Shown here piece after piece: positions 1-56,337 of a DNA stretch of 56,337 bases. The notes below the pieces were generated by a model. That model had not been told where the DNA came from. It was given only the letters and a program-made list of their open reading frames with translations, and searched no databases. Where the stretch lies: the IMG/VR virus record IMGVR_UViG_3300010354_000005, positions 1 through 56,337 of that record, one strand, 5' to 3'. The position numbers and the translations under genes were made by a program. Numbering within the stretch: position 1 is the first letter of the stretch; every line of letters starts with the position of its first letter. The DNA comes from a virus (taxonomy: Duplodnaviria > Caudoviricetes).

Positions 1-123
1 CGGGGTATAAGCAACATTACTTGTTATTTTTCAAACAGGTTATGCTATACTTGTGGCAAAATGAAAATACATGTGCATATATAGTAACAATATCTAGCGC
101 AGCGTGGCGCAGCGGTAGCGCGA
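1..123. repeat. Terminal direct repeat, copy 1 (probable circular assembly overlap)
   Basis: 1-123 is identical to 56215-56337 and ends inside tRNA-Met. Confidence 0.95.
43..51 (+). promoter_or_regulatory. Putative extended -10 promoter for tRNAs and late operon
   Basis: TG-C-TATACT in an AT-rich stretch about 45 nt upstream of tRNA-Met. Confidence 0.4.
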
Positions 124-172
124 TGGACTCATAATCCATAGGTCACAGGTTCGAGTCCTGTCGCTGCAACCA
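98..172 (+). tRNA. tRNA-Met(CAT), initiator-like
   Basis: Cloverleaf: acceptor CGCAGCG/CGCTGCA with C1:A72 mismatch, anticodon stem ATGGA/TCCAT, loop CTCATAA, T-loop TTCGAGT, encoded CCA. Confidence 0.93.
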
Positions 173-178
173 CTCAAC

Positions 179-250
179 AGCCCCCAAGCCTCTGTCTCCT
201 TCTACCCTGAGATTGAAGGAACCAAGCTCACCCCGGGGGCTTTTCTTTTT
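179..250 (+). terminator. Possible large-loop terminator or processing structure between the tRNAs
   Basis: AGCCCCC pairs with GGGGGCT, with an inner TCCTTC/GAAGGA stem, followed by TTTTCTTTTT. Confidence 0.45.
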
Positions 251-254
251 CTAC

Positions 255-328
255 TACCCATTGGTGTAATGGCAGCATCCTAGTCTCCAAAACTAATGGT
301 GGGGGTTCAAGTCCCTCATGGGTAGCCA
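255..328 (+). tRNA. tRNA-Trp(CCA)
   Basis: Acceptor TACCCAT/ATGGGTA, discriminator G, encoded CCA, anticodon loop CTCCAAA, T-loop TTCAAGT. Confidence 0.92.
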
Positions 329-340
329 CTCTATAATTTT

Positions 341-604
341 ATGTTACAACCTAAACAACTCCAAGAGTTCCTGAACAGGGTCGAAGCCCTGCGCGGCGTA
401 ATGGTCGGCTATGAGTCGCCAGAGAAAGAAGCGATAGCGCCACATGTGGTGATGCTTTCCGGTCTGGTGAACATCCACGGCACCCCTCACCTGTTCGAGG
501 CGGAACTGAATCTGGCTGAGTTCCATACCCAAGATGATCTGATGCTTCTAGCCAAGCGCATGATCGCAGCCTTTGAGAAGGCAGGGGTCGAAGTCAAAAC
601 CTAA
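341..604 (+). CDS. Hypothetical protein
   Basis: 87-aa ORF co-oriented with the packaging genes. Confidence 0.7.
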   Translation: MLQPKQLQEFLNRVEALRGVMVGYESPEKEAIAPHVVMLSGLVNIHGTPHLFEAELNLAEFHTQDDLMLLAKRMIAAFEKAGVEVKT

Positions 605-614
605 AGGATATCAA

Positions 615-866
615 ATGGCAGCAAGGATTAAAAAGATTCGTCATGACGAGAACACACGTCTCAAGATCCAAGCGGCTCAGTTAATCAATCGTCTTGAGGC
701 ACACGCCAACGGCACAGTGGAAATGACCACTACCCAAGTTCGTGCCATCGAGATCCTCCTACGCAAGATCCTGCCTGACTTGGCCGATGTCCGTATGGAG
801 GTCGATGCCCAGCCGATTACCTTCAACCTGAACATGGGTGCTCCCCAAGAAGAAGGAGACGAGTAA
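615..866 (+). CDS. terS: Probable terminase small subunit
   Basis: Start MAARIKKIRH with SD AAGGA; small helical protein upstream of terL. Call rests on position and general resemblance. Confidence 0.6.
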   Translation: MAARIKKIRHDENTRLKIQAAQLINRLEAHANGTVEMTTTQVRAIEILLRKILPDLADVRMEVDAQPITFNLNMGAPQEEGDE

Positions 867-1243
867 TGGGTCACTGCGCTGATTGGAACAGGAAGTCATT
901 CAAGAAGGGCCCGGTCAAGATGGCTGATGGCGGTGACGTACCCAGCCTAGGCTACGAGCCTGATTCCGAAGAGTACGATACCCCGTTCGAGTTGTCCTAC
1001 TCCGCAGAAGGTCAAGGCGTTGGCGACTACGGTGGCGGTGGACGCATAGGTCGTACCCACCACTTCGACGACAAAACCTCCCTGAATGTTGGTGTATCCG
1101 GTAGCCACTGGAAAGGTGGCGGTCAATCTGGCCGTAGCATTGATGCTATTGATGCAACTTACAAGAATAAGTTTGGCAGCTTTGGCGCATCGTTCGAGCC
1201 CAACACCAAGAAGATCAACGTAAGTTTCTACAAAGAGTTCTAA
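866..1243 (+). CDS. Hypothetical protein with MADGG motif and beta-rich C-terminus
   Basis: 125-aa ORF, translationally coupled (TAATG). Confidence 0.7.
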   Translation: MGHCADWNRKSFKKGPVKMADGGDVPSLGYEPDSEEYDTPFELSYSAEGQGVGDYGGGGRIGRTHHFDDKTSLNVGVSGSHWKGGGQSGRSIDAIDATYKNKFGSFGASFEPNTKKINVSFYKEF

Positions 1244-1245
1244 GT

Positions 1246-2691
1246 GTGTCTTATCAATTTAACTACAACCCACCCGGCAAAGAAGCCGCCAAGTTCCACA
1301 AGGCCAATGGATTCGTCCGTGGCTTGATGGGGCCTGTAGGCTCAGGCAAATCCTCAAGCTGTTGCGTCGAGATTGTATCCCGTGCGCTACGGCAGCAACC
1401 GGGCAGGGATGGGGTGCGGCGTTCGCGCTGGCTGATTATTCGTAACACCTACCCCGAACTAAAGTCCACGACCATCAAGACATGGGAGCAATGGTTCCCT
1501 CCTGAAGTGGCACCTATCAAATGGGATACGCCCATCACCTCGACGCTGAACATCAGCAACATCGGGGATGGCACATCCTTGAATCTCGAAGTTATGTTTA
1601 TGGCATTGGATAAGCCTACCGAGACAGGTAAGCTGAGATCTCTGGAACTGACCGGCGCTTGGATCAACGAAGCATCCGAGGTTCCAAAGGAGATCTTCGA
1701 TATGGTCACGCAGCGTGTGGGACGTTACCCCGCTAGGACGCAAGGTGGCCCGAGCTGGCACGGTATCATTCTTGATACTAACCCACCAGACGACGATCAC
1801 TGGTACTACAAGGTTGCAGAAGAAGAGAAGCCTGAGGGCTGGGAGTTCTTCCGTCAACCCGGCGGTCTCATCAAGAGCATCAACGAGGAAGGCAAGGAAG
1901 TCTTTGCCCCCAACCCGTTTGCCGAGAACGTCAGGAACTTGCCAAATGGTTATGGCTATTACCAGCAGCAGCTTGCCAGCAAGACGGACGATTGGATCAA
2001 TGTGTTTGTCCTTGGCAACTACGGCTCGACGCTGGACGGTAAGCCTGTGTACCCAGAGTACAACGACAAGGTTCACTGCCTGAAAGAAGATGTTGAGGCC
2101 ACGCCCGGGATGCCGTTAGTCCTAGGCTGGGACTTTGGCTTGACCCCAGCTTGCATCATCATGCAGGAGACTGCGCGTGGTGCGCTGCACATCGTTGACG
2201 AGCTGGTATCCGAGGACATGGGTATACGGCAGTTCGCTAATGATGTAGTCAAACCATTCTTAAATCAACACTATGGCAACTTTCAACTCGTATCTTCTGG
2301 CGACCCTGCTGGTGGTATTAGAGCCCAGACGGATGAGCGAACCTGCTTCCAAGAACTTCTTGAGGCCGGCATTTATACGGAGCCAGCTCCAACGAATGAT
2401 TGGATCCCGCGCCGTGAATCTGTAGCCTACTTCATGACCAAGATGGCAGATGGCAAGCCGGGGTTTATGATTAACCCGAGATGCCGCAGCTTGAGGAAGG
2501 GATTCCTTGGGCGTTACAAATATGAAAGAATTAAAACTTCTGGCCTAGCCCGGTACAAAGATCGACCGCTCAAGGACGACTACTCGCACCCACAAGATGC
2601 TTTGCAGTATGGATGCTTGAAGATTCGTAGCGGGGTCGCACCGGCTCGGGCAAGATCCGTTAAAAAAGTCTCTGCTAGGGGATGGACATAA
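1246..2691 (+). CDS. terL: Terminase large subunit
   Basis: Walker A GPVGSGKS, Walker B AWINE, coupling motif DTNPP, nuclease motif GWDFG. Confidence 0.95.
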   Translation: MSYQFNYNPPGKEAAKFHKANGFVRGLMGPVGSGKSSSCCVEIVSRALRQQPGRDGVRRSRWLIIRNTYPELKSTTIKTWEQWFPPEVAPIKWDTPITSTLNISNIGDGTSLNLEVMFMALDKPTETGKLRSLELTGAWINEASEVPKEIFDMVTQRVGRYPARTQGGPSWHGIILDTNPPDDDHWYYKVAEEEKPEGWEFFRQPGGLIKSINEEGKEVFAPNPFAENVRNLPNGYGYYQQQLASKTDDWINVFVLGNYGSTLDGKPVYPEYNDKVHCLKEDVEATPGMPLVLGWDFGLTPACIIMQETARGALHIVDELVSEDMGIRQFANDVVKPFLNQHYGNFQLVSSGDPAGGIRAQTDERTCFQELLEAGIYTEPAPTNDWIPRRESVAYFMTKMADGKPGFMINPRCRSLRKGFLGRYKYERIKTSGLARYKDRPLKDDYSHPQDALQYGCLKIRSGVAPARARSVKKVSARGWT

Positions 2692-4797
2692 ATGAGCTAT
2701 AGCTTACAGCGGCCACAGATTGAGGCGACAGTTACACAGGTAGACGATCAGGAAAGCAATGCTCGGTTCGAGTCTCGCCTGTCAGCTTATGTTCGTTCCT
2801 GCTGGGACGAGGCAAAGACCGCCAAGGTTCAAATCACTGAGCGTCTGTTGAAGTGTGAGCGTCAGCGTCGGGGCGAGTATGACCCTGAGCGTATGTCTGA
2901 GATCCAACGAGTAGGTGGCTCTGACATCTACATGATGCTTACCGATGTGAAGTGCCGTGCCGCTGAGTCGTGGATCAAGGACGTGATGCTAAATCAGCAA
3001 GAGCGTGTCTTTGATCTGAAGGTGTCTAGCTATCCTGACATTCCGCCCGAGATGAAGCGTGGCATCGTAGATCAGGTTCGTTCCGAGGCAGAAGAGTTCT
3101 TGGCACAGTCTGATGAGCCGCTACACCCTGAGGCATTCCGCGCACGGATGGAGGAAGTCCATGAGGCTACCCTAACCCGTATGCGTGACGAGGCCGAAGA
3201 TGCTGCACGTCGCATGGGTCTGAAGATCGATGACCAGTTGCGTAAGGGCAAGTTCCCTGAAGAGCTGAAGAAGTTCATCACGGACTTCACGACCTTCCCG
3301 ACAGCCATCATGAAAGGCCCGGTCATCAAGCGTGGCAAGGAGATGGCATGGGGCCCCGGGTTCACTCCCGTTGTGGTCAACAACTACCAAGAGAAGTTTG
3401 AGCGCGTCAGTCCTTACGACATCTTCCCTTCGCCGGCATCTACTGGCGTGAACGATGCGTACCTGATTCAGCGCCACTTCCTGAACCTGCGTTCCTTGGA
3501 AGCTATGCGTGGCACCCCCGGTGTCAACGACGAAGAACTGTCAACCGTTATCAGCCGCTTTGGTTTGTCTGGTTATCGCAACTGGATCCAAGGCGACAAC
3601 GAACAGCGTGTGCTGGCTGGCAAACCTTTCCGCTATCCGATCAATGCTGGCGAGGTCGAGACCGTCGAGTTCTGGGGTTCAGTCCCCGGCACTATGCTCC
3701 TTGAGTGGGGCATTGAGGACGACATCGATCCTGATTCTGTGTATGAGATCGACGCTTGGTGGACTGACGGTTGCCTGTGGAAGTGCGTCCTGAATCCCGA
3801 TCCTCTCGGTGAGCGTCCATATCAGATTGCTTCGTGGGAAGATGTGCCCGACTCCTTCTGGGGCGTGGCTCTGGGTGAGGTCATGCGTGATACTCAGGTA
3901 TTGTGCAACGCAGCAGCCCGCGCAATTGCAAACAACATGGGTGTAGCTTCTGGCCCGCAGGTCGAGGTCACTGTTGACCGTCTGCCTGATGGCGAGGACA
4001 TCACTGACGTTTACCCTTGGAAGATCTGGCAAACCACTTCGGACAAAACCGGCGGTGGTCAACCTGCTGTGCGTTTCTTCCAGCCTAGCCTGAATGCCGG
4101 CGAGTTGCTGCAAGTCTTTATGCAGTTCTCCAAGCAAGCAGATGAAGTCACTGGTATCCCTAACTATGTGTACGGTAGCGCCGCGGTATCTGGTGCAGGT
4201 CGTACCGCTTCCGGTTTGTCTATGTTAATGGACAACGCAAGCAAAGGTATCAAACAAGCAATTGCAAACATTGATACAATAGTAAGTGGTATAGTGCAGA
4301 AACTATATATTCACAACATGATGTTCGATCCTGATCCTTACATCAAGGGCGACTTCAGTGTTATTGCCAAAGGTGCAATTGGTCTGCTGCATAAAGAGAC
4401 CTTACAGATGCGCCGCAATGAGTTCCTCGTTGCTACGGCCAATCCGATTGATTCTCAAATCACAGGCATGCAGGGTCGTGCTTACCTGTTGCGTGAAGCT
4501 GCGCGTGGCCTTCAGATGGATACGGAGAAGCTTGTTCCCAATGCTGACAGCATGAAGGAGCAGGAGATCAATATGAAGGCGCAGGTGCTTGCTCAACAAA
4601 TGGTGCAGCAAATGGCGGCACAGATGCAAGCCCAGCAACCTCCAAGCCCAGCAGAAATCCCGCAGTCACAGCCCCTACCACCTGAGCCACAGATGTTGGC
4701 AGACGGTGGACAGGTCGGCATGACTGAGGATGAGATGATGCAAGCAGATATGGCTGACCAAATCCTACGGGCATTAGCCGTTAACAACGTAGTCTAA
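2692..4797 (+). CDS. Portal (head-tail connector) protein
   Basis: 701 aa directly after terL with a Q/P-rich C-terminal tail, as in podovirus portals. Confidence 0.85.
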   Translation: MSYSLQRPQIEATVTQVDDQESNARFESRLSAYVRSCWDEAKTAKVQITERLLKCERQRRGEYDPERMSEIQRVGGSDIYMMLTDVKCRAAESWIKDVMLNQQERVFDLKVSSYPDIPPEMKRGIVDQVRSEAEEFLAQSDEPLHPEAFRARMEEVHEATLTRMRDEAEDAARRMGLKIDDQLRKGKFPEELKKFITDFTTFPTAIMKGPVIKRGKEMAWGPGFTPVVVNNYQEKFERVSPYDIFPSPASTGVNDAYLIQRHFLNLRSLEAMRGTPGVNDEELSTVISRFGLSGYRNWIQGDNEQRVLAGKPFRYPINAGEVETVEFWGSVPGTMLLEWGIEDDIDPDSVYEIDAWWTDGCLWKCVLNPDPLGERPYQIASWEDVPDSFWGVALGEVMRDTQVLCNAAARAIANNMGVASGPQVEVTVDRLPDGEDITDVYPWKIWQTTSDKTGGGQPAVRFFQPSLNAGELLQVFMQFSKQADEVTGIPNYVYGSAAVSGAGRTASGLSMLMDNASKGIKQAIANIDTIVSGIVQKLYIHNMMFDPDPYIKGDFSVIAKGAIGLLHKETLQMRRNEFLVATANPIDSQITGMQGRAYLLREAARGLQMDTEKLVPNADSMKEQEINMKAQVLAQQMVQQMAAQMQAQQPPSPAEIPQSQPLPPEPQMLADGGQVGMTEDEMMQADMADQILRALAVNNVV

Positions 4798-4807
4798 GGA
4801 GACACGA

Positions 4808-4945
4808 ATGGCGCACAAACTTTTGAAGCACCCTCCTCGCAATTCCAAAGAGAAGAAAATGATGGAAGAGAAGGGAAAGAAAATGCCGATGCACAAAATG
4901 CCCGATGGCAAGATGATGCCCGGGAAGAAACATAAGGGGAAATAA
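4808..4945 (+). CDS. Small basic protein (45 aa, HKMPDGKMMPGKKH); not in the ORF track
   Basis: SD AAGGAG, ATG at 4808, TAA at 4943-4945 abutting the next ATG. Confidence 0.75.
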   Translation: MAHKLLKHPPRNSKEKKMMEEKGKKMPMHKMPDGKMMPGKKHKGK

Positions 4946-5956
4946 ATGGCCGGATACGTTCCAGATTGGCTGCGAGACAGTCACAAGAAAACAGGGAAGG
5001 AAAAGGTTGAGCACGGTAAGCGTTCCATGCCCGGCTTCCATGCTGACCAGAAAGGCCACCCCCTGACAGAGAAGGCACCCCACACTGCGGCAGCTTACTT
5101 TGCTGATGGCGGTATGGTGTATATGGCAGATGGCCGCGACCCTACCGAAGCAGAGCTGAAGCAGATGGGTCTTGATGCGTCCAACCGTGAGCGTGAAAAT
5201 GCTGACGCTAATAACAGGCCCGGTATTGTTGAGGGCTTCAAGCGCCTAGCTTCCCGTTTCTCAGAAGGCAACATCGATGATCCTAACAGCCTAGCCTATG
5301 AGCGTTATGGTGCTGGCCGCGGTCGTCGTGAGTATGAGAACCAGAAAGCTTTCGCTGAGAACGCCAAGATGCAAGGCAGCGGTATGCGCGATGCTGGTAT
5401 GGTTATGCGCGGCGAGAAAGAGAAGAAGTCTGAAGGCCCGACCGTTATGGGCGACAAGGCGCAAGCCGTACCAACTCCTAAGGTTGACGAGGTGAGGCCG
5501 CTATCCATGAGTATGGACATGGACTCGATGAAGCGTAGTGCTATGAGTGGTGGAGCTGATCTTCCTAAGGTTGAGCCCAATGCTGTGCCGCGTCCGATGG
5601 CTACTGAGCCTGATCGTAAAGCCAAGCCAGCCGCAGAACCTAAGCGTCGCGGTGTTGCATCTGGCACTACCCCTGCTGGTGGTGGCGGTGGTTCACCAAA
5701 GCGCGGTGTTGAAACAGGCACTACTCCCGCTGAGCCAAGCAACAGTACCCGCAAGGAAAAGCCGGGTGCCCGCGGTGGCGACAACGAGAAGCGCAAGTCT
5801 AAGCCCTACCCAGCAGAGCAAGCAGTCCAGAACCTCGGCAAGAGATTCAAAGACGCTGACGATGCGCTGAAGGCTGATCCCAAGAATGCCGCCAAGAAGA
5901 AGGCACGGGATGAAGCGAAGATGCGGTACGAGAAGGCTGCAAAAGAATTGAGGTAA
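4946..5956 (+). CDS. Low-complexity head-region protein with FADGG/MADGR motifs
   Basis: 336-aa ORF with repeated KRGVxxGTTPA and a basic C-terminus. Confidence 0.75.
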   Translation: MAGYVPDWLRDSHKKTGKEKVEHGKRSMPGFHADQKGHPLTEKAPHTAAAYFADGGMVYMADGRDPTEAELKQMGLDASNRERENADANNRPGIVEGFKRLASRFSEGNIDDPNSLAYERYGAGRGRREYENQKAFAENAKMQGSGMRDAGMVMRGEKEKKSEGPTVMGDKAQAVPTPKVDEVRPLSMSMDMDSMKRSAMSGGADLPKVEPNAVPRPMATEPDRKAKPAAEPKRRGVASGTTPAGGGGGSPKRGVETGTTPAEPSNSTRKEKPGARGGDNEKRKSKPYPAEQAVQNLGKRFKDADDALKADPKNAAKKKARDEAKMRYEKAAKELR

Positions 5957-5959
5957 TCC

Positions 5960-6202
5960 GTGTTATCACAAATTAGCAATGAAACAATTAACGCGCTTGC
6001 ACAGCTTGATGGCAACGTCCACTTCGAACAAGTGAAACGATGGCTTCAAGAATCTCTGCATGAACTTGATAGAACAACCCCTATCACCAAGGACGAGGTA
6101 CAGACTCGCTGGAACCAAGGGGCTCAACAAGTCTTGAACGAGATACTAGATAAGGCCGTAGGTGCCGAGCAAGCGATACGAAAGATTCGGTCGAGATTCT
6201 AA
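5960..6202 (+). CDS. Small hypothetical head-module protein
   Basis: 80 aa between portal region and scaffold, with SD GAGG. Confidence 0.7.
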   Translation: MLSQISNETINALAQLDGNVHFEQVKRWLQESLHELDRTTPITKDEVQTRWNQGAQQVLNEILDKAVGAEQAIRKIRSRF

Positions 6203-6291
6203 TCGACAGATCCCTAAGCTAACAGGGCTGAGTTAGCAATAATGAAAATCTTGGATGACCTGACGAGGATCCAAGACTCATGGAGAAATTT

Positions 6292-7233
6292 ATGGCAATC
6301 CCACGCAAAGTACGCGAAGCAGAAGAACGAGCCAACGCTCTACACAAGCAGCTTTATGAGAGCCCGCCTGTGCCAGAGCCGAACCCAGCACCGGATCCCC
6401 AACCCGATCCTGCGCCGGCTCCCATTAACGACCCTGACCCAGATCCTAATCTGGAAGCAAATGGCGGGAATCCACCCCCGGAGCCGCCAGCCCCGCCTCA
6501 GGACGATAACAAATGGGAACAGCGGTACAAGGTAATCGAGGGGAAGTACCGAGCTGAAGTTCCTCGTATGGCCGCGGAAAACAAAGAGCTTAGGTCGCAG
6601 ATGGCCGAGCTTGCAGCACAGATCGAATCTCTTAAGAGTCAAGCCGAGTCCCAAAGGGCACCACTCATTACAGAGGCCGATAAGGAAAAGTACGGAGAAG
6701 ATCTGTTGGATGTTATTCAACGGGCAACTCAACAGGCAACTGCCGCTAAGGATGCGGAGATTGCTGAACTCAAACGCCGCATGGATACTGTGACTAACAC
6801 AGCGTCCAAGGTTACTGAGTCCAGCTATTACTCTGATCTGAATCGTGCTGCGCCGAATTGGGTACAACTCAACTCCGACGAAAGATTCCTGTCGTGGCTG
6901 GATGAATACGATCCCCTTACAGGTCGTACTCGACAAGAGCTATTAGAGATCGCTGAGCAAGAAAGGGATGCCGAACGCACTGCACGTTTCTTCACTTTGT
7001 TTGAAGAACTGCACGGCGACAAAAAGCAGTCTCCGCCGCCTCCTAATAAACAGGCGCACCAAGCACCAGACAGTCGTAAGAACAACCCGGCTCCTGCCGC
7101 GAAGAGATACTTCACGCGCAAGGAGATACAGGAGTTCTACTCTGCCTGTCGCAATGGGCGCGTGTCTCCTAAGGATATGGTGGCAATGGAGGCAGAAATC
7201 CATGCCGCATCTTTAGAGGGCCGAGTTCGGTAA
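6292..7233 (+). CDS. Capsid scaffolding protein
   Basis: Pro/acidic N-terminus and coiled coil, directly before the capsid gene; SD GGAG favours the 6292 start. Confidence 0.8.
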   Translation: MAIPRKVREAEERANALHKQLYESPPVPEPNPAPDPQPDPAPAPINDPDPDPNLEANGGNPPPEPPAPPQDDNKWEQRYKVIEGKYRAEVPRMAAENKELRSQMAELAAQIESLKSQAESQRAPLITEADKEKYGEDLLDVIQRATQQATAAKDAEIAELKRRMDTVTNTASKVTESSYYSDLNRAAPNWVQLNSDERFLSWLDEYDPLTGRTRQELLEIAEQERDAERTARFFTLFEELHGDKKQSPPPPNKQAHQAPDSRKNNPAPAAKRYFTRKEIQEFYSACRNGRVSPKDMVAMEAEIHAASLEGRVR

Positions 7234-7279
7234 CTCTACATTTGCGGCGAAAACATATTAGATCTAAGGAGATCAAAAA

Positions 7280-8227
7280 ATGTCTTTACCCGTAAATGGT
7301 GGCTATCCTCAGTATAGCTATGCTGACAACCCCGGTGGTTCAGCTTTTATCCCAGAGATTTGGAGCGGCAAGCTTCAAGTCAAGTTTTACAAATCGACTG
7401 TCCTTGGTGAAATCACCAACAACGATTGGGAAGGTGAGATCAAGGGTATGGGCGATACCGTCCACATCCGTTCGATCCCCACTATCACCATCAACAACTA
7501 CAGCAAGGGTCAAACCCTGACGACTGAGACTCCTACCTCGACTCCGATTGATCTCTCAATCGACAAGGGTAAGTACTTCGCCGTTGTAGTTGACGATGTT
7601 GACGTTGTACAGGCAGACGTGAAACTGATGGACATCTTCTCGAATGATGCTTCCGAGCAGATGAAGATCGCCGTTGATAATGACGTTCTGAACAACGTAG
7701 CAGCCGACGCAGCCGCAGCCAACAAAGGCCCGACCGCTGGTGCTATTTCTGGTGACATCGATCTGGGCGACACTGGTGCTCCGATCCACATCACTGTGAA
7801 CAACGTGCTTGAGAAGATCCTCGACGTTGGTCTGGTTCTGGACGAGCAGAACGTACCTGAAGATGGTCGTTGGATGGTTATCCCTTCGTGGATGGCTCCT
7901 CTGTTGAAGAACTCCGACCTGAAGCAAGCTTACCTGACCGGTGACGACACCTCGCCGCTGCGTAATGGTAAGATCGGTATGATCGACCGTTTCACTTTGT
8001 TTGTCTCGAACAACATCAATGTTGTTGCTGACACTGTTGACGCATGGCACGTCATCGCTGGTACCCGTGATGCAATCTCGTTTGCTTCGCAGATCACCAA
8101 CGTGGAAACTCTGCGTTCGACCACCACCTTCGGTGACATCGTTCGTGGCCTGAATGTTTATGGCTACAGCGTTGTTAAGCCTGAGGCTTTGGTCGATCTG
8201 TATGTGTCCAAAGTTGCCCTGCCCTAA
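7280..8227 (+). CDS. Major capsid protein
   Basis: 315 aa with FIPEIWS and GDTVHI motifs typical of HK97-fold podovirus coats; strong SD; followed by a terminator. Confidence 0.9.
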   Translation: MSLPVNGGYPQYSYADNPGGSAFIPEIWSGKLQVKFYKSTVLGEITNNDWEGEIKGMGDTVHIRSIPTITINNYSKGQTLTTETPTSTPIDLSIDKGKYFAVVVDDVDVVQADVKLMDIFSNDASEQMKIAVDNDVLNNVAADAAAANKGPTAGAISGDIDLGDTGAPIHITVNNVLEKILDVGLVLDEQNVPEDGRWMVIPSWMAPLLKNSDLKQAYLTGDDTSPLRNGKIGMIDRFTLFVSNNINVVADTVDAWHVIAGTRDAISFASQITNVETLRSTTTFGDIVRGLNVYGYSVVKPEALVDLYVSKVALP

Positions 8228-8241
8228 TTAGGGTAGTGGTA

Positions 8242-8280
8242 GGGAGGGGGCTCTTACACGGGAGCCTCTTCCCATTTTTT
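8242..8280 (+). terminator. Intrinsic terminator after the capsid gene
   Basis: GGGAGGGGGCTC/GAGCCTCTTCCC stem followed by a T-run. Confidence 0.8.
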
Positions 8281-8296
8281 ATTTTTGTGAGGACTT

Positions 8297-8596
8297 ATGT
8301 CTATTACCGTAGCTCCAACCCCAACCCCAAAGCAGCGCGACAAGCATCGTTTGCTTATGCAGACTACTACCGGCGCGCTATACGCATGGGACGAACAATT
8401 AGCAAAGCGTCAGGATATGGTTGAGTACAAGCATCCGACGCGCGAGAAAGTTGTCAAGAAGGAAAAGAGAACTCCCGATCAGATCAAAGCAGATGCTATG
8501 AGATCCCGGGGTATCGAGCCTCCGACAGAGCCGACTGCCGCAGAGATGGCACAGATGGTTCTGAAGCACAGCAAAAAATCCGCAACTCAGGAATAA
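8297..8596 (+). CDS. Hypothetical protein
   Basis: 99-aa ORF with SD GAGG. Confidence 0.7.
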   Translation: MSITVAPTPTPKQRDKHRLLMQTTTGALYAWDEQLAKRQDMVEYKHPTREKVVKKEKRTPDQIKADAMRSRGIEPPTEPTAAEMAQMVLKHSKKSATQE

Positions 8597-8642
8597 TAAA
8601 AGTGAGGGCGGCGTGGGCTGCTCTTCATTAAGGAGAATCGCC

Positions 8643-8996
8643 ATGCGTCGCCTATTACTTTTACTTGCATTTCTTGCAACCCCTTTTGCTATCGCGCACG
8701 ATTATGCTGAGAAGCATGTCCATGCGAAGTACTTCAAAAACAATGTAGGCGGCTGGACTGTCATCACAGACAAAACCAAGTGGTGTGGTGCCATGCAAGC
8801 GTTTGATGGTTATGCCTTCTCTGCTGCTGGTGACAAGACTAGGTTCTGCTGGGTGCCGAGAGGCGAGATGGTTCTAGTCCGGTTCGAAGGAGAGCGTGAC
8901 ACTGGTATGTGGCCAATGCAAGCTTTCGAAGATCTTCCGCCAGATCAAGAGCCTGATGTAAGCACCATGTTCCCAGAGAATGCAAAGGAACTCTAA
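8643..8996 (+). CDS. Secreted protein (signal peptide, two Cys)
   Basis: MRRLLLLLAFLATPFAIA signal peptide; SD AAGGAG. Confidence 0.7.
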   Translation: MRRLLLLLAFLATPFAIAHDYAEKHVHAKYFKNNVGGWTVITDKTKWCGAMQAFDGYAFSAAGDKTRFCWVPRGEMVLVRFEGERDTGMWPMQAFEDLPPDQEPDVSTMFPENAKEL

Positions 8997-9178
8997 TGGC
9001 AAAGAAAAAGAAGTGGATTCAAGATGCAATCCAAAAACCGGGTTCTCTGCGTAAGTCTCTCGGAATTAAAGAAGGTGAGACGATCCCTGCAAAGATGCTT
9101 GACAAGGCAGCTAAGGCCCCGGGCAAGATGGGTCAACGTGCGCGCTTGGCGAAAACTTTGAAAGGATTCAAAAAATGA
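8996..9178 (+). CDS. Small basic protein
   Basis: 60 aa, K/R-rich (WIQDAIQKPGSLRKSLG), translationally coupled. Confidence 0.75.
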   Translation: MAKKKKWIQDAIQKPGSLRKSLGIKEGETIPAKMLDKAAKAPGKMGQRARLAKTLKGFKK

Positions 9179-9327
9179 AACAGGTATGGGACAAGAAGAA
9201 CCCCAAGAAGAAGAGCACTCCTCTTACTCCTGCACAAAAGGCCGAGGCTAAGCAACGAGCAAAATCGGCTGGTCGTCCCTATCCTAATCTTGTTGACAAT
9301 ATGGCAGCAGGGAGAAAGAAGAAATGA
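9175..9327 (+). CDS. Small basic protein (50 aa, GRPYPNLVDN); not in the ORF track
   Basis: ATGA overlaps at both ends. Confidence 0.75.
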   Translation: MKQVWDKKNPKKKSTPLTPAQKAEAKQRAKSAGRPYPNLVDNMAAGRKKK

Positions 9328-9584
9328 AGAAAGACTCTAGGCTAGAAAGAGCTGGGGTCTCTGGTTACAACAAACCCAAGAGAACGCCAGACCATCCTAC
9401 CAAGTCCCACATCGTTGTGGCAAAGGATGGCGATCAGATCAAGACGATTCGGTTCGGGCAGCAGGGAGTTGTGGGAGACCGACAGCCAACCAAACGTCAA
9501 GCTTCATTCAAAGCACGTCACGCGAAGAATATCGCCAAGGGCAAGATGTCTGCGGCCTATTGGGCAGACAAAGTTAAATGGTGA
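9324..9584 (+). CDS. Small basic protein (IRFGQQG...SFKARH...SAAYWA)
   Basis: 86 aa, translationally coupled; motif pattern of a common phage hypothetical family. Confidence 0.75.
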   Translation: MKKDSRLERAGVSGYNKPKRTPDHPTKSHIVVAKDGDQIKTIRFGQQGVVGDRQPTKRQASFKARHAKNIAKGKMSAAYWADKVKW

Positions 9585-9589
9585 GATAG

Positions 9590-9913
9590 ATGTCTACATT
9601 CCAACAAGTAATCGATGATGCGCGAGTAACGCTCAACGATGAGGATGCTGTTCGTTATACAACCCCTCAGTTGATGTCGTATTGCAATGATGGCATTCAG
9701 GAGATGTACCGTATTCGCCCCGACTTCTTGTTTGGTAATTACACAGCAGCTACCGTTACATACGTCGAGAGCGACAACCTCCCAATCACAGCTCAGTACC
9801 AGAACCTCTTACATCTTTATGTAGTGTTCCGAGCAGAGCTGCGTGATGATGAGTACTCCGCTGAGAGTCGCGCCGGCGCAATGCGTAGCCTGTTCCAAGG
9901 GAGTCTTACATAA
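9590..9913 (+). CDS. Probable head-tail adaptor protein
   Basis: 107-aa helical protein after the capsid genes; positional inference. Confidence 0.55.
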   Translation: MSTFQQVIDDARVTLNDEDAVRYTTPQLMSYCNDGIQEMYRIRPDFLFGNYTAATVTYVESDNLPITAQYQNLLHLYVVFRAELRDDEYSAESRAGAMRSLFQGSLT

Positions 9914-10563
9914 TGAAAAATCACGATAAGTTCCTTGATTATGTAATGCCTCATGTCCCAGGATGCAATGTCAACTTGGCACTACACGAAGTCAAAAGCA
10001 CCATCATTGATTTCTGCGAGAAGAGCTTTATTCTTCAGGAGACGCTGGATCCTATTACCACAATTGAGAACATCCCTGACTACGATCTTGAGCCATCCAA
10101 GGACAGGATAGTAGTTAAGATTCTAAAGGGCTGGTTCAAGAACGCAAGACTATCGCCAGAGAGCGTAGATGAAATAGATAAGCCTTCCATCTACAACCAG
10201 ACGATTGCCGACGTTACTACCACCAAGGGCGACCCGAAAATCTTTACGCAAAAAGATCCGCGTACATTCTCGCTGTACCCTATACCGAACGAAACTGTGG
10301 CGAACTCTATAACCCTGCGCGTTGCAGTGAAGCCAACAAGATCGGTGGATACGATTGACGATTTTATCTACGAAGATTACGCGGAAACAATCGCTCACGG
10401 CACAATAGCTCGGCTTTGTCTCTCGCCAGATAAGCCGTACTACAACGAGAAGTTGGCTGTAGCAAGGGAGGCCCTGTATCGTGCTGGCCTGAATGTGGCG
10501 CGTGACCGTGCGCTCAAGGCGTTCGTGCGCGTCAACAAACAAGTGAAGATACGGAGAGTCTAA
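9913..10563 (+). CDS. Probable tail adaptor/structural protein
   Basis: 216 aa; FSLYPIP motif resembles podovirus adaptors; position. Confidence 0.55.
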   Translation: MKNHDKFLDYVMPHVPGCNVNLALHEVKSTIIDFCEKSFILQETLDPITTIENIPDYDLEPSKDRIVVKILKGWFKNARLSPESVDEIDKPSIYNQTIADVTTTKGDPKIFTQKDPRTFSLYPIPNETVANSITLRVAVKPTRSVDTIDDFIYEDYAETIAHGTIARLCLSPDKPYYNEKLAVAREALYRAGLNVARDRALKAFVRVNKQVKIRRV

Positions 10564-10895
10564 TGGCAGACAAAATTAAATTAGTTCAAGGGGACACACG
10601 GCCTACCCTTATCTGCACCTTGACAGATGAGACTACGGGCGACCCGATCAACATCACTGATGCTACCGTTCTCCTGAAGTTCCGTCAGGTTGGATCTACC
10701 ACTCTGACCGCAACCATAACGGGAAGCGTTACTAATGGAGCTGGTGGCGTTGTAGCATTCTTCTGGACTGATGATCCTACTGCTCTTGATGGCCCGCCCG
10801 GAGAGTACGAGGGTGAGATCGAGATCACGTTTAGTGACAGCAGCATCCAGACTGTGTACGACTTACTAAAGTTCAAACTACGTTCGGAGTTCTAA
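10563..10895 (+). CDS. BppU-like Ig-fold tail protein
   Basis: QGDT...PINIT.ATV...GEYEGEIEITF pattern. Confidence 0.6.
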   Translation: MADKIKLVQGDTRPTLICTLTDETTGDPINITDATVLLKFRQVGSTTLTATITGSVTNGAGGVVAFFWTDDPTALDGPPGEYEGEIEITFSDSSIQTVYDLLKFKLRSEF

Positions 10896-10896
10896 A

Positions 10897-11913
10897 ATGG
10901 CAAGAGTGACGGTTTCGTCCGTCCTCGCCTCTGCCCTTTCAGCGGAAGTTGAAGTAGTAAGCAGCATCTCCGTAGAAGCCATCAACGTAGTTGTTGAGAG
11001 GGTTCTTGTTCAATCCGCTGTGGCGGCGGGATACGCTACTGCTACGGTGTCTAGGGTAATACCAGAGGCGCTGGTCGAGTACGTTCTAGCAGAAGCCACC
11101 GCATACCTCGATGAAGAGGGCTGGTGGAAAAAGTTCAAGGACACCGTTGGGGCAACAGACCTCATATCTGTATCGGTATCCAAAACACTTACTGACAGCA
11201 CTGGCGCAACAGATAGTGCCACGCTGGGTGTTGGCAAGGGTCTTACTGACTCTGTGAGCGTGACAGAAAGCATAACAGTCACACTCGTTATTCTTCGAGA
11301 CTTCTTCGAAACGGTTACTGCAACCGACGCTGTTCAATCAATTGATATGGCGAAGGCGCTGACCGATACGGCAACCGCAACAGAAGCGGCGCAAAAAGAT
11401 TTCTCAAAAGCCCTAACAGACCAAGCAACATTAACGGATGCTGCGGCGCTCTTGATGAGCAAACCGCTGGCAGACAGCGTTACGCCTTCTGACGATTCTT
11501 ACTGGTCTTACGTCAAGGCACTGTCCGATGCGGTTGATGCGGCTGATGCAATAGCCTCCTTTGATATAACGAAGAGTCTATTGGACAGCGTATCTGCCAC
11601 AGAGGCAAAAGCTATCGACTTAAGCAAACCTTTGTCCGATAGTGTTTCACCAACCGACCTGTTTGCGAGAGTAGTAACTTTCAACAGGACGTTTACCGAT
11701 ACTGCTGTGGTGACTGAGGCGCTGAACCACGCGTTTAGCAAATCGTTGCAGGATTCGGCTACCCCATCTGAATCTGCTGCAATAGCCTTTACAAAAGCAG
11801 CAACAGATAGTGTCACCGTAACAGACAGCATTATCTCTATTGTAATAGTGAGTGGTGCAACACAACTAGTCAACAGCTTCCCGCTGAATGTATTCACATT
11901 AAATGGCCCGTAA
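10897..11913 (+). CDS. Repeat-containing tail/fibre protein
   Basis: About 13 tandem 18-20-aa repeats of the form KxLxDSVxxTD. Confidence 0.7.
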   Translation: MARVTVSSVLASALSAEVEVVSSISVEAINVVVERVLVQSAVAAGYATATVSRVIPEALVEYVLAEATAYLDEEGWWKKFKDTVGATDLISVSVSKTLTDSTGATDSATLGVGKGLTDSVSVTESITVTLVILRDFFETVTATDAVQSIDMAKALTDTATATEAAQKDFSKALTDQATLTDAAALLMSKPLADSVTPSDDSYWSYVKALSDAVDAADAIASFDITKSLLDSVSATEAKAIDLSKPLSDSVSPTDLFARVVTFNRTFTDTAVVTEALNHAFSKSLQDSATPSESAAIAFTKAATDSVTVTDSIISIVIVSGATQLVNSFPLNVFTLNGP

Positions 11914-11923
11914 GGAGAACCAG

Positions 11924-12370
11924 ATGCAAGCCAAAGAACTTATCTCTGTCAAAGGTCGCCTGAAGATCCACGTTTTCGACGCGGAAACTCTTGAGACCAA
12001 AGACTACTTCGAAGTCGATAACCTAGTCGTAGACGCTGGTCTTGACTATATCGCTTCCCGTATGAAAGACGCAACCGCAACAGCTATGAGTCACATGGCC
12101 GTAGGTAGCGACAACACTGCTGCTGCCGCAGGTCAAACCGCACTAGGCTCAGAGCTTGGCCGGGTTGCCCTAACGAGCACTACCGTTACTTCCAATGTTG
12201 TTGAGTACATCGCCACCTTCGGCGCAGGTACCGCAACTGGCGCAATCGTAGAAGCCGGCATATTCAACGATGGTGTGGCTGGCACAATGCTTTGCCGTAC
12301 TGTCTTTTCCGTAGTGAACAAAGGCGCTGCTGACGCAATGACTATCACTTGGGAAGTCACCGTAGCCTAA
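11924..12370 (+). CDS. Tail/baseplate-type structural protein
   Basis: NLVVDAG...MAVG...EAGIF...MLCR pattern of tail-collar/fibre-base proteins; SD AAGGAG. Confidence 0.65.
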   Translation: MQAKELISVKGRLKIHVFDAETLETKDYFEVDNLVVDAGLDYIASRMKDATATAMSHMAVGSDNTAAAAGQTALGSELGRVALTSTTVTSNVVEYIATFGAGTATGAIVEAGIFNDGVAGTMLCRTVFSVVNKGAADAMTITWEVTVA

Positions 12371-12382
12371 TAGGAGAATCCA

Positions 12383-13669
12383 ATGACTGTTAAGTGGACT
12401 AACAATGCGACGACCACGATAGCATCGGGTATATCTTCTGGGGATACTTCGATAACTCTTGCTGGTAGTACGGGCGCATTGTTCCCAACTCTGGGTGCTG
12501 GTGATTATTTCTACGGCACCCTGAACAACGCTAATAACGACATAGAGATCGTCAAGGTTACTGGTCGTTCAGGCGATGTTCTAACTGTTGTGCGCGGGCA
12601 AGAGGGCACGTCTGCTGCTGCTTGGATTGGCGGCGACAAGTTCGAACTTCGTCCTACTGCTGCTGGCTTCACTGATGCTGCCGCTGGCGAGAACATTGTT
12701 GACTTGGCAGTTGCTAAGGGCGGTACTGGCGCAGACAACGCTCTGGACGCTCGTATCAATCTGGACGCTGCACAAGACCCAGACACCAACGGCTTCATAG
12801 TTCGTAACGGCGACCACGTTTCAGTTTCACGTTCGATAACTGCTGGCGATGGTATCACTGTAACCAATGGTGATGGTCAAGCTGGCAACGTAGAGATCGA
12901 TAACACTGGCGTGCTTGCTCTGACTCAGGGCACTGGCATAACCATCAGCGGAACCAATGCCAATAAGACAATCACCAATGCTGGTGTGACTAGCTTCAAC
13001 GGATCGACAGGTGATATCACTTTTACATCTGATCCTCCGCAGTTAGTTGTATTTACTGCAAGCGGTACTTGGACAAAAGACCCCGGCCTGAAAGCTGTAA
13101 TTGCTGAGGTCATTGGCGCTGGTGGTGGTGCCTCTACTCGCGGTGCTGTTGGTAAGACAACTATTGCTGGTGCTGGTGGTGGCGGTGGTGGCTATGCGCG
13201 CAAAAGAATTGCTGAGGCATCCCTTGGTGCAACTGAGACCGTTACGATTGGCACTGGCGGTACTGCTTCCAAGACGGGCACAACCAATACTGATGGTAGC
13301 TCTGGCGGCACTTCTTCGTTTGGTTCGCACTGCTCTGCTACTGGCGGAACTGGTGGTCAAAAGTATGACGGAGCTGCACCCGCTACTACATCGTCTGTTG
13401 GCGGCACTGGTGGTACTGGATCTAACGGCGATGTCAATGTTCAGGGAGCTAAAGCACCAGACGTATTAACCACCCTAGCTGGTGATGGTGGCTTAGCTGC
13501 TCTTGGATTCGGAGCTGGTGGAGCTGGTGCTAAGACAACTGGAACCGCAATAACCAACGGCAGTAACGGCAATCTATACGGCGGTGGCGGCGGCGGAGGT
13601 TTCGCTAGCGGCACCAACAACGCTGGATCTGGCGCAGATGGTCTTGTGCTAGTATGGGAATTCTACTAA
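12383..13669 (+). CDS. Tail fibre protein with glycine-rich C-terminal domain
   Basis: N-terminal EIVKVT...LTVVRGQEGT; C-terminal FTASGTW...GGGGGG domain. Confidence 0.8.
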   Translation: MTVKWTNNATTTIASGISSGDTSITLAGSTGALFPTLGAGDYFYGTLNNANNDIEIVKVTGRSGDVLTVVRGQEGTSAAAWIGGDKFELRPTAAGFTDAAAGENIVDLAVAKGGTGADNALDARINLDAAQDPDTNGFIVRNGDHVSVSRSITAGDGITVTNGDGQAGNVEIDNTGVLALTQGTGITISGTNANKTITNAGVTSFNGSTGDITFTSDPPQLVVFTASGTWTKDPGLKAVIAEVIGAGGGASTRGAVGKTTIAGAGGGGGGYARKRIAEASLGATETVTIGTGGTASKTGTTNTDGSSGGTSSFGSHCSATGGTGGQKYDGAAPATTSSVGGTGGTGSNGDVNVQGAKAPDVLTTLAGDGGLAALGFGAGGAGAKTTGTAITNGSNGNLYGGGGGGGFASGTNNAGSGADGLVLVWEFY

Positions 13670-13681
13670 TCGAGGGTCATT

Positions 13682-13885
13682 ATGAAAGCACTAATATCCC
13701 CCAATGAGCCAAGAGGTGAAGGACTTCGGGTGGCAGAGGTTATGCCATCCGAGTTCCCTGTCGCTGAGCCGTTGTTTTGGGTTGACTGCCCTGACGAGGT
13801 TGTTGCCGACATGTGGATCTACCTATGGCAGACAGGCACGTTTGAACAGATCAGATTTGCCGAAGAAGAACCGGAGGTCTTATAA
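13682..13885 (+). CDS. Probable tail-fibre-associated small protein
   Basis: 67 aa (FPVAEPLFWVDC) directly after the fibre gene. Confidence 0.6.
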   Translation: MKALISPNEPRGEGLRVAEVMPSEFPVAEPLFWVDCPDEVVADMWIYLWQTGTFEQIRFAEEEPEVL

Positions 13886-14406
13886 TGAAGATGGATAGCT
13901 TTCGTTGTCACGGCTATGTTATAGTCAGGACTACGTTTCGTCGTGGTGAGGTAGTTAACGACGAAGCATTGTCGTCCAATTACTTTACGGTGGAGCAAGA
14001 TGGTTCTCTTCAAGGTTCGGGCTTCTATCACTGGTTTCTGGCCTCAGGTCATCACACACATGAGAATCTCGAAACTGGCGCGGTCGTTGACCAACATCGC
14101 GGCTGGAACACCAAAGACTTCCCATTGGTTGCTGGCGAATATAAATTGGAGGTTAGAGATCCATCAGTAGTGTGGTGCCTCAACACCAAGGCCAACGATT
14201 CACTGCCTGACTTTGACTTCCATCATGTCAAGATGGACGAGGGTTATGTAGACCACACCTTCAACGATGGAGACAAGATCTTCCTGATGGATGGCGGCTT
14301 TATGATTAACGGCAAGGAAATCAACGGCCCGCAACAGATCCGGTTCGTTGGCACCAAGCAGGTTACGTTCCATAAAGACAGCATGTGGATCCTTGTGAAA
14401 GGTTAA
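13885..14406 (+). CDS. Hypothetical protein, possibly cupin-like
   Basis: 173 aa, beta-rich, translationally coupled. Confidence 0.6.
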   Translation: MKMDSFRCHGYVIVRTTFRRGEVVNDEALSSNYFTVEQDGSLQGSGFYHWFLASGHHTHENLETGAVVDQHRGWNTKDFPLVAGEYKLEVRDPSVVWCLNTKANDSLPDFDFHHVKMDEGYVDHTFNDGDKIFLMDGGFMINGKEINGPQQIRFVGTKQVTFHKDSMWILVKG

Positions 14407-14407
14407 T

Positions 14408-14947
14408 GTGTCAAAGTATTTCAAAAAGCTGGCGCTCCCTCAATTATGGGATGTTGAGCTGAACCCGGACAATCTCGAACCTCTGCAAACATACGACAAG
14501 TTTCAGAAGTTTGGGATTACCGCGGTCAAGCAATTTGAATGCTACGCACTTCATGTGGCCACATCCTATAAGGCTAGACCTCAGGATGTCATTAAGGCAA
14601 CAAGGTTCCTGCCCCGAGAGCTTCTCCGATTGGAAGAGCCTGAAGGGTGGGTTCTGTCTATGCAAGGTGATGGGTATCTTCCTGCTCATGTTGACAAAGA
14701 CAGGGAATGCACCATAAACTTTTACTTTGACTGCAATGGTCAAGAGTCTCGGTTCTTTGATTACCAGAACAGGGAGTTGACTGTCAAGGACAGATTTGTT
14801 GCTGAGCACGGTGATGTGTACCTGCTCAACGTCAAGGAAGTCCACGATGTCAAGCTATGCCCAGATAGTCCAAGAAAAGTTTTTGGTCTAACCTTCAAGG
14901 ACACGCCTTATGAGACAGTCCTCAGTCTATTGTCAAATAGAGAATAA
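14408..14947 (+). CDS. Putative 2OG-Fe(II) oxygenase-like protein
   Basis: LPAHVD...INFY...YLLNVKEVHDV...R gives an HxD...H facial triad plus distal Arg. Confidence 0.65.
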   Translation: MSKYFKKLALPQLWDVELNPDNLEPLQTYDKFQKFGITAVKQFECYALHVATSYKARPQDVIKATRFLPRELLRLEEPEGWVLSMQGDGYLPAHVDKDRECTINFYFDCNGQESRFFDYQNRELTVKDRFVAEHGDVYLLNVKEVHDVKLCPDSPRKVFGLTFKDTPYETVLSLLSNRE

Positions 14948-15443
14948 GTTTCATGGGCTGGAATCTATGGAAATGATTCATAAGAAAACTTTCCACAGAA
15001 ACCAGCACATGACGCAGGGTGAGAGATGGCACCCCAAGTCAACAGTTGTTCCAGTTGATATGCTGGACATAGCTGGCGACAGAGCAAAAGAATTGCTGTT
15101 CGATCAACTTCCATACGAGTTGTTAAAAGAAAAACCAGAGGTGTGTGTGTTCGAGGTGGTAGTGCCTTGGCATGCTATTCAACCAGTGGTTGCTTGTCAC
15201 GTTGACTTTGGCCGCACGTCTGCGCTCAACTACTTCATTGATACCAACGGAGAGGCTTTTATCTTCGCGGATCAAATGGTAGGATTCACCCCGAAGGACG
15301 GTGATTGCTATATACTTGACGTTACTAAGCCTCACTTTGTAGGGCTGTCTCCCGGGACTGTTCTTAGGGTGCTTAGCTTTAGTTTCGCCAAACTACCATA
15401 CGAAGAACTACGGAGGATGTGTGCATTTGACCTTTGTGAATGA
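14910..15443 (+). CDS. Second 2OG-Fe(II) oxygenase-like protein (start uncertain)
   Basis: CHVD...ALNY...YILDVTKPHFV...R. Confidence 0.6.
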   Translation: MRQSSVYCQIENKFHGLESMEMIHKKTFHRNQHMTQGERWHPKSTVVPVDMLDIAGDRAKELLFDQLPYELLKEKPEVCVFEVVVPWHAIQPVVACHVDFGRTSALNYFIDTNGEAFIFADQMVGFTPKDGDCYILDVTKPHFVGLSPGTVLRVLSFSFAKLPYEELRRMCAFDLCE

Positions 15444-16137
15444 GATTGATCGTGTTGCTGACATCTACCCGATAGAACGGGCACAAGATATTTCTTACAA
15501 GTGGCTGAACAGACTGCGGGAAGATTTCCGAAACGTAAGCAAGAAGTCTGGCTACAAAACATTTCCTGTCAACCATGCGGCTAGGTGTCCCGGCATATTC
15601 AACTTGCTGCGGCAAGGCTGGGTTATGCGAACCTATACGGACATAACCATAGAAAGAATTGGCGATGGTTTCGAGTGGAGAACTCCGCATGATTGGGGGC
15701 ACCCTGTCGTGGACTTCTTCCATGAGGAAAACTTAGTTAGGCACTTCGATGATTGGCCTCAACATTCATTGAGACATGTATTGAAGTACAACAGCGGGTG
15801 GCGCGTGAACGTCCCCAAAGGATACTACCTTCTTGAGATGGGGATACCGTACCAAGATGATAGTAGGTTTGAGGTGCTGCCCGGAGTCTTTGATAGAAAC
15901 TACGGATGGGCGGCAATGAACCCATTCTTCCGGTGGAACGGCGCAGACGGTGAGAAGTTGCTGATCCCTGCTGGGACTCCAATAGCTCAATACATCCTTG
16001 TTCCAAAAGACGAGGTGAGCTTTAGTTGTGAGAACTACAATCCCAACAAGCACCGAGACACACGCGCACTTGATTGGATAAAGCAAACCAAGTTTGTCCA
16101 AGACTTCGCTCATTGGAGGAAAACTTTCGGAGACTAG
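15421..16137 (+). CDS. Hypothetical protein, dUTPase-like beta-clip/DUF6065-like
   Basis: RCPGI...GW...IPAGTPIAQ pattern; SD GGAGG before GTG. Confidence 0.55.
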   Translation: MHLTFVNEIDRVADIYPIERAQDISYKWLNRLREDFRNVSKKSGYKTFPVNHAARCPGIFNLLRQGWVMRTYTDITIERIGDGFEWRTPHDWGHPVVDFFHEENLVRHFDDWPQHSLRHVLKYNSGWRVNVPKGYYLLEMGIPYQDDSRFEVLPGVFDRNYGWAAMNPFFRWNGADGEKLLIPAGTPIAQYILVPKDEVSFSCENYNPNKHRDTRALDWIKQTKFVQDFAHWRKTFGD

Positions 16138-16138
16138 A

Positions 16139-16660
16139 ATGATTGAAGCCGCAGTGTTGTTTGCGGTCTTTGAGGGAGCACAAGCAGCAGTCAAGGGAGT
16201 CAAGGCCGCTGTTCAGTTAGGCAAAGAGGTGCGTGAGGTCTACAAGGATCTCAGCACCTTTTTTCATGCCCAAGGCCAAATCGAAGTCGCATACCAGAAG
16301 TCGCAAGCTGGTGTACCAACAGTAGAAGAAGATGGAAGAACCGCAACACAAAAGGCACTAGACATTGTATTCATGCGTCGAGAGATGATCCGCATGGAAG
16401 TTGAGCTACGGGAGACTTTGATCTACGGCTTCAACGAGTCTGGCCTGTATGACGAGATGTGCAAGGAGCGCGCAAAGATAATTGCGGCAGAGCAAGATGC
16501 TATACGAGATGCAAGACTAAAGCAGCAAAGAATAGAAAGCGAAGCCAAGCGCAAGAAAGCAAGACAGATGGAGATAGCTTGGGGAATAGTTGGAGGCTTT
16601 GTTGGTCTTGCAATATTTGCATTTATTATCTGGATGTTTACGCAAGGAGGCAAGTGGTGA
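16139..16660 (+). CDS. Coiled-coil protein with C-terminal transmembrane helix
   Basis: Hydrophobic C-terminus; upstream of the holin. Confidence 0.7.
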   Translation: MIEAAVLFAVFEGAQAAVKGVKAAVQLGKEVREVYKDLSTFFHAQGQIEVAYQKSQAGVPTVEEDGRTATQKALDIVFMRREMIRMEVELRETLIYGFNESGLYDEMCKERAKIIAAEQDAIRDARLKQQRIESEAKRKKARQMEIAWGIVGGFVGLAIFAFIIWMFTQGGKW

Positions 16661-16944
16661 TGACAAAATGGTTCGGTGAAGATTGGATGACTACTAAGTG
16701 GCGACCCATGATGGCAATCGTCTACATGATAATCAACCTAGCAGACTTCCTTATCTTCCCTATCATTTGGTCTTTACTGCAAATCCACGGCAAGGGCGAA
16801 GTTGCGCAGCAGTGGGTTCCGCTCACCCTATCTAATGGCGGTCTGTTCCACATGGCGTTTGGTGCCGTGCTTGGGGTTGCCGCATTTACCCGCGGCCAAG
16901 AGAAAATAGAGAAAGTCAAAAATGCCAACTTGGATACTCAATAA
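16660..16944 (+). CDS. Holin (GTA 3TM-holin-like)
   Basis: WRPMMA...FHMAFGAVLG..A..RGQEK with hydrophobic helices, inside the lysis cassette. Confidence 0.75.
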   Translation: MTKWFGEDWMTTKWRPMMAIVYMIINLADFLIFPIIWSLLQIHGKGEVAQQWVPLTLSNGGLFHMAFGAVLGVAAFTRGQEKIEKVKNANLDTQ

Positions 16945-17419
16945 ATGGACATGGATCGGCGTGGCAATGATTGCCCTATTTGCAACGGGCTGGTGGCTAG
17001 GGGATTCTCTGAAACAGGGAGAGTGGGATGCTGCAAGGGTCAAGGAGGCGGAAGCTGTGGCTGTGGCAGTAAAAGAAGCCCACGACAAAGCGATGTCCAA
17101 GGAACGCGAACTGACCCAAAAGTTGAACAGCCAATCGAAACAATACCAAACAAAACTACAGGAGAAGGATCGTGAAAAAGCTGCTGCTCTTGAGCGTTTT
17201 CGTTCTGACGGGTTGCGCATCAGCGTCGAAGCCAGTGCTGGTCAAGACGGAGTGTCCGGTGATCCCGCCAATTCCTGCCGATGTGATGGTGGAACGACAG
17301 CCAAACTTTCTGATGAGGTTGCCCAGCGACTTGTTGAACGAAGGACAGAAGCCGACAAAATAGTAGAGCAGTTAACTGCTTGCCAAGGAATTCTAAGGGA
17401 AATAACAAATGGTAAATAG
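16922..17419 (+). CDS. Inner-membrane spanin (Rz-like)
   Basis: N-terminal transmembrane helix, coiled coil, C-terminal LTACQ. Confidence 0.8.
   Translation: MPTWILNKWTWIGVAMIALFATGWWLGDSLKQGEWDAARVKEAEAVAVAVKEAHDKAMSKERELTQKLNSQSKQYQTKLQEKDREKAAALERFRSDGLRISVEASAGQDGVSGDPANSCRCDGGTTAKLSDEVAQRLVERRTEADKIVEQLTACQGILREITNGK
17172..17363 (+). CDS. Outer-membrane lipoprotein spanin (Rz1-like), nested in Rz
   Basis: +1 frame, SD AAGGA, lipobox VLTGC, Pro-rich. Confidence 0.8.
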   Translation: MKKLLLLSVFVLTGCASASKPVLVKTECPVIPPIPADVMVERQPNFLMRLPSDLLNEGQKPTK

Positions 17420-17828
17420 TCGAAAGATTGACGATCTGCTACCCGTTGTTCAATCTAGGGTAAGAAAGTTTTTGGAACTGTGTCACGAAAATGACATAGA
17501 TCTTTTGATAACATCTACCTTCCGCGACAACGAAAGCCAGAACGCTCTATACGCTCAAGGCAGAACAGCGCCCGGGAAAATTGTAACCAATGCAAAGGCT
17601 GGAGAAAGTTGGCATAATTATAGGTGCGCAGTAGATGTGGTACCATTGCGTAATGGTAAGCCAGTGTGGGATGGAAAAGATTCCGTATGGCAAACCGTGG
17701 GCGAGTTGGGTAAACAAGCGGGCTTAGAGTGGGCTGGCGATTGGAAGAAATTCAAAGAGCTGGCACATTTCCAATACACGGGCGGAAAGACTATGGCCCA
17801 ACTCAGAATGGGTGAGGTGATAGCATGA
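17409..17828 (+). CDS. Endolysin, M15-family L-Ala-D-Glu peptidase
   Basis: R...Q..LYAQGRT, SWHNY..AVD, WAGDW...ELAHFQ. Confidence 0.9.
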   Translation: MVNSRKIDDLLPVVQSRVRKFLELCHENDIDLLITSTFRDNESQNALYAQGRTAPGKIVTNAKAGESWHNYRCAVDVVPLRNGKPVWDGKDSVWQTVGELGKQAGLEWAGDWKKFKELAHFQYTGGKTMAQLRMGEVIA

Positions 17829-18001
17829 GCGATGAATTGCAAATAGAAGTACAACGAGAACTTGAACGGCACTCTAACAAGATTGACCAAATAGAGAAAG
17901 AGTTGTGCAATATAAAGAAGTTGATGTACACAGTCATCGCCGTGTCATTAGGTTCGCCACACATAGGTGCAATTGGAGAAGTACTCAAGCACCTCGTATA
18001 A
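17825..18001 (+). CDS. Small coiled-coil/membrane protein (58 aa); not in the ORF track
   Basis: ATGA overlap with the endolysin; MSDELQIEVQRE...LMYTVIAVSLG. Confidence 0.6.
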   Translation: MSDELQIEVQRELERHSNKIDQIEKELCNIKKLMYTVIAVSLGSPHIGAIGEVLKHLV

Positions 18002-18012
18002 GGAGTGCCTTT

Positions 18013-18948
18013 ATGCTTAAGGTCAGCGACCAAGAGTTTATATCCGCATGGGACAGACTCAAGAGTGCTGCTAAGGTAGCAAAAGCTTTTGATATGAACG
18101 TCCGATCTGTTTACCGCAGACGGAAGAGTATGGAGGGGAAGATTGATCGACCACTAACCAGTGACGATCCAAGATCCCCCACATTCACTGTTAGGGAGCA
18201 CTCGCCTAGAGTTGATTGCGAGCTTGCTAATGGGGTAATCATTGTGGCATCTGACGCACACTATTGGCCGGGAGTTGAAAGTACCGCGCACAAAGCGTTG
18301 CTGAAAGTTGTTGATGACCTCAAGCCATCCATGATCGTTATGAACGGCGATCTGTTCGATGGTTCCTCTATTAGCAGATTCCCCAAGATGGGATGGGGAA
18401 GAACACCCACAGTGAAAGAAGAACTCCAAGCTGTTGCTGAGCGACTAGCAGAAGTTGAGGCTGTTGCAGGTAACGCTAAGCTCTGGTGGACGATGGGCAA
18501 TCACGACATGCGCTTCGAGGCGCGGTTGGCTCAGGCTGTCCCAGAGTACGAGGGAATCGGGGGCTTCACTCTAAAAGATCATTTCCCCAACTGGAACCAC
18601 AGCATTAGTTTGTTCGTTAATGACAACCTAATGATTAAGCACAGGTTCCGTAACGGGGTACATGCAACGTGGAATAACACGCTCTACAGTGGAGTGTCAA
18701 TGTGTACCGGCCACCTTCATAGGTTGCAAGCCACATTGTTCACGGACTACAAAGGAACTCGCTGGGGCATAGACAGTGGCACCCTAGCCGAGATAGATGG
18801 CGACCACATGCACTACGGTGAGGACAACCCAATGAATCATTGCTCTGGGTTTGCTGTCCTAACAATAGTAGATCATGAGCTTATCTATCCTGAGTTCTGC
18901 TCTGTTCATAACGAGCGCGCGTTCTTCCGGGGCAAGCTTATCGAATAA
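18013..18948 (+). CDS. Calcineurin-like metallophosphoesterase with N-terminal HTH
   Basis: SDAH, GDLFD, GNHD and GHLH motifs; SD AAGGAG. Confidence 0.88.
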   Translation: MLKVSDQEFISAWDRLKSAAKVAKAFDMNVRSVYRRRKSMEGKIDRPLTSDDPRSPTFTVREHSPRVDCELANGVIIVASDAHYWPGVESTAHKALLKVVDDLKPSMIVMNGDLFDGSSISRFPKMGWGRTPTVKEELQAVAERLAEVEAVAGNAKLWWTMGNHDMRFEARLAQAVPEYEGIGGFTLKDHFPNWNHSISLFVNDNLMIKHRFRNGVHATWNNTLYSGVSMCTGHLHRLQATLFTDYKGTRWGIDSGTLAEIDGDHMHYGEDNPMNHCSGFAVLTIVDHELIYPEFCSVHNERAFFRGKLIE

Positions 18949-18959
18949 AGGAAAAGTAA

Positions 18960-20828
18960 ATGGCGGGTCTCAAGCTGATGACTCAAGGTGGCTTCAACCC
19001 AAAAGTTGCTGCACACCTACTAGACAATGCGACAGGTCAGCGCGCTGTCAATACAAAAGTTTACGCGGGAGACCTCAGGGGGTGGTACAAGAGCAAAGCA
19101 GTAACCCCCGCCTTTTCTACTATCGCTAATGGCGAAACAATCTACAAGATCCTAGATCAATCAAATGATGATCGCTGGATAGTTTGGGATAGTACTGTAT
19201 GGGCGGCTAGGTCTCCGTTGCTTGACGAGACTCAGCCTCCCGGCAGCAATATCTTCTACACAGAAAACCTAACGCTCAAGAAAACCAACGCTACTCTGGC
19301 TGGCGACTCTGCCTTCAACGGCGAACCCCCACAAGATTGGTACTACGGCGGCGTTCAAGCCCCGATGACAGCTCTGTCTGTTGCCCGTGTTGGCGGCGGT
19401 GTGGTTGCTGAGACCCGTGTGTACACATACACCTTTGTCGAAGAGTTTGGCGGCACCGAGCAAGAGTCTGCCCCGGGGCCGGTATCAGCAGAAGTTGATT
19501 GGGCTAGTACGAACACCATCGATCTTTCTAACTTCGATGATCCGTTTGTTTATCCAAACACCAATATAACCAAAGTTCGAATCTATCGTTCAGTCACTAG
19601 TTCTGGCGGAGATCCTACGTTCCTTTTGGTTGCTGAGATCAATGCTTCGTCCCTTTTGCCAACACCTTCGGCTCACGTCTACAACGACTCTGTAGATGTT
19701 GCTGACTTGGGCGTACCTCTACCTAGCTCGACTTGGTTAGAACCGCCCGACTTGAGTGGTGTTGTATTGCACCCCGGCGGGTTCCTGATCGGCTGGCATC
19801 GTCGCGAGATCGTCATCTCCGAGGTTAACGCTCCCCACGCTTACCCACTTGCTTATCGATATGTTATCGACCACGACATTGTAGGTATGGGTGTGTACGG
19901 ACAATCTGTTGCAATTATGACAGAGGGTTATCCGTATGTGATGAGCGGCCTCCTACCAGAAGCTATGTCTCCTGAGAAGGTGCCAATCCTTGAGCCCTGC
20001 GTTAGTCAACGGTCGATTACAGCCGACGACATGGGTGTGATGTACGCAAGCCCGAACGGAATCTGCATGATCGGTTCTGGTACTGGCGGTCTAGCAACTG
20101 GCAACTTGTTTACACGGGATGAGTTTTCTAAGTTCAACCCAACTACTATCCGGTCTGCTGTATATAATGGCAAGTATTTTGCCTTCTACATGCAGGGCGA
20201 ACAAAAGCCGTTACCTAGTGGCGGGATAATCCTAGACAGAGCTTTGCCTTCTAGCCCATTGTCCCTGACTAGCGTAGAGGCTGCGGCTGCTTATGTTGAC
20301 CCCGCTACTGCTAAGCTGTATTACTTAGATGGCACAACGATCTACGAGTGGGAGGCTGACAAACTTAACAACTTCCCGTTCGAGTGGTTGTCAAAGCGGT
20401 TTATCTTTGAGGCACCCACTAACCTTGCTGCGATTGAGATTGGCGCAGACTTTATTAGCATCGAAGCAGCGGAACAGGCGGAGCAAGCTAGGCAAGAAGT
20501 TATTGATGCGAACAACGCTTTGTGGGCCAGCGGCGATCCGTTGAACAGTACGCTTAATGCAGCACCGCTCAACGTATACGACATCAATGGTTCGATAATG
20601 CAGAACATACCGAACCTTGTTGATGACCGGTTCGTCCAGTTTACTTTGTATGCTGAGAAGGACGGTGCGATGGTTGAAGTGTACAACGCGACCTATCTTG
20701 CTAACGGAACTTACAGACTCCCATCTGGCTTGAAGTCTCAGAAGTTCGAGATCAAACTGGCGGGTAACTTGGAGTTCCGGTACATCAAGATGGCATCCTC
20801 CATGAAAGAACTTGCGAGATTGGAGTAA
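18960..20828 (+). CDS. Tail hub/stabilisation protein (gp10 or tubular-B-like)
   Basis: 622 aa, beta-rich, preceding the GNAT and ejection genes. Confidence 0.65.
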   Translation: MAGLKLMTQGGFNPKVAAHLLDNATGQRAVNTKVYAGDLRGWYKSKAVTPAFSTIANGETIYKILDQSNDDRWIVWDSTVWAARSPLLDETQPPGSNIFYTENLTLKKTNATLAGDSAFNGEPPQDWYYGGVQAPMTALSVARVGGGVVAETRVYTYTFVEEFGGTEQESAPGPVSAEVDWASTNTIDLSNFDDPFVYPNTNITKVRIYRSVTSSGGDPTFLLVAEINASSLLPTPSAHVYNDSVDVADLGVPLPSSTWLEPPDLSGVVLHPGGFLIGWHRREIVISEVNAPHAYPLAYRYVIDHDIVGMGVYGQSVAIMTEGYPYVMSGLLPEAMSPEKVPILEPCVSQRSITADDMGVMYASPNGICMIGSGTGGLATGNLFTRDEFSKFNPTTIRSAVYNGKYFAFYMQGEQKPLPSGGIILDRALPSSPLSLTSVEAAAAYVDPATAKLYYLDGTTIYEWEADKLNNFPFEWLSKRFIFEAPTNLAAIEIGADFISIEAAEQAEQARQEVIDANNALWASGDPLNSTLNAAPLNVYDINGSIMQNIPNLVDDRFVQFTLYAEKDGAMVEVYNATYLANGTYRLPSGLKSQKFEIKLAGNLEFRYIKMASSMKELARLE

Positions 20829-20831
20829 ACG

Positions 20832-21080
20832 ATGGCAGCACCTCAACCACCTAGAACCCACATTGACATAGTAGGTAGGCAAAAGAAGCCAGCTATACCA
20901 GCGATACAAACAAACAGTATTGCTGATCGTAGGCTGGTTTCTATTTTGCAACCTCTTAAACAAAATGTGGAAATGCTTACCGGAGTACGAGGCGGTCGTG
21001 TGGAGCAGCTTGACAATACTGCAACACTAGACGACGTAATTCAAAAACTTAACGAAGTGATTGCAAGACTCAACTTCTAA
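20832..21080 (+). CDS. Small structural protein
   Basis: 82 aa with a helical C-terminus. Confidence 0.6.
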   Translation: MAAPQPPRTHIDIVGRQKKPAIPAIQTNSIADRRLVSILQPLKQNVEMLTGVRGGRVEQLDNTATLDDVIQKLNEVIARLNF

Positions 21081-21084
21081 CTGT

Positions 21085-21492
21085 ATGGAAAAACTAATCA
21101 ATGATCCTGACCGAGTGTGGCACTTCCTAAAAGATCTGGGGGTGCCGGTCATGTATTCCGCTGGGATGCAGGGAATCGGAAGGGAGATAGAAGGTGGCCT
21201 CGTAGGCGGCGTTCTTTACGAGGGTTGGACAAAGAGAAACATCTTCATGCACTGCGCTGGCAGAGGTAAGAAGTGGATAAGCAAGTCGCTTTTACGGGCG
21301 GCTTTTTCATATCCATTCCACCAACTGAACTGCGACAGGGTATCGGCTTGGGTCGATGAGTCAAACACAGAGTCTCGAACCTTGGTGGAGAAGATTGGAT
21401 TCACAGAAGAAACGCGGCTGAAGGGTGCCGCACCCGATGGTGGGGATGTAGTCATCTATGTCTTGTGGCGTAAAGATTGTCGATTCTTGTAA
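21085..21492 (+). CDS. GNAT-fold protein (P22 gp14 / T7 gp13-like position)
   Basis: FSYPF...N..SR.LVEKIGF.EE motif. Confidence 0.75.
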   Translation: MEKLINDPDRVWHFLKDLGVPVMYSAGMQGIGREIEGGLVGGVLYEGWTKRNIFMHCAGRGKKWISKSLLRAAFSYPFHQLNCDRVSAWVDESNTESRTLVEKIGFTEETRLKGAAPDGGDVVIYVLWRKDCRFL

Positions 21493-21502
21493 GGGATAAA
21501 AA

Positions 21503-22672
21503 ATGTTCGACAAACATGATAGCTTTATGGAGTTCTACGGGGATGTATGCGAAAACCCAAGAGATCCAGTTGAGCGCAAATTAGCAGTATTGCAAAAGAG
21601 AAACATAGCCTTTGGTGGTAAGGGTAGTGCGCCCGATCCCAACCCGGGTATGGTTGCTTCTGCTGATGCTGCGGCAAAAACTGCTGAAGCTCAGAAGGAG
21701 ATTGCGAAGAACACTCTTGACTTCTATAAGCAGCAGTATGCAGATATGAAGCCAATTCTAACTGAGGTTCTTCAGGGTCAGGTTGATACGCAAAGAGAAT
21801 CAATGCGTCAAGCCGCCGAGTACGAAGATTACATGAAGCAAACCTTCCGTCCTCTGGAAGAGCGTCTGGCCGAAGAGGCTGGTATGTACGACACCGAGGC
21901 TGGCCGTGAGCGTCTTGCTCGTCAGGCTGCTGGCGACCTTGCTACTTCGTTCCAAAGCATGCGAGAGCAGGGCAACCGTCAAGCTAGGTCTATGGGTCTG
22001 CGTCCTTCGTCTGGCCGGTTCGCCGCACTGAACCAACAGCTCAACCTGCAAGAAGCGTTAGCCCGTGCTGCTGCTAAGACCGGTGCCCGCGAAGGCGCAT
22101 TGGACAAAGCCCGCGCATTGAAGTACGACGCTGCTGCTCTAGGTCGTAACCTTCCGACCAACATCACTGGCTCACAACAGATTGGTCTTGGCGCTGCGGC
22201 TGGTGCTCAACAGGGCGCTATGGTTCCCGGTCAAGTAATGGCACCCGGCTTCCAAGGCGCAATGCAAGGATACCAAGGTGCTACCCAAGCTTACGGTACC
22301 GCTGGAAACATCTACGGCCAAGAGTACCAAGGTCGCATGCAAGCCTATAACGCTCAACAGGAAGCAGCGGGTGGTTTGTTCAAAGGTCTTGGCGGTCTGG
22401 CAGGTATGGCTTTTGGCGCACCAACTGGATCTATCGGTGGCAAATTGTTAGGCTTCGCTGACGGTGGCGCACCAAGGAAGCGCGGTATGGTTCGCGGCCC
22501 CGGCGGCCCTGTAGATGATATGATACCGGCAATGTTGTCGGACGGTGAATACGTTCTGCCAGCAGATACGGTCAAGGCTATCGGCAAAAAGAAATTGGAT
22601 AAAGTTGTCGATAAGACACATACCCCCGCTGCTATTCAACGTAAGCGCGGCATGAAGAAGAGAGGCAAATAA
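21503..22672 (+). CDS. Ejection/internal virion protein
   Basis: A/Q/G-rich helices; C-terminal FADGG...GPG..DD.IPAMLSDGEYV. Confidence 0.7.
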   Translation: MFDKHDSFMEFYGDVCENPRDPVERKLAVLQKRNIAFGGKGSAPDPNPGMVASADAAAKTAEAQKEIAKNTLDFYKQQYADMKPILTEVLQGQVDTQRESMRQAAEYEDYMKQTFRPLEERLAEEAGMYDTEAGRERLARQAAGDLATSFQSMREQGNRQARSMGLRPSSGRFAALNQQLNLQEALARAAAKTGAREGALDKARALKYDAAALGRNLPTNITGSQQIGLGAAAGAQQGAMVPGQVMAPGFQGAMQGYQGATQAYGTAGNIYGQEYQGRMQAYNAQQEAAGGLFKGLGGLAGMAFGAPTGSIGGKLLGFADGGAPRKRGMVRGPGGPVDDMIPAMLSDGEYVLPADTVKAIGKKKLDKVVDKTHTPAAIQRKRGMKKRGK

Positions 22673-23820
22673 TGGCTATGGCACGCGGATTAGGCGCATT
22701 CGCTGAGGGCTTCACCCAAGGCTACGCGCAAATGAGTGAGATTGATGCTCGTCGTCAGGCTGTTGAACGCGAGAAGCAGCGTATGGCTCTTGAGGAAAGA
22801 CGTGCCGACTTGGAGCAGCAGCGGTTCGGCATGGAGAAAGAAAACTTCGAGCTGGGCAAGCAGAGAACCGGAATGGAGATTGCTGCCCTGAAGCGCGAGG
22901 AGGATTTCCAAAACGACCTCAGACAGACATTAGCAAATGTGCAAAAAATGTCTATGCCCGGATACGAGGGCGAGGTCATTGATAGCCGCACTGGTAAATC
23001 CCAAGGTGTCAAGCGATTCCAAAATCCAGACGAAGAGATCGGCCCGATGAAAGAGCGTGGCTTAGCGTTCCGTGCTGGCTCGATCAAGCAAGTCGGCCCT
23101 ATGGATCCATTGGATTACCAGATGAAGTTCGCTGATGAGTTCATGGCTGCTCAAGCTCGTCACGGGAAACTTACCCCTGAGATGTTGGATGCTGCGAAAG
23201 CACGGCGCAAGCAGATTGAGGGCGAAGGCGCAATCGAAGCTGCACGTTACTTCATGACTACTGGTGATGAAGCCGGCGCTAAAGCTATGTTTGCAAAGCA
23301 GGGCAAGATAACCCTTGGCAAAGATGTAACTCTCTCAGTTGTAAGAGACCCCATCACTGGCCCCAAAATTATTGGCACCCGTGGAGGTAAGCAGGTCTTT
23401 GATATGTTTGACGATGTTATACTTCCGTCAATGTCTGCTGAATCTTATAGCAAGACAATGGCTGAGCTTAAGAAACTTGGCATACAAGAATCTGGCGAAA
23501 ATCTTCGTGCTGGTCAAGCAGCAAAAGCAGCAATGGATCGTACTGTTTACGAAGCCAATGCTCGTATGGCTGCGGCTAACAAAGACAAGGGCGATGACGC
23601 TGCCAAAGAACTCTACAAGTACACCTTGGAGTTCGCTGGTAAGTTCGCAAGCAACCCGACCTTTACATGGGATCCTGCCCAATACATGCGCTGGGCAAGT
23701 ACGGTTGCAGCAAAAGCAGAACAGCACCGTCGCGGTGGTCTATCTATCCCCGAGGCGGCAGCAAAAGCCACCAACGAAGTTCCGGTACCGGACGCTGTGG
23801 TGGGCAAAGCAAAAAAATAA
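22672..23820 (+). CDS. Ejection/internal virion protein
   Basis: Amphipathic N-terminus (GLGAFAEGF) and coiled coil. Confidence 0.65.
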   Translation: MAMARGLGAFAEGFTQGYAQMSEIDARRQAVEREKQRMALEERRADLEQQRFGMEKENFELGKQRTGMEIAALKREEDFQNDLRQTLANVQKMSMPGYEGEVIDSRTGKSQGVKRFQNPDEEIGPMKERGLAFRAGSIKQVGPMDPLDYQMKFADEFMAAQARHGKLTPEMLDAAKARRKQIEGEGAIEAARYFMTTGDEAGAKAMFAKQGKITLGKDVTLSVVRDPITGPKIIGTRGGKQVFDMFDDVILPSMSAESYSKTMAELKKLGIQESGENLRAGQAAKAAMDRTVYEANARMAAANKDKGDDAAKELYKYTLEFAGKFASNPTFTWDPAQYMRWASTVAAKAEQHRRGGLSIPEAAAKATNEVPVPDAVVGKAKK

Positions 23821-23830
23821 GGATACCTAA

Positions 23831-26800
23831 ATGGCAACTTCTCCGCTCTATAAGACTTCTGACGAAGCAGGAACCGAATCACGGAGAAAGGGTCAAGCGA
23901 TATCAAGCGGCAAGTACGAACCGGGCGCATTCGCACGTCAAGCAATTGGCACCGAATATGTCCCGGGTCAGTACGCAAGTCAGCAGATTGGTCAAAACTA
24001 CACCCCCGGAGTTGTAGCTGACCAAGCTCTTGCCGCTGGACTCCCTTCCCCTTCCTCACGTCGTCGAGGCATTGCGCCCTCCCCATCAGGCCCCAGCGCC
24101 GCCCCCACGTTTGATCCCCTAAAAGCCTACGAAGAATCGATCCTCAAGGATCAACCCCAATCAGAACTTCGTTCGTCTGCACCAGAAGGAAACTTCCTTG
24201 GTGACTCAGCCAACGATCTAGTCATTGGTGGTTTACAGCTTTATGGTGCTGGCTACGAGATTGCCAACTTGGTATCTGGTGGTGCAATCGATCAAGCCAT
24301 TAAGGATCGCACGGGCAAGACGGGTACGCAAAACTTGGCTGAAGGTCGCCGCATGCTTCAGGCGGATCAGTCTCCTGCGCTGAGAGCCCAACAGAAAGAA
24401 CTGGAAGATGCCAAAGGATTTGTTGACAGCTTTGCAACTGTCCTAACCAACCCACGTCTGGCCGGCTCGTTGACTATGCAGATGGTTCCGCAGCTTGCGA
24501 CTATCGGTATGGCTGCACGGGCTGTGGCTATGAAAACTTTGGCTTGGGGTGCCGAGGCTGGTCTGAGCGCCGAAGCCGCCACTGCTGCTGCATCTACTAA
24601 CGCGGCGCGTACTGTCCTTGGTTTGAACGCTGCGATGGAAGGTGGTATGGCCGGGGCTGATACCCGCAACCACATCCTGAATATGACAGAGGCAGAGCTT
24701 TCGAAGTCTCCTCAGTATCAGGCACTTCTGCGGTCGGGTATGGATCCGATGCTTGCTCGGCAGAAACTAGCCAACGATGCGTCGCTGATCTCTACGGCTC
24801 TGGCAGCTTCGATCTCTGCTGTTGCTTCTAAGGTAACTGGTGCAGCTAAGCTTGAGGCCGCAGTCTTGGGTGGTGTGGTTAACAAGGTTGAGCGCGAGGT
24901 TGGCAAGAAGTCAGGCATGACAATCGCTAAAGAGCTTGGCTTTGCTGGCGTTAAGGAAACCGCAGAGGAAACCCTGCAAGAAGGTGGCGCGCAATTTGCC
25001 CAGAACGTAGCTAAGCAGCAGAAGATCGACGAGCAGCAAGCCTTGATGGAAGGTGTACCCGAGGCCGCTGGTGCTGGTGGTGCTATGGGTCTGCTTGCCG
25101 GTGCTGGATTCGGTGGTGCAAAGGTCGCAATAGAGAAAGGCGCTGAAGCTATCGCCACTCCCCCCGGATCTTCAACTACTGGACAAACATACAGTGGCCC
25201 CGGAGCTGGACGACTCACCGACGTTGAGATGGTGTCAGCCGCACGGTCGCCAGCGTTTATGGCATACCAATGGTCTGTGGCTGATGACGCTACACGAATC
25301 CGTTTACAGAATGCTAACCCCAACCTGAACCTACAAGCTCTGGCACAAGACGTTGATCTTGTTGCTCAGGGTAAGCGGCTGTCTGATTCGGCACCGCAGT
25401 TTGGCCAGACCTTCCTGAACCAATTGGAAGAGTTTGACCTTACAACTGCACAAGCCGCGGCAGACCAGACTCAGCGTATAGCCGGCGCTCCTTCGATGGA
25501 GGGTGTCAAGACTGATGCCGACCGCGCTATGCAGGAAGCTGGCGAAGGGATTGTCTCGACTCCACCCGCTCCGTCCACTGACCAAGAGGCTGATGTTGGC
25601 GGCGATACGGGTGTGCCACAGATTACCGACATGTCGATGGAAGAGCAGATCAACCGTCTGCGTGGCTACAAGCGTCGTGCTCAGAACCTAGAGGGACTGC
25701 CAGAGAACTACCGTCGTCAGCAAGCCGAGCTGTCCGTACAGGAAATGGTGGATCAGGGATTCCCTGAAACCGTAGCCCGTGGCGTGTTCGGCGGCCTACT
25801 GTACGGCCCCAGCCTAGAGACCGTCCTATCAGAAGGAGGCCATACGGCTTCACAGGAGCCCGCTGGTGAGGTCGAAAGCATTGGCGGTACACCCATAGCC
25901 ACCCAGACCACGCTCGTTCAGGAGACCCCGCAGAAGCCCGTTACGGAGGTGTTGACGGAGTTCGGTGACAAGCGCATGTCTGACGGTACGATGACAGACG
26001 ACCAGTTCAGGGATGCTCTTGTCAATTGGGACAACCGCCGCCAAGGCACCGATGGCAAGTCTACCCGCTCCGACTACGAGATCGTCCCCCTGCCAGCCCC
26101 AATGCAAAAGCTGGCCGATGCTCTGGGGATTCAACTCAAGGGTTGGGCATGGAAGGGTGATCCCTACCGTCTGGTCAGCACCCGTCAGGGTATCTCGATG
26201 GGCAAAGGGGTTATTGGTATCAACTTTGGTACCACATCCCAAGGCGGCGAGTTCGTTGTCTTTGGGCATGAGCTGTTCCATGAGCTTGCCAGCCGTGATC
26301 GTCAGGCCGCAGACAACCTTATTGCTGCAATGCAGGACTTCCTTGATGGCGACATCACCGAGGATCTGCGTGAGAAACTGCGTCAGGTTGGCTACAAAGA
26401 GGACATCCTAGCCGAAGAGATTGTTGCCGACGTTCTTGGCGTTCTGTTTGCAGAGCAGTCGTTCTGGAAGAAGATGGCGGAAGTGCAACCCACTCTGCTT
26501 GAGAAGATCATCGACATCATTCGTCAGATGATTAACCGTATGTCCCAATTTGGGACTAGGGAGAAGATGGTTCGCAACGCCATCAAAGATCTTCAGAGAG
26601 TTGAAGATATGATGGTTGGGTTCCTGAACGATGCCATCAACAAGCAAGCCGCTGGTACGTCCGTACAAGACAACATACAACTTAACGCAACTCAAGCAGA
26701 AGCACTACAAAACGTCAGGTCTCTTCTCAAGGAAGGCAAGCGTTCTGAGGCTGCCGCTGCGTTCAAGGCTGCAAACCTGTGGAAAGAAACTGGCCTGAAC

Positions 26801-29800
26801 TTCAATGAGATCGAGACTCAGGAGGTTGCTCCCATTGCGGAGGAGGCCGAAGTCCCGATGCGCCGGCCACAGGAAGAGGTTGATGCTGAGAACGCCTACC
26901 GCGCAATGCTGGAAACAGTTGATCTGCTCCGCGCTGGCAATATTCCAGCAGCAGCTAAGGCTTTCAAAGCTGGCAACCTATCAGCCTTTGGTGAGAACTT
27001 CAATGAGCTTGCAGCGCAGATTGCTTCAGAGCGTAAGAAGCGTGTCAGCGAAGCACAGTTCCAATCTGATGAGCAGAAGCGCCTAACCCTCAAGTCCAAG
27101 CGCTCCATGTTCGACCGACAGATCGAAAGTATTACGTCGGGCGTAACACGTCGCGTTGAGGAGATGATGCAGCAGCGTAAGGATCTGGCTATTGCTGGTG
27201 CCCGTGCGTTCCGCGAGACTCAGACCCAAGAACGCGCCGCCGCCTTGATGGGAGAGGAAAAGCAACGTGGCTTGCTGGCTGACGATACTGGCGGTGTAAT
27301 GACCCAGATGGCAGAGCTTGGCATGTACGGTGGTGCAGAAGCCCAAGCCGAAGCCTCAGAGAAGCGCACCAAAGCAGAAGCCGCCCGTGCCGAATCTGAT
27401 CGTCTGGCAGAAGAGAACGCGACCATCCACAACAACCGCGTCCGTGCATTACTCTACAACGCAGACCGTGGATTGGATCAGCTTGCCAAGGTTCGTCAGG
27501 AGATGGCAGCAGTTGGCTACAGTTCGAATGAGATAGAAGCAGCAGTCGGTAAGTCCGAGGCTGATCTGAAGTCTCTTCGTGATGGTGAGCTGCGCAAATT
27601 GGCAGAAGAACAACTGCGTGACGCTAAGAACATTGGTCAGCGTGAGGTTGTTACCAAGACTGAACCAGAACAGTACCCCGGATTCAATGAGATTCAGGCT
27701 GAGCTTGACCTCAATGATGACCAGAGACGCAATGCACTTGCATTACTTGATGCTGTCGAGCGCAAAGAGATGTCGATGGACGACGCGCTCAAGGCAATCA
27801 AGGTCAACAAGATTGGCCAGATGCAACTGTACGATGCGATGCGTCAGCGCGGTGTTCCTGTACCTAAGGCATGGATCGACATCAGTGGCAACATCGCTGT
27901 CAACTATCCTCTGAATGAGTGGGTCAAAGGATTCCCGAACTCAGCTATGGCTGCGCGTGACGCTTGGTTCCGTGCCGTTGATGCTGTGCCAGAGGGCGTG
28001 ATTGACCTGACCGAAGGCGAGATGGTGTCGTACCGCAACTGGAAGAAGCAAACCACCGAGCTGCGTAAGCGATTGCAAGAAAGGCAAGATCCTTGGGGAG
28101 GTGAGTTCAACTCAATGGAAAATGCCTTCCCCCACGCACTGCCGCTGAACTACACCCTCAACGAGATGCGCAATCCAGACAGCATCCCTGAGGGCGACCG
28201 CCGCCAGATGATTAAGATGGAGTTCGAAGATCCGGTCAGGGCTTGGTTCAAAGATGTTCAGTATATTGAACAATCTCGCCCCGACCTTGGGCCGCAGTTT
28301 GCAAACTTCTTGACAAAAGCAGAACAAGAAGCATACGCCGAGTTCAAGGAGCGTGAGGCCAGCGAGGCTCGTCGTGCTGTCGAAATGAAAACGAAGTCGG
28401 CATTGTATTCTCAGATTGATGGTTTGAGATTTTTGTCTCCAAAGGTTTATACCGACTTCCGTACACAAATTTCTCAGGCAGAAGAGAACCAGCTACCTGC
28501 AATCATGCAAGCTGCGTTCGAGGCTAATGAGTTTGCGGAAATGGCTAAGGCCGGTGGTGCCGAATTTGAAACTATCGGTGAGCTGATGAACCGTCGCGCT
28601 GGCGAGGACGAGGGCTTAGCACAATCCCCAGACCAGATGAGCACCGAGGAAGAACTCGACGATGACGGTAACTACATTGGCTACGACGACAGCATCAGGT
28701 TCAAGCGCGGCACCAACTCCGGTGTCCTGCCAGCCCTGAACACTATCGAGTCTGTGACTGAGATGTTCCGTAATTGGAAAAACGTACCAGCTCACACCGT
28801 AGTGCAAAACCCGAACCAGTTGCCTGATGATGTACGGGCTCGTATCCAATCCAGCTTTGCGGCAAGCGGGTTCAAGGCTGCAACAGATCCCAAGACAGGT
28901 CACATGTACTTATTCAGTGACTTCCTTGATGGTGATACCGATACGCAGTTTGCCGTGTTCAATGAGATCTACGGTCAGTTCGGTGTCCGCGGCTTCATGG
29001 GCGACTCCTTCAAGACGTTCCTTGATAACCAGTACCGCCTGAACCGCAAGACGATCATAGCAGCAGACAAGTTGATCGCGGAGCGCCGTGCTATGGGCAT
29101 CCCGACCACAACTGCCGAGGCTACCTATGCCGTACTTGGCGATACCGCAATACACACTATACACACTAAGTTCGCAAACTGGCTGGACAAGAACGGATTC
29201 CCTGCTGTTGCCGATTGGATAAGATCCTCGACCAACACTGAGGTGTCAAGCATCCTGTCAGGTGTAACTGAAAGTGCTAAGTCAAACGGTATTTCGCCTC
29301 TTGGCGGGCAACCTAACGATAGCATGTCCTTTGATCGCAAGAAAATGCCGGTCGAAGGCTACGCTTACCGCAACGGTCAGATCACCGCATACGCACGGGT
29401 CAACCCGATCACTGGCGATTGGATTGTGTTCACGATCAAGCCGGGTGCCGACTCTATCAACTCGGGTGACTACAACATCACTACTACCGACGACCTTCAG
29501 ATTGCTCACGACATGATGAAGCAACACGGTACTGTGCGCCTAGCCCGTGCCCGCGAGACCCTGCGCTACATCGGCCCCGAGAACATCGAGAAGATCAAGA
29601 CTTGGAATGAGGACGATCCTTCGTGGAAGAAGTTCTACCGCTGGGTTCGTCAAGGTGCTCAGAACAGGTTCCTCCCGATCTGGGAGGTGGCACACCAGAT
29701 GATGATGTCTGGCAAGTCCAACACTGTCATTGATGATCTGGTCAAGTACGAGTCGCGCACTGGTTATTATATTGATAACTACAAGCGTCGTTACATGTAC

Positions 29801-32611
29801 CCGATCATGAAAACCCTGAAGCGTCTTGGTGAGCGCGGGTTGTCAATTGAGGACGTTGATCTGTTCCTGATGGCACGTCACGCAGAAGAGCGTAACTCCA
29901 CCATCTCGGCAATCAATCCTGACAACCGTAAAGGTTCCGGTCTAACTACAAAGGATGCGCAGAAAATCCTCAGTTCTAGGAATAACGGCGCTTGGGATGT
30001 AGCGGCTATGAACGATTTGGAAATCATTGGCCGGCTGATGGATCAGATGTCAACAGATAAACTCAACTATCTGTTGCAGACAGGCATGATCTCGAAGTAC
30101 CAGTACGAGGCGCTGAAGCGGTACAAGCATTACGTCAATCTGTCTGGTAATACCGAGACCGATCTGGATAAGTTCGACACTACTCAGTTGGGCGGTCGCG
30201 CATTCAACGTGCGTGGTACGGACATTATCCGCTCGACAGGCCGCGGCACCGTAGCAGTTGACGTACTTCAAAACACGATGAACTCCTACCTATCGGCAAT
30301 CATCCGTGGCCAGAAGAACCGTCCGTTGCAAGCCATCCTCGATATGTTCGAGCAGAACCCTGACAAGACCTACGTCGAGGTGAATCCGATTGAGACTGTG
30401 CAGCGCGTCAACATCGAGAAGTTCAACTTTGACAACAAGATCCTGAAGATCCTCGGTACCGACAAGGATGATGTGCGGGCTGGCAAGAACTTCTTGGTTG
30501 GTCTGAAGGAGCGCATGAAGCGTGGCGAGATCGATTCGGATGACGCACTGGCTGAGATCGTTCAGCGTATCCGTCAGGCCGAGGAGCGCCGTGCAATCCA
30601 ACCGGATGAAGCTGCCCGTGCCCTGCGCAACCTGAACGAGCAAGTTGTCATGACTGCAAGACTGTCCCCCGATGGCTACGTCAGTATGGTTGAGTTGTCC
30701 GGTCGCCGCGATCCTAACGAGGTAGTGGTCAAGGTCGGTGGCAAGAACATCAGTATGGTATTCAAGAACGGTGGTCTGCCATTCTTCCAATCCATCACTG
30801 GCATGGACATCCAAAGAAGTAATGCTGTCGTAGAGTATATGGCTAAGTGGGCTCAGTTCTTCAGCCAGATGGTCACTACTTGGAACCCAGCTTGGATCCC
30901 GATCAACATGATCCGAGACATACAAACAGCCTACTCGAATATGGCCGCTGACCCAGAAGTCGGGGCTGCTCTCGCTAGTAAGATGACCAAGGCATACGGT
31001 CGAGCTTACAAGATTGCAACCAGACACCTTCTTTACGATTGGGCTAATGTCAAGGATGGCCGGTTCCGCAATATGGTTGACCGTATGCAAACCAAGTATC
31101 CGATGAGTGCCGAAGATGCCAAGCTAATCGAAGAGTTCTTTGAGGATGGTGCCGGCACCTACTTCCTTGACAGGGGTAGCGTTGAGATGTCTCTGCAAAA
31201 TATGCAGAGCGCAATGAACGCCAACAAGGGTGGTGCTACCGGAATGACCTTAGCTGCAATCAAGGAACTCGCCGCCAGCGTGGAACTGGTTGGTATGGCT
31301 GGCGAGATTGCTCCGCGTCTTGCTGCGTACAAGGTTCTGCGCGAAGCCGGTAAGTCCCGCGAAGTTGCCGCACGGTACGCCAAAGAACTGACAGTCAACT
31401 TCAACATGAAGGGAACCAGCAAAGCCTTGCGCGGTATGTATGTGTTCTTCAACCCAGCAGTACAGGGCACGATGCGTATGTTCAAGGATCTCAAAGCTGG
31501 CAACTTGGGACGCTTTGGTACAACCGCTGGTGTCTGGATGGGTCTTGGCTTCTTGTCAACTATGGTTGCTAGAGCCCTCAGCGGAGATGACGAAGATCAT
31601 CCGGGCGTAGACACAATCGATATGGTTGCTGGCTACAAACGCAACACTAGCTTGACTTGGTTGCCGGGAGTTGTCGGCGGCTCGATCCCTGTGGCTTACG
31701 GCTGGAACGTGTTCTCCGCAGCAGGTCAGTACATGTACGATGTGGTGCATGGACACATGCCTTCAGGCGAAGCTGCTCTGAAAGTTATGTCAGCAGCATT
31801 CGACTCGTTCTCGCCAATTGGTTCTGGCGCAGATTCGAAATCTCTGATGGGCATGGGCATCAAGACGATTACACCTAGTATCGCTGTGCCGGCTGCTGAA
31901 TGGCTGATGAACGAGAACAGGTTCGGCGCTCCGATCTACAAGGCGCAAAGTCCTTACTCTGACATCAAAGAGGCGAACGCGTACATGCACTTTGATTCGG
32001 TCAACCCGATCTCGAAGTGGGCTATGCAATCGCTGGTGGAAGTTGGCACCAACAAGAACGCTAGGTACACCCCGGGTCTGGTAGATGTCAATCCCGCAAT
32101 GGTAGACCACATGATTAAGTCGTATGTCCCCGGCCTATTCGCTGAGGCATACAACGCAGCAGGTGTGTCCATCAAAGCAGCAAGGGGAGAAGAGACCAAG
32201 GATATGCCGGTGCCATTCTTAGACCGCTTCAAGGCAAAAGCGGAAGCTGAAGGTTTCGATTCCTCAGCAGTTCGTAACCTCAAGGTTACAATTGACACGA
32301 TGTGGGAATCTTGGAAACAGCCTGACACAACTCCAGAGGAGAAAGCGAAGATGAAGCGCGACTATCCTGAGTTGGCAAAATTGAAAGCTCTGTCTCAAGC
32401 CAATGAGCAAGCAATCAAGTCTGCTCGTCAGTCTGCCGCCAAAATAGAACGCGACCCCAAAGTCTCAGACGAATACAAAGTCGAGGTTCGGAATCGCGTC
32501 AATGACCTTGAGCGTGGCTACAATGCGCGGCTGGTCAAGAAGGCACTGGAAGCTGGGTGGAGAGATACTATTCTTTACGGCGACGGTGAACCTGCTCCTC
32601 CGCCTCGGTAG
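23831..32611 (+). CDS. Giant polyvalent ejection protein (HExxH domain; LPD38-like C-terminus)
   Basis: 2926 aa; HELFH at aa 813; C-terminal N..RD...AKELTVNF...FFNPAVQG...NENRFGAPI pattern. Confidence 0.8.
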   Translation: MATSPLYKTSDEAGTESRRKGQAISSGKYEPGAFARQAIGTEYVPGQYASQQIGQNYTPGVVADQALAAGLPSPSSRRRGIAPSPSGPSAAPTFDPLKAYEESILKDQPQSELRSSAPEGNFLGDSANDLVIGGLQLYGAGYEIANLVSGGAIDQAIKDRTGKTGTQNLAEGRRMLQADQSPALRAQQKELEDAKGFVDSFATVLTNPRLAGSLTMQMVPQLATIGMAARAVAMKTLAWGAEAGLSAEAATAAASTNAARTVLGLNAAMEGGMAGADTRNHILNMTEAELSKSPQYQALLRSGMDPMLARQKLANDASLISTALAASISAVASKVTGAAKLEAAVLGGVVNKVEREVGKKSGMTIAKELGFAGVKETAEETLQEGGAQFAQNVAKQQKIDEQQALMEGVPEAAGAGGAMGLLAGAGFGGAKVAIEKGAEAIATPPGSSTTGQTYSGPGAGRLTDVEMVSAARSPAFMAYQWSVADDATRIRLQNANPNLNLQALAQDVDLVAQGKRLSDSAPQFGQTFLNQLEEFDLTTAQAAADQTQRIAGAPSMEGVKTDADRAMQEAGEGIVSTPPAPSTDQEADVGGDTGVPQITDMSMEEQINRLRGYKRRAQNLEGLPENYRRQQAELSVQEMVDQGFPETVARGVFGGLLYGPSLETVLSEGGHTASQEPAGEVESIGGTPIATQTTLVQETPQKPVTEVLTEFGDKRMSDGTMTDDQFRDALVNWDNRRQGTDGKSTRSDYEIVPLPAPMQKLADALGIQLKGWAWKGDPYRLVSTRQGISMGKGVIGINFGTTSQGGEFVVFGHELFHELASRDRQAADNLIAAMQDFLDGDITEDLREKLRQVGYKEDILAEEIVADVLGVLFAEQSFWKKMAEVQPTLLEKIIDIIRQMINRMSQFGTREKMVRNAIKDLQRVEDMMVGFLNDAINKQAAGTSVQDNIQLNATQAEALQNVRSLLKEGKRSEAAAAFKAANLWKETGLNFNEIETQEVAPIAEEAEVPMRRPQEEVDAENAYRAMLETVDLLRAGNIPAAAKAFKAGNLSAFGENFNELAAQIASERKKRVSEAQFQSDEQKRLTLKSKRSMFDRQIESITSGVTRRVEEMMQQRKDLAIAGARAFRETQTQERAAALMGEEKQRGLLADDTGGVMTQMAELGMYGGAEAQAEASEKRTKAEAARAESDRLAEENATIHNNRVRALLYNADRGLDQLAKVRQEMAAVGYSSNEIEAAVGKSEADLKSLRDGELRKLAEEQLRDAKNIGQREVVTKTEPEQYPGFNEIQAELDLNDDQRRNALALLDAVERKEMSMDDALKAIKVNKIGQMQLYDAMRQRGVPVPKAWIDISGNIAVNYPLNEWVKGFPNSAMAARDAWFRAVDAVPEGVIDLTEGEMVSYRNWKKQTTELRKRLQERQDPWGGEFNSMENAFPHALPLNYTLNEMRNPDSIPEGDRRQMIKMEFEDPVRAWFKDVQYIEQSRPDLGPQFANFLTKAEQEAYAEFKEREASEARRAVEMKTKSALYSQIDGLRFLSPKVYTDFRTQISQAEENQLPAIMQAAFEANEFAEMAKAGGAEFETIGELMNRRAGEDEGLAQSPDQMSTEEELDDDGNYIGYDDSIRFKRGTNSGVLPALNTIESVTEMFRNWKNVPAHTVVQNPNQLPDDVRARIQSSFAASGFKAATDPKTGHMYLFSDFLDGDTDTQFAVFNEIYGQFGVRGFMGDSFKTFLDNQYRLNRKTIIAADKLIAERRAMGIPTTTAEATYAVLGDTAIHTIHTKFANWLDKNGFPAVADWIRSSTNTEVSSILSGVTESAKSNGISPLGGQPNDSMSFDRKKMPVEGYAYRNGQITAYARVNPITGDWIVFTIKPGADSINSGDYNITTTDDLQIAHDMMKQHGTVRLARARETLRYIGPENIEKIKTWNEDDPSWKKFYRWVRQGAQNRFLPIWEVAHQMMMSGKSNTVIDDLVKYESRTGYYIDNYKRRYMYPIMKTLKRLGERGLSIEDVDLFLMARHAEERNSTISAINPDNRKGSGLTTKDAQKILSSRNNGAWDVAAMNDLEIIGRLMDQMSTDKLNYLLQTGMISKYQYEALKRYKHYVNLSGNTETDLDKFDTTQLGGRAFNVRGTDIIRSTGRGTVAVDVLQNTMNSYLSAIIRGQKNRPLQAILDMFEQNPDKTYVEVNPIETVQRVNIEKFNFDNKILKILGTDKDDVRAGKNFLVGLKERMKRGEIDSDDALAEIVQRIRQAEERRAIQPDEAARALRNLNEQVVMTARLSPDGYVSMVELSGRRDPNEVVVKVGGKNISMVFKNGGLPFFQSITGMDIQRSNAVVEYMAKWAQFFSQMVTTWNPAWIPINMIRDIQTAYSNMAADPEVGAALASKMTKAYGRAYKIATRHLLYDWANVKDGRFRNMVDRMQTKYPMSAEDAKLIEEFFEDGAGTYFLDRGSVEMSLQNMQSAMNANKGGATGMTLAAIKELAASVELVGMAGEIAPRLAAYKVLREAGKSREVAARYAKELTVNFNMKGTSKALRGMYVFFNPAVQGTMRMFKDLKAGNLGRFGTTAGVWMGLGFLSTMVARALSGDDEDHPGVDTIDMVAGYKRNTSLTWLPGVVGGSIPVAYGWNVFSAAGQYMYDVVHGHMPSGEAALKVMSAAFDSFSPIGSGADSKSLMGMGIKTITPSIAVPAAEWLMNENRFGAPIYKAQSPYSDIKEANAYMHFDSVNPISKWAMQSLVEVGTNKNARYTPGLVDVNPAMVDHMIKSYVPGLFAEAYNAAGVSIKAARGEETKDMPVPFLDRFKAKAEAEGFDSSAVRNLKVTIDTMWESWKQPDTTPEEKAKMKRDYPELAKLKALSQANEQAIKSARQSAAKIERDPKVSDEYKVEVRNRVNDLERGYNARLVKKALEAGWRDTILYGDGEPAPPPR

Positions 32612-32963
32612 TATTTCCAACCATCAACATGCACCTTGATAGCAGTGTTAGGAGAGGGGTGGTTCGTACAGTAACATGTTTGCTGAGCGGCCACCCTTCT
32701 GCTTCAGCTCGTTGAGCTTGGTCGAGCAATTCGTCTGCGCGTATCGACAGAAGTGCTTGGCGGATAGAGTCAAAACACATACGAGGAACAGCCGATATGC
32801 GGGACTCCAACTTTGCGTAGTAGGCTGCCATAGCCACGGCCTCTGAGTATTCCCGTTCCAACTGTTCGCGTGTAAAACTTGCCGCTTCCGCCAAAGCTTC
32901 TTCGCCAATTGACTGCCCATACCGTCTAGCCTCCATAGCGATTTCGTCATTTATCCCAATCAT
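32568..32963 (-). CDS. Hypothetical protein
   Basis: 131 aa; 44-nt convergent overlap with the giant gene. Confidence 0.65.
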   Translation of the reverse strand: MIGINDEIAMEARRYGQSIGEEALAEAASFTREQLEREYSEAVAMAAYYAKLESRISAVPRMCFDSIRQALLSIRADELLDQAQRAEAEGWPLSKHVTVRTTPLLTLLSRCMLMVGNTTEAEEQVHRRRKE

Positions 32964-33126
32964 TTTTCCCCACTATGATTCCAATTATTTGACTAACAAC
33001 AAAGAGGAAAGCTGCGCAAGCAATTGCCATTGCGAATACTATCCCGGCGAAAGAAAACAAATAAATCAACATCTGAGCTAGAGCTTCCCATAGGACGTGC
33101 TCAAGTTCTGGTGAAAGGTCGGACAT
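32947..33126 (-). CDS. Small membrane protein
   Basis: Long hydrophobic segment; start MSDLSPE. Confidence 0.6.
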   Translation of the reverse strand: MSDLSPELEHVLWEALAQMLIYLFSFAGIVFAMAIACAAFLFVVSQIIGIIVGKNDWDK

Positions 33127-33613
33127 CGCTCTTGCCCCCACTAGGTGTGTTTGGCTTGATGGTGAATACATAGTCTGAATCATCCAGAGCCAATATGTCA
33201 ATACCCATGCCGCAGTTAGAATCATACTGGCATGCGGCCTTCACTGCGTCTACTGCTCCTGCCCCCATCCACATCGCGCCCATAGCGTAGTCCCGCCCAC
33301 AACCCTGTGCGTATTGCGTCTCCTCAATATACATCGGGTACGGTTCCCTCTCGTACTTCTTGACGATGCCACCGGGTGCGATCTCGCACATGTATACCCA
33401 ATCCTCGCTGTCGCGCTGGAACGCCGGCCACTTCTCGGGGTCTTTGCCATTCTCAACCCAATGGAACAAAGCCATACAACGATCAAAGGAACCAGATACT
33501 CCATACAGGCTATCCCCTATCTTTCTGATCTTGGTAACTTCGCGCTTTATCCCACTGCTTGTTGCCTGTCTATCCGCCGCTAGGATCTTTCCATCCCAAA
33601 CGATGATTGTCAT
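33101..33613 (-). CDS. HslV/proteasome-beta-like Ntn peptidase
   Basis: N-terminal Thr after Met, AADRQ, conserved Lys (TKI), GVSG, and GCG at the GSG position. Confidence 0.8.
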   Translation of the reverse strand: MTIIVWDGKILAADRQATSSGIKREVTKIRKIGDSLYGVSGSFDRCMALFHWVENGKDPEKWPAFQRDSEDWVYMCEIAPGGIVKKYEREPYPMYIEETQYAQGCGRDYAMGAMWMGAGAVDAVKAACQYDSNCGMGIDILALDDSDYVFTIKPNTPSGGKSDVRPFTRT

Positions 33614-33891
33614 ATCAAGTCCTTGCGTCTCATGTCAAACAAATCTACTTCTTCATAGGCATCATTGATCTGCTCCCACTTGATACCATCCCTAGTCTTG
33701 GGGTCGTCACCCTTCTTGTAAGACTCTACGAACTTCGCAGTCTCCCGTGCAGCATCATCCCCAATCTCAGCGCGCCACTTCTTGTACAGAATCTTTCGAT
33801 CCTTCGCATTCAGCCTTATCGCCGCTTCGAACCGTTCCTTGAACCTTCGACGCGTTTCGTTCAACTGCTGTATTACTGCTTGGTTTATCAT
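33610..33891 (-). CDS. Hypothetical protein
   Basis: 93 aa, translationally coupled. Confidence 0.65.
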   Translation of the reverse strand: MINQAVIQQLNETRRRFKERFEAAIRLNAKDRKILYKKWRAEIGDDAARETAKFVESYKKGDDPKTRDGIKWEQINDAYEEVDLFDMRRKDLI

Positions 33892-33969
33892 CTTTGACCT
33901 TATCCGCTACCCAATACGCCCCCATAGAACCAAAGGCGGCAAAGAACCCCCATATAATCATATCGCCTA

Positions 33970-34218
33970 TCACCACGCACTCCTGTCTATGTTGTCAAGC
34001 TGCTTCTCCATAGACTTGAACCTATTGCCTAGCTCGGCCAAGTTCATTTCAATCTGGCGGGTGGGTTGCGTCGGGTCAATCCCATGCTCAATCAAAAGAG
34101 TTCGCAGTCGGATAATCTCCTGATCTCTTTCCCCCAACTTCTTCAGCAAGCTGCGTGACATATCGTAGTGGTAGTCTGCCGCCCTGTCCAGCGCATCTTT
34201 GAATTCTTGCAATCTCAT
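33970..34218 (-). CDS. Hypothetical coiled-coil protein
   Basis: 82 aa, translationally coupled. Confidence 0.65.
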   Translation of the reverse strand: MRLQEFKDALDRAADYHYDMSRSLLKKLGERDQEIIRLRTLLIEHGIDPTQPTRQIEMNLAELGNRFKSMEKQLDNIDRSAW

Positions 34219-34550
34219 TATGTGAAGTCTCCCAAACCTAGGTCTCTCATTGCATCCTGAACGTCAGACGTATGATCGTACTCTTCATACATGTCGTCAA
34301 GATCCTCTCTCTTTTTCTTGGTGGGCTGCGGTTTCCCACGCTTTGCTTGGACTACCTCTGGTGGCTTGGCTGCTGTCTCTACCAGCTTTTTAGGGCCACG
34401 AACTGCGATGTCAATATCATCCAGTATTTCTACTGTTGCGTATCTGAAACCACAATTCGGGCACTTGCGCTTGCGGCGAAGATCTCCATCAACTGTCAGC
34501 CTTGAATCGTATACGGCAGTCTTTGTCCCGCACTTGATACAGTTCTGCAT
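34218..34550 (-). CDS. NrdR-like N-terminal Zn-ribbon protein
   Basis: CIKCG..T.VYDSR...RRKRKCPNCGFRYATVE. Confidence 0.75.
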   Translation of the reverse strand: MQNCIKCGTKTAVYDSRLTVDGDLRRKRKCPNCGFRYATVEILDDIDIAVRGPKKLVETAAKPPEVVQAKRGKPQPTKKKREDLDDMYEEYDHTSDVQDAMRDLGLGDFT

Positions 34551-34813
34551 TATTGTAGGGTAGCTGCCATTACTTTGTCACCAGCGTTCTTGTAAACCTG
34601 AGAGGTAACTTCAGATAGAGCCTGAATAGCTTCTTCAAGATCGCCTTCTTCTAAGTCGCAGATCCGCATAGCCAGTGCAGCACACACACCAAAGGCACGA
34701 AGCTGGGTGCCAAGCATTAACTCTGGATTGTCGTGCGTGTAATTGATCCACATCTGAACTAGCTCGTTACACATTCTGAACTGCTGTTCATCGGGGAAGT
34801 GTGCGTTTGTCAT
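34550..34813 (-). CDS. Hypothetical protein
   Basis: 87 aa, translationally coupled. Confidence 0.65.
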   Translation of the reverse strand: MTNAHFPDEQQFRMCNELVQMWINYTHDNPELMLGTQLRAFGVCAALAMRICDLEEGDLEEAIQALSEVTSQVYKNAGDKVMAATLQ

Positions 34814-35010
34814 ACAGTCTCCGGTTGGTGTTGCAAAGTTTTGTACTGCTGCTGCAAGAAAGAATCTATGTCATCTTTCCTGAACCTATAACCACGTCCG
34901 ATCTTGGCGGCGGGAATGATTCCATCCCTAGCCATCTTGCGAACCGTGTACTCTGAAAGCCCAAAATAAGCAGAGGCATCAGAGACATCCATTAGCTTTC
35001 CTGTATCCAT
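34810..35010 (-). CDS. Excisionase/MerR-like HTH DNA-binding protein
   Basis: LMDV.DA..YFGLS..TVRKMAR.G.IPA.KIG..YRF. Confidence 0.85.
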   Translation of the reverse strand: MDTGKLMDVSDASAYFGLSEYTVRKMARDGIIPAAKIGRGYRFRKDDIDSFLQQQYKTLQHQPETV

Positions 35011-35360
35011 TCCAGCTCTTCTCCATACTTGATTAAAAATTCATGCTTGAACTCGATACGTCTTGAGTCGTAAGCATCTTGCTTCGTCATGCGAATCATC
35101 TCGCTTGACTTAACTGGTGGTGCATCGTACATACAGATCCATGTGCCGCGACCTGTTGACTCAACTACCGAGATAGTTCTACCACTCGGCAGCAGAAGTA
35201 TCTTGCCGGTCAGGTCGGTACTGTTCACAAAACTCCGAGACTTCACAATAGTCTGCACATCGTCTATATGTACCCCGCCTTTCCTCAACAAAACATCCGT
35301 CAGTGAGTTTTTCTTCAGCATCCTCTTTCCTCTCAAAGATCTTGATTGCTCGTTTGCCAC
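34992..35360 (-). CDS. Hypothetical protein (true start probably downstream)
   Basis: Fills the gap between the exonuclease and HTH genes. Confidence 0.45.
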   Translation of the reverse strand: MANEQSRSLRGKRMLKKNSLTDVLLRKGGVHIDDVQTIVKSRSFVNSTDLTGKILLLPSGRTISVVESTGRGTWICMYDAPPVKSSEMIRMTKQDAYDSRRIEFKHEFLIKYGEELEWIQES

Positions 35361-36042
35361 CCTCTTTCATCAGAGCGTAGGAGTTACCACTAAACCAACG
35401 CTCCTCGTCAGAGCAAGGCTTGACCTCACCATCTTCAGCCATCTGATGAATCCATACCCTGTTGTCAACGTAGGTCTTGGTTTCACCTATGTCCCACATT
35501 GGGATCTCAATAATCTTTACCGGAATCGGTGGGTAGTTATTGGGGTCACGAAGCAAACCAGACTTGTGCCAATCGCGAAGGATAGCCACAATGCGCAGCT
35601 TGTTGACAGTGTACCCATTGACCACAGCCAGCCAACGCAAAACATTTAACTGGCGCTCCCACTCAACGTGCTCATCCATCATTGCCTTGTATGTGCCCGT
35701 AACCTTGTAGTCGTCGAGCACACCATCACGCAAGTCCATGCGGTCGAACTGGCCTGAGATCTTCCAGCCGGCAACGTCAGCGTACAAGCGATCCTCTGCA
35801 ATGACAGACTTGCCTTGGTCTTGACGCTCTAGGATTGTGTGAACAGCCTGACCAAGAAGAGACCATACTCGTTCGCTTGCATCCTCAACGATATGCTCCC
35901 TGTATTTCTTCAGGAGAACCCTACGCTGAGGAGAGTCGATCAGCTTAGTAACAGATATGTTACTGTTACCTGCCGAGTATGGATCGTTCTTGACCGCTTC
36001 AACAAATGCTTGCGGTAAGCCGTGTACGTTAGATATGTTCAC
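35179..36042 (-). CDS. PD-(D/E)XK exonuclease (Cas4/RecB-like)
   Basis: GQAVH...E.RL...GQFD...DDYK...QLN, C-terminal RCADYC...C. Confidence 0.85.
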   Translation of the reverse strand: MNISNVHGLPQAFVEAVKNDPYSAGNSNISVTKLIDSPQRRVLLKKYREHIVEDASERVWSLLGQAVHTILERQDQGKSVIAEDRLYADVAGWKISGQFDRMDLRDGVLDDYKVTGTYKAMMDEHVEWERQLNVLRWLAVVNGYTVNKLRIVAILRDWHKSGLLRDPNNYPPIPVKIIEIPMWDIGETKTYVDNRVWIHQMAEDGEVKPCSDEERWFSGNSYALMKEGGKRAIKIFERKEDAEEKLTDGCFVEERRGTYRRCADYCEVSEFCEQYRPDRQDTSAAEW

Positions 36043-36469
36043 TGTCGTGTACTGGATTCAATGGTTGGTTCCGGTCTGTTTCGTAGTAATAGTGCGAATG
36101 AATAATGTCTGGTTCTCGCCACTCTTCTCTCATTATTCCGCAAGAACTCTTGGCTATCTCGTATGGGTACTTAGGCACACCAACCAAGTCGCGATAATTC
36201 TTGCGCTGCTCTGCCAACAAGTATCCCTCAAAACTATACAGCTTGTCAATGGCATCGTTGAATGCAAGTATCTCACCCTTTGACTTACTGTAAAGCGCGG
36301 GATCAACACAAGCAGACTGACCAATAACCTTGAATCCATTCTGCATTTCAACAAGACATATTGTCAAGGTGCCGCGAGTTATGTACTCCATGTTAACAAT
36401 CTTGTTACGAATCATTTGCAGGTCTACCTTGTCAGGAAGATCACCGTGCTTGTATTGTGTCGGACTCAT
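36029..36469 (-). CDS. Phage gp49/gp66-like protein
   Basis: LTIC..EMQNGF.V.G.SACVDP.....G...A...A...L..FEGY. Confidence 0.8.
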   Translation of the reverse strand: MSPTQYKHGDLPDKVDLQMIRNKIVNMEYITRGTLTICLVEMQNGFKVIGQSACVDPALYSKSKGEILAFNDAIDKLYSFEGYLLAEQRKNYRDLVGVPKYPYEIAKSSCGIMREEWREPDIIHSHYYYETDRNQPLNPVHDSEHI

Positions 36470-36696
36470 CGGAAACTTTCACAAAGTGTAAGGAAGTGTG
36501 CGGTCTCTCCCGCAGTCACGCCGATGCACATTACCCTGACGTTATGGGCTGGGACTAGCCGGCGCGCCCATCAAGCACACAGACTAGTAGGAAGTTAACC
36601 CCGGGCACTTTCGATCCTCGCATTGGATCTAACTACAAGACAGTCAGAGCGTCACCCGGGCACATGTGCAATATGATGAACACCCACTCTGACCCA

Positions 36697-37080
36697 TTAC
36701 ACCATCAACAGTTTCATTGCCTTGTTGGACTGATTCTTTTTCTGAATCGGCCCGAGGCCACCAGCTTTCTTGGCCTTGTACCTCGCTGTGCGCTGGGATG
36801 CGGTAAGCTTTGTTCGAGGTGCATCCTCGTTCTCACCCCACCGATACACAGGGATGGAATCTCGATCCTTGGTATCTTTTATCCAGCCACACACATGAAT
36901 CAACTTGTGCTTTCTGAAGCAGTTCATTAGAGACTGAGCGGTCAACAAATGGCACCCAGCATGCTTGGCTACATCATGAGCACTGTGAGCGCCATTCCCA
37001 ATCAGCTTAAGGATAATCGCGTACATCTCTTGATTAACCTTGACCTGCTTAGTTTTCTTGCGGTCTATTTCGTGGAGCAT
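36697..37080 (-). CDS. Putative winged-HTH DNA-binding protein
   Basis: Helix-turn-helix-like spacing followed by a beta hairpin (IHVCGW...PVYRWG). Confidence 0.55.
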   Translation of the reverse strand: MLHEIDRKKTKQVKVNQEMYAIILKLIGNGAHSAHDVAKHAGCHLLTAQSLMNCFRKHKLIHVCGWIKDTKDRDSIPVYRWGENEDAPRTKLTASQRTARYKAKKAGGLGPIQKKNQSNKAMKLLMV

Positions 37081-37081
37081 A

Positions 37082-37330
37082 TTACCAATCCACCAAGTCC
37101 TCTTCTACCTGCCTCTTCGGAGCCTGACGCTCCTGACGCTCTGGCTTCTCGCCGTCATCAAGCTCAAGATTACCAGATAGGTACTGCATACCACCCTTAG
37201 AAGTGCGAGGCCACAGACCGCCACGCCACTTGGTGCCATCAGCAAACTCGATAGCTACGTTGTGGGTGGGTGCCTTAGGATTGTCGCTAGGCTTGTTCTT
37301 GAAGATTGCAATGTTGTTGTACTGAGCCAT
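37082..37330 (-). CDS. Small SSB-like protein
   Basis: IFKN......P......GLW.R...G..YLSG with an acidic/aromatic C-terminus (EEDLVDW); follows ERF. Confidence 0.6.
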   Translation of the reverse strand: MAQYNNIAIFKNKPSDNPKAPTHNVAIEFADGTKWRGGLWPRTSKGGMQYLSGNLELDDGEKPERQERQAPKRQVEEDLVDW

Positions 37331-37333
37331 ACC

Positions 37334-38008
37334 TTATTCACCTTTCGATTTGATTTTCTGTTGCAACTTGCCGGCAATGGTAGCGAACTGAGCCTTAGCT
37401 ATTTCGCCAAACGAGCCAACCTTGTAGATGCCCAGCAATTCTTCCATACTCATGCCGGCTTCGTCAAGAAGTTTCGTAATTATTTTTTCGTCCTCGTCAT
37501 CCATCGTGGGAGCGGCGGCCTTACCCTTGACTTCGTGGGTATGCTTGTCTGGATCCTCATCAATTGGGATAGCAAACAACTGGAACGCCATATACTTGTA
37601 CGCAATTGACAGTGCCTTGTTAGTTGCCTTGTCGCCTGAGTCCATAGCTTCGCCAACTGTGACCACCGTAGTTTCACTACCGTCAACAGCAGACTTGATA
37701 GTGTACGCTACGTTCAATGTCACATAAAACAAGGCGTTGCCCCGAGCATTGGTGCGCTCATGAACGTCACGACTGAGTACTTGTGGGATTATTACAAGGT
37801 TAGCTTCGACCAGATGTTTTGACAGCCGGTTGAGCACATCGTCAATACCGCGGAACTTGAAGCCTTGGCTTTCGTTCTTACTGTTCTTGCCGATTCCCTG
37901 CTCTGAGAATGCCGCCATCACCTGATGGATGCCTTGATAAACGTGCAGACCTTGTAGTTTTTGCTGGCCTGACGCATTGACTTCGGGTAGGGTTTTCACT
38001 AGATTCAC
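37334..38008 (-). CDS. erf: ERF-family single-strand annealing protein
   Basis: FKFRGIDD...GEAMDSGDKATNKALSIAYKY...D.D; GTG start with SD GGAGG. Confidence 0.88.
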   Translation of the reverse strand: MNLVKTLPEVNASGQQKLQGLHVYQGIHQVMAAFSEQGIGKNSKNESQGFKFRGIDDVLNRLSKHLVEANLVIIPQVLSRDVHERTNARGNALFYVTLNVAYTIKSAVDGSETTVVTVGEAMDSGDKATNKALSIAYKYMAFQLFAIPIDEDPDKHTHEVKGKAAAPTMDDEDEKIITKLLDEAGMSMEELLGIYKVGSFGEIAKAQFATIAGKLQQKIKSKGE

Positions 38009-38196
38009 ATAGCCTCCGTGTTGAAGAGAGACGTAGTATGTCACAAGATCTAGGTTTATTGTGACCATCCTTTATATCTTTTCGTAATATAGCCTTAACA
38101 AATTGTAGGTATTTCTGAATAAGTACCTACGTTTTGTCCGTACAATGTACACACATTTCGGACAGTGTAAACCTAGCCTGACACTTTTACCCTAGT

Positions 38197-38258
38197 TTTC
38201 TGACATTGCATGAAATTTTAATGAGAACAATTCTCATCATGGCATCGGATGTCAGAAA
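38197..38258. promoter_or_regulatory. Operator-like palindrome with a Fur-box-like core
   Basis: TGAGAAC-A-ATTCTCA (38222-38236) lies inside TTTCTGACAT/ATGTCAGAAA arms. Confidence 0.45.
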
Positions 38259-38466
38259 GAGTCTATATCTAGGGGGACGGGTTGTGGTATTATTCGCATC
38301 CCGGCGTTGATCGACCCGACGCTCCCGACTCAGGCACGAAGGTAGGGGATAAAACCCAAACACATGGGAATAAACGAGAGTGCCATCCTTTTTGGATACA
38401 CCCCTTTATGGGGTTAGGTTTTTATTGTTCAAAATTTATTGTATGTCCTTAGGACAAAAAATAAAT

Positions 38467-38495
38467 TTGACGAACACAAAAAAAATATTTATGAT
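38467..38495 (+). promoter_or_regulatory. Sigma70-type promoter for the primase-helicase operon
   Basis: TTGACG-17 bp-TATGAT. Confidence 0.7.
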
Positions 38496-38501
38496 AGGGA
38501 C

Positions 38502-40190
38502 ATGCAAACATTTTCAGATTATGGAATCCAAGTAAGGGGTAGTGGTCAAGTAAAGACCGTGTGCCCTAAGTGTAGTCCTACAAGAAAAAAGAAAAACTAT
38601 CCTTGCCTTAATGTGAATGTAGACGAAGGTCTATGGAACTGCTGGCATTGTGGTTGGTCAGGTGCATTGGGCACCAAGAAGAAGGGAGCGTTACCAGTGG
38701 TACAACCGAAGTATCGAAACCCCGAAGTAAAACTTAGTGTCTTACCACAAGAGGCACTAACGTATCTTGAAGAGCGCGGGATCACCCCTGAAGTAGCCGC
38801 TCGAAATCAAATCTCATTCACCAAAAAGTACATGCCTCAGCGCGAGGAAGAAGTTCCGGTTATGGCTTTCCCTTACATAAAGGAAGGCAAGATCGTGAAC
38901 GTCAAGTATCGCGACAAGAACAAGTACTTCACACAGGAGTCAGGCTGTGAACGAACTTGGTATAAATACGACGATATCGATCCGAAACAAACGATTATTG
39001 TTGAAGGCGAATTCGATGCGTTGGCGCTTGAGGTCGCTGGCTTTAGACATTGCGTCTCAGTTCCCGATGGTGCGCCGACTTCTAATGCTAAGAACCTCAC
39101 GCAGAAATTCTCGTTCTTGGACATCGAGGATACGCGTATCGATGAGGTGGAGAAGTTCATCCTTGCGGTGGACGCTGATGCACCGGGGCGTAAGCTTGAA
39201 GAAGAACTCGCCCGTCGGCTTGGCAAGGATAGATGTTATACGGTACGGTGGCCTGACGACGCGAAGGATGCGAATGATGTTCTTGTAAAGTATGGCAAAG
39301 AAGAACTTGCTCGGATCATAGAAGCGGCAACACCATACCCTGTTGACGGTATCTTCGAACTCAATGACTTCGGTGTTGAGCTGGACGAGATCTTTGAACA
39401 TGGGATGCCAGCGGGTGTGTCAACAGGATGGAAGAACGTCGATGACTTCTACCGCCCACTACCCGGACAATGGACACTGGTAACAGGGGTGCCCGGGATG
39501 GGTAAGTCCGAGTGGCTGGATGCCCTAGTCATGAACCTGACCAGAGAACACTTCTGGATAACAGGCATCTGCTCACCAGAGAACCAGCCCATAAGCTACC
39601 ACGCCTCGAAGCTGATGGAAAAATATGCTGGGAAGAGGCTTCACAAAATGTCGAAAGAAGAGTATGATGAAGCTAAGGAGTGGGTGAACACATTCTTCAA
39701 GTTCATCATGCCAGAGGATAGGACGCTTGAGTCTTTGTTAACAAAAGCGAAACTATTGGTCAAGCGGTACGGCATGAAGGGGCTAATCATCGACCCCTAC
39801 AACGAGATCACCCACACCCACAGGAAGGAAGGCATATCCGAGACCGAGTACATCTCAGAGTTTTTGGCACAGATGCGAAGCTTTGCTAGGAACATGGGGG
39901 TACACATCTGGCTAGTCGCCCACCCTACCAAGTTGCAGAAGGGGATGGACGGTAAGTATCCGGTTCCTACGGGGTACGATGTTGCGGGAAGTGCGCACTT
40001 CTTTAATAAAGCTGATAATATTATTGCAGTACATAGAGATAAGTCTGTGCAGGGGGCACCAAGTGAGATCCATATCCAGAAGATACGGTCTCGTTGGCTA
40101 GGGCAGTTGGGCAGTACCAACCTAACATGGGATCACCAATCAGGGCGGTACGATACACCTGTTAATTATGTTGGCGACTTCATGAGGTAA
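38502..40190 (+). CDS. Primase-helicase (T7 gp4/Twinkle-like)
   Basis: Zn finger CPKC...CWHC, TOPRIM EGEFD and DAD, Walker A GVPGMGKS, IIDP, LVAHP. Confidence 0.93.
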   Translation: MQTFSDYGIQVRGSGQVKTVCPKCSPTRKKKNYPCLNVNVDEGLWNCWHCGWSGALGTKKKGALPVVQPKYRNPEVKLSVLPQEALTYLEERGITPEVAARNQISFTKKYMPQREEEVPVMAFPYIKEGKIVNVKYRDKNKYFTQESGCERTWYKYDDIDPKQTIIVEGEFDALALEVAGFRHCVSVPDGAPTSNAKNLTQKFSFLDIEDTRIDEVEKFILAVDADAPGRKLEEELARRLGKDRCYTVRWPDDAKDANDVLVKYGKEELARIIEAATPYPVDGIFELNDFGVELDEIFEHGMPAGVSTGWKNVDDFYRPLPGQWTLVTGVPGMGKSEWLDALVMNLTREHFWITGICSPENQPISYHASKLMEKYAGKRLHKMSKEEYDEAKEWVNTFFKFIMPEDRTLESLLTKAKLLVKRYGMKGLIIDPYNEITHTHRKEGISETEYISEFLAQMRSFARNMGVHIWLVAHPTKLQKGMDGKYPVPTGYDVAGSAHFFNKADNIIAVHRDKSVQGAPSEIHIQKIRSRWLGQLGSTNLTWDHQSGRYDTPVNYVGDFMR

Positions 40191-40193
40191 CAA

Positions 40194-40421
40194 ATGTCAG
40201 ACACCATTAAGATTGTGACACCGGAAGGCAAGGAGATGGAGCTTGTTTTCCAAGAGGGTTGCTTTGATTCTTTGATAGAGGCTGGCGTATCGCTGGAAGA
40301 AATCGAGGAACTGAAGCGCGAGACTATTGAGATGTTCAAGTCTGGCAAAGCCTTTGAGGATGCCACCCCCGTCAGCGAAGAAGAGTTGGCTGAGTTTTCA
40401 AAACCTAACACGCGGCATTGA
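40194..40421 (+). CDS. Hypothetical acidic protein
   Basis: 75 aa with SD GAGG. Confidence 0.65.
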   Translation: MSDTIKIVTPEGKEMELVFQEGCFDSLIEAGVSLEEIEELKRETIEMFKSGKAFEDATPVSEEELAEFSKPNTRH

Positions 40422-40711
40422 TGTACAGGAACAAGAAGCTACTTGCCGGCGCGAGAGGTAAACCGTGCGTCATGTGTGGTACCGAAAATGGTACGACTGT
40501 TGCAGCGCACAGCAATTTGCTTGAGCATGGGAAGGGCAAGGGTATCAAGGCACACGACGGTATGATGGCGTGGCTTTGCTATACCTGCCACTTCAACTAT
40601 GACCAAGGCACAAGGATGGACAAGCAGGAGAAGAGGGACTTCATACTGACTGCGATATGCAAAACTTATATGAAGATGTGGGATGAGGAAGTCATTGAGT
40701 ACAAGGGGTAG
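40418..40711 (+). CDS. DUF1364/HNH-like Zn-binding putative nuclease
   Basis: ARG.PCVMCG....TVAAH......GKG.K..D...AWLC..CH. Confidence 0.75.
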   Translation: MMYRNKKLLAGARGKPCVMCGTENGTTVAAHSNLLEHGKGKGIKAHDGMMAWLCYTCHFNYDQGTRMDKQEKRDFILTAICKTYMKMWDEEVIEYKG

Positions 40712-40714
40712 TAA

Positions 40715-40954
40715 ATGGCTAGGCGCAGTAGATTATTCTACCTGCCACCATCATTCACAATGGAAACAATAATCCGAATTGCGGAACATACCGTGAAAGA
40801 GATGGGGTTTGAGGGTGAGGACGAGGAGTTGCACGGAGCGATAGAGACGTTCGCTGAGTACGTCTGTGGCATCGAACGCCATGAGGTTATTAAAGCGATC
40901 CGCAAGTGCAAGACCGTCGAGGAAGCTATTGACCTAATCAAACAGAGAGGCTAA
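40715..40954 (+). CDS. Hypothetical protein
   Basis: 79 aa within the operon. Confidence 0.6.
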   Translation: MARRSRLFYLPPSFTMETIIRIAEHTVKEMGFEGEDEELHGAIETFAEYVCGIERHEVIKAIRKCKTVEEAIDLIKQRG

Positions 40955-41044
40955 GATGTGGGATAAGATCCGCTGCGGTATTGATGATGTTCTTCGGTTG
41001 TTGTGGTTGGTTGTATTGGTTGGCTGGATTATACATGGGTGGGC

Positions 41045-41293
41045 ATGATGAGTGCCGAGCTATGGAATGAAGAGGAACACGGAGTAAGTTACGAGGATTT
41101 ATCTGCCGCTTGTGCAGAGTACATATCGCTGATTACTATGATGTGTACTTTGATGAGGGCTTATCGTAACACAAAGGATGACAACTTGATGGAAGTCATG
41201 GATCATCTACTTTCTGACTACGACGTGAACGATCCAGACTATTACGATGATGTGGAAGTAGAGGATGGCGGGGATGACGGGCAGCGACATTGA
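41045..41293 (+). CDS. Hypothetical acidic protein
   Basis: ORF within the operon; preceded by a possible 30-aa membrane peptide at 40956-41048. Confidence 0.6.
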   Translation: MMSAELWNEEEHGVSYEDLSAACAEYISLITMMCTLMRAYRNTKDDNLMEVMDHLLSDYDVNDPDYYDDVEVEDGGDDGQRH

Positions 41294-41489
41294 AGGTACA
41301 AAGCAGTCAACAACAGATGAGTTGTACTTCAAAGACCCAAAGGTTTACCCGCCGCCAAAGGGGACGAGCATGTTGTTACTCAACCCCGGCGGCATCTGCA
41401 TCATAGGTCAGTGGACTGATGATTGTATTGGTTGGTGCCCAAAGCCCAAGATACCAAAAGCATTGAAAGAGAGACTAGTAAATGGATAA
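41265..41489 (+). CDS. Hypothetical protein
   Basis: PPPKG..MLLL..GG..IIG.W......WCP.PK pattern. Confidence 0.65.
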   Translation: MAGMTGSDIEGTKQSTTDELYFKDPKVYPPPKGTSMLLLNPGGICIIGQWTDDCIGWCPKPKIPKALKERLVNG

Positions 41490-41820
41490 CGACATTGAAC
41501 GATTGCTTCATGAGTACAGGGAGAAGGTGGAAGAGTACGCCAAAGCCCGTGCTCGTCGAACGTACATCGAAGAGTTCAAGAAAAGCAAGTTCGCAATTCT
41601 AATGCGACAAGCAGACCGTGATGGGTTCAAGACTGCGGCGGCTCAGGAGCGCGAGGCTTACGCCGCCGACGAGTATATCGAATTTTTATCAGGGCTACGA
41701 GAAGCCGTAGAAGCAGAAGAGAGACTGCGTTACGACCTGCGCGCACTAGAGATGAGAGCAGAAGTTTGGCGTACATTACGAGCAGACGAAAGGTTCGAGA
41801 AAAAATCCTATGGCGCTTAA
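41482..41820 (+). CDS. Coiled-coil phage protein
   Basis: 112 aa, helical. Confidence 0.7.
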   Translation: MDNDIERLLHEYREKVEEYAKARARRTYIEEFKKSKFAILMRQADRDGFKTAAAQEREAYAADEYIEFLSGLREAVEAEERLRYDLRALEMRAEVWRTLRADERFEKKSYGA

Positions 41821-42190
41821 AGGAACAGCACAAACAAGACGTGCAAGAAGTCCACGTCAAGTACTAAACAGGGGTGAAGGTTGGTTCCCGCTGTGCTTTC
41901 AATCGAAAGAGCAGTACGAAGATTATAATGCTTTGATGAACTCATCGTCTAACCCGAGTGACAACTTAGGCACATTCTGTATGGACTGCACACCACAGTA
42001 CAAAACAGAAATGCTAGAGTGTGGGAGATGTGAGCACCCCGAAACTCGATTCGTTCTATACAAGAACCACGTCGAGCAAGAGGTTGAACAGATAGGGGTG
42101 GCAGAGAACAGCCGCTTCTGGTCTAAGGTTCAGCGTGGTATCACGATCATCAATTGGGGTCAAGATGGGAAAAATAAACAGCCGAGCTAA
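41810..42190 (+). CDS. Cys-containing hypothetical protein
   Basis: PLCF...FCMDCTP.YK..M...GRCEHP. Confidence 0.65.
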   Translation: MALKGTAQTRRARSPRQVLNRGEGWFPLCFQSKEQYEDYNALMNSSSNPSDNLGTFCMDCTPQYKTEMLECGRCEHPETRFVLYKNHVEQEVEQIGVAENSRFWSKVQRGITIINWGQDGKNKQPS

Positions 42191-42578
42191 AGGTAAGTCA
42201 GCGGAGCGTGAGGTCATTGGCATACTGCAAGAGCTGATACCAAAGCTGAAGCTGGAAAGAAACCTTGACCAGACCAGAGATGGTGGCTATGATATCAAGG
42301 GGCTGGAAGGCTGGGCACCAGAGGTAAAGCGGTATGCTCAGATTACATGGGGCGACGTAGAGAACTTCTGGAAGCAGACGTGTACACAAGCAAGAGATAC
42401 CGGACGTAAGCCAGTACTATTCATGCGGGAAGATCGGTCGCCGTGGGTAGTGGTAGTCAGGTTGACAGATGTAATGGACAACGTACTAGCTGAACACGAT
42501 TGGAGTGTAGCGATGACTTGTCAGTTAACTATGGCTGGTTTTGTGTTGGTATATAAACAACATGATTGGGATATATAA
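42165..42578 (+). CDS. Holliday junction resolvase (PD-(D/E)XK)
   Basis: SRAKG...ERE...D.....EVKR...W.Q...QA. Confidence 0.8.
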   Translation: MGKINSRAKGKSAEREVIGILQELIPKLKLERNLDQTRDGGYDIKGLEGWAPEVKRYAQITWGDVENFWKQTCTQARDTGRKPVLFMREDRSPWVVVVRLTDVMDNVLAEHDWSVAMTCQLTMAGFVLVYKQHDWDI

Positions 42579-42961
42579 TGCCAAGAGTATATGATAATGA
42601 GTGGCAGGGTGAAACCAAGAGGGTACTGTGCCTTTGTAGTGCGAACATGCTGCGGTCGCCAACGATGCAGGTGGTTCTGTCGGCGGAGCCTTTCAATTAT
42701 AATACGAGAAGCGCCGGCGTCTATGAGTACGCGCTGATACCGCTATCGCATGACTTGCTTGATTGGGCAGATGAAATCATTTGCGCCGACACCGAGCACT
42801 TCGAACGAGTCCACGCAATCTTGGACAGACTCCCAACCAGAGAGGTAAAACCAATTGTTAACCTTCGTATTCCTGATATCTATGGCTATCGTGATCCACA
42901 ACTTGTGCAACTCATTAGAGACCGCTACCTAGAATGGGTTGACACCGGTGAAGTTCAATGA
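42578..42961 (+). CDS. Low-molecular-weight phosphotyrosine phosphatase-like protein
   Basis: P-loop CSANMLRS (CX5R), SAG, WAD, IPD. Confidence 0.85.
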   Translation: MPRVYDNEWQGETKRVLCLCSANMLRSPTMQVVLSAEPFNYNTRSAGVYEYALIPLSHDLLDWADEIICADTEHFERVHAILDRLPTREVKPIVNLRIPDIYGYRDPQLVQLIRDRYLEWVDTGEVQ

Positions 42962-43089
42962 CAAATACCCGAGGTTGGTAAGAGAAGAGAAACTCTGTTA
43001 CCATCCCGGGTTTTCTAGTATGGTGCTTGCCGTTCGTACAGGGTGGGAAGATGAGTATGGTTTTGTTAAATGGGAACCCGGAGTAGAGT

Positions 43090-43575
43090 ATGTTCAAATC
43101 CCCCGATCAGGCACTAGCGTTTGCCTTCAGGATGAGGAACGCATCAATCATATCTATCCCGAGCGCGACGTACATAGCCAACAAGACGGACAATGAATCG
43201 ACTAGCGACAGGCTAACTCAGTACGACCTACATGCCCAAGTCGGCATGATCTTCAGCTTCCTTTCCCGCAGACCAGATGACGAACAGGCGTATGCTTTCT
43301 ATTTGCACGGAGCGATAGAGGAGCAACGCGTCGCGGCAAAGTTGTTGATCGAGAAGTTCGGAGAGCGTTTTTCTAAATACGAATTAAACAATGTGCAATT
43401 GGAAAATGCTGCACTGTCTCGAAGTGTTCGAGAAGTGAAGGACAAGGTTGGCTTAACCCAACACAAGGCTTGGAAGTTCAGACGGAAGTTGGCTGATGCA
43501 CTAGCACCCGTACAGAACAGTTTGATGGATGCGCTGTGGGATTGGTTGCGACATCCAGAGGGAGTGGTAGAATAG
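43090..43575 (+). CDS. Hypothetical protein, possible late regulator
   Basis: 161 aa, last gene of the replication block, possible C-terminal HTH. Confidence 0.6.
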   Translation: MFKSPDQALAFAFRMRNASIISIPSATYIANKTDNESTSDRLTQYDLHAQVGMIFSFLSRRPDDEQAYAFYLHGAIEEQRVAAKLLIEKFGERFSKYELNNVQLENAALSRSVREVKDKVGLTQHKAWKFRRKLADALAPVQNSLMDALWDWLRHPEGVVE

Positions 43576-43623
43576 TTCTGCGAGTTAATCACTTGCACCC
43601 TTCTACCTTATCACAAGGTCTTT

Positions 43624-43662
43624 GCCCGGGAACTCCTTGAATGGAACCCCCGGGCTTTTTTT
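43624..43662 (+). terminator. Intrinsic terminator
   Basis: GCCCGGG/CCCGGGC stem followed by T7. Confidence 0.8.
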
Positions 43663-43824
43663 CGACCAACGGCGGATATGGTTTTGCTTGGCTGTACAGT
43701 ATGACCGGCCTCAGCGCACAGGACGGAACGCTCCACGCTTGATGGGTGGATTGTAACGTGACTGATCTAGCTACCCCCGGACTGACCTGAATGTCTCCTC
43801 ACATATTCTGGCCGTTTACTTCTA

Positions 43825-44370
43825 CTACACTTCAGTCGATATAGCTACAGAGGTACTACTCTCAGCCATGCGACTCTTCAAACGACGCTCTGCTTTCTTA
43901 CGCTTGTGCGCTGCTCGGATATTCTCCAAAGCTTTGCCCGTGCGCTTCTTGCCATAGTCTGAACGTGTTACTGTTCGTGGACTTAGACGACGCCCAAGTG
44001 AATCATACTGAACATCATCGTCCTCGTCAATGGCTTCTGGGTGTGGATTAGCCGTTGCGGAAACCTTCTCCTCAGCGGGACTTACCTTACGAGGTAAACC
44101 CTTCTTCGTCGCAGCTTTCCTCTTCCGACTCTTCTTTGCAGAAGCCATAATGAATTCCTTCAGTTTGTCCTGAAGTTCTTCGACTAGATCTACCTGCTTG
44201 AACATCCACATCATCTCAGCTTCCGTAGATCTGAAGTTATCTTTTGCTACGGTTGCGGTGCGCTTGAGAAGAGCTACCAACAAGCGCGGATTATGGCAAG
44301 GTATTAGATCATCTGGTGCTTCATTAGATGCTCCGTTGCCAGAGCTAAGCTTTACTAGCATTGTGTTCAT
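43825..44370 (-). CDS. Hypothetical protein with basic C-terminus
   Basis: 181 aa, coupled to the upstream gene. Confidence 0.7.
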   Translation of the reverse strand: MNTMLVKLSSGNGASNEAPDDLIPCHNPRLLVALLKRTATVAKDNFRSTEAEMMWMFKQVDLVEELQDKLKEFIMASAKKSRKRKAATKKGLPRKVSPAEEKVSATANPHPEAIDEDDDVQYDSLGRRLSPRTVTRSDYGKKRTGKALENIRAAHKRKKAERRLKSRMAESSTSVAISTEV

Positions 44371-44828
44371 GCTACTGCCCTCCCTGTGAACTTAAGTGAT
44401 TGAGCCTTGAAGGTCGGCTCGTTTGGTAGATAGCTTGGTTCGATGTGTCTACCTGCTATCTGCTCAAAGACAATCTTGGTCATCTTCCACATCAGCTTCT
44501 TGTCGATGATGTAGTTACGCCAAGCCATCATGCGACCGTCATTAGTAAAGCCAGAACGACGGCGTATTAGATTGTTGTATTCATCGGCGGTCATCGTGAC
44601 TAAGTGGTTGCTGTAGTCTTGGCGACGGGGGCCGATGATAAGACTGACCATCCGATCAAGAGGGCAATCTTGACTAGCCGACAACGAAACATATTCGCGA
44701 GGCAGGTTATCGATACCCACCCTGAAACAATAGGTGGGCATGACGTTAGACAAGCAGCGGAGTATTACATCCTTCTCCGCCATCTCGCCTATGAACTTAC
44801 TATATAGTCGTGTCATCTTACTGCACAT
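44367..44828 (-). CDS. Hypothetical protein
   Basis: Follows the amidotransferase; start uncertain. Confidence 0.65.
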   Translation of the reverse strand: MCSKMTRLYSKFIGEMAEKDVILRCLSNVMPTYCFRVGIDNLPREYVSLSASQDCPLDRMVSLIIGPRRQDYSNHLVTMTADEYNNLIRRRSGFTNDGRMMAWRNYIIDKKLMWKMTKIVFEQIAGRHIEPSYLPNEPTFKAQSLKFTGRAVA

Positions 44829-46101
44829 AGCTGTGTGCTCCTTTCGAAGAGTGAGGTTTAACAATGCCAGCCAACTCAAGCAGAAGATCTTCGTGCTCTG
44901 CCCACATATCAATCACGCAATCTGCACCGTAGTTAGCATCGCTGTTGATACGATCAGACAGAACTTCTGAGTTGAACTGCTTGGATGACTCGTCACCGTA
45001 CATCTCATACAGTAGAGCTGCGCACTTCATTGGGTTCTCACTTACCCAACGAATAACACCGTGATAATCCTCGGTCATCATTGCGTTATAGCTTGAGCGA
45101 ACGATGCGGGCGAGGGCTTCGGTTGATAGTCGGACTTTAGGGTTAATGCGCCGAGAGGCCATCGGTGTATTATCGCGTTTGATACCGGCTTGAACTGCGG
45201 CCTTATTAGCTTTAGCCTTGGCTTTAGCTTTTGCCCGACGTACTCGTTGGCGATTAGCTTGAGCCTTGGCCTTACCATCCCACGGGAGTTGAGCTTGAGC
45301 TGAAGCTGTTGTGGTTTCTTGTTGCTTACGTTCGACCGAAGGAGATCGGTACCCTTCCGCTTCCCACTTTTTGTACTCGCCTTCTTCTTCGAGTTCGTTC
45401 CAGTAACGCCACGAACTGCTGCTGCCGTAGTGGTTCCGCGCTTTGGGAGAGTGGTTGGTTTCTTGGTACCGACTTTTGGTGCTTGGCGACGTGTTCGTCC
45501 CACCTCCATAGTAGTTGTATGAAGGGGCTTGCTCGTATCCGTGCTTCCAAGGAGTCCATGCGTAAGTGTTTGAATACCAGACACCATCGTACTCAACACC
45601 AGCATGCTTGTTGATAATGTAAACATCGCCAGCAGCATTCATGAAGCCGAACTTATTGGACGCGCCAATGTGAACGCCGATGTACCCACGGATGTACGGA
45701 TTCTCAAGAGAGTCGGGGCTTTGCTCAAGCATAGGCTTAAGAAAGTCTTGGATGTAATGCCATGTGTCGGATTTGGTTAGATCCTTAGAGTTGCCACTTG
45801 AGAGAATACCGTTGTGTGCCATCCACAAACCATCTACCACATCGTATGGATGACAGTTGTGCAGATCAATGTCGCCGTGAGTTTTCATGCGGAAGTGGAT
45901 GACAGCTTCATAGCATGCGATCTCTTTGTAGTACAGCTCAGTTACTTCCTTGAGCGAACCGACATGCTTGTAAACTACAACGCCGCGCTCATCACCGTGA
46001 TTGACGATGGCACCGAACCCGTCTGGATTTTTTGCGTAGAAGTCCGTTAACTGTTCTGCCGTGAAGCAGTAATCCTTCGGCTGATGAATGAGAATACACA
46101 T
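44818..46101 (-). CDS. Class II (Ntn) glutamine amidotransferase with C-terminal extension
   Basis: Cys after Met; NPDGFG, HFRMKTHG, HPY, HNG and SDT motifs. Confidence 0.9.
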   Translation of the reverse strand: MCILIHQPKDYCFTAEQLTDFYAKNPDGFGAIVNHGDERGVVVYKHVGSLKEVTELYYKEIACYEAVIHFRMKTHGDIDLHNCHPYDVVDGLWMAHNGILSSGNSKDLTKSDTWHYIQDFLKPMLEQSPDSLENPYIRGYIGVHIGASNKFGFMNAAGDVYIINKHAGVEYDGVWYSNTYAWTPWKHGYEQAPSYNYYGGGTNTSPSTKSRYQETNHSPKARNHYGSSSSWRYWNELEEEGEYKKWEAEGYRSPSVERKQQETTTASAQAQLPWDGKAKAQANRQRVRRAKAKAKAKANKAAVQAGIKRDNTPMASRRINPKVRLSTEALARIVRSSYNAMMTEDYHGVIRWVSENPMKCAALLYEMYGDESSKQFNSEVLSDRINSDANYGADCVIDMWAEHEDLLLELAGIVKPHSSKGAHSYVQ

Positions 46102-46133
46102 AGGTCAATTCCTTTTTGTTAAGTTGGTTGAAG

Positions 46134-47696
46134 TTATGCTGCTGATGCTTGAGGAGTGGTTTGCTCGTTATCATTTCCGCTATCCAATGATAAGTAAGAA
46201 CGCAGGTAACGATTCTCTGCCTTGCGTTCTGGTTGCATGAGCCACTGCTTGAAACCGATTGCTGTAAACTGAGTAAGTGAAACCTCGCCGGGAGTGCAGA
46301 AGGTTAGCAAGGAGTTAACAAACTCTAGGGCTGCCATTACTGATTCGTATCGCAGTGAACCACGGAAAATCCTGAACTCGATTGTCTCTGCATTCGTGAC
46401 GTTCAGGGCCTCGTAACGCTCGGTACTGTGCTTGCCGTGTATGGTGAACTTAGCCATGTGCGGCTTGAAGCGGCAGTAGTTATTGTCATAACGGCGGGCA
46501 ATCGAACGAATCAACGCCTCGTTACGGACATCGTTAAGGAAGGACTGCACACGGTAGATCTGGCCTTGAGTCAGGAACTCACGACCGACGTGGACATGCA
46601 GACCACAGGCACCACCCTCATGAGAACGGAAGCCCATCTTCAACTGAGGATTATTAAGGAACAAAGCTAACCGTTCCCGGTGTACGTCGAGACCTGCTGG
46701 TTGTGTGACCATCTCGAAGCCCTCGCCGATTGAACCGTCGCGCTCGAAGAAGCAGTACTCGCCGGTCTGCTGGGTCTTGTAGTTGACAGCCTCATGGATT
46801 GCCGCCAGCTTCTTATCCAACTGACCAGATCGGATCTGAACCTCAAGCTCGATGCCGAATGCCCTGCGGTTTTGACGGAACCACGGGGAATCTATGATGT
46901 CAAAGCCACGATTGCGAGAGCTGTGATAGCTACCCAACAGATCGCCGTAAGGAGTCCAGTGTTGGTCGCACCAGATACTAAGGCGGTCATTCCATATCAG
47001 ACCAGCAGTACGCCTGTCATCAATGTATGTATTGTTTGCGCGTGTATGAATCTGCACAGCAAACGACGTGAGGATCAGTTGACTACGGTTGTTGTGAATA
47101 CGGGTACCATTCGCTAGTTCTTTCTGCGCACATTCTCCGCAGTAAGTACCCTCCGCAGTGTAGTCTGCGTCATTACCACGCCAGCGGAAAGCCTCACCGT
47201 GTACTTCGTAGTGACCGCAGTGTGCGCGATTGAAGTGATATGTGCCAAGCCAGTTACTAAACCAAGTCTCTTGACTGTGGTTAGCTTGGGCTCGATCAGT
47301 AGATATGAAAGCATTGTGCCACTGATTAGCTATCTTTTGATAAGCTGTGGATGGACGACCGCTTTCAAGGTTCATTGTACCCGGGCCAGCATGGATACCA
47401 AGAGCAAGTATATCCATAGTGAAATGAGAGCGAAGCAGACCGGTCTTGTAGTTCTTGCCAACCTCATCAACAACTCCACGAAGCCACGCTACCATCTGGA
47501 TGCGCTCATCGCTCGTCATATTCTCCATGACGTACTGCAATAGGCAGAACCACTTGTTACGGTGTACGTTGCTACCGTTCGAGCGGCTCATCGAATACAT
47601 ATACTTCTTCATGAAAGCTTTGAAGTACCCTCTATTGTTACGGTAGTCCGTTGCTTTCCTGCGAGTGTAGTCATACAGACTGAACAGTGTGCTCAT
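46134..47696 (-). CDS. Amidoligase (COOH-NH2 ligase type 2)
   Basis: FGIELE, DGS, EMVTQP, CGLHVH, RYEALN, TIEFR.FRG; N-terminal HCGH...CGEC. Confidence 0.9.
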   Translation of the reverse strand: MSTLFSLYDYTRRKATDYRNNRGYFKAFMKKYMYSMSRSNGSNVHRNKWFCLLQYVMENMTSDERIQMVAWLRGVVDEVGKNYKTGLLRSHFTMDILALGIHAGPGTMNLESGRPSTAYQKIANQWHNAFISTDRAQANHSQETWFSNWLGTYHFNRAHCGHYEVHGEAFRWRGNDADYTAEGTYCGECAQKELANGTRIHNNRSQLILTSFAVQIHTRANNTYIDDRRTAGLIWNDRLSIWCDQHWTPYGDLLGSYHSSRNRGFDIIDSPWFRQNRRAFGIELEVQIRSGQLDKKLAAIHEAVNYKTQQTGEYCFFERDGSIGEGFEMVTQPAGLDVHRERLALFLNNPQLKMGFRSHEGGACGLHVHVGREFLTQGQIYRVQSFLNDVRNEALIRSIARRYDNNYCRFKPHMAKFTIHGKHSTERYEALNVTNAETIEFRIFRGSLRYESVMAALEFVNSLLTFCTPGEVSLTQFTAIGFKQWLMQPERKAENRYLRSYLSLDSGNDNEQTTPQASAA

Positions 47697-48033
47697 CTCC
47701 GCCACCTTTCTTCTCCTTAGGGAATGGAACTTTAGTAAAACTACCAACTGAATCGATCTTCTTGTTGAACTTCTCATCAAGTTTACGAACTCGGTTGGCA
47801 GTCAAGGATGTATTGCATTGCAGCTCATTAAGAAGCTCGTGGTTATCCCAGCACTCGATGTCATCGTAGTCTGCTTCCCATGTGCCTCCATTGGTATGAA
47901 TCTCACCGATGCAAGAATAGTCACTGTCATAAACCACATCCCAACTAAACTCACGGCGCATAAAATCTATAACCTTCTGCGCAATGTGTCCGTTGCCGGG
48001 ACGAAATGCCCTCAGCCAAACTCTATCAGTCAT
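47671..48033 (-). CDS. Hypothetical protein
   Basis: 120 aa with SD. Confidence 0.65.
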   Translation of the reverse strand: MTDRVWLRAFRPGNGHIAQKVIDFMRREFSWDVVYDSDYSCIGEIHTNGGTWEADYDDIECWDNHELLNELQCNTSLTANRVRKLDEKFNKKIDSVGSFTKVPFPKEKKGGGDEHTVQSV

Positions 48034-48412
48034 CGCTGTCTCCTTTTTGGTGCTTCTCTAGTTCATCATGAATACGATCCATGCCTACGTCAACGGTGTC
48101 GCTTATCTTCTCGCACCATTGCATTGCTTCTGCAATGTCCTCGTCACTGAAGTTAGCCAGCTTGAATATGAGTGTCGCACCGCCGGCTGATACCGCAGCG
48201 AACTGCATGCCAACGGGTGCGCGAACGTGTTCTGGTGCCCTGCGTGTGCCAATTGAGATGAGCTTGGCCGCATGTGAAACACCAGATAAGTAGCGAACTA
48301 TCTCAGTGAATGTCTCGCCTTTGATGGCCCTCAAGTTATCGAAGTACTCTTGCAAGCTACTCTCGATATACTTTTTGTTGTCCTCAATTGCTTTCTTGAT
48401 TGGATCAGTCAT
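48026..48412 (-). CDS. Hypothetical protein
   Basis: 128 aa with SD AAGGAG. Confidence 0.7.
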   Translation of the reverse strand: MTDPIKKAIEDNKKYIESSLQEYFDNLRAIKGETFTEIVRYLSGVSHAAKLISIGTRRAPEHVRAPVGMQFAAVSAGGATLIFKLANFSDEDIAEAMQWCEKISDTVDVGMDRIHDELEKHQKGDSDD

Positions 48413-48643
48413 GACTTCTCCTTGTAAGGATCTCCTTGTTCATAATCCATGCCCATGAGTTTGTATGCTTCGTCAAGTTCTTCTTGGGTCATGTCCGTAC
48501 TACCCCAACCCCTAGGTGGAGCTGGTTGCTGCTGCTGCCTTGCTGCTATCTGCTTGAACTTCTTGCGTAGATCTGTGTCAAGCGAGGTCGTATAGGCGAA
48601 GTCACGCCTGACCTGCTTGCGTAAGTCGCGTCGAGTCATCATT
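48409..48643 (-). CDS. Hypothetical protein
   Basis: Probable start near MTRRDLRK with SD GGAG; start approximate. Confidence 0.55.
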
Positions 48644-48715
48644 GGAATCTCCAAAGGTTGAAGATGAGAAAGGGGAGTCGCCCTCCCGTTAGGGAAAGAG
48701 GGCGGCGACCCGAGG

Positions 48716-49042
48716 TTAAAAAGGTGAGAAGTGTGGGACTTTAGACTTGACCTTAGTGCCGAGGTTGTCGATAACATCATCGACCTCCCATCCCTCGACT
48801 CTTGATATTGATTCAAGTAAGGCCGGGTTCTTGTGGATTACTTCTAGTGCTTTGCGCTCTGCTTCTCCTGCGCTGCTTGCTTCTACTGGATAGTCGCACA
48901 CCAAAAGCTTTGACATCTGAACGATATACTTCTTGGTTCTTACTGGCATCTCGGGCCCCGCTCCGGTGTCACTCTTCTGGAACTTGACCTTGGAGATCGG
49001 TGTTACTGGTTGAAACAACGGCGTGAATGGATTGACTTTCAT
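48716..49042 (-). CDS. Hypothetical protein
   Basis: 108 aa with SD AAGGAG. Confidence 0.65.
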   Translation of the reverse strand: MKVNPFTPLFQPVTPISKVKFQKSDTGAGPEMPVRTKKYIVQMSKLLVCDYPVEASSAGEAERKALEVIHKNPALLESISRVEGWEVDDVIDNLGTKVKSKVPHFSPF

Positions 49043-49065
49043 TACCCTTCTCCTTATCGTATGAT

Positions 49066-49377
49066 TTAGTTATGAACATAAGGTAGATCTTTTAACTTCT
49101 CCATGCACTGCGAGAAGTATGTCATGTAGAGCACCTCACCACAGTGACCTAGCGTGACACTCAACTTGCAGACATGCCCCTCAGGTAGATCCCCTCGGAG
49201 TACATGACCGTGTGAGTCAACCGGTATCTCCGTTTGTCCCACCTGAATTGAAGCCCCCTGACTGCACATTGCTTCCTTTGTTTCTTGGAGACTTCCTGCT
49301 TCTGCGTTCCTTACTAGCAGATGCACCGCTAACAGGGCAAGCAGAAGGTATATGCAAAGACGGTACCATAGCGACAT
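49066..49377 (-). CDS. Secreted Cys-containing protein
   Basis: Signal peptide ending AEA; four Cys in the mature part. Confidence 0.6.
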   Translation of the reverse strand: MSLWYRLCIYLLLALLAVHLLVRNAEAGSLQETKEAMCSQGASIQVGQTEIPVDSHGHVLRGDLPEGHVCKLSVTLGHCGEVLYMTYFSQCMEKLKDLPYVHN

Positions 49378-49582
49378 CTTGATTCCCTCCATCAAACTCT
49401 CGCTCCTTGATCTCATCTCTGATATAGATATAGATCGGGATGCTAGAGTACATCAAAGAAGCGAAGAAGGCGTATACATCAGGCACCCTCAACGCACCCA
49501 TAATTACCCATGCCATACCAAATGTCAACAGTATGACAAAGACGGTAAACGTAGATACAAGCAAGTTCATTAGTCTATTCAT
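49217..49582 (-). CDS. Membrane protein (two transmembrane helices)
   Basis: Two hydrophobic segments; 3' end overlaps the next gene. Confidence 0.5.
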   Translation of the reverse strand: MNRLMNLLVSTFTVFVILLTFGMAWVIMGALRVPDVYAFFASLMYSSIPIYIYIRDEIKEREFDGGNQDVAMVPSLHIPSACPVSGASASKERRSRKSPRNKGSNVQSGGFNSGGTNGDTG

Positions 49583-49583
49583 A

Positions 49584-50132
49584 TCACCACCATGAGTCGT
49601 AGAATATTGCATTATCTTTAACATCTTTGCTGGCTTTCAGTAGGAACGAGTCAAGACTTTCAAGATCCTCAGGATAGATTGTCTCTGCTCCGAAGAAGAA
49701 TCCGCTCCGTGGTTTGAGCTGATCCTTGTCCCTAGCGTTGGCTAAGTCTGCAATGTCCTCAGCAAACAACCTTACTGTTGCACAATTGAAAACTTCAGCA
49801 CCGCCGGCACCTGTACGTTCTCGCCACAGATCTTCCATCCATCCATGAAGAGCATTGAACTTGCGCCAGTAGTGGTACTGTGAATCTATACAGCCACTCT
49901 CATGTGCAAGTTTGTCTGCCTTCATCAAAGAACTCCAATAGGCTTCACGATCATTAGTTGTCATCAATGAAAGCTCTGCGTCACTCTTGTCAGTAAAGCC
50001 AGAGAAGTATCTTGCTGCTCTCCGAGCTGGGAAATTATATGCAGTAACATCACCTACTGGATCATCCAAGTGCCTAACGTACTTCTCTACAACTGGTAGT
50101 GGTACTTTATATGCGTACATATCGAGACCCAC
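49584..50132 (-). CDS. Conserved phage hypothetical protein
   Basis: MGLDMY...YWRK.N.LH.W...FNC...GFFFG...Y.SWW pattern. Confidence 0.8.
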   Translation of the reverse strand: MGLDMYAYKVPLPVVEKYVRHLDDPVGDVTAYNFPARRAARYFSGFTDKSDAELSLMTTNDREAYWSSLMKADKLAHESGCIDSQYHYWRKFNALHGWMEDLWRERTGAGGAEVFNCATVRLFAEDIADLANARDKDQLKPRSGFFFGAETIYPEDLESLDSFLLKASKDVKDNAIFYDSWW

Positions 50133-50133
50133 G

Positions 50134-50415
50134 TTACCTCCCTTTCAAAGTAGTGATACATTTTTGATAAGTACTTTCGTACATCTTCTGCTTACAAGCT
50201 TTCTCAAAGTATGAGAACTTGCATGGGTGAGACATAGGCCAGCCGCTAGAATCTACGGCACCAGCCCGTGTCTCTATCTTAAGCTCTGTAACTGAACGCT
50301 GCGCATTCTCTTGGCACTGAGCGATAACTTCCTCAGTTGTTAGTCTGCGCGAATCGCTGTCGGCAAGATGCACAGAGCCAGCAACCAATCCGACAGTGAG
50401 TAGTTGGTATATCAA
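50134..50415 (-). CDS. Secreted Cys-containing protein
   Basis: Hydrophobic N-terminus, four Cys. Confidence 0.6.
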   Translation of the reverse strand: MIYQLLTVGLVAGSVHLADSDSRRLTTEEVIAQCQENAQRSVTELKIETRAGAVDSSGWPMSHPCKFSYFEKACKQKMYESTYQKCITTLKGR

Positions 50416-50747
50416 TAGTCATCCCTCCATATACATTCCATGCTGTAATCAAAGTCATCAATCCCCATGTAGGTAGTTACATCGTACATTGGGAAGTTGA
50501 CAATGAACACACGCTGAGTAGGAGAGTAGATCGAACAGCCCTTCATGATGTACCCCTTATCATCTATGACTGTCACTGATCCACCCGGCATACCCCTGAA
50601 TTCGCATGGATGATTAAAGAAATGCCTGACCTTGGGTTCAGTCCTGCTTTCCCAGCAGTGCTCAACCTGAACTGGCTTGGCATCGGCGGTCAGATAGTAG
50701 GCACCCAACACTGCAAGTATCAGTGCCCCTGCTGTTAGCTTGCTCAT
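50412..50747 (-). CDS. Secreted protein
   Basis: Signal peptide ending ADA. Confidence 0.65.
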   Translation of the reverse strand: MSKLTAGALILAVLGAYYLTADAKPVQVEHCWESRTEPKVRHFFNHPCEFRGMPGGSVTVIDDKGYIMKGCSIYSPTQRVFIVNFPMYDVTTYMGIDDFDYSMECIWRDDY

Positions 50748-50937
50748 TCGGGATTCTCCAAGCAGTTAATCATCTTCTTGATAGCTTCGTACTCGTCAGT
50801 GCTATTGACCGGGAGTTCTTTGGCTAACTCGGACAAGAGGATGAGGGAGTTATCTTCTATGATCTTAAAGGATCTGGTGCCCGAGTCACTGAGGATCCTG
50901 ATGTGTGCTTGTATTTCATAGTCTAACATTGCTCCTC

Positions 50938-51483
50938 CTACCAAAATGTATTTGATACAGCAACTACGATTGTTAACATAACTGCAACAGATAGCCATAA
51001 GAAGAACAGGTTGGGTTTCTCTGCATCTCTTACGCCCTGTTGGTACAGTTCCTCCGCTTGCTCACTGACACGACGGTCGAGTGCCACGCCGATGTGATAA
51101 TCAATCAGCTCATCTAGTGCTAGTCGAGCGTTAGTCTCATGCTCCATGCGGTATATGTGGGTAGTAACCAGACCCTCTATGACTACGAACTTGAACGGGT
51201 TCTCGTTGTAGCTGTCGAGTGATCGGAGCTTATTGTCCTCGCTCTTGGCTTTCTGGTACCCCATCTCGTATCCCTCTTGGAATGGATCGACACCGGCGGG
51301 AACAGGATTAGTTGCAAGATTGTCAGCACCAAGTGAGTAACCACCCATGTACTCATTAGGATCACAGAAGGAACAGTACTCCTTGTCCTCTGGTACCTTA
51401 ATCATTTTGCAATCTTTGCAAACCTTCTTGCCCTTGCCAATACGCTTGATCTGACCAACCCAATCTTCAAATGAATTATCCAT
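50938..51483 (-). CDS. Zn-finger protein with C-terminal transmembrane helix
   Basis: CKDC...CSFC and a hydrophobic C-terminus. Confidence 0.6.
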   Translation of the reverse strand: MDNSFEDWVGQIKRIGKGKKVCKDCKMIKVPEDKEYCSFCDPNEYMGGYSLGADNLATNPVPAGVDPFQEGYEMGYQKAKSEDNKLRSLDSYNENPFKFVVIEGLVTTHIYRMEHETNARLALDELIDYHIGVALDRRVSEQAEELYQQGVRDAEKPNLFFLWLSVAVMLTIVVAVSNTFW

Positions 51484-51724
51484 CGGTCTCTCCACATTCT
51501 TGTTGGAATCTACGGTAGCGATACGATGCCTCTGCGCTACCACCCTTCGGGTTCTTCTCACGCCACTCTGCCATAGCTTGCTCTGTGCAGGTAGGCTTAG
51601 GAGTACAGCCAACCATCAAGATAATTACAGCAGCTACCAAGATGTAAGGCCACAGCTTAGCTATGCTGTCTCCGATGTCGTCGAACCACCCGATTTCAAA
51701 CCACGCTTTCTTTTGTTTACACAT
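51476..51724 (-). CDS. Putative lipoprotein
   Basis: Hydrophobic stretch ending MVGC. Confidence 0.55.
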   Translation of the reverse strand: MCKQKKAWFEIGWFDDIGDSIAKLWPYILVAAVIILMVGCTPKPTCTEQAMAEWREKNPKGGSAEASYRYRRFQQECGETDG

Positions 51725-51894
51725 GCTTTGGTCTCCTTACGAAGTAGCTGGGATGCAAAGGCTTGGTTCTCGACGAGCAAGTCTTGGATGTACTCTTCCT
51801 TCTGAACTAGCTCACCGTGAAGCAGGTATGCTGCGACCCATCCCAGAAAGGCAACAACCATTAGTATACAAATGACAACATATTCAAATACCAT
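51661..51894 (-). CDS. Membrane-anchored protein
   Basis: SD AAGGAG; N-terminal transmembrane helix plus coiled coil. Confidence 0.6.
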   Translation of the reverse strand: MVFEYVVICILMVVAFLGWVAAYLLHGELVQKEEYIQDLLVENQAFASQLLRKETKACVNKRKRGLKSGGSTTSETA

Positions 51895-51895
51895 A

Positions 51896-52189
51896 TCAAT
51901 CTCCTTGCTTAAGTTCTCCCTTAGTACACATTCTTTCAAGCTTTGTCAATAGCTTTGTATAGCATGTGAACGAAGAGTCTTTGGGGTTACAGATCTTCTC
52001 TTTCTTCATGATGTTGAGCTGAGTTTGCTGGTCTATCTTGATACTCATGAGTTCTTTGACATGATCTGCGGCGTATTGCTTGCAGTCCTGCTGTGTCCAA
52101 GGCTTGATCTCTTGTGCGATTGCGCGGGTAGAAGAGATGAACAGCATCAGAAGTATTGTCAATAAGACAATGAATAAATATCTAGCCAT
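51896..52189 (-). CDS. Secreted Cys-containing protein
   Basis: Signal peptide ending AIA; four Cys; SD GGAGG. Confidence 0.65.
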   Translation of the reverse strand: MARYLFIVLLTILLMLFISSTRAIAQEIKPWTQQDCKQYAADHVKELMSIKIDQQTQLNIMKKEKICNPKDSSFTCYTKLLTKLERMCTKGELKQGD

Positions 52190-52485
52190 CTCACCTCCCT
52201 GCAAAGATCATTACCAATGCCCATACCGTGAAGCACAAGGCGGCAAGGACAAGCAGCAGCATCTCATCTATCGGATCGATGAGTGGGTCTTTGTCGTCGT
52301 CATCCATTAGAAAATCCTTCAACTAGCAAATGACAAGATAGCAACAACCCAACCTACGATCCAGAGTGTTGCCAATATTGTATGAACCCACTCAGCGTTA
52401 TACCAAGCGTTGCTTTCGCCACAGTTAGGACAGTCGCCCTCGCAGACGGGGCCGTGGACGTGACCGCAATACTTACAAGACATAT

Positions 52486-52698
52486 CTATTCCTCCTGCTT
52501 CTGGTTAGCGAATCCCTGCTTGTGCGTCTTGAAGAAGAGATCGATCTCCTGCCTGATCTCAGTTTGGTCAACGCCGTGCTTCTCGCAGGGTTCAATGGGG
52601 TTGCCGCAGAAATCTCTGGGCACCGGACGGTGAGTGATCCGCCAGACAACGATAGCATAGATCACCAGCCATACCCAAGGTTCGGCTATATCAACCAT
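52486..52698 (-). CDS. Small membrane protein
   Basis: N-terminal transmembrane helix, C-x6-C. Confidence 0.55.
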   Translation of the reverse strand: MVDIAEPWVWLVIYAIVVWRITHRPVPRDFCGNPIEPCEKHGVDQTEIRQEIDLFFKTHKQGFANQKQEE

Positions 52699-52885
52699 CT
52701 GCTACCCTCCAATCTGTCTCGGTGACTATCTCCACGTCAGTCCAAGCTGCCAGATGAACTACCCCACCTGACATGTCCGTACAATAGGAGTACATGCCAT
52801 CGATGTGATGGAAGAACAGCACCCCATCCTCCTCGAATCCCTTGATGCGGATACGGGTATTATTGGGTACGTTATAGAGTTCCAT
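52691..52885 (-). CDS. Conserved small phage protein
   Basis: LYNVP...FHHIDGMYSYC; SD AGGAG. Confidence 0.7.
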   Translation of the reverse strand: MELYNVPNNTRIRIKGFEEDGVLFFHHIDGMYSYCTDMSGGVVHLAAWTDVEIVTETDWRVADG

Positions 52886-52895
52886 AGTTCTTCTC

Positions 52896-53105
52896 CTATG
52901 TATTGAGCAAGTTGTTCATCTGTTGGATGCGCTGCTGGTACTCAAGCTGGTCGAGCCGCTTCTCTGTCTCCGTCCTAGTGTCAGGCGCGGGAACACGGGA
53001 GGCACAGCCAGATAGGAAAGTGATAACAACTACAGCCACGCCAATGAGGAAGGCATGCCATAGTCCAGTGAGTATAAGGTCGAGTAGTTCTTGCTTGGTT
53101 TTCAT
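52896..53105 (-). CDS. Putative lipoprotein
   Basis: Hydrophobic stretch ending LSGC. Confidence 0.6.
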   Translation of the reverse strand: MKTKQELLDLILTGLWHAFLIGVAVVVITFLSGCASRVPAPDTRTETEKRLDQLEYQQRIQQMNNLLNT

Positions 53106-53407
53106 TAGAGTCCTCCGGTAATAAAGTAAATCAAAGACATACTGATTGCTGCTGTCCATAAGAACACGGGTAGATGGGTGATGCGCGCCGCCCATGTTGC
53201 CCGTCTTATGTAACTCTTGATAACATCTTCTAGGTCTGTACTGCGTAGGTCAAAGGCTTTCATATTCTTAAGCATGAACGGCCAGAAGAACATGTAACCA
53301 AAGGTTGTAGCTACAGTGCCCGATGATCCTTGGATCCCACGTCCGATGCAATGTGTGGCAATCAAGTAACCTATTAAGAAGTACGAGCATATTATGATAC
53401 TAAGCAT
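53105..53407 (-). CDS. Membrane protein
   Basis: Three hydrophobic segments; SD GAGG. Confidence 0.65.
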   Translation of the reverse strand: MLSIIICSYFLIGYLIATHCIGRGIQGSSGTVATTFGYMFFWPFMLKNMKAFDLRSTDLEDVIKSYIRRATWAARITHLPVFLWTAAISMSLIYFITGGL

Positions 53408-53416
53408 AGTTTCCTC

Positions 53417-53542
53417 CTATGTAAACAAGTTGATAAGTTTCCTAGTGTAGTAGCAGATAGGCCAGCCGACCGCCAGTGCCACATAAAGCAATGAGAAAGG
53501 CCACATATACTTCCACCACAGATCGTCCAATAATTTCCTCAT
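53417..53542 (-). CDS. Small membrane peptide (41 aa); not in the ORF track
   Basis: SD GAGGAG; MRKLLDDLWWKYMWPF. Confidence 0.55.
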   Translation of the reverse strand: MRKLLDDLWWKYMWPFSLLYVALAVGWPICYYTRKLINLFT

Positions 53543-53638
53543 GACAATCTCCTCAGCACGGAGCGATCACTCAGGCGAGAGGTAGCCTTGGCGAACGCTA
53601 AAAGAAGGCGAAGGCCGGGAGAACCCCAGCCCCCACCG

Positions 53639-53755
53639 CTAGTGCCCACTAATCTCATCGTTAACGTAGGCAATGACATAACAAAGGACTCCGATACCAG
53701 CTAGAGTCCACGCAATTAACCACAGATCCCATAGTATTTCAAGTAGTAAGGACAT
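53639..53755 (-). CDS. Small membrane peptide
   Basis: SD AAGGAG, one transmembrane helix. Confidence 0.55.
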   Translation of the reverse strand: MSLLLEILWDLWLIAWTLAGIGVLCYVIAYVNDEISGH

Positions 53756-53756
53756 A

Positions 53757-53918
53757 TCAATCTCCTTTGTATTTGTTGAAGCCTTCAACGAACACCCCAG
53801 CTGCGAAGAACATATTGAGTGACCATATTGGTGAGTGCTCGGGAGAAACCCAAGAACCAATAAAGCATACTGCTGAAGCCAGCCCTCCGATTATCATCAT
53901 TCCGGGATCTTTGCTCAT
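53757..53918 (-). CDS. Small membrane protein
   Basis: SD GAGGAG, hydrophobic. Confidence 0.55.
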   Translation of the reverse strand: MSKDPGMMIIGGLASAVCFIGSWVSPEHSPIWSLNMFFAAGVFVEGFNKYKGD

Positions 53919-54044
53919 GTCATTCTCCTCTAGGTTGATAGGTGAAGTCCAAGCCGCAGCGATACAGCTTGGAGTATACGTTCCAACTGATCGGCTGGAA
54001 TCCTTGGAACTGAGCACGTTGACAGTACCGATAGTACCCTAATG

Positions 54045-54317
54045 CTACTTGTGATAGGTATCGTGAGTCCATGATCCAGCCTCCCAGTTGTCAAACTCAT
54101 AACGGAACATGTAATCCCTGCGGAATTCGAGGAAGTCCTGAGCGATAAGACCGACACCGAATCCCATGCCGAACCCCGACAGCATAACGCCGACCGCCCA
54201 ACCACCAAAGACAAAACCACATGCTACGAACGCTAGGATAACGCAAGCCAACATAACTGGATAGTCACGATCAGATGCTAACCAACGTAAGAAGATAGAT
54301 TCATTGACTGTGGACAT
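54045..54317 (-). CDS. Membrane protein
   Basis: SD AGGAG, two hydrophobic segments. Confidence 0.65.
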   Translation of the reverse strand: MSTVNESIFLRWLASDRDYPVMLACVILAFVACGFVFGGWAVGVMLSGFGMGFGVGLIAQDFLEFRRDYMFRYEFDNWEAGSWTHDTYHK

Positions 54318-54334
54318 AGTGGACTCCTAAGTAG

Positions 54335-54381
54335 AAAAAAAAGAGCGACTACCCAGCACGCTTGAAACTGGATAGCCGCCC
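54335..54381 (-). terminator. Intrinsic terminator upstream of the long early operon
   Basis: Minus strand GGGCGGCTATCCAG/CTGGGTAGTCGCTC (14 bp including three G-U pairs) followed by T8. Confidence 0.85.
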
Positions 54382-54421
54382 GAAAGAACCGTAGGAACAT
54401 GGCGAAACCTACGGTGGAGAA

Positions 54422-54522
54422 CTAGCAGCAAGGAGGATTTACCCAACTTAGGTTGGCGACCTCCTGCTGACCTGAGGATTTACCCAGCTTGAGCTGGCGA
54501 CCTAGGTATCGAGTATTGCTAG
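54422..54522 (-). ncRNA. Structured RNA element with two covarying 30-nt repeats
   Basis: 54433-54462 and 54474-54503 are 26/30 identical with a compensatory pair; closed by CTAGCA/TGCTAG. Confidence 0.65.
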
Positions 54523-54654
54523 GATGATAATTGCTATCATGGAGATGAAATAACCGATAGCTAGATAGAGTTCGAGAGCTGGTGACATGATGATCTCCTG
54601 AGGTTATCGCGGGGAATACCTGAGAACAGGCACCCCCCACGGAAGAACTACCAA

Positions 54655-54990
54655 TTAAGAGTTAGTAGCCTTAGCACAGAACATAGAACGAAGAAGGATC
54701 TCAGCTTCGATAACCAACTCATCCTTAGAACCAGAACGAGAAAGCTTATCCAGAGCCATGAGAGCCTTACCGGTCATCTCAACCTCCGAAGAAGTCATAC
54801 GAGCCAAGACACGACCACCCTTAGCTGCCAGTTCAGTCTTGTCACGCTTGGAGGCAGGAGAAGTCCGAATAGCCCAAGAAGCTTCCCACGAAGTAGTAGG
54901 AATCGTACCAACAAAGATACCACGCTGTGCCATAGCCTCCAAACGAGACTTCTGTGCATCAGTAATAGGACGAGCTGTAGCTGTAGTCAT
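54655..54990 (-). CDS. First gene of the early block; 111 aa with two short helical repeats
   Basis: SD GGAGG; PITDAQKSRL...TSWEAS and PASKRDKTEL...TSSEV. Confidence 0.75.
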   Translation of the reverse strand: MTTATARPITDAQKSRLEAMAQRGIFVGTIPTTSWEASWAIRTSPASKRDKTELAAKGGRVLARMTSSEVEMTGKALMALDKLSRSGSKDELVIEAEILLRSMFCAKATNS

Positions 54991-55361
54991 AGCAACCTCC
55001 AAAAAGAAATAAAGATAAAAGAAAGAAGAGGTGACGAGCCCCTTCACGAATAGTGAGGGGCGAGGAACCGTGAAGGTTGAAGCCAAAGGAAGGTGACAGA
55101 AAGCACCCTAGTCAGTTCCAAAAAATCCTTATGAATCAAGGGGAGTTCCCGCACGCGAGTCTAATTGTTCCCAAAACAGCAACAAAGTACCCTGATTGTC
55201 GCTGGAAATGGGTAGAACAGACGCTAAGAACTCCGAGAAGTAGCATACCTACAGTGTATGAGTACCCCCTACCGGCACCCAAAGGGTATCACCCCCGGGG
55301 GTTGAGACTCAGCAGTATCCCATACACATACGCGACACCCGACTTTGAAGTAGAATACCTT

Positions 55362-55451
55362 ATGGACTTTGACCCGAAAGACTTTGAAGATGAAGCTTTG
55401 ATATTGTGTGCCATCTTTGTATGGCTAATCATTACGGTTGTGTTGAAGTAA
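55362..55451 (+). CDS. Possible membrane micro-protein
   Basis: MDFDPKDF followed by a transmembrane segment. Confidence 0.35.
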   Translation: MDFDPKDFEDEALILCAIFVWLIITVVLK

Positions 55452-55462
55452 ACGGAGGCGCA

Positions 55463-56209
55463 ATGAGGATAATGGACTATGGTCAGAACTGGCTGAGGTT
55501 AGATGAGACGGATTACAGGTTAAGGGCTTTGGCCCGGCTGTTGCCTAGGGTGGAGCAGTGGATTGGTGAGCACGACCGGCGGGTACTGGATGCGCAGTAT
55601 TGGGGGATAACGAAGGATAGTCCTGAGGAGACATGTGTTGTTAATTTGGGAAGTGATTCTGGGTACAGTGGGGACGAGCTTGAGATTGATTACTACGATG
55701 TGATGCGACAGTTCCCTGAGTTGAAGGAGTTGTTCAGGGAGTTGGAGTTGCAGCCTTACCTTGGCACCAACAAGATTGGGAATTGGGGGATACACCGGCA
55801 CTGCTATAACCCCACCTCCCGGTGGAACCTAGTACTTCTTGGGGAGGGGAACGATGGTGGACGTGGGGAATTTTTTGAATATACTGGTGAGCATCCCAAG
55901 GATCCTGAGTACGATCTGGTATACGGTGTTCTGGATGAATGTGAAGAACGGGAAGCGAAGAGTATTGAGGTGTCTTACATAAATAGCAACGAGTGGTATA
56001 GCATAGATACTTGGTGTTGGCATGCGCACCATGCGCCATGTGGGGAGAAGTGGCACCCAGCTAGGGCTTGGCTGATGCACTTCAAGTACGCACCTGACAA
56101 GGTAGCGGTGCAGGAAGTTTTGAAGAACCTGAAGCTGTGGGGTGTGAGGCGGTTGATGTGGAGATGGGATCAGGAGAGACGCTACCGGCACGGGACTCAC
56201 TCCCTCTAA
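55463..56209 (+). CDS. Cupin/Fe(II)-oxygenase-like protein
   Basis: IHRH...WNL...SIDT..WHAH; SD GGAGG. Confidence 0.55.
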   Translation: MRIMDYGQNWLRLDETDYRLRALARLLPRVEQWIGEHDRRVLDAQYWGITKDSPEETCVVNLGSDSGYSGDELEIDYYDVMRQFPELKELFRELELQPYLGTNKIGNWGIHRHCYNPTSRWNLVLLGEGNDGGRGEFFEYTGEHPKDPEYDLVYGVLDECEEREAKSIEVSYINSNEWYSIDTWCWHAHHAPCGEKWHPARAWLMHFKYAPDKVAVQEVLKNLKLWGVRRLMWRWDQERRYRHGTHSL

Positions 56210-56214
56210 CACCC

Positions 56215-56337
56215 CGGGGTATAAGCAACATTACTTGTTATTTTTCAAACAGGTTATGCTATACTTGTGGCAAAATGAAAATACATGTGCATATATAGTA
56301 ACAATATCTAGCGCAGCGTGGCGCAGCGGTAGCGCGA
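56215..56337. repeat. Terminal direct repeat, copy 2
   Basis: Identical to 1-123. Confidence 0.95.

What the first reader, a model, noticed from the sequence alone, without database searches (positions are those of the whole stretch)
54335..54990. Candidate antitermination switch: two-repeat protein, twin-arm RNA, then a terminator gating the early operon
Seen, in minus-strand order: (a) a 111-aa gene with two short helical repeats; (b) a noncoding stretch with two 30-nt repeats 41 nt apart, AGGUCG-CCAGC-UCAA-GCUGG-GUAAAU-CCUC and AGGUCG-CCAAC-CUAA-GUUGG-GUAAAU-CCUC; (c) an 8-bp hairpin at 54388-54415; (d) a 14-bp terminator with U8; (e) about 10 kb of co-oriented genes. The four differences between the repeats are one compensatory base pair and two tetraloop bases. 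The asymmetric internal loop (UCG/GUAAAU) is invariant, the outer stems differ yet still pair, and a CUAGCA/UGCUAG helix closes both arms into a three-way junction. Established: lambda N/nut and HK022 put (two hairpins) allow read-through of early terminators. Inference: this is an unrelated twin-site RNA, bound either by the two-repeat protein or by RNA polymerase. A free decoy sRNA ending at the terminator is an alternative.
Basis: partly seen in the sequence, partly recalled or inferred. Interest (0 to 1): 0.82.

Follow-up and report, generated by a model that had tools for sequence, protein, structure and literature searches.

The report
Conserved twin-hairpin RNA cassette in phage
A small group of uncultured water phages carries, early in its first operon, a movable stretch of RNA that folds into two nearly identical hairpins and fits no described RNA family; it does not look like a switch for the terminator beside it.

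Summary
The sequence features are real. Two 30-nt repeats lie 41 nt apart (54503-54474 and 54462-54433, minus strand), followed by an 8-bp hairpin and a 14-bp/U8 terminator.

The twin element (about 87 nt, 54423-54509) recurs in 36 of 42 related loci, in 10 distinct versions. Spacing is always 41 nt. The strings AGGUCG and GUAAAUCCU never vary, while both stems of each arm show compensatory changes. All 10 versions fold into the same two arms. There is one copy per genome, no Rfam family matches, and no hairpin-forming copy turned up in bacterial genomes.

- The closing helix (three-way junction) is not conserved.
- The terminator is not part of the unit. Four of nine twin-bearing genome types have no terminator-like site downstream, and all three twin-less relatives have one.
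- The twin is a clean ~100-nt presence/absence cassette that also changes position.
- It always lies downstream of the clade-specific 111-aa orphan gene, but that gene also occurs without it.

Best reading (about 0.4): a dispensable, self-contained RNA module in the early transcript that offers two identical sites to a dimeric or two-domain protein. An antitermination switch is about 0.15.

The parts
54655..54990 (-). 111-aa orphan gene (P0001), first gene of the minus-strand early operon
   Evidence: ORF and translation. No Pfam, PHROGs or PADLOC hit. 42 homologues, all unnamed and of similar size; only 7 representatives among 1.84 billion proteins. The AF2 model has pLDDT 90 and is all-helical. 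No fold match: Foldseek PDB best E 0.87, BFVD best E 0.068, VIA-align best Z 5.2.
54608..54641 (-). Strong hairpin directly after the P0001 stop codon
   Evidence: Present in the minimum-energy fold. A hairpin is kept at this place in 10 of 10 relatives aligned, including those without the twin.
54502..54588 (-). 28-aa hydrophobic small ORF whose TAG stop lies in the 5' strand of arm A
   Evidence: Translation; AGGAGA lies 6 nt before the ATG. The ORF is absent at this place in most relatives.
54423..54509 (-). Twin-hairpin RNA element, the whole unit
   Evidence: Covariance model R1 scores 100.3 bits here; the next-best hit in the window scores 9.3 bits. 36 of 42 related loci match at 83-112 bits.
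54470..54507 (-). Arm A: outer stem, UCG/GUAAAU internal loop, 5-bp stem CCAGC/GCUGG, loop UCAA
   Evidence: Fold. Across 10 variants the outer stem pairs in 94% of cells and the inner stem in 100%, both with compensatory changes.
54426..54469 (-). Arm B: outer stem with one bulged U, the same internal loop, 5-bp stem CCAAC/GUUGG, loop CUAA
   Evidence: Fold. The outer stem pairs in 92% of cells; pair 60-94 occurs as A-U 5, G-C 3, G-U 2.
54388..54415 (-). 8-bp hairpin between the twin and the terminator; part of a separate hairpin-plus-terminator module
   Evidence: L002 carries a compensatory change in this stem. L015 has the module without the twin. Rfam ctRNA_pGA1 scores only 25.3 bits against a gathering score of 45.
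54335..54381 (-). Intrinsic terminator: 14-15-bp stem, 9-nt loop, U8
   Evidence: my own scan gives -20.6 kcal/mol. The tool's consensus scan misses it, presumably because its loop limit is 8 nt.
54045..54317 (-). 90-aa gene after the terminator, hydrophobic in its middle part
   Evidence: ORF. No Pfam, PHROGs or PADLOC hit. In L016 its homologue follows the twin directly, with no terminator between.

Best explanation
The twin element is a self-contained, dispensable structured-RNA module. It is transcribed as part of the early minus-strand operon of a clade of phages that resemble HMO-2011. It works as RNA by offering two copies of one recognition site to a dimeric or two-domain protein. Each site is the invariant UCG/GUAAAU internal-loop strings, seated on AGG/CCU pairs below a generic 5-bp hairpin. 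The effect is autonomous: titration, decoying or assembly of that protein on the early transcript. It is not tied to the neighbouring terminator or to the downstream gene.

The binder is unknown. The adjacent orphan protein P0001 is the only candidate with genomic linkage. A host protein is at least as likely.

Shown here: the structure, its conservation, its cassette behaviour, and its independence from terminators and from the downstream gene. Inferred: action at the RNA level, protein binding, and the binder's identity.
For: 1. Structure under selection.
- 10 of 10 distinct variants fold into the same two arms, z -3.7 to -5.9.
- The four arm helices pair in 82-100% of cells.
The covariation score is 0.202 against 0.123 for shuffles (0 of 500 reach it), and the slid controls give at most 0.085.
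- G-U intermediates occur on the gene strand.

2. The pattern expected of a recognition site.
- AGGUCG and GUAAAUCCU are invariant in both arms of every variant, while stems and loops vary (loops UCAA, CUAA, CGAA, AGAA, CACAC).
- Spacing is always 41 nt.

3. Autonomy.
- A clean ~100-nt presence/absence difference separates near-identical siblings: L022 against L023, and L025 against L024.
- The element sits directly after the post-gene hairpin in most relatives, after a small ORF in the window, and after the 90-aa gene in L018.
- At least five unrelated downstream genes follow it.
- L015 carries a different hairpin in the same slot.

4. One copy per genome: the window and 5 larger relatives, where the only further match is weak (E 0.074, 13.8 bits, in G005).

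5. Every twin that has upstream sequence has a P0001 homologue upstream, 75-467 nt from the gene's end in the 9 types measured. That is 35 of 37 twin-bearing sources; the other two are cut at the twin.

6. The region is present in contigs of metatranscriptome libraries from 3 studies. This is weak, because such libraries can carry DNA.
Against: - No binder has been identified.
- P0001 has no nucleic-acid-binding family or fold match, and its internal repeat is not supported.
- P0001 is intact in three genome types that lack the twin (L015, L023, L024). The pair is therefore not obligate.
- In arm B of the variant class (L012, L046, L059) the invariant letters are partly paired, giving a 1x5 loop instead of 3x6. 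The conserved feature may be the sequence rather than the loop shape.
- Diversity is low: 10 distinct sequences from one clade. High identity could partly reflect recent spread of the cassette rather than constraint.
- The proximity to P0001 could be plain synteny or a preference for a promoter-proximal place.
- Contigs from RNA libraries cannot show transcript ends or strand.
Confidence: 0.4

Rival explanations
1. Antitermination element. The twin RNA either recruits P0001 to RNA polymerase, as a nut site recruits N, or binds the polymerase itself, as HK022 put does. Either way transcription reads through the early terminator(s).
For: - Two stem-loops with internal loops, about 87 nt, 0-2 nt apart, promoter-proximal in an early operon. 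This matches the general put architecture, described as about 70 nt with two stem-loops carrying bulges (passages of PMC9378689).
- In the window and L002 a strong terminator follows with no room for a promoter before the next gene.
- 5 of 9 twin-bearing genome types have a terminator-like site within 1.1 kb downstream.
- The twin is always downstream of P0001.
Against: - No association with terminators. 4 of 9 twin-bearing types (L029, L031, L044, L059) have none in about 3 kb. All 3 twin-less types (L015, L023, L024) have one within 0.5 kb, the same ones as their twin-bearing siblings.
- There is one element per genome, whereas put has one per early operon.
- The arms are near-identical, and the loops are not boxB-like.
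- P0001 is a folded helical protein that also exists without the twin.
- My terminator scan is crude and cannot see Rho-dependent sites.
Confidence: 0.15
2. RNA processing or stability signal. Each arm is cut or bound by a host endoribonuclease, RNase III or RNase E. This separates the first cistron from the rest and leaves protective hairpins, as the RNase III signals of the T7 early mRNA do.
For: - The element is always intergenic in a polycistronic early mRNA. It often starts at the upstream stop codon and ends 10-25 nt before the next ribosome-binding site.
- It is dispensable and cassette-like, with near-identical copies.
- Internal loops in RNase III substrates direct single-strand cuts that leave stabilising 3' hairpins, and the T7 early precursor carries five such signals (passages of PMC3867540).
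- T7 sites R0.5 and R1.3 share the string AAGGUCGCU with arm A of some variants (site positions recalled from memory).
Against: - Each arm has only 12-14 bp, interrupted by a 3x6 loop, against the roughly 22 bp of an idealised substrate.
- The similarity to T7 sites is not above chance. The best local alignments of all 10 variants to T7 (scores 22-32) fall elsewhere, none on the five early sites.
- Strict letter conservation, tandem duplication and fixed spacing are not needed for an RNase site.
- In the window the element precedes a terminator, not a cistron.
Confidence: 0.15
3. DNA-level element: single-strand hairpins or cruciforms serving as a promoter for a virion RNA polymerase (N4 type), an origin of replication or a recombination site. 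Alternatively, a functionless selfish insertion.
For: - Hairpin covariation alone cannot tell RNA from single-stranded DNA.
- The N-terminus of the 2926-aa virion protein matches a PHROG named virion RNA polymerase (phrog_2206, residues 168-641).
- The indel is flanked by the short direct repeat TTATCA.
Against: - No polymerase domain was found. Neither the whole 2926-aa protein nor its central 1300 aa matches any PDB chain, and the only Pfam hit that passes its cut-off is LPD38.
- G-U pairs on the sense strand would be C-A mismatches on the other strand.
- The outer stems also covary.
- There is one copy per genome, so the element is not proliferating.
- No copies were found outside this clade in what the scans returned.
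Confidence: 0.07

Closest known systems
HK022 put RNA (putL, putR), a cis-acting antiterminator
   Same: A phage early-operon RNA made of two adjacent stem-loops with internal irregularities, 70-90 nt, needing no obvious consensus loop (PMC9378689 passages).
   Different: The arms here are near-identical copies. There is one site per genome, not one per early operon. There is no association with terminators. The element is dispensable among close relatives. Binding to RNA polymerase is untested.
Lambda N / nut (boxB hairpin plus a small protein)
   Same: A small first gene of an early operon sits next to a 5-bp hairpin RNA site. This architecture is recalled from memory, not checked in a paper.
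   Different: The hairpin loops are variable tetraloops and the conserved letters lie outside the hairpin. There are two sites in tandem. P0001 is predicted to be well folded and helical (pLDDT 90). The protein also occurs without the site.
RNase III processing signals of the T7 early mRNA
   Same: Intergenic, repeated, dispensable hairpin cassettes with internal loops in a polycistronic early transcript (sequences read).
   Different: The helices are shorter. The sites here form a tandem pair at fixed spacing. Sequence likeness to the T7 sites is not above chance.
Type III toxin-antitoxin antitoxin RNAs and phage pseudo-ToxI
   Same: Short tandem RNA repeats, followed in the window by a Rho-independent terminator and a gene. 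Phages are known to carry such repeats as decoys (PMC5086642 passages; PMC3475682 abstract start in the search listing).
   Different: Only 30 of the 41 nt are repeated, and there are just two copies. The terminator is not conserved. The downstream protein has no toxin family hit. Covariation in the outer stems points to a two-arm fold rather than excised monomers.
RNA anti-CRISPRs (Racr; solitary CRISPR-repeat mimics in phages)
   Same: A hairpin flanked by short invariant strings, about 27-28 nt per arm, carried as an accessory element in a phage (PMC10651486 abstract start in the search listing).
   Different: No array and no hairpin-forming copy of the motif turned up in one genome for each of 185,579 species. 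The exact-pattern scan gave 11 hits, all non-hairpin and single. The repeat ends pair with their flanks.

Membership tests
Any Rfam 15 family | A match at or above the family's gathering score | tested here: not met
   Whole window: only two tRNAs pass. Region 54200-54800 at E<=10: nothing on the gene strand covers the twin. ctRNA_pGA1 scores 25.3 against 45 and covers only the hairpin and terminator.
HK022 put | About 70 nt with two irregular stem-loops | tested here: met
   87 nt with two stem-loops, each carrying an internal loop, 0-2 nt apart. The feature is taken from PMC9378689.
HK022 put | One element downstream of each early promoter | tested here: not met
   A single strong model hit in the window and in each of 5 larger relatives.
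HK022 put | Serves read-through of downstream terminators | tested here: inconclusive
   No association with terminator-like sites: 5 of 9 with the twin against 3 of 3 without it. The scan is crude and Rho-dependent sites cannot be seen.
HK022 put | Binds the beta-prime zinc-binding domain without any protein factor | not testable with these tools
   Needs biochemistry.
Lambda N / nut | boxB-type hairpin with a conserved purine-rich loop that is the recognition site (recalled) | tested here: not met
   The loops vary (UCAA, CUAA, CGAA, AGAA, CACAC). The conserved letters lie in the internal loop.
Lambda N / nut | Protein and site always occur together | tested here: not met
   P0001 occurs without the twin in L015, L023 and L024.
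RNase III processing signal (T7 type) | A double helix of about two turns carrying proximal and distal boxes | tested here: inconclusive
   12-14 bp per arm, interrupted by a 3x6 loop. Cellular substrates can be under 20 bp.
RNase III processing signal (T7 type) | Sequence relatedness to the T7 signals | tested here: not met
   The best alignments of 10 variants to T7 do not fall on the early sites.
Type III toxin-antitoxin locus | Tandem repeat array, then a terminator, then a ToxN/CptN/TenpN-type toxin gene | tested here: not met
   The terminator directly follows the twin only in the window and L002. The downstream 90-aa protein has no Pfam or PADLOC hit.
RNA anti-CRISPR (repeat mimic) | Likeness to the CRISPR repeats of a host | tested here: inconclusive
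   No array carries the exact motif in the genome collection. The host is unknown and only exact matches were sought.
ANTAR dual-hairpin target (recalled) | Two tandem hairpins with hexaloops, the second overlapping a terminator, plus an ANTAR-domain protein | tested here: not met
   The loops here are tetraloops or pentaloops. There is no overlap with the terminator. P0001 has no Pfam hit of any kind, so none to ANTAR. The family's features are recalled, not read.

The most novel reading that the evidence does not exclude
The twin hairpin is a new kind of phage RNA decoy. It would be an accessory, early-made RNA carrying two copies of the recognition site of a dimeric host RNA-binding immune or regulatory protein, for example a repeat-processing nuclease or an RNA-antitoxin-controlled toxin, and it would soak that protein up during infection. 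A variant of this reading: together with the orphan protein P0001 it forms a previously unseen ribonucleoprotein of phages resembling HMO-2011.
Probability: 0.2. Interest if true: 0.8.

Novelty: new variant of a known kind. Interest (0 to 1): 0.55.

Why it matters
Structured RNAs in the early operons of phages (nut, put, RNase III signals, RNA decoys) are few and come almost entirely from coliphages. This is a well-delimited candidate family, supported by covariation, from uncultured freshwater and estuarine phages related to HMO-2011-type and Rhizobium podophages.

Its architecture is unusual: a tandem pair of hairpins whose conserved letters lie in an asymmetric internal loop. Natural presence/absence variants already exist, which gives ready-made controls. 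If a binder is found, the element would define either a new RNA-protein regulatory pair or a new RNA-based counter-defence. If not, it is still a new RNA motif for Rfam-type curation.

Tried and rejected
- Homology to T7 RNase III sites. A shared string noticed proved no better than chance matches elsewhere in T7.
- CRISPR-repeat or host-RNA mimicry. The exact-pattern scan of genome contigs gave 11 single, non-hairpin hits. This is no support, and it is not an exclusion.
- Copies outside the clade. Of 113 matches in the new loci, 1 had a marginal 4-bp stem and none resembled the arm.
- N4-type hairpin promoters. No polymerase domain was found in the 2926-aa protein.
- P0001 function. Nothing came from Pfam, PHROGs or PADLOC, nor from Foldseek PDB, BFVD or VIA-align wide. 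The ESM Atlas gave scores of 0.83 or less, which is chance level. The profile search of 1.84 billion proteins returned 7 hits; the 2160-aa hit is not supported by hhalign, probability 3.4%.
- Internal repeat of P0001: hhalign probability 0.4%.
- blastn of the region against 50,697 phage records: no match.
- RNA-library contigs. They cover the region in 4 runs of 3 studies, but contigs cannot give ends, strand or level. Contig ends at 54420 coincide with a module boundary where other variants carry a 67-nt insert, so they are most simply assembly-graph branch points.
- Literature. Four searches for put, RNase III, Racr and ToxI gave background only. A search on HMO-2011 with transcription terms listed 8 of 426 papers, none holding the term HMO-2011. 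I therefore found no description of this element in those searches.

Full report
**What the window is.** The 56,337-base window is a complete virus record with a 123-bp terminal repeat. Its portal protein is most like those of Rhizobium phages (34% identity), Roseobacter CRP phages and Puniceispirillum phage HMO-2011. The host is therefore probably an alphaproteobacterium; that is an inference. The window encodes a terminase, a portal, a primase/helicase, an ERF recombinase, an exonuclease and a RusA-like resolvase. I found no RNA polymerase. The 2926-aa virion protein matches a 'virion RNA polymerase' PHROG only over its N-terminal residues 168-641. Neither the whole protein nor its central 1300 aa matches any PDB chain, and the only Pfam hit that passes its cut-off is LPD38.

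**The observation.** On the minus strand, in order:
- the 111-aa gene P0001 (54990..54655);
- a strong hairpin (54641-54608);
- a 28-aa hydrophobic ORF behind a good ribosome-binding site (54588..54502);
- the two 30-nt repeats (54503-54474 and 54462-54433);
- an 8-bp hairpin (54415-54388);
- a 14-15-bp terminator with U8 (54381-54335);
- a 90-aa gene (54317..54045), followed by co-oriented ORFs down to about 43.8 kb.

The repeats are the only two matches in the window at up to 3 mismatches, and shuffles give none. The 'noncoding' stretch does, however, contain a small ORF whose stop codon lies in arm A.

**Relatives.** P0001 and DNA patterns taken from the repeat retrieved related contigs:
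- 18 viral loci through the protein;
- 13 viral loci through the DNA pattern;
- 18 metagenome loci, of which 12 are real and 6 are chance matches without hairpins.

This gives 10 distinct versions of the element. In all of them the two arms start 41 nt apart. AGGUCG and GUAAAUCCU are invariant in both arms. The 5-bp stem occurs as CCAGC/GCUGG, CUAGC/GCUAG, CCAAC/GUUGG or a shifted GCUAG/CUAGC. The loops are UCAA, CUAA, CGAA, AGAA or CACAC.

**Structure.** I counted my two-arm structure on the 10-sequence alignment.
- Arm A pairs in 94% of cells in its outer stem and 100% in its inner stem.
- Arm B pairs in 92% (outer) and 82% (inner).
- 10 of the 31 pairs tested show changes on both sides.
- The covariation score is 0.202, against 0.123 for shuffles (0 of 500 reach it) and at most 0.085 for slid controls.

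RNAalifold finds arm A and the core of arm B's outer stem on its own (its inner-stem pairs for arm B are in another register). Pair 60-94 occurs as A-U 5, G-C 3, G-U 2. All 10 variants fold into the two arms as their minimum-energy structure, z -3.7 to -5.9. In the variant class (L012, L046, L059) arm B re-registers. Part of the 'loop' letters then pair, although the letters themselves stay the same.

**Distribution.**
- A covariance model of the element hits the window once (100 bits; next-best 9 bits).
- It hits 36 of 42 related loci.
- It hits each of five larger relatives once strongly; the only further match is weak, E 0.074.
- Rfam has no family for it.
- An exact-pattern scan of one genome for each of 185,579 species gave 11 single hits, none forming a hairpin.

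**Why it is not a terminator-coupled switch.**
- The hairpin-plus-terminator module follows the twin only in the window and L002. Most relatives run from the twin straight into a ribosome-binding site and a gene.
- L015 has the hairpin and terminator without the twin, and carries a different 12-bp hairpin in that slot.
- L023 differs from L022, and L024 from L025, by a clean ~100-nt absence of the twin between nearly identical flanks. The twin-less forms keep the same downstream terminators.
- In my own scan for a hairpin plus T-run, 5 of 9 twin-bearing genome types have a terminator-like site within 1.1 kb downstream. The other 4 have none in about 3 kb. All 3 twin-less types have one within 0.5 kb.
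- That scan is crude and blind to Rho-dependent sites. It still gives no positive association.
- The downstream gene also differs among genomes, with at least five unrelated proteins. A gene-specific translational operator is therefore unlikely.

**Link to P0001.** Every twin that has upstream sequence lies downstream of a P0001 homologue. The distance from the gene's end is 75-467 nt in the 9 types measured. That holds for 35 of 37 twin-bearing sources; the other two contigs are cut at the twin. P0001 itself is an orphan:
- 42 unnamed homologues, and 7 representatives among 1.84 billion proteins;
- no Pfam, PHROGs or PADLOC family;
- a confident all-helical model (pLDDT 90) with no fold match.

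Many of its invariant residues are basic. Its proposed internal repeat is not supported. P0001 is intact in L015, L023 and L024, which lack the twin. The linkage may be functional, or it may only reflect synteny near the early promoter. A conserved block and a 5'-UTR hairpin lie upstream of P0001.

**Mechanism.**
- The pattern is two identical sets of invariant letters at fixed spacing, on otherwise free hairpins, in an element that comes and goes as a cassette. The element is indifferent to what lies downstream.
- This fits best a self-contained RNA that presents two identical sites to a dimeric or two-domain protein, as a sponge, decoy or platform. I put this at about 0.4, with the binder unknown.
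- Antitermination (nut-like or put-like) I put at 0.15, for the reasons above. The put features were read in PMC9378689.
- A processing or stability signal I put at 0.15. The analogy to the T7 RNase III signals is architectural. The helices are short, and the sequence likeness is at chance level.
- A DNA-level or selfish element I put at about 0.07.
- The remainder is unassigned.
- Type III antitoxin-like and CRISPR-repeat-like decoys are special cases of the main reading. Neither has positive support here.

**Expression.** Contigs from metatranscriptome libraries of three studies cover the region. One is a 214-nt contig identical to 54420-54633, and others come from the variant class. Contigs cannot show transcript ends, strand or abundance, and DNA carry-over is possible. 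This is only a weak sign of transcription.

**Verdict.** The finding is a real, new, clade-restricted RNA motif with moderate covariation support and an unusual twin architecture. The specific 'antitermination switch' model is not borne out by comparison with relatives. Function remains to be shown, and natural twin-bearing and twin-less siblings make it testable.

Noticed in passing
window 54608-54641 (-); the same place in L015-L031: A strong hairpin directly after the P0001 stop codon is kept in 10 of 10 relatives aligned, whether or not they carry the twin. In the more distant relatives it is followed by UUUU; in the window's subgroup it is not. It could be a 3' stabiliser or a weak terminator of the first cistron.
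   Followed up: partly
window about 55025-55125 (-): Upstream of P0001 there is a T-run followed by an invariant AACTGACT block, shared by all 8 relatives aligned. After it comes a leader hairpin that differs in sequence between relatives, then a U-rich stretch and the ribosome-binding site. This is probably the early promoter or leader. No clear sigma-70 consensus was seen.
   Followed up: partly
L015 3385-3435: In the slot where relatives carry the twin, L015 has an unrelated 12-bp hairpin, followed by the same hairpin-plus-terminator module as the window. The slot seems to accept alternative structured-RNA cassettes.
   Followed up: partly
window 54420 (boundary between twin and hairpin module): Contigs from two RNA runs of one study carry about 67 extra letters exactly at this boundary, and a contig from another study ends there. 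This suggests a recombination joint between modules. The inserted letters were not shown.
   Followed up: no
window 54406-54417 and 54443-54454: The stem-loop of arm B (the variant found only in the window and L002) is 10 of 12 complementary to the 5' strand of the next hairpin. It could be an alternative pairing in just those genomes where the two modules abut, or it could be chance.
   Followed up: no
window 23831-32611 (+): A 2926-aa virion protein. Its N-terminus resembles that of N4-type virion RNA polymerases, and its C-terminal third matches LPD38 and DarB-like polyvalent-protein families. The middle holds an HELFH (HExxH-like) motif. No polymerase domain was detected.
   Followed up: partly
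window 50000-54317 (-) and the relatives' early regions: The early operon is packed with very small hydrophobic ORFs of 28-100 aa, each behind a near-identical ribosome-binding region (TTATCAGGAGAACAACATG in relatives). These repeated start regions flank the indels and may be the recombination points that shuffle the cassettes.
   Followed up: no
window 44818-47780 (-): Adjacent genes with weak matches to a class-II glutamine amidotransferase and to an amidoligase.
   Followed up: no
window 98-172 and 255-328 (+): Two tRNA genes (Met-CAT and Trp-CCA) at the left end, ahead of the terminase gene.
   Followed up: no
P0050 (2160 aa, from the profile search): A giant protein elsewhere in the database shows seven weak matches to P0001 profile positions 55-94. 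hhalign does not support the match (probability 3.4%).
   Followed up: partly
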